From an uncultured Deferribacteres bacterium (GTDB lineage Bacteria > Zhuqueibacterota > Zhuqueibacteria > Zhuqueibacterales > Geothermadaptataceae), in assembly GCA_964014485.1 (NCBI GenBank), contig CAXHAT010000101.1:1-27273 (forward strand): 27,273 nt of DNA, given 5' to 3'. The notes below the pieces were generated by a model. That model worked only from the letters and a program-made list of their open reading frames with translations, was not told where the DNA came from and ran no database searches. The number at the start of each line of letters is the position of its first letter. Position 1 is the first letter of the stretch. Shown in pieces: positions 1 to 27,273 of the stretch. The translations under genes were made by a program, and so were the position numbers.

Positions 1-1983
1 AATGACATTTTCAGAAGAATCTTCACTGAAGATGATCTCCAGAATCGATCTGCCCAAAACCGGACGCAGAATTTCATCACAACGCTCCAGCGTCTGACGA
101 AAACGCGGATGCGTGTCGTAGAGCGTTTTGCCCATGCCGGCATACTGCGCGCCTTGCCCGGTAAACAAAAAGGCGATTTTGCCGCGCGCTTGGGCTTTGC
201 CTGAAATCACCTCCGGCATGTTCTCATTTTCTAGAAAAGCATCCAATTTTTCCAAAGCGTCTTCGCGCGATTGTGCAACGACCGCCGCGCGATTTGCAAA
301 CCGAGCGCGACCGGAGTTGGCGCTAAAGCAAAAATCACCAAACTCACTTCTAACACTTTCTTCTTCACGGAGAAATCCTTGTAGCTCCTGAGCTTGTGCC
401 TCCAGGCCTTTCTCATCTGGCGCGGAAAAGGTGAAAAAGTTATGCGTGCGCTCCGATTCTGTTTTTTGGATCGATACAGCAGGAGATTCTTCTAGAATAA
501 TATGCGCGTTTGTGCCGCTAAAACCAAAACCGCTGACGGCGCCGCGACGATTTTTCTCGCCGGTGAGCCACGGCGTTCGCTCGGTCGGCACGGTGATCGG
601 GACATCTTCCCAGGGAATGCGCGAGCTTGGTTTTTTAAAATGAATGTGCGGCGGAATCTCTCGATTTTGCAGCGCAAGCACGACTTTGATCAGCCCGGCT
701 ATTCCAGAAGCCGATTCCATGTGTCCGAGATTGGTTTTGGCTGAACCGATCTTGAGCGGATTTTCGCGGTCATGACCTTTACCGTAAACTTGCGCCATAG
801 CTTCCACTTCAATCGGATCGCCGAGGGAAGTGCCCGTGCCGTGCGCCTCGACAAAATCGACGTCTCCGGGTTCGAGTTTCGCATTTTCGAGCGCCTGACG
901 AATCACTTCAGCTTGCGCCAAACCGTTCGGCACGGTCAAGCCGCTGCTCGCCCCGTCCTGGTTGACCGCCGACCCGCGAATGAGCGCCAGAATGCGGTCG
1001 CCGTCTTTTTGCGCGTCGCTCAGACGTTTGAGCACAATCACGCCACAGCCTTCGCTGCGCACAAAACCGTCCGCCGCGTCATCGAAAGTTTTGCAACGCC
1101 CGTCCTTCGACATCATGCCCCATTTTGAAAAACCGATGTAAGTTTCCGGCACGACAATGACATTCACGCCGCCGACCAGCGCCATGTTGCAATCGCCGGA
1201 TTTGAGGTTTTGCACCGCTAAATGCGTCGCGGTGAGCGAAGACGAGCACGCCGTATCGACCGCCATAGCCAGGCCGTTCAAGCCGAGCAAGTAGGCTACG
1301 CGCCCCGGTGCGGCATTGAGCACGTTGCCGGAAGCCAGATACGCGTCGATGTTTTCCAGCGGCGCGTATTTCATGTGCATTTGCCAGTACTCGGTCGTCG
1401 TGATTCCCGCGAATACGCCGGTGAGGCTGTCTTTCAAACTGTCCGGTGCGATGGCGGCATTTTCCAGCGCTTCCCAGCACACTTCAAGAAAGAGCCGGTG
1501 CTGCGGATCCATGCTCGTGACTTCGCGCGGCGTCAGGCCGAAAAATTTGGCGTCGAATTGATCAACTTGATCGAGAAATCCGCCCCAGCGCGTGTAGGTT
1601 TTGCCCGGCGTTTCGCGGTTGGCGTCGAAATAATCGTCGATGTTCCAGCGCGATTTCGGCACTTCGGTGATCGCGTCCACGCCGTTTTGCAGCAAGCGCC
1701 AATAATCATCCGGATTTTTCACCCCGCCGGGAAATCGACAGCCAATGCCGACAATCGCGATCGGCTCATTTTGATTTTTCTCCAGCGACGCGACTTTTGT
1801 TTCGAAGCGGTTGATTTTGGCGAGCGCCTGTTTCAGGACGGCTTTGCGATCCAGTTGCCGCGGAATGCTGTCTGCGGCGGTTTGGTTTGGCTTGGGGGGG
1901 CGAGACTCTTGTATCCGGCGCTTCTCGGACCGCGCGCTTCCATCCGGCGAAAGTTTTGCCGAACGCTTCGATAAATCGTGCAT
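1..1983 (-). CDS. Type I modular PKS 'PKS4', 3'-truncated by window edge: N-terminal docking region, KS, KS-AT linker, start of AT
   Basis: Read manually; absent from ORF track because no stop lies in the window. ATG at 1983, open frame to position 1: [13 protein letters not shown]...[16 protein letters not shown]...[10 protein letters not shown]...VDTACSSSL...[14 protein letters not shown]...[12 protein letters not shown]...[17 protein letters not shown]...[19 protein letters not shown] Cys-His-His triad intact. Confidence 0.95.
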
Positions 1984-2030
1984 CTCGTGCTCTTGTTGTC
2001 AAATCCAGGGTGTTTATCTAGCGAGCGCTA
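1918..2030. repeat. Diverged direct repeat copy A (PKS4 first ~22 codons plus leader); partner at 9789-9902
   Basis: Manual alignment: core 1963-2013 vs 9834-9884 is 48/51 identical; start codons 1983 and 9854 are in register. Confidence 0.9.
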
Positions 2031-2453
2031 TTTTTTCTTTCTTTTTGGCTTATACGGAAGTTTCAATTGCTCAATTTCGTCTTCAATTTGCTCGAATTCC
2101 GGGTCTTTGTGAACGAGTTTTGCATTTTTAAATTTCGCCAGCCCAGCGATACAAGCATCGGCAAAAGACAGGGTGTGGTTCGCCTTGATCACACCGGTAA
2201 TTCTCGTTAATTGACTATCAACAGGCTCTTGTATAATCATCAGATTATCGACCAATTGCATCCGTTCGTCAGCTGCTTTCTCCCCTTGCTCTTGCAGAGA
2301 AATATAAAAGAGTTCGATACAGCTCGTCGTCGAGATATATAACGCCGTTTTACCGTCATTCGCTTTTTGCAGCAAACCTTCAATCTGATCCGCGCCTTCT
2401 TCATCTTCGATGTAAGCCAGTAACGCTGATGTATCCAATACAAAGATCGTCAT
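2028..2453 (-). CDS. vapC: PIN-domain toxin, VapC family (type II TA)
   Basis: 141 aa; N-terminal FVLDTSALLAY, conserved acidic residues in CIEL and LSFADACIA, LVHKDPEF near C-terminus. ATGA overlap with the upstream small ORF. Confidence 0.88.
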   Translation of the reverse strand: MTIFVLDTSALLAYIEDEEGADQIEGLLQKANDGKTALYISTTSCIELFYISLQEQGEKAADERMQLVDNLMIIQEPVDSQLTRITGVIKANHTLSFADACIAGLAKFKNAKLVHKDPEFEQIEDEIEQLKLPYKPKRKKK

Positions 2454-2677
2454 CGGGCTCGCTCTTTCGCTCGGTCAGCTAACAAGGCGTTCATAAGCCG
2501 GCCGTTTCCTGAGCCTCTGAGCTTTTTCATTGCAGCAATTGATTTCTGCTTTTTCAAAGCCTTTTGCACGGCTTCGGTATTGTCAAATTGTACGGAAAGG
2601 CGCGTTTCCGGCGAAAGTTGCAAATCTTTAATTAACGCTTGCAATTCCGAAAGCGTAATGTGTTTAAATGATTCCAT
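2450..2677 (-). CDS. Putative antitoxin cognate to the VapC toxin
   Basis: ~75 aa from ATG 2677 (alternative TTG start at 2701). Directly upstream of, and overlapping by 4 nt (ATGA), the PIN toxin; C-terminal ...KLRGSGNGRLMNALLADRAKERAR. Assignment rests on position and size. Confidence 0.7.
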   Translation of the reverse strand: MESFKHITLSELQALIKDLQLSPETRLSVQFDNTEAVQKALKKQKSIAAMKKLRGSGNGRLMNALLADRAKERAR

Positions 2678-2718
2678 GCTTTGTTCTTTTGTTTCTCTCA
2701 ATAGACACGTTTATCTTC

Positions 2719-2754
2719 ATAATGCTATTTAGCATTATTTTTGAAATCAAGCAA
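2719..2754 (-). promoter_or_regulatory. Putative sigma70-type promoter with overlapping palindromic operator upstream of the vapBC-like pair
   Basis: Minus strand TTGATT (2750-2745)-N17-TAGCAT (2727-2722). Perfect inverted repeat ATAATGCTA-tt-TAGCATTAT at 2719-2738 covers the spacer and -10. Confidence 0.55.
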
Positions 2755-2798
2755 GCTTTTGCTGCAAAACAAAGAATCACAGAAAGCGAATTGTCTAC

Positions 2799-5700
2799 TC
2801 AATTCATCAACTTCTCCGCCAACATCGCCGTCAACTCATCTTCCGTAAAATCATCATCTTCAAACGCTTCAGGTTCTTCTCCCTCGCCTGAAACGGCCAT
2901 CAACTCCGGGATTTCTTCCTGCACAAACTGCATCAATTTCTCGACCGTCGGATAATTGAAGGTCAGCGTCGTCGGCATTTTGCGGCCAAAACCGATTTCA
3001 AGGCGACGGCGCAGTTCAACCGAGGTAAGCGAATCCATGCCGAGGTCGAAAAAGCCTTTGTTGAATTCGATCACGCTCGGATCGTCGAGTCCAAGCACGG
3101 TCGCGATTTGCGTTTGCAAGTATGTGGTCAATTTCTCTTCGCGCTCATGATCCGGCGTCGCCGCGATTTCCTGAACGACGTCGCGGATTTCCTGCGCCGT
3201 TTCTTTTAAACCAGCCTCCTCAATCTGAATTTCTTCAAAAAACGGCTGCGGTCGGATCGCTTCGTAGGCCGATTTTAACTTGCGCCAATCAATTGCCGAG
3301 ACGACCGTGTTCGGCGCATTTTCCGCGATCAACCTCTGCATCGCTTCCAACGCCAAATCGGAGTTCATCGGCAAAAGTCCGTGTTCGGCCACAGCTTCCT
3401 TCTGCGCGTCGCTGAATCCGCGCATCACCTCCCACGTGCCCCAATTGATGCCGATCATCGGCGATTCGGGATCAATCTCGTGCGTCCAGCGCGCAAAAGC
3501 GTCGAGAAACTGATTCGCGGCGGCGTAATGCGCGTAGCCGTTCGCGCCGAGCAGCGCGGTCGTTGATGAAAAGCAGATGAAGAAGTCGATCCCCTGCTTG
3601 GCCGCATCAAAGGACGAAGCTTTTCTATCCATGTCATTCCCGTCACTCTCCGCCACGTCATTCCCGCGCAGGCGGGAATCTATAACTTGCGCGCCGTCAC
3701 TGGATTCCCGCCTGCGCGGGAATGACGTGAGAGGCCGGTCTTCAGCAGTGCTGTTTTGCAAACAATTCCAGAGTGTGATCGTCCCCGCCGCCTTCGCTTC
3801 CAACATCGCGTCCAAATCTTCCGGCGACATTTCAGCAAGCGGTTTCGCCGAAGTCAGCGCCGCTGCGTGGATCACGCCTTTCAGCGGCGGCAGCGAATTG
3901 CCGAATGCCAAGAACTTTTTCTGCATTTGCACTTCGTCGACAACATTGAGCTGCCAAACATGAATTTCGACGCCTTGATTCTCCAGATTTTTGATCGTCT
4001 GGACCGCTTCGAATTTCGGATGATCTTGAGGGAGATTTTCCCATGAATCACGATCCGGCAAACCGCTCCGCCCTGTCAAAACCAGATGCTTCGCGCCTTC
4101 GTCGACCAGCCATTTTGAAATTTCCAAACCAAGTCCGCCCAAGCCGCCGGTTATCAAATAAGCGCTGTTTTCATCAATTTCCAGATTCGCGGCATTTGGC
4201 GCATCCTGACGTTCTAATCGCGGAACAAATCGACCGTCTTTTTGCAAAACAATCTGATCTTCCTCCGAATTTTGTTCGATCACGCTCAGAATTTCCCCCG
4301 CCGCTTTTTCGCGCGAAAGATGAGACTCGACGTCGATCACGCCGCCCCAGAGATCGGGATGTTCCAAAGCCGCGCCGCGCGCGAACCCCCAGAGCGTCGC
4401 GCCGAAGGGTTCCGTGCGCGATTCCGCTACATCGCTGATCTGCGCGTTTTGCGTCAAAGTCCAGATTTTAGGCGAAAATGATCGATTTTCGTTCAGCGCC
4501 TGGAGCATGTTCAAAATCGGATGTAAAATGCGTTTTTGTTGATCGGCCAAATCACTTGCGGAGCAATTTTCAGGCAGAGCCGAATCCATGCCCCAGCCGT
4601 AAACAATTTGGGGCGAATGAAAATCGCCGCAATGCTCAAAAACCTGCTGCAAATCGGATTTTGAGTTTGGCGAAATCGTAAATTGATGTTTTGAATCATG
4701 CCCAAAGTCATCGCCGGATTCAATGATCACGCACCGATCTTTTCGTCGCTGCAATGCTTCAACAAATTTTTGAGAATAGCCCTTTTTGTCGGCAAAAATG
4801 ATCCAGTCGCGGGTCGAGTGCGCGTTTTCGCGGTTTCTCGAAACGAGGATGGACTGTTTGTACAAACGCCGGGAACCATCTGCGGGCAAAACGTCGGTTT
4901 CTTCAAATCCGACCTCCGCGAGAACATTTTGCCACGCTTGCGCGGAAATCAACGGATGATTCGGTCGCAATTCGTGATCGGAAAAAGCCCACCAGCCGGA
5001 AAGCAGGCCAAAAACCATGTCGATCCAACGCTGTTTTTCCGTTCCTTCGAGCATCAGAAAAAGTCCGCCGGGCGCAAGCAGTTTTTGAATTTGCGCCAGC
5101 GACCGCTTCAAATTCGTCGTCGCGTGGACAACGTTGGCGGCGATAACGATATCGAAATCAGCGGCGGAAAAACTTTGCGCGAAAAAGTCTTTTTCCAAAT
5201 CTAGCAGCGCGTATTCGACGAAATCGTAATTTGCGAACTTTTCTTTCGCGCGTTCCAGAAAGAACGGCGACACATCTGTAAAAACGTATTCCGTCAGTTG
5301 CGGCGGCAGTTCCGGCAGAAGAAAGGTCGCTGTCCCGCCAGTGCCCGCGCCGATTTCCAGGATGCGCAGTGTTCGGTCGCCGGTCTGTTTTTCAAAAACC
5401 GCCGCCAGCGCTTCCCGCATCATCACATTCGCCGTTTTGCTGAAAGCCGAATCGCTGTAAAGCTTTTCCGCCGCGTCCGAACCGCCCTGTGGAAAAACGA
5501 CTTGCACCGGATCGATCTCGCCCTTGAGCACTTCCGCCAGATGCGGTCCGCATTGTTTGACCAAATTTAATTCGATCTCACACGTCGGATGTTTTTGCAG
5601 GAATTCGGCAATCTCTCGCGTCGAGTCAGGCACGGTCGGCATCTTCAAAACGCGAATCTCATCGCCGATCAACTCGACGATCTTTTCTTCGGCCAGCATA

Positions 5701-8700
5701 TCCAGAAAGCGCGCGAACAACTGCCGCTGCTGCTCGACGACGCCCGACTGCTCGACCAGCGTTTTCAATTTGAAATTTCGCCTTGCTTCGAGCACAACGT
5801 CGAGGTTTTGAAATGCTTGCAGAACGTAAGACAAAGTCAATTTTTCCAAATCCGGCGCGGCGGCGATGAACGCGGCCATTCCGTTTTCGGCGCTCAGCCT
5901 TTCAGCCAAAACATCGAGGTTCGCGGCGATCTCTCCCGGCACCATCGAAACGCCGCGCGTTTTTTTATCGCTCCGTTCATTGGTCGATTCCAATTTCCGC
6001 CAGGCAACGCGATAGAACCAATCATTCAGTTGCCGTTCCCGAGCGGCGGCGAAAAGCGAGCGCGGCGCCCGGCGCATCTCAAAACCGTCGAGTTCCGCAA
6101 CGAGAGACTCGTCCGCGTTAAAAATCTTCACCCGTCCGCGCAAGATATTTGGCTCGTCCGCGACCGGCTCGATTTCGCACACGCTCCACAGTGAATTTTG
6201 CGGCGCGGCGAAAAATTCGAGCCGCTCCAAACCCGTCATCAGAAAAATATCATCGCTCCCGGCGACCGCTCCGGCCAGCGGCACAAGCGGCTGCAAACAA
6301 GCGTCGAGCAGCGCCGGATGAAAACCGAATTTCGCGGCGACCTCGTCGTCATTCGCGGCAAAATTGATTTTTGCCAGCACCGCCTTCTTGCCTAAATGAA
6401 TTTTTTGAACGCCCTGAAATGACGCCCCAAAGCTCAGACCGCGCGTAAGCAAATCGTCGTAATGTTCTTTCCCAGAGATTTCTTCAGAACATGCCGTTCG
6501 AAGGTTTTCCAGGTCGAGCACGAGCAATTTGCCGTTTCGTGAAGCTGCGTTTTGCCGTCTGAAAACGCCCTGCGCGTGCCGCGTCCAGTTCGCGTCGTCT
6601 TCTTGTGATTGGCTGAACGCCTGGAATTTAAAAACGCCGTCGTCGATCTCGGTGAGCGTTAGTTGCACCAGGGTTTCCTCTTCTTCGCTGAGAAAAAGCG
6701 CCTCTTCGATTTTGATTTTCTCGAAAACGATTGACGCATTTTCAAACAAGTCCCGGCTCGCAGCCGCGACCATTTCCAGCCACGCTGCTCCCGGCATGAC
6801 CACGCGGTCGGCGATTCGATGATCTTGCAAAAAACGCCCAACATCGAGCGAAAATGAAATTTCATAAACCGGATTCGGCGTATTTAAGCGATTGCCCAGC
6901 AGCGGATGTCCGAGTCGGTTCGGCGCGCCCTGCGAGACGCTGCGCTTTTTGCCGGAAGAAAGCCAGTAGCGTTTGTGCTGCCAGGCATAGTGCGGCAATT
7001 TCACAAATTCATCACTCGGCGGCAGGACATTTTCCCATTTTGGATCGAAGCCGATTTGATAGAACCTGCCGAGATTCTTGAGCATCGACGTGCGTTCGTC
7101 CTCGTCGCGCAAAGTTGTCGGCAGCGTTGTGCCGACGCGGTTTTTCTGTTCCAAAACCTGCGCAATCGAGGTGAGCAGCGTCGGGTGCGGGCTGACTTCG
7201 ATGAATGTTCGCAGTCCCTCCTGTTCTATCACGCGCTCGATGGTGTTGGCAAAAAGCACCGGTCGGCGGAGATTGCGCCGCCAATATTCTTCATCAAAAA
7301 CTTCGCTGGTCGCCAACTCGCTCGTCACCGTGGAGTAAATCGTCGTTTGCGGCGTTTTCGCGGAAATGCCGCGTAAGGAATCGCGCAATTCCAGACTGTA
7401 CGGCTCGATGCGCGGGCTGTGATAAGCAAACTGCATCGGCAGCATGCGGAAGTGAATATTCTCCTGTTCGCAGCGTTTTTCCAGCGCTTCCATCGCCGCC
7501 GTCTCGCCGGAAATCACCACGGTGTGCGGGCTGTTGATCGTCGCGATCCACGCCTGGTCGGGATAATCGGCGAGCATGTCCTGCATTTTTTCCTGCGGCA
7601 GGCCGACCTGGGCCATGCGGCCCTCGCCCATGACGGTTTGCATAATTCGCCCGCGATGGAAAATCACCCGCGCCGCGTCTTCCAGCGAAAGCGCACCCGC
7701 CAAATGCGCCGCCGCCACTTCGCCAAAACTGTGTCCGACCAAGACCTCCGGCTCCACGCCCCAGTTTTGCCAGATTTTCGCCAGCCCGACCTGCATTGCG
7801 AAAAGCGCCGGTTGCGTAATTTCGGTGTCGTGAATGCGCGACTTGTCTTTTTCAGCAAAAAGTTGATCGATCAACGACCAATCCGCGTGCTTGCGCAATT
7901 CCGCGTCGCACGCTTCAATGGTTTCGCGAAACAACGGCTCTTTTTCGAACAGCGACCGCCCCATGCCGATCCACTGCGGCCCCTGCCCGCAAAAAACGAA
8001 AACGATTCCGCTCTCGCCTTCTTCAAATTTTTGACCGCGCTCCAGTGCAAACTCAGGATCGCCGTCCAAAAATCTTGAAATCTGTTCCCGAAGCGCAGTG
8101 TGCGAATCTCCGGCGACCGCGATGCGATGCTCATGATGACTCCGCCGCAGCGCCGTCGTTCGGCAAATCGCTTCCAGGGGAACGTTCTGTTTTTCACCCA
8201 AAAAATCAGCATAATTTTTCACCATCCCCTCCAGCGCCGCCTTCGAATGCGCGGAGATCGGCAAAACCACGCCCTGCGTCAAAAACGCAGCAGTATTCCC
8301 CCTTTGAAGGGGGTTAGGGGGATGTAAACGCCCGTCCCCGTTTCCTGAGACGTTATCGTTTTCATCTGAACTATTTTGAGCGCCTACCTTGCCTTGAGAC
8401 GACTCCGAACATCCCCCCTGCCCCCCTTCAAAGGGGGAATTGGCGGCGCTTCGCGCCTTATGAAATTCTCCCAAAACCACATGTCCGTTCGTCCCGCCGA
8501 AGCCGAACGAACTCACTCCGGCAAAACGCTCCCCGGAATTCATCCACGCGCCGCCTTCAGGTTGAATCGTCAACCGCGTTCCGTCCAAAGAAATGTGCGG
8601 ATTGAGTTTGGTAAAATGCAGATGCGGCGGAATGAATTTGTTTTGCAAACAAAGCACGGCTTTGATCACCCCGGCAATGCCCGCCGCGCCTTCGAGATGG

Positions 8701-9854
8701 CCAATATTGGTTTTGACCGACCCGAGAACGCAATTTTCAGCATCCGCCGTCTGTTGTCCGACGGTCTCAGCCAGCGCTTCGACTTCAATCGGATCGCCGA
8801 GCGAAGTGCCGGTGCCGTGCGTTTCGATATAACTGATTTTTTCGGGCGAAAGATTGGCGTTTTTGAGCGCGCGCCGTACAACGTCAACTTGTGAAATGCT
8901 GTTCGGCGCGGTCAGGCCGTTGGTTTTGCCGTCCTGATTTACCGCCGTGCCGTGAATGAGCGCAAGAATCGGATCGTTGTCGCGTTGCGCGTCCGTGAGA
9001 CGTTTGAGCACGATCACGCCGCAGCCTTCGCCGCGCACAAAGCCGTCCGCGCGATGATCGAACGCCTTGCAGCGCCCGTCCTTCGCGAACATGTTCATTT
9101 TCGACAGACTGATCGTCCCTTCCGGCGTGACGAACAGATTCGCGCCGCCCGCCAAACTCATGTCCGCTTCGCGATTGCGCAAGCTCTGACAGGCGAGATG
9201 AACCGCGATCAACGAAGACGAGCACGCGGTGTCCATCGTGACGCTAGGGCCGCGCAAATCGAAAATGTAGGAAAGTCGATTGGAGAGAATGCTCCCCGCT
9301 GTTCCAGTTGAAGAATAGGTGCCGATTTCATGCAAATTTTCCATTTGCATGAAAACGTATCCGCTGCTCATGTTGTGCGCGCCGAAAAACACGCCGGTTT
9401 GGCTGCCGCGCAAGCCCGTCAGTGTCTGCCCGGCGTCTTCCAACGCTTCCCAGGAAACTTCGAGCATGAGGCGCTGCTGTGGATCCATCTGCTCAGCCTC
9501 GCGCGGCGAAATGCCGAAAAATTGCGGATCGAATTGATCGACGTCGTCGAGAAATCCCCCGTAGCGTGATGTCAGTTTGCCCGGCGCGTCGATGTTTTCG
9601 TCGTAGAACGCATCGTTATCCCAGCGCGTTTTCGGCGTTTCGCTAATCGCGTCGACGCCGTTTTTCAGCAATTGCCAGAACGCTTCCGGGCTATTCGCGC
9701 CGCCGGGAAAGCGGCACCCCATGCCGATGACGGCGACGGGTTCATTTTTGGCGGATTTGGGTTGGGATTCCTGAGATTTTTGTTTCAAGCGCTTCTCAAG
9801 GAGCGCCCTTTTTTCCGGCGAAAGGCTCGCCAGACGCTTCGATAAATCTTGCAT
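2799..9854 (-). CDS. Type I modular PKS 'PKS3': KS-AT-DH-C-methyltransferase-KR-ACP
   Basis: KS DTACSSS / ETHGTGT / NIGHLEG; AT GQGPQW, GHSFG, FAYHS; DH HRIADRVVMP and HPALLDACLQ; cMT ILEIGAGTGG and ANVVHAT; KR TGGLGGLG and YAAAN; ACP GMDSLTSVEL. No ER motif seen. Confidence 0.96.
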   Translation of the reverse strand: MQDLSKRLASLSPEKRALLEKRLKQKSQESQPKSAKNEPVAVIGMGCRFPGGANSPEAFWQLLKNGVDAISETPKTRWDNDAFYDENIDAPGKLTSRYGGFLDDVDQFDPQFFGISPREAEQMDPQQRLMLEVSWEALEDAGQTLTGLRGSQTGVFFGAHNMSSGYVFMQMENLHEIGTYSSTGTAGSILSNRLSYIFDLRGPSVTMDTACSSSLIAVHLACQSLRNREADMSLAGGANLFVTPEGTISLSKMNMFAKDGRCKAFDHRADGFVRGEGCGVIVLKRLTDAQRDNDPILALIHGTAVNQDGKTNGLTAPNSISQVDVVRRALKNANLSPEKISYIETHGTGTSLGDPIEVEALAETVGQQTADAENCVLGSVKTNIGHLEGAAGIAGVIKAVLCLQNKFIPPHLHFTKLNPHISLDGTRLTIQPEGGAWMNSGERFAGVSSFGFGGTNGHVVLGEFHKARSAANSPFEGGQGGCSESSQGKVGAQNSSDENDNVSGNGDGRLHPPNPLQRGNTAAFLTQGVVLPISAHSKAALEGMVKNYADFLGEKQNVPLEAICRTTALRRSHHEHRIAVAGDSHTALREQISRFLDGDPEFALERGQKFEEGESGIVFVFCGQGPQWIGMGRSLFEKEPLFRETIEACDAELRKHADWSLIDQLFAEKDKSRIHDTEITQPALFAMQVGLAKIWQNWGVEPEVLVGHSFGEVAAAHLAGALSLEDAARVIFHRGRIMQTVMGEGRMAQVGLPQEKMQDMLADYPDQAWIATINSPHTVVISGETAAMEALEKRCEQENIHFRMLPMQFAYHSPRIEPYSLELRDSLRGISAKTPQTTIYSTVTSELATSEVFDEEYWRRNLRRPVLFANTIERVIEQEGLRTFIEVSPHPTLLTSIAQVLEQKNRVGTTLPTTLRDEDERTSMLKNLGRFYQIGFDPKWENVLPPSDEFVKLPHYAWQHKRYWLSSGKKRSVSQGAPNRLGHPLLGNRLNTPNPVYEISFSLDVGRFLQDHRIADRVVMPGAAWLEMVAAASRDLFENASIVFEKIKIEEALFLSEEEETLVQLTLTEIDDGVFKFQAFSQSQEDDANWTRHAQGVFRRQNAASRNGKLLVLDLENLRTACSEEISGKEHYDDLLTRGLSFGASFQGVQKIHLGKKAVLAKINFAANDDEVAAKFGFHPALLDACLQPLVPLAGAVAGSDDIFLMTGLERLEFFAAPQNSLWSVCEIEPVADEPNILRGRVKIFNADESLVAELDGFEMRRAPRSLFAAARERQLNDWFYRVAWRKLESTNERSDKKTRGVSMVPGEIAANLDVLAERLSAENGMAAFIAAAPDLEKLTLSYVLQAFQNLDVVLEARRNFKLKTLVEQSGVVEQQRQLFARFLDMLAEEKIVELIGDEIRVLKMPTVPDSTREIAEFLQKHPTCEIELNLVKQCGPHLAEVLKGEIDPVQVVFPQGGSDAAEKLYSDSAFSKTANVMMREALAAVFEKQTGDRTLRILEIGAGTGGTATFLLPELPPQLTEYVFTDVSPFFLERAKEKFANYDFVEYALLDLEKDFFAQSFSAADFDIVIAANVVHATTNLKRSLAQIQKLLAPGGLFLMLEGTEKQRWIDMVFGLLSGWWAFSDHELRPNHPLISAQAWQNVLAEVGFEETDVLPADGSRRLYKQSILVSRNRENAHSTRDWIIFADKKGYSQKFVEALQRRKDRCVIIESGDDFGHDSKHQFTISPNSKSDLQQVFEHCGDFHSPQIVYGWGMDSALPENCSASDLADQQKRILHPILNMLQALNENRSFSPKIWTLTQNAQISDVAESRTEPFGATLWGFARGAALEHPDLWGGVIDVESHLSREKAAGEILSVIEQNSEEDQIVLQKDGRFVPRLERQDAPNAANLEIDENSAYLITGGLGGLGLEISKWLVDEGAKHLVLTGRSGLPDRDSWENLPQDHPKFEAVQTIKNLENQGVEIHVWQLNVVDEVQMQKKFLAFGNSLPPLKGVIHAAALTSAKPLAEMSPEDLDAMLEAKAAGTITLWNCLQNSTAEDRPLTSFPRRRESSDGAQVIDSRLRGNDVAESDGNDMDRKASSFDAAKQGIDFFICFSSTTALLGANGYAHYAAANQFLDAFARWTHEIDPESPMIGINWGTWEVMRGFSDAQKEAVAEHGLLPMNSDLALEAMQRLIAENAPNTVVSAIDWRKLKSAYEAIRPQPFFEEIQIEEAGLKETAQEIRDVVQEIAATPDHEREEKLTTYLQTQIATVLGLDDPSVIEFNKGFFDLGMDSLTSVELRRRLEIGFGRKMPTTLTFNYPTVEKLMQFVQEEIPELMAVSGEGEEPEAFEDDDFTEDELTAMLAEKLMN
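3654..3729. repeat. REP-like palindromic element, family A (GTCATTCCCGCGCAGGCGGGAATC), in frame inside the PKS3 KR domain
   Basis: Perfect 27-bp inverted repeat 3654-3680 / 3703-3729 with 22-nt spacer; each arm is itself a hairpin (ATTCCC-N8-GGGAAT). Translates as TSFPRRRESSDGAQVIDSRLRGNDV. Partial third copy GTCATTCCCG at about 3633-3642. Confidence 0.93.
8295..8440. repeat. REP-like palindromic element, family B (CCCCCTTTGAAGGGGG), in frame inside the PKS3 KS-AT linker
   Basis: Arms ATTCCCCCTTTGAAGGGGGTTAGGGGGATGT (8295-8325) and ACATCCCCCCTGCCCCCCTTCAAAGGGGGAAT (8409-8440) are near-perfect inverted repeats with an 83-nt spacer. Translates as NSPFEGGQGGC...LHPPNPLQRGN. Confidence 0.9.
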
Positions 9855-9902
9855 CTCGTGCTCTTGCTGTCAATTCCAGGGTGTAAATTCTAACGAACGT
9901 TA
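9789..9902. repeat. Diverged direct repeat copy B (PKS3 first ~22 codons plus leader); partner at 1918-2030
   Basis: acgcttcgataaatc(t/g)tgcatctcgtgctcttg(c/t)tgtcaa(t/a)tccagggtgt is shared between the two copies. Confidence 0.9.
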
Positions 9903-9959
9903 TAAGTTTTAATCCGCAAATGAAGGCGTTCCGCTTCTCAAAACAAATTCTTTGAACTT

Positions 9960-9992
9960 CTGCTATTTAGTATTACTTTGAGACTCAAGCAA
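9960..9992 (-). promoter_or_regulatory. Putative promoter block upstream of PKS3, homologous to 2723-2754
   Basis: 9961-9992 vs 2723-2754: 26/32 identical without gaps. Minus strand TTGAGT-N17-TAGCAG; small palindrome TTGAG-A-CTCAA at 9978-9988. May also serve the divergent TA pair. Confidence 0.45.
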
Positions 9993-10041
9993 ACCCTCAA
10001 TGAAGTACATTGATTCAGTTCATCAACTACAAGGCGAAATG

Positions 10042-10260
10042 ATGACGCAACTTTTAACCCAAGCCTTTGAAAAAGCGAGCGCATTGCCTGAGCAAGAACA
10101 AAACGAATTCGCCAAATGGATTCTCGCCGAACTCGCTTCCGAATGGCGCTGGGCAAAAGCCTTTGCTGACTCACAAGGTCAGCTTGCGCAATTGGCAGAC
10201 GAAGCGCTGGCCGAGCATCGCGCCGATAAAACGCTCACTCTCGATCCAGAAAGGCTGTGA
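10042..10260 (+). CDS. Putative antitoxin (small acidic/helical protein) upstream of a RelE/ParE-like toxin
   Basis: MTQLLTQAFEKASALPEQEQNEFAKWILAEL...LADEALAEHRADKTLTLDPERL. AAGG at 10031-10034 favours ATG 10042 (or 10039) over 10000. GTGA overlap with the toxin start. Confidence 0.75.
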   Translation: MTQLLTQAFEKASALPEQEQNEFAKWILAELASEWRWAKAFADSQGQLAQLADEALAEHRADKTLTLDPERL

Positions 10261-10526
10261 AATCCCATACGACCGCACGTTTTCGAAAAATACTTCAACA
10301 CTTGCCGAAACAGATTCGAGAACAAGCGCGAACCGCTTACCAACGTTTTACTCAAAATCCCTTTCATCCAAGCCTGCACTTCAAACAAATCCATTCAACA
10401 AAACCCGTCTATTCAGTTCGCATCAACATCGATTATCGCGCCGTCGGCATTCTCGACAGTAATGAAATCGTCTGGTTCTGGGTTGGCGGTCACACTGAAT
10501 ACGAAAATTTGATTGCACGACTTTGA
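10257..10526 (+). CDS. RelE/ParE-superfamily toxin (type II TA)
   Basis: 89 aa, basic; TTARFRKILQHLP...NPFHPSLHFKQI...YSVRINIDYRAVG...IVWFWVGGHTEYE matches the RelE/ParE-fold pattern. Translationally coupled to the upstream small ORF. Confidence 0.82.
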   Translation: MKSHTTARFRKILQHLPKQIREQARTAYQRFTQNPFHPSLHFKQIHSTKPVYSVRINIDYRAVGILDSNEIVWFWVGGHTEYENLIARL

Positions 10527-10545
10527 TCATTTACCGAACATCTTC

Positions 10546-17349
<6,804 letters not shown>

Positions 17350-17392
17350 TTAGTACCTCATTTCGCAATTGCAGTGACGTGTCGACAACCGC

Positions 17393-17580
17393 TTGTTTAA
17401 CTCCTTCGGAGTAGAAATGAACAAAAAAACACTCCAATCCCAGGGCGTTGCCCTGGGCTATGCCATGAAACACCTTCGGCGTAGGAAAATACCGCAAAGC
17501 GGTTTGACAACTCAGCTCAGGGCAGCGCCCTGGGTTAAAAAGCTCGAGATACCCTCTCTTACTCCGAAGGAGTTAAACAA
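17393..17580. repeat. 188-bp symmetric composite palindrome (REP/REPIN-like, family C) between PKS1 and PKS2
   Basis: Perfect 21-bp terminal inverted repeat TTGTTTAACTCCTTCGGAGTA (17393-17413 / 17560-17580), 25-nt spacers on both sides, 45-nt inner arms containing CCCAGGGCGTTGCCCTGGG and CTCAGGGCAGCGCCCTGGG hairpins (17439-17483 / 17490-17534), 6-nt centre. Confidence 0.9.
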
Positions 17581-17609
17581 AATATTTTTGATCTATCGGA
17601 TTGAAACAC

Positions 17610-20600
17610 TCAGTAATTCCCTTCAAAGGCCTGTAATTTCTCAGCCAGCAAAGCTTCCGCATCTTCGTCGGAGAGCTGCTCCAACTCGGCGATTTTTGCA
17701 TCTTCGTCCGCGGATTTTGCGGTTTGCTCCGGCTCGTCTTTGCCGTTGGAGAGCGCTTCAGCAAAAGTTTCTTCGGCGAGAAAATTTGTGATCGCGTCGA
17801 TGGTCGGATAGTCAAACACCAGCGAGCCTGGCAGCGATTCGCCCAAATCAGAAGCCAGGGCGTTGCCTAATTCGACGGCCATGAGTGAGTCAAGTCCTTG
17901 TTCCTTCAAAGGTTTGCCCGCGGGCGGCTGTGCGGAAACGGCGAGTCCGAGAATGTGAATCACCTGTTGGCGGACTGCGTCTTTTAGAAAATTCCGGCGT
18001 TTTTCCGGCGGCGTTTGCAATAGCTCTTCACCAAAATTTCTTGACGCCTGATTGTTTTTAGGCGCCGATGTTGGGTCTGTTTTCGGACGAAGTTCGTGGA
18101 AAAACGGCCATGAATTTGGCGTTGCATTATTACTAAAAAACGATTTCCAATTCGCAGGTAAAACGGCGATTTGTGCCGCATCTTCCGTCAGACATTTTTC
18201 AAACAGATCAAGACCGCTCTCCGGAGAAATCATGCTGATTCCCAGTTCGCCCCAGCGTTGTTGATCGCGGTTTTCCATGGCGGCGGCCATGCCGATCTCG
18301 CTCCACGGCCCCCAATTTACGCTCAAGGCTGGCAATCCCAACGCTCGACGATGGTGCGCCAGCCCGTCCATGAAAGCATTGGCGGCGGCGTAATTTCCCT
18401 GACCTTTGGTTCCGAGCAGCGCCGTGACGGACGAGAAAAGCACGAACGCGTCGAGATCGAGATTTTGCGACAATTTGTGTATATTCCAGGCACCCAAAAT
18501 CTTCGGCGCAAAAACGTCATCGAAATTTTGCCACGACTGGCCGCGCAGCAGCCCGTCGCGCAACATGCCGGCGGCATGAACGATTCCCCGAAGCGGCGGC
18601 ATGTTCTCGGCAATTTCGTCAAAAATTCCGGCGGCGTCTTCTAATTTTGAAATATCGCCGCGCAGCACGCTTATCTTTGCGCCGCGTTTTTCCAATTCGT
18701 CGATTTGCCCCCGCGCCGCTTCGGAAGGTTCTCCGCGCGAAGTGAGCGCCAGATGCCTGACGCCGCGTTCAACCAGACGCTTAGCGGTGCGCAATCCGAG
18801 CCCGCCCAAACCGCCGGTGATCAACCACGTTCCGTCGGTTGTAAATTCGTCTTTTTCAGGACGGTGCTTTTGCGTCAACACAATTTTGCCGATATGTTTG
18901 GCCTGCGACATGAAACGAAACGCTTCCGGCGCCGCTTGAATCGCGTACTCTTGCAAAGGCAGCGGCAGCAAAGCTCCTTCGGAAAACATTCCCATCAATT
19001 CCGCGAACAAATCACCGACTAACTCCGGCGCGTCCTTCGCCATGTGATCGAGCGCGATGACGAAGTAGGAAACGCCCGGCTTTTCGGCGGCCATGTGCTT
19101 TTCGCTCCAAATATCAGTCTTGCCGATTTCGATAAAACGTCCGTTTGGCGCAAGCACGGAGACGCTTTTGTCGATGAATTCCCCTGCGAGAGAATTGAGC
19201 ACAATATCAACTCCGGCCCCGTCCGTGACGGCCATGATTTCGTCAGCAAAATCGAGCGTGCGGGAATTGAAAACGTGCCGCACGCCGAGGGATTTCAGCA
19301 AGTCGCGCTTCTTTTCACTCCCGGCAGTTGCAAAAATTTCAGCGCCCGCCTGCTTCGCCAATTGAATCGCCGAAAGCCCGACCCCGCCCGCTCCGGCGTG
19401 GATCAAAACGCGCTCGCCCGGCTGCATTTTCGCCAAACGATTGAGTCCGTAGTGTGCGGTCAAAAAAGTCACAGGAATCGTCGCCGCCTGCGCAAAAGAG
19501 ATCGCGCCGGGCTTTTTCACAACCAGTTCGGCGCGTGTGATCACGTTCGAGCTAAAACTCCCGAACGCCATCGCGACGACTTCATCGCCGACTTGAAATT
19601 GCTCAACATCCTCGCCGACGGCGGAAATTTTCCCGGCGCACTCAAGGCCAAGCGGCCCGGCTTCTCCGGGGTACATGCCGAGGGCGTTCAGCACGTCGCG
19701 GAAATTCAGACCCGTCGCATGAACCTGAATTTCGACCTCGCCGCGTCTTGGGCGCTGCAAAGAAATTGGCTGTAAAGAAAGCTTGTCGAAGGTTTGATCA
19801 GGGGATTTTTGTAGCTGGAAAGGCTGGTTGTCCGGCGGAACAAGAAAATCCTTCGCGCCTTTTTTGATCATGCGCGCGACAAAACGTTCGCCGCTTCTGA
19901 ACGCGATTTGACTTTCTTCGCTTCCGGCAAAAATGTCATCAACAAGCTCAGCAACTTGTTCCGGGTTTTCCGACGCATCCAGATCGAAAATTTTGCATTT
20001 CAGTTCGGGGTGCTCCTGCATGATGACACGGGCCAGCCCCCACAACGACGCTTGCGACAAACCAGCCAACGATTCTTGCAGCGAAACCGCTTGCGCGCCG
20101 TGCGTGACAACGCACAATTTAGGCGCAGCCGCGCTTTCCGACATCAACCGATCCATCGAATGCACGAGATGCAGCAAGCTCTGGTTAAGCAGCTTTTGCC
20201 GCGCCCGTAATTCTTCGCGCGTTCCTTCTTTGGATTCGTCGCCGCGGAAGAAAATCGCGCCCTGAAAGTTTTCTGAAAATTGTGATGCTGCATTCTGAAG
20301 CAGTTCGAAAAAATTGTCCGGTTTTTCAAAATCAACGTGCGTCGCGTTTTCGGGAAGCTCGCCGTTTGAATCCGAGAATAGCCCGATCACGCATTCACCG
20401 CCGTGCGTCGCAATTCTTTGCGAGAGGCTTTCGCTGATTTCGGCGTTTTCTGAGAAAATCACCCAAGCGCCCGGCTGCTGATTTTGTACATTTTTCCTGT
20501 CCAAAGCCCGCTCGCGCCAGACGACTTCATAAAGCCAATTATCAATATTGTTCCGCTGCGTCATTCGCAGAAGCGCAGTGCGGTCTGCTCGTTTTAGTCG

Positions 20601-23600
20601 CAATTTTTCGATTTTCGCGACTTGTCGTTCATTTTCGTCATGGAAAATCAGGTCACCTTTGAACATTTCGCGGTCGTCGTCGGCGTTCTCGTGCAGTTGC
20701 GCGTGACAAGTCAATTTCGAAGAATGGGCGCCATTGCATTCAAATCGTTCGCAGCCAATTGGCAGGTAAATTTCAGCATCAATTTCCGGAACGCAGGCAA
20801 GAAAAACTTGAATTCCAGCATCGAGCAGCGCCGGGTGCATGGTGAAATCCTCCGCCTGGTTTACGGCGGATTCCGCAAGCGGCAAAAGCGCGACGGCCTC
20901 GTTTTTTCCGAGAAAAATCTTTTCAATGGCCTGAAAATTTTCACCGATGAACGCCCCGACTTTGAGCCTGCGGGCATAGAAATCACCGCCTGAGATTTCT
21001 TGATCACAGCGCGTTCGGGTTTCCGAAAACGCGTCTCGCTCATTCTGCGATTCTTCAATCTCCCCTGTTGAAGAAGCGAGTTTCGCCGTCAGGAAAAGCG
21101 CCCATTCGGCGGCTTCATCGTCGGAGTCTGGTGCGCCGAAAATTTCAACCGAATAACTGCCGTCGTTTTCCGGCGTGATGATGGTTTGTAGTGCTTGGGG
21201 TGAATCTTCGGAAAGCGGCAAGGCTTCGCGAATAAGGAAATCGCTGCATACAAAAGCTTCGTCGCCGAAAACGCGACGTCCGGCTGCCTGCATCATTTCC
21301 AAATATCCGGCGGCGGGGAAAACCGCCATATCGAGGAACCGATGGTCGTTTAAAAAGCCTGGAGATTTTGCGCTGATCCGCGATTCGAACTGCACGCTCT
21401 TCAGCGCTGATCGTAAACGGCTTCCCAAAAGCGGATGACCGTCTTTTTGCACGCGAGTCTTTGATCCAGCGTGAGCGGCGACGGGATTGCTCTCATCGAT
21501 CCAATAGCGCTCGCGTTGGAACGGGTAGGTCGGCAGTTTGATGCGCTTACGCGAGTATAGTTTATCGAAACCGCGCCAATCGATGGCAGCGCCGTTGACA
21601 TAGAGCGCGCCGAGGCTGTTGAGCAATTGTCCCCAGTCGTTTTTGCCTTTGCGCAGCGAGGCCAACCACTGTTTACCGCCTGGTTCAACGCACTTCATCG
21701 CCATGCTCACGAGTGACGGCGCGGGACCCATTTCGAGGAAGATCGTGCATCCTTCATCAGCCAAAGTTTTCACGCCGTCCGAGAAATTCACGGCGGCGCG
21801 AATGTGTTTGCGCCAATACTTTGCATCGGGAATTTCGTCGGGAGCAAAAACGCGACCGGTCAAATTCGAAACCAGCGGGACTTTCGGCGACGAGAACGAA
21901 ATTTCGTTTGCAATACGTTCGAATTCATCCAGCATCCCCTCCATCAACGGCGAATGAAAAGCATTGGACACCGTTAGCTTTTTGACTTTGATTTTTTCTT
22001 CTTCAAATTTCTCAACAATGGTCTGAAGCGCTTCGGAAGCACCGGAAATGACTGTGTTTTCCGGCCCGTTAAGCGCAGCAATCGAGACTTTGTCCGCAAA
22101 TGGCGCAACGGCTTCGGCGACTTTTTCTCTGTTCGCAAAAACCACCGCCATTCCGCCTTTTTCATCGAGGTTCTGCATCAATCGCGCGCGCGCGGCGATG
22201 AGCTTGAGACCATCTTCCAGACTAAAAACGCCCGCCCGACAAGCCGCGACATACTCGCCCACACTATGACCGAGCACCATGTCCGGCTCCACGCCCCAGG
22301 ATTGCCAGAGTTCGGCAAGGGCGAATTCCAGCGCAAATAATGCAGGTTGGGTGTAGGCGGTTTGATTGATCGCATTTTCCGTAGTACGATTCTCGTCATT
22401 TTCCAATTTGTCATTCCCGCGCAGGCGGGAATCTAAAGGGCGCTGCTCTTTCTGGATTCCTCCCGACTTATTCGGGACGGGAATGACTTCTTCGTGAGTA
22501 TCTAAAGCAAAAATCACGTTCAAAAGCGGTGATTCAAGCTCACCCTCCAGGAATTCCGCACAGCGATCCAGCGCTTCCCGAAACACCGGCTGCGTCTCAT
22601 AGAGCTGTTTTCCCATACCGGCGTACTGTGCGCCTTGCCCTGTGAAAAGAAAGGCGATCTTCGGATTTACGCTCTCTTCGATTTGCCCGGTTTGCAGATT
22701 TGGCGTTCTTTCGCCGTTAATGAATCGTCGCAATTGCGCGGACATTTCTTGCGAATCAGGAGCGTGAGCGCTCAGGCGAAACTCAAAATCTGCCCTGCCG
22801 CTGTTGGCGGAGAAACAAATGTCCGGGAACAATTCGGGAGTTTGTTTCTCGATAAATTCCGCGTAGCGCGCCGCCTGGGCTTTCAGGGCTTGCTCACTGG
22901 CGGCGGAGAGTTTGAGCGTGTGTTCCGCACGACCCGAACTTTCCTTTGAAGACGAATTGAAGACTTGTTTTTTCAGTTCAGCTTCAGAAGCGGTCTTGTC
23001 ACTTCTGTCCGCAGGCAAAATCGATTCTTCCTGAATGACATTTTGAGGGGGCGGGGATTCTTCGAGCACAATGTGCGCGTTTGTTCCGGTGATGCCGAAG
23101 GAATTTACTCCCGCAAACAGCGATTCGTCCGTCTTGGGCCAGGATTCAAGCTTTTGCTGCATTTGAAAGCCCAAACCCCGCCAATCGATTTTCGGATTCG
23201 GACGGTCAAAATGCAAACTGGGAGGAATTTGGCGATGCTGCAAACAGAGCACGGCTTTGATCAGTCCGGCAATTCCAGAAGCGGCTTCGGTATGACCAAT
23301 ATTCGTTTTGACCGACCCGATGCGACATGGCTGGTCTTGAGAACGATTTTCGCCCAAAACCGCACCAAGTGCGCCAAGCTCAACCGGATCACCCGCCGCC
23401 GTGCCGGTGCCGTGCGCTTCAATGTAGCCGACTTTTGCAGGTTCGACGCCCGCTTCTGCGTAGGCGCGCCGCAGCATGGCGATTTGCGTTTCAACGCCGG
23501 GCGCGACGAGCAATCCGCTGCTGGCGCCGTCGTTGTTGACCGCGCTGCCGCGAATAACAGCGTAGATTTCGTCGCCGTCCGCCAGAGCTTGATGAAGTTT

Positions 23601-24377
23601 TTTGAGCAATATCATGCCCGCTCCCTCGCTGCGCACGTAACCTTGTGCGTTTTCCGCGCCGAAGCGGCAGCGGCCATAGGGCGAGAGAATTTTTGATCTG
23701 GAGTAACCGATTGAGATGAAGGGATGCAAGATGAGATTGACGCCTCCGGCCAGCGCCAAATCACTTTCGCCGTCGCGGATGCTCTTGCAGGCAAGATGTA
23801 CGGCAACCAGCGATGAAGAACACGCCGTGTCAACGGTCATGCTCGGCCCCTGCAAATTGAACGTGAATGAGAGCCGTCCTGATGCGGAATGCCGCCCGCC
23901 GCCGTTGGTGAAATAAAGATCAAATTTGTCCGTCGCACGGATCATGCGGTCTTCGTAATCATTCGTCCACATGCCGACGAAAACGCCCGCCCGACGGCTG
24001 GCAAGATTTTGCGGCGCAACGCCCGCGTCTTCAAAAGCTTCCCAAGCGGTTTCCAGCAAGAGCCGTTGCTGGGGATCGAGCACTTCGGCTTCTCGTGGAG
24101 AAATGCCAAAAAAAGCAGGGTCGAATTGGTCGATATTTTTTAAAAAACCGCCCTGCCGAGTGACGATTTTACCGGGCTTTTGCGGTTCGGGATCGTAGAG
24201 CGCACGCAACTCCCGGCGTTCCTCAGGAACGTCAGCGACCATATCCTTGCCTTCACAAAGCACCCGCCAAAACTCCGAGGGCGAGTCCGCGCCGGGAAAA
24301 CGGCAGCCCATTCCGATGACGGCAATAGGCTCATTTTGAAACGTATCAGGCGGATTCAGTTTCTTTTCTCTCGTCAC
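17610..24377 (-). CDS. Type I modular PKS 'PKS1': KS-AT(malonyl-type)-DH-ER-KR-ACP
   Basis: GTG start with upstream AGGA. KS DTACSSS / EAHGTGT / NIGHTEA; AT QTAYTQPALF, GHSVG, NAFHS; DH HRFLDMAVFP and HPALLDAGIQ; ER GLNFRDV and LIHAGAGGVG; KR TGGLGGLG, HAAGMLRD, YAAAN; ACP GLDSLMAVEL. Confidence 0.96.
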   Translation of the reverse strand: MTREKKLNPPDTFQNEPIAVIGMGCRFPGADSPSEFWRVLCEGKDMVADVPEERRELRALYDPEPQKPGKIVTRQGGFLKNIDQFDPAFFGISPREAEVLDPQQRLLLETAWEAFEDAGVAPQNLASRRAGVFVGMWTNDYEDRMIRATDKFDLYFTNGGGRHSASGRLSFTFNLQGPSMTVDTACSSSLVAVHLACKSIRDGESDLALAGGVNLILHPFISIGYSRSKILSPYGRCRFGAENAQGYVRSEGAGMILLKKLHQALADGDEIYAVIRGSAVNNDGASSGLLVAPGVETQIAMLRRAYAEAGVEPAKVGYIEAHGTGTAAGDPVELGALGAVLGENRSQDQPCRIGSVKTNIGHTEAASGIAGLIKAVLCLQHRQIPPSLHFDRPNPKIDWRGLGFQMQQKLESWPKTDESLFAGVNSFGITGTNAHIVLEESPPPQNVIQEESILPADRSDKTASEAELKKQVFNSSSKESSGRAEHTLKLSAASEQALKAQAARYAEFIEKQTPELFPDICFSANSGRADFEFRLSAHAPDSQEMSAQLRRFINGERTPNLQTGQIEESVNPKIAFLFTGQGAQYAGMGKQLYETQPVFREALDRCAEFLEGELESPLLNVIFALDTHEEVIPVPNKSGGIQKEQRPLDSRLRGNDKLENDENRTTENAINQTAYTQPALFALEFALAELWQSWGVEPDMVLGHSVGEYVAACRAGVFSLEDGLKLIAARARLMQNLDEKGGMAVVFANREKVAEAVAPFADKVSIAALNGPENTVISGASEALQTIVEKFEEEKIKVKKLTVSNAFHSPLMEGMLDEFERIANEISFSSPKVPLVSNLTGRVFAPDEIPDAKYWRKHIRAAVNFSDGVKTLADEGCTIFLEMGPAPSLVSMAMKCVEPGGKQWLASLRKGKNDWGQLLNSLGALYVNGAAIDWRGFDKLYSRKRIKLPTYPFQRERYWIDESNPVAAHAGSKTRVQKDGHPLLGSRLRSALKSVQFESRISAKSPGFLNDHRFLDMAVFPAAGYLEMMQAAGRRVFGDEAFVCSDFLIREALPLSEDSPQALQTIITPENDGSYSVEIFGAPDSDDEAAEWALFLTAKLASSTGEIEESQNERDAFSETRTRCDQEISGGDFYARRLKVGAFIGENFQAIEKIFLGKNEAVALLPLAESAVNQAEDFTMHPALLDAGIQVFLACVPEIDAEIYLPIGCERFECNGAHSSKLTCHAQLHENADDDREMFKGDLIFHDENERQVAKIEKLRLKRADRTALLRMTQRNNIDNWLYEVVWRERALDRKNVQNQQPGAWVIFSENAEISESLSQRIATHGGECVIGLFSDSNGELPENATHVDFEKPDNFFELLQNAASQFSENFQGAIFFRGDESKEGTREELRARQKLLNQSLLHLVHSMDRLMSESAAAPKLCVVTHGAQAVSLQESLAGLSQASLWGLARVIMQEHPELKCKIFDLDASENPEQVAELVDDIFAGSEESQIAFRSGERFVARMIKKGAKDFLVPPDNQPFQLQKSPDQTFDKLSLQPISLQRPRRGEVEIQVHATGLNFRDVLNALGMYPGEAGPLGLECAGKISAVGEDVEQFQVGDEVVAMAFGSFSSNVITRAELVVKKPGAISFAQAATIPVTFLTAHYGLNRLAKMQPGERVLIHAGAGGVGLSAIQLAKQAGAEIFATAGSEKKRDLLKSLGVRHVFNSRTLDFADEIMAVTDGAGVDIVLNSLAGEFIDKSVSVLAPNGRFIEIGKTDIWSEKHMAAEKPGVSYFVIALDHMAKDAPELVGDLFAELMGMFSEGALLPLPLQEYAIQAAPEAFRFMSQAKHIGKIVLTQKHRPEKDEFTTDGTWLITGGLGGLGLRTAKRLVERGVRHLALTSRGEPSEAARGQIDELEKRGAKISVLRGDISKLEDAAGIFDEIAENMPPLRGIVHAAGMLRDGLLRGQSWQNFDDVFAPKILGAWNIHKLSQNLDLDAFVLFSSVTALLGTKGQGNYAAANAFMDGLAHHRRALGLPALSVNWGPWSEIGMAAAMENRDQQRWGELGISMISPESGLDLFEKCLTEDAAQIAVLPANWKSFFSNNATPNSWPFFHELRPKTDPTSAPKNNQASRNFGEELLQTPPEKRRNFLKDAVRQQVIHILGLAVSAQPPAGKPLKEQGLDSLMAVELGNALASDLGESLPGSLVFDYPTIDAITNFLAEETFAEALSNGKDEPEQTAKSADEDAKIAELEQLSDEDAEALLAEKLQAFEGNY
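22410..22487. repeat. REP-like palindromic element, family A variant, in frame inside the PKS1 AT domain
   Basis: One arm is the exact GTCATTCCCGCGCAGGCGGGAATC (22410-22433). The other is GATTCC-TCCCGACTTATTCGGGA-CGGGAATGAC (22455-22487) with a different inner hairpin. Translates as VIPVPNKSGGIQKEQRPLDSRLRGND. Confidence 0.9.
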
Positions 24378-24473
24378 GATGCGTGGTTCCTGTTGTCAAG
24401 TCTTGGGACTGAGAAAGAGGACTCCGGCGCCCAAATTAGGCGGGGAGACGAAGGTGAAATGTATAACCGCGCA

Positions 24474-25253
24474 TTAAGCGGCTTTTTTTCTTTGTTCGGC
24501 GCTTAACTTTTGTCGAATCACGGCACTTAAGTCGGGGAGGCGGCCTTCGGTCAAATAGAAATGTCCGCCTTCAAACATGAATAATTCAAATTCCGCCAGC
24601 GTTCTTTCACGCCATGCGTCAAGTTCAGTTTCCGCCACGACTTTATCTTGCCTGCCGCCAAAAGCGCAAATTGACGCTGCGAGAGGCGGTTGATTTTGGA
24701 AACGAAAATCTTCGAACATTTTGAACCCGGATCTCAGCCCTGGGAGCATTAAGTCCAGCAAGTCTTTCTCTTGCAAAACGGCTTCGGGTATGCCGCCGTA
24801 ACGCGATTGAATCGCCTGTACAAACGCGTCATCCGCCAGATGACCGATGTCAGGCAGACGCTTGGGCGTGTGCGGGGCGCGAAAGCTCGAAACGAACAAA
24901 GTTTTCGGCTGGGGCAATCCGCGCTCTGCCAAAACGCACGTCAGCTCGTGGCTCAATAAAGCGCCGAGACTGTGACCGAAAAACGCAAATGGCTTGTCCA
25001 ATTTTTCGGTGACGGATTGAAGCAAATTTTCAATGAGTGCGGAAGCGTCCTCGAACGGTTGTTCGCGAAAACGTGAATGCTGCCCCGGCAGTTCGATGGC
25101 GTTAATCTCGACGCTTTCATCGAATTCCGAATTCCAGGGGAAATACATTGCTGCGCCGCCCCCGGCATTAGGAAAACAGAATAGTCTGGTTTCGGCGTCC
25201 GGACGCGGCTTCGGGCATTTTATCCAGGCTGGTTGACTCTTTGGTGCGATCAT
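24474..25253 (-). CDS. Type II (discrete, editing) thioesterase, GrsT/RifR-like alpha/beta hydrolase
   Basis: 259 aa; RLFCFPNAGGGA, FFGHSLGA (GxSxG), GGRQD, FEGGHFY; adjacent to PKS1. Confidence 0.93.
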   Translation of the reverse strand: MIAPKSQPAWIKCPKPRPDAETRLFCFPNAGGGAAMYFPWNSEFDESVEINAIELPGQHSRFREQPFEDASALIENLLQSVTEKLDKPFAFFGHSLGALLSHELTCVLAERGLPQPKTLFVSSFRAPHTPKRLPDIGHLADDAFVQAIQSRYGGIPEAVLQEKDLLDLMLPGLRSGFKMFEDFRFQNQPPLAASICAFGGRQDKVVAETELDAWRERTLAEFELFMFEGGHFYLTEGRLPDLSAVIRQKLSAEQRKKAA

Positions 25254-25520
25254 AAATTTTACTAAAAATAGGCTGGGTTCGCCTTGTATCTCGGCGATTT
25301 TCGAAAATTATACCCGGTTAGTATAACCCAAAAAAAGAAAACGCGGATTTGGGAATGTCAAAGATAGGCAAATTCGAAAATATGCGCGGGAATATTATTT
25401 TTCGTGACGACCCCGGTTGGTTTTTGGAAGGAAAGTTTTGGCTGAGAATGCTGTTAAAAGACAAAATGCTGTCCTTCAAAAGGACGAATGTATATCCAAG
25501 AGCGAGCGCTGGTTGGGCGT

Positions 25521-27089
25521 TTACCGCGAGGTCGGCATGAACTTTTCACTTCTTACAAGCCGTCTCAACAGTGGTGCGGCGCGGTAACGTTCTTCGCGAT
25601 ATTCTTGATAAAGGTGATCGAGAATGTCCAGAATTCGATTGAACCCGATTTCTCCAGCCCACTGCCAAGGTCCCTTCGGATAATTTACGCCTAACATCAT
25701 CGCTTTGTCGATCATTTCTGCATCAGCGATCCGTTCGCCGATCGCAAACGCCGCTTCGTTCGCCAACATGGCGATTGTGCGCGGTAAAATCAGGCCCGGC
25801 CCGTCATCAATCCAGACGGATTTTTTCCCAACGCCGGTCATGAAATTCTCGACGACCTTTCGATGTTCCGGGCGCAAAGCCGGTGATGGAGTTAGCGTCG
25901 CGGCAGAACCTTTCGCCAGGAACAAGCCGTCAAATCCGACGAGTCTTTCCGGGCGACGCACCCAGGTTGCAAGTTCATGCAAAGTGATGTCGCTGGTTTG
26001 GCAAAGCAACACCGTTTCCGGCGAAAGATATTTTGCCAACCGCCGCAAGAGCGCTTGCAGTTCCTTGCTCCGACCGCCTCTCACAATCGCGATATCCACT
26101 AATTCATTTGCATTGTCCGCCAAGCGCACGTTTTTTTCAAGACACATTTGGCGAACGCCGGGCGCCCAGGAACCGTCTGAGACATAAACCAGACCGTCAA
26201 ACGACGGACTCTCGTTTTTATCGAGTTCTTGCTCTTCTGAAAAATCATCTTTATAGTCATAAAACCCCCGCCCTGTTTTCCGCCCCAGCGCCCCTTCCTG
26301 AATTTTTTGCAATTGCACCAGACTGGGCTTGTAGCGCGGATCGCCGAAAGTCTGCTCGAACATCGATTTCATCACCGTGAAATTGACGTCGATTCCGATC
26401 AAGTCCATCAATTGAAACGGCCCCATGCGAAAGCCGCCGCCGAGGCGCATCACATCATCCACTTGCTCGTGCGTCGCGATGTTTTCGCTGACGACGCGCA
26501 GCGCTTCGCCGTAGAACGGTCGCGCAACGCGATTCACAATGAAGCCCGACGTGTCTTTGGTCACGACAGGCGTTTTGCCCATTTTCTTACTCAGCGCAAT
26601 ACAAAACTCCATCGTTTCCGCGCTTGTCCGCGCGCCTTTGATCACCTCGATGAGCGGCAGAACCGGCGCGGGATTGAAAAAGTGCATCCCAGCCAAACGC
26701 TCTGGCTGCGAAATCGCTGACGCAATTTCTGTCACGGAGAGTGTGCTGGTGTTGGTGGCAAAAATTGCATTCTTGCCGCAAACTTCATCTAATTCTTTGA
26801 AAATCCGTTGTTTGAGATCGAGTTTTTCCGGCGCCGCTTCAATGAGGGCGTCGCAATTGTGTAAATCACTCAGTGACGTCGTCGTTTTTAAATTCGAAAT
26901 TTTTGCGCCGTCGCCTTTTCGTTCGAGGTATTTTTGCAAATATGCTCTTGCTTTTTCCAGCATTTCAGGAGAAATGTCAAACAGAGCAACTTGTAAGTCA
27001 GCGCGAAGCCCGAGCAAAGCGATGCCGGAGCCCATTGTTCCGGCGCCGAGCACGCCTATCCTTTGCATCTCGTCGATAGGTTTTGTCAT
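25521..27089 (-). CDS. paaH: 3-hydroxyacyl-CoA dehydrogenase, long PaaH-like form
   Basis: 522 aa; GVLGAGTMGSGIA Rossmann motif, IEAAPEKLDLK, ATNTSTLS, GMHFFNP, GFIVNR, GFRMGPF, plus a second degenerate C-terminal repeat (DGPGLI...LANEA...IDKAMMLGVNYPKGP). The enzyme family is secure; the paaH orthology is less so. Confidence 0.85.
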   Translation of the reverse strand: MTKPIDEMQRIGVLGAGTMGSGIALLGLRADLQVALFDISPEMLEKARAYLQKYLERKGDGAKISNLKTTTSLSDLHNCDALIEAAPEKLDLKQRIFKELDEVCGKNAIFATNTSTLSVTEIASAISQPERLAGMHFFNPAPVLPLIEVIKGARTSAETMEFCIALSKKMGKTPVVTKDTSGFIVNRVARPFYGEALRVVSENIATHEQVDDVMRLGGGFRMGPFQLMDLIGIDVNFTVMKSMFEQTFGDPRYKPSLVQLQKIQEGALGRKTGRGFYDYKDDFSEEQELDKNESPSFDGLVYVSDGSWAPGVRQMCLEKNVRLADNANELVDIAIVRGGRSKELQALLRRLAKYLSPETVLLCQTSDITLHELATWVRRPERLVGFDGLFLAKGSAATLTPSPALRPEHRKVVENFMTGVGKKSVWIDDGPGLILPRTIAMLANEAAFAIGERIADAEMIDKAMMLGVNYPKGPWQWAGEIGFNRILDILDHLYQEYREERYRAAPLLRRLVRSEKFMPTSR

Positions 27090-27125
27090 TCTTAGTCCAA
27101 AATGAAATTTGAAGAGAAATAGCCG

Positions 27126-27229
27126 CTACTGTAACATCCCTGCGACCCAAAAACCAAGGTAAGTCCCCACAGCATAGCCAAGCGATCCAACGAGGATTCC
27201 AGGCAAAAGTAGATCGGCGCGTCCAAGAC
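27126..27229 (-). CDS. C-terminal fragment of a membrane protein resembling the DUF819 family (5' part missing)
   Basis: Read manually in a frame not given in the ORF track: ...LGRADLLLPGILVGSLGYAVGTYLGFWVAGMLQ*, TAG at 27128-27126. Hydrophobic, Gly-rich; family recognised from memory of the 'LPGILVG.LGYA.GTYLG' C-terminus. Confidence 0.6.
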
Positions 27230-27273
27230 CTGTCTCTTATACACATCTCCGAGCCCACGAGACTCCATTGCAT
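27230..27273 (+). other. Sequencing artefact: Illumina Nextera adapter read-through
   Basis: CTGTCTCTTATACACATCT (Tn5 mosaic end, 27230-27248) + CCGAGCCCACGAGAC (27249-27263) + probable 8-nt index TCCATTGC + AT. Confidence 0.98.

Follow-up and report, generated by a model that had tools for sequence, protein, structure and literature searches.

The question raised by this locus is how one palindromic DNA element came to lie in frame in three different catalytic domains of adjacent PKS genes. In the window (the whole 27,273-nt stretch that was analyzed), in-frame hairpin pairs are confirmed in three intact PKS open reading frames (ORFs), and Pfam places them in a KR, a DH and an AT domain, as an earlier note on this sequence had claimed. 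The best explanation, to which we assign a probability of roughly 0.78, is that a known hairpin repeat has spread to about 260 loci of the source genome, with copies in PKS/NRPS genes kept where the reading frame and a loop or linker tolerate them. The parts of this explanation that are directly supported are family identity, copy number, in-frame occupancy, the PKS/NRPS excess, and the biases in frame and length; we infer the transposition-like spread as ssDNA hairpins, the cognate nuclease on contig C343, and the passenger status of the inserts.

Element copies in the window

The 24-mer GTCATTCCCGCGCAGGCGGGAATC has five exact matches in the window with 0 mismatches (mean of 0.00 in 100 shuffles), at 3657-3680(+), 3703-3726(-), 14053-14076(+), 14099-14122(-) and 22410-22433(+), in agreement with the five identical arms noticed earlier. 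The first two pairs are inverted and span 70 nt each (24 + 22 + 24 nt), and such full dimers have a 24-bp stem and form one long hairpin. The third pair (78 nt) has a variant second arm with a nested hairpin, GGATTCC-TCCCGACTTATTCGGGA-CGGGAATGAC. The minus strand is the coding strand over all three pairs, with open frames at 2799-9854, 10546-17349 and 17610-24377, in which copies 1, 2 and 3 are read as SFPRRRESSDGAQVIDSRLRGND, SFPRRRESSSVDALKDSRLRGND and VIPVPNKSGGIQKEQRPLDSRLRGND, respectively. The recurring peptides SFPRRRES and DSRLRGND were thus described correctly in part (copy 3 does not encode SFPRRRES).

Copy 1 (3657..3726) is a 70-nt NTS/CGTC-1 head-to-head dimer with a 22-nt spacer, found in the KR domain of the PKS module encoded at 2799..9854(-) (KS-AT-DH-cMT-KR-ACP, 2351 aa). 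As ssDNA it has a fold of -32.3 kcal/mol (z -8.76). The dimer is held by an extra KR segment of 52 residues (3597..3752, minus strand, 156 nt), as seen in the alignment with nine paralogous KR domains and PDB 5KTK; residues 8-144 and 197-248 align to the contiguous chain positions 220-360 and 361-411 of 5ktk_A. In the AF2 model of this KR domain, pLDDT is below 50 at residues 156-197, between helix 122-143 and strand 202-208. A half-arm, GTCATTCCCG, is found at 3633..3642(+), 24 nt outside the dimer, and gives the echo ..GNDVAESDGND on the coding strand; the same -24 offset is seen for 4 of 379 arms genome-wide.

Copy 2 (14053..14122), also a 70-nt dimer, occupies the loop between the two hot-dog halves (between PKS_DH_N and PS-DH) of the DH domain in the PKS module at 10546..17349(-) (KS-AT-DH-ER-KR-ACP, 2267 aa), and its fold is -33.3 kcal/mol (z -10.6). 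The estimate of about 34 extra residues in this domain is borne out by a 34-residue gap in 21 of 21 aligned homologs, and 48 query residues stand opposite 11 chain residues of CurF DH (3KG6). Two further runs within the study yielded contigs (X3, 13919-14110; X2, 14075-14230) that between them cross both element-host junctions with 0 differences, and no contig joining an empty copy 2 site was found among the further-run contigs. Copy 3 (22410..22487) is the 78-nt variant dimer, in an AT loop of the PKS module at 17610..24377(-) (KS-AT-DH-ER-KR-ACP, 2255 aa), where 39 query residues are opposite 4 chain residues of CurL (4MZ0); its fold is -19.2 kcal/mol (z -4.57). A fourth PKS (1..1983, minus strand) is represented by its N-terminal part (KS and the start of AT), which ends with the contig at the AT insert site and reads ..SSENVI at the edge, matching the position of the other AT inserts. 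Because the window starts with AATGAC (1..6), putatively the last 6 nt of an element, at this homologous AT site, the contig end probably truncates a fourth copy.

Family identity

We compared the arm and its flanks with the published NTS motif CGTCATTCCCGCGMAVGCGGGAATCYRG, allowing one mismatch as in PMC11893778. The source genome contains 69 exact matches and 173 at up to one mismatch (0 for the reversed control), and three arms of the window fit the motif. Each arm has an 8-bp stem (ATTCCCGC/GCGGGAAT) with the 4-nt loop GCAG, and the first outward base is G, i.e. the C of CGTC, in 67% of PKS flanks and 46% of non-genic flanks. Judged by its sequence, the element is the Neisseria NTS/dRS3 repeat, that is the CGTC-1 REP family including Rickettsia RPE-6, and is not new. 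Four names are in use for it: NTS (a subset of the Neisseria dRS3), CGTC-1 REP, Rickettsia RPE-6 and, in N. meningitidis, 'REPIN'. The likeness to dRS3 and to Rickettsia palindromic elements pointed out in the earlier note is therefore sound, and the literature already unites the two, since CGTC-1 REPs have been equated with dRS3 and R. conorii RPE-6 (PMC3733652).

The published account of CGTC-1 shares with our element the 8-bp stem starting with AT, the 4-nt loop, the CGTC head and the head-to-head dimers, and it already includes in-frame intragenic dimers encoding 20–30 residues; its supplement lists DSRLRGND for R. conorii RC1303 and GSRLRGND for C. burnetii CBU_1766 (PMC3733652). It differs in that the intragenic hosts described there are mostly replication/repair genes, as compared to the PKS/NRPS excess found here (none of the rows in supplement 3 mentions 'polyketide', 'ketoacyl' or 'peptide synthetase'), and we noticed no counterpart of the 78-nt nested-hairpin variant in that CGTC-1 account. 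The NTS/Ssn system of Neisseria, in which NTS and the GIY-YIG ssDNA nuclease SsnA modulate transformation of N. meningitidis (Chenal et al. 2025, PMC11893778), is alike in the arm motif and in having a small single-domain GIY-YIG gene with the repeat at its flanks. Our case differs in its host (an uncultured marine bacterium, not a symbiont), in consisting mainly of head-to-head dimers with 22–23-nt spacing, and in 21 loci in frame in PKS/NRPS genes. Since both the family and the occurrence of its dimers in frame within genes are on record, what is new is confined to the PKS preference; like the earlier note, which knew of no description in PKS domains, we did not find this preference of the NTS/CGTC-1 repeat in print.

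Distribution in the source genome

The genome-wide count that the earlier note had proposed gives 260 element loci, with 320 arms at up to two mismatches to the 24-mer; in the genome-wide arm listing 172 of 379 arms are exact. Pairs are convergent in 118 cases and divergent in one. The 78-nt variant has five copies that are 85–96% identical to one another, as compared to 27–79% for the flanking coding DNA; for example, the copy at the AT site of the window and one at a DH site (C114:16306) are 94% identical, and their flanks only 31–35%. The three sites in the window are non-homologous, as had been stated; the spacers, which had been called unrelated as well, are not entirely so, as many of them genome-wide have CAG/TAx ends and a central GYGC in common. 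Other species carry the exact 24-mer too, at 121 loci or more; they include Neisseria lactamica, N. mucosa, Micavibrio, Azospirillum and Sphingomonas.

PKS/NRPS ORFs make up 1.1% of the source genome and hold 21 of the 260 loci, in 15 of 19 such ORFs, and the frame is open at all 21. This corresponds to 229 elements per Mb, against 3.1 per Mb in the 241 other ORFs of at least 1000 aa (a ratio of about 73). The PKS/NRPS elements occupy at least 12 non-homologous sites, in loops or linkers. Many copies are at domain borders (ER-KR, psiKR-KR, AmT-C, post-AT), and the KR, AT and A catalytic domains also hold copies internally. Five copies lie directly ahead of the KR Rossmann motif, and eight AT domains carry the element at an identical position, 8–9 residues past a conserved (I/V)(I/V)F. 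The AT site is occupied by two element types (78 nt and 69 nt), and the AT domain C114b has an unrecognizable insert of about 25 aa at the same position. The earlier claim of independent insertions agrees with the genome-wide family and the non-homologous sites; for the AT-site copy independence is less clear, since inheritance or gene conversion fits one position in eight AT domains as well as repeated insertion does.

The KR insert is missing from all 9 paralogous KR domains compared, and the DH insert from all 21 DH homologs; these are paralogs and homologs and not true orthologs. For a host outside the PKS class, an SSF transporter, the insert is missing from three same-family orthologs at 65% identity. 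No orthologs of the PKS genes were found in 28 other same-order genomes (the best database homolog is 33% identical), and the orthologous empty PKS alleles looked for at the suggestion of the earlier note were not found in these genomes or in the further-run contigs. Both the limits of the inserted unit and the insertion event itself are therefore putative, as any target duplication would be.

Reading frame and element length

Of 30 ORF-internal cases, 29 have the outer arm in the frame that gives DSRLRGND; its IPACAGMT frame is equally open, yet DSRLRGND is preferred. Element length is biased as well: most genic cores measure 70 nt and most non-genic ones 71 nt, and cores of 67, 70, 73 or 79 nt, whose length is divisible by 3 with both CGTC heads added, account for 20 of 29 genic pairs vs 9 of 79 non-genic pairs. 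ORF-internal arms have 0.52 mismatches to the consensus per arm, vs 1.13 for other arms. According to the open frames, the elements would be translated as 23–26 residues within disordered loops of 35–52 residues; that these extra protein segments exceed the element core in length is not accounted for by the explanation given here. The 73-fold density and the 29/30 frame preference are not obviously explained by a pure tolerance filter.

Candidate enzyme and proposed spread

Among seven GIY-YIG hits in the source genome, one small Ssn-like gene is flanked by the repeat (C343:204-422(-), 95 aa from Met, PF01541 E 2.1e-16), so that the search for a flanking nuclease or transposase proposed earlier yielded a nuclease and no transposase. 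An exact NTS lies 54 nt past its stop, where the downstream side runs into the contig end, and a compound copy, GTCATTCCCGCG-TGCGC-CTGCGCGGGAATGAC, lies upstream. The Ssn link is thus a candidate one, drawn from a single gene at a contig end. The protein has homologs with 53–59% identity in Azospirillum and Micavibrio; an NTS is found 15 nt downstream at one of six homolog loci, and no flanking repeat was seen at the other five with the patterns used here. No NCBIfam model scored above cut-off for the C343 protein, and N. lactamica NS19 has a single small GIY-YIG gene, which lacks NTS at its flanks and gives no BLASTP match to this protein.

We propose that copies would spread in a transposition-like manner as single-stranded hairpins, with the C343 nuclease as the putative cognate enzyme. 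Copies in PKS/NRPS genes would persist only if they keep the frame, avoid stops and hit a surface loop or an inter-domain linker, and the inserts would then be passengers, not adaptations.

Alternative explanations

The elements might instead be REPINs moved by an IS200/IS605-type tyrosine transposase (RAYT) and not by a GIY-YIG nuclease, which we regard as unlikely. Two inverted REPs with a short spacer forming one long hairpin are what REPINs look like, and the identical 21-mer, the commonest REP of N. meningitidis 2594 (241 occurrences), has its REPINs attributed to a Group 2 RAYT (10.1101/2021.07.10.451892). RAYT-like genes do exist in the source genome, but none of the seven Y1_Tnp matches has a repeat arm within 3 kb, and the RAYT-like genes on C64, C76, C27 and C241 (that on C27 is an extra tblastn match beyond the seven) are each flanked by other repeat families. 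Likewise, none of the three Y1_Tnp loci of N. lactamica NS19 has the repeat within 1.5 kb, REPINs are described as extragenic (10.1101/2021.07.10.451892), and Di Nocera et al. 2013 (PMC3733652) concluded that CGTC REPs are without a dedicated transposase. A RAYT beside the repeat may sit in an assembly gap, as the assembly is fragmented. That fragmentation (465 contigs, 79 of 260 loci within 150 bp of a contig end, adapter sequence at several contig ends) also speaks for repeats misjoined into PKS contigs by metagenome assembly or binning, which is nevertheless very improbable: chimeric joins would rarely keep frames of 2255–2351 aa, yet all PKS/NRPS loci are open, and the copy 2 junctions recur unchanged in two other runs.

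A few ancient insertions, spread by module duplication and concerted evolution with no ongoing colonization, are possible, with the odds against them. The shared AT position, the common KR position before the Rossmann motif and the C114b insert, as expected of a decayed old copy, would fit; the number of non-homologous sites, the two element types at the AT site, the presence of the 78-nt variant in a DH domain, and elements far more alike than their flanks do not. It is also quite unlikely that the elements are kept in megasynthase genes for a role at the DNA level, as Ssn-cleavable ssDNA hairpins that steer recombination or uptake, e.g. domain/module shuffling or, as reported for NTS in Neisseria, restriction of incoming cluster DNA. 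The PKS/NRPS density, the ORF-internal arms nearer to consensus and the copies at domain borders argue for such a role, together with the NTS/SsnA effect on transformation in N. meningitidis (PMC11893778). However, PKS paralogs share only five DNA blocks that reach 250 bp in length and 75% in identity; two end at an element, merely where the variable loop starts, and there is therefore no sign of recent element-bounded exchange in any of the five, so the suggestion that the elements serve as portable recombination points was not upheld. A crossover at copies inside KR, AT or A would not exchange a whole domain, and the same family is found in unrelated genes (e.g. transporter, glycosyltransferase, peptidase).

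Implications

The element itself is ordinary, and what stands out is the share of loci in so small a part of the DNA together with the near-exclusive use of a single reading frame. Should the preference prove real and general, it would have a bearing on target choice or survival of a very widespread repeat, and PKS engineering would gain a natural map of AT, DH, KR and adenylation domain loops able to accept long insertions. A bolder reading, which we hold to be improbable, is that megasynthase genes preferentially attract or retain the dimers, in one frame, and that these serve there as Ssn-dependent single-strand break or recombination sites that reshape PKS/NRPS modules, while marking at least 12 places that take 23–52 extra residues; these tolerant places would be the AT, DH, KR, psiKR and A domains and the linkers. 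The source genome contrasts four RAYT-REP pairs with several GIY-YIG-hairpin pairs, which helps to assign an enzyme to the dRS3/NTS repeat.

Rickettsia palindromic elements, reportedly described by Ogata et al. as in-frame insertions that intact genes express as additional surface segments, are a close parallel, as the repeat studied here is also in frame in otherwise intact genes. They reside in numerous housekeeping genes of a reduced genome, in contrast to the excess in one class of giant secondary-metabolite genes here, and RPE-1 is longer than the NTS/CGTC-1 element and unrelated in sequence. Classical MITEs have terminal inverted repeats and a target-site duplication and are moved by DDE transposases. 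Our element resembles them in being small, non-coding and multi-copy with inverted ends, and may differ in lacking a target-site duplication, as no direct repeats were seen in the listed flanks, taken from the putative ends of the unit. We note that true MITEs of 149 bp and about 268 bp in the source genome insert into the loop of the repeat, with CTGC duplication.

Palindromic units in the PKS genes of the window

The 24-mer hairpin arm GTCATTCCCGCGCAGGCGGGAATC has five exact matches in the window, as compared to 0.00 expected from shuffled sequences, and these fall into three dimers, all of which are housed in long minus-strand ORFs (3/3). Copy 1 (3657–3726, in the KR domain of the PKS at 2799–9854) and copy 2 (14053–14122, in the DH domain of the PKS at 10546–17349) are convergent pairs of 70 nt with two exact arms each; copy 3, in the AT domain of the PKS at 17610–24377, is a 78-nt unit made of an exact arm (22410–22433) and a variant arm with a nested hairpin (ending at 22487). 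According to Pfam, the host ORFs comprise one KS-AT-DH-cMT-KR-ACP and two KS-AT-DH-ER-KR-ACP modules. The five identical arms and the in-frame units in KR, DH and AT domains described in the earlier note are thus borne out by the five exact matches and three open ORFs. Of the recurring peptides it listed, DSRLRGND is encoded by all three units, and SFPRRRES by two (SFPRRRES..DSRLRGND), the third reading VIPVPNKSGGIQ..DSRLRGND instead. The window starts with AATGAC, exactly at the AT-domain position that the element occupies in other AT domains, so a fourth copy was probably cut by the contig end.

Folded as single-stranded DNA, the 70-nt units form hairpins with 24-bp stems (−32.3 kcal/mol, z −8.8, and −33.3 kcal/mol, z −10.6), and the 78-nt variant reaches −19.2 kcal/mol (z −4.6). 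At gathering thresholds, Rfam had no matches in the window. Contigs of two additional runs in the same marine-metagenome study cross both junctions of copy 2 (left and right) with 0 differences, and no contig joining an empty copy-2 site was found in those two runs (these are DNA contigs, and the parts of the window that they leave uncovered are uninformative). A partial arm (GTCATTCCCG; GGGAATGAC on the other strand) lies 24 nt outside the dimer at window 3633–3656 and likewise at several other PKS copies (C114:3431, C114:4769, C114:20241 and C326:1018, C-numbers being contigs of the host genome), yielding a second ..GND/..END about 8 codons past DSRLRGND.

In the proteins, the extra segments (about 35–52 aa) are longer than the repeat core (23–26 aa). 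The KR domain with copy 1 carries 52 extra residues, and in an alignment the site is empty in 9/9 paralogous KR domains of the same genome; against the PksJ KR structure (5KTK), the two halves of the query map to contiguous chain residues 220–360 and 361–411. In an AlphaFold2 model of this KR built on a 10-sequence alignment (mean pLDDT 78.6, pTM 0.76), confidence is high over the Rossmann fold and drops to pLDDT below 50 at model residues 156–197, between a helix and the FICFSS strand. For copy 2, the insert faces a 34-residue gap in all 21 aligned DH homologs (25–33% identity), and 48 query residues stand opposite 11 chain residues of the CurF DH; for copy 3, 39 query residues stand opposite 4 chain residues of CurL.

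Family identity and distribution

The host genome contains 320 arms at ≤2 mismatches (control: 0), which answers the question of genome-wide copy number, and 379 at ≤3 mismatches, including 172 exact ones. Arm pairs are convergent in 118 cases vs divergent in 1, with a spacer that is mostly 23 nt (n = 74) or 22 nt (n = 24) in the convergent pairs. According to Di Nocera et al. 2013 (PMC3733652), which defined the CGTC-tagged REPs, CGTC-1 is the same as Neisseria dRS3 and R. conorii RPE-6, with units of 8-bp stems and 4-nt loops that mostly form head-to-head dimers; its supplement gives DSRLRGND for R. conorii RC1303. Chenal et al. 2025 (PMC11893778) give CGTCATTCCCGCGMAVGCGGGAATCYRG as the Neisseria NTS motif, which is found in the host genome 69 times exactly and 173 times at ≤1 mismatch (reversed control: 0). 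The likeness to dRS3 and to Rickettsia palindromic elements proposed in the earlier note is therefore supported by the NTS matches and by the equation of CGTC-1 with dRS3 and RPE-6. According to a REPIN preprint (10.1101/2021.07.10.451892), the 21-mer ATTCCCGCGCAGGCGGGAATC is the commonest REP of N. meningitidis 2594 (241 copies) and is tied to a Group 2 RAYT.

In a scan of one genome per species, the exact 24-mer was found in at least 121 loci, with hosts among the matches listed including Neisseria lactamica, N. mucosa, Azospirillum, Duganella, Cupriavidus, Sphingomonas and Micavibrio as well as MAGs labelled as many other phyla. Among 30 relatives, copy numbers are 0–6, except for one genome (G018) with 42; the unpublished genomes G016 and G023 are part of this count but carry no conclusion. 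The frame is open over the whole locus in 30/121 loci listed, with many of those from GC-rich genomes probably due to chance; five of them (L012, L019, L029, L033 and L125, from Saccharibacteria, Nanoarchaeota, Patescibacteria, Sphingomonadales and other MAGs), with the frame open over all 324 nt, resemble real genes by eye.

What we observe is a known repeat family in a known habit, namely in-frame residence in genes, here with a new host. Neither the family nor the in-frame habit is new, and we found no prior report of the element in PKS genes, in line with the earlier note. We found nothing in the literature on the six element-encoded peptides, and, judging by titles and abstract openings, no in-frame REPs or palindromic elements in PKS are apparent; supplement 3 of Di Nocera et al. 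2013 has no PKS rows. The findings that merit follow-up are the marked enrichment in megasynthase genes and the bias of reading frame.

Excess in megasynthase genes

Merging arms within 150 bp of each other gave 260 loci, 79 of which are within 150 bp of a contig end. The pairs lie mostly outside long ORFs (the open frame spanning them has a median of 94.5 aa, vs 437.5 aa for 2000 random intervals). PKS/NRPS ORFs (19 ORFs, 91,851 bp, 1.09% of the genome) hold 21 loci, with at least one arm in 15/19, as compared to 3 loci in all other ORFs of at least 1000 aa (n = 241; 954,672 bp), i.e. 229 vs 3.1 loci per Mb. ORFs of 300–999 aa contain 11 internal loci. For another 20 loci the distance to the 5' end of the open frame is below 70 aa, and these probably precede the true start codon. 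In the Pfam-checked non-PKS hosts, the element is found between domains or splitting one (GT4 glycosyltransferase, MobA-like transferase, SSF transporter, C-methyltransferase, C25 peptidase, NACHT/FGE-sulfatase protein, HypF, ABC transporter and TIR protein). The SSF transporter (on C50) has orthologs in 26/30 relatives, and its loop has 59 residues vs 16 in three same-family orthologs (65% identity). In a same-order ortholog (L210, G011:C42) this loop carries an insertion too, about 60 residues long and different from that of the host genome.

Length and frame regularities

The core is 70 nt long in 16/29 pairs in ORFs of at least 300 aa, and 71 nt long in 64/79 pairs without a long ORF. Cores of 67, 70, 73 and 79 nt become multiples of three once the C and G of both CGTC heads are counted, and they make up 20/29 genic pairs vs 9/79 non-genic pairs, a bias compatible with a frame filter whose unit is the core with 2 nt added. 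Copies of 69 nt (four), 71 nt (one) and 72 nt (one) in Pfam-supported ORFs are exceptions. The outer arm has two stop-free frames, DSRLRGND and IPACAGMT, and uses the DSRLRGND frame in 29/30 ORF-internal cases (20/20 in PKS/NRPS); for the inner arm, each of the three frames is in use. Mismatches average 0.52 per arm in ORF-internal arms vs 1.13 in other arms, and those of the ORF-internal arms number 9, 5 and 15 at codon positions 1, 2 and 3. A pure tolerance filter would not obviously account for the choice of DSRLRGND over the equally open IPACAGMT.

Independent insertion or inheritance

The PKS/NRPS copies are spread over at least 12 non-homologous sites. These include a loop of the AT domain, the linker of the DH domain (with two element types), the catalytic domain of KR, three positions in or ahead of the psiKR region, and the linker that leads from ER or psiKR to the KR Rossmann motif. 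Three more sites belong to a hybrid PKS-NRPS on C3, where one copy interrupts the adenylation domain immediately ahead of the YTSGSTGKPKG motif. Among the three window copies, whose sites are non-homologous, each is independent of the other two, as the earlier note had it. Eight AT domains share the element (78-nt or 69-nt type) at an identical position, and the five 78-nt copies, one of which is in a DH domain, are 85–96% identical to each other while their flanks are 27–79% identical. At the AT site, the copies may thus stem from repeated insertion, from inheritance accompanied by gene conversion, or from a combination of the two. The PKS paralogs share just five DNA blocks of ≥250 bp at ≥75% identity; no recombination breakpoint was seen at an element among them and none suggests recent element-bounded exchange, leaving the proposed role as recombination points for domain shuffling unsupported.

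Orthologous empty alleles of the PKS genes did not turn up: the DH query had a single match (28% identity) in the 28 other same-order genomes, and the top of 754 matches in a 5.8-billion-protein database was only 33% identical. Searching that database with the KR insert region (residues 2036–2080; length band 1293–4115 aa) gave 8 candidates with the query alone at E ≤ 1, in a word-based search that is weak evidence on rarity.

Candidate enzyme

Two kinds of enzyme were considered as partners of the repeat. A RAYT as mobiliser is unsupported, as none of the 7 Y1_Tnp (IS200-like) matches in the host genome has an arm within 3 kb; RAYT-like genes at C64:29086–29784, C76:24815–25471, C241:9806–10369 and C27:34957–35505 are each flanked by their own, different palindromic repeat family. 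In Chenal et al. 2025, SsnA is a small GIY-YIG protein encoded by a gene with NTS on its flanks, and it is shown to cut NTS as ssDNA. Among 7 GIY-YIG matches in the host genome, the gene at C343:204–422 (95 aa) has a compound arm upstream; 54 nt beyond its stop comes an exact NTS, after which the contig ends. By architecture, therefore, the repeat is associated with an Ssn-type gene and not with a RAYT, so that the nuclease or transposase gene flanked by the repeat, which the earlier note had envisaged, is found in the nuclease form only; this pattern bears on association, not on the way in which copies spread. Homologs of the C343 protein (53–59% identity) are found in Azospirillum sp. RU38E and a Micavibrio MAG, with an NTS 15 nt downstream at 1/6 homolog loci. 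The genome may hold several nuclease–hairpin pairs, because three more small GIY-YIG genes are flanked by hairpins: a paralog of the C343 gene (C229:3650–3868) by an ATACC variant of the repeat with a nested hairpin, and C86:29817–30044 and C156:9870–10094 by short TGTCATTC..GAATC hairpins.

Other features of the host genome

The host assembly (8.40 Mb, 465 contigs, completeness 97%, contamination 0.83%) encodes PSCyt1/PSCyt2/PSD1 proteins. A Nextera-type adapter (ctgtctcttatacacatct ccgagcccacgagac) is found at the contig end (window 27231–27264), and adapter-derived letters terminate further contigs (C343, C326, C36 and C51). GC falls to 43% in window 2001–3000. The window PKS cluster, for which a search of the 28 further genomes of this order found no counterpart, also holds a type II thioesterase (24474–25253) and a 3-hydroxyacyl-CoA dehydrogenase (25521–27089).

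The loop of the arm is a specific insertion target for two MITE-like families (e.g. C37:24420–24568, C25:11920–12068 and C30:2820–3088), the first being 149 bp long with TIR CAGGCTGTTGCAGAATAG and a CTGC duplication, and the second about 268 bp. Their ends are seen by the dozen among the matches listed, many at contig ends. This loop insertion has a parallel in published cases of IS elements targeting REPs/dRS3.
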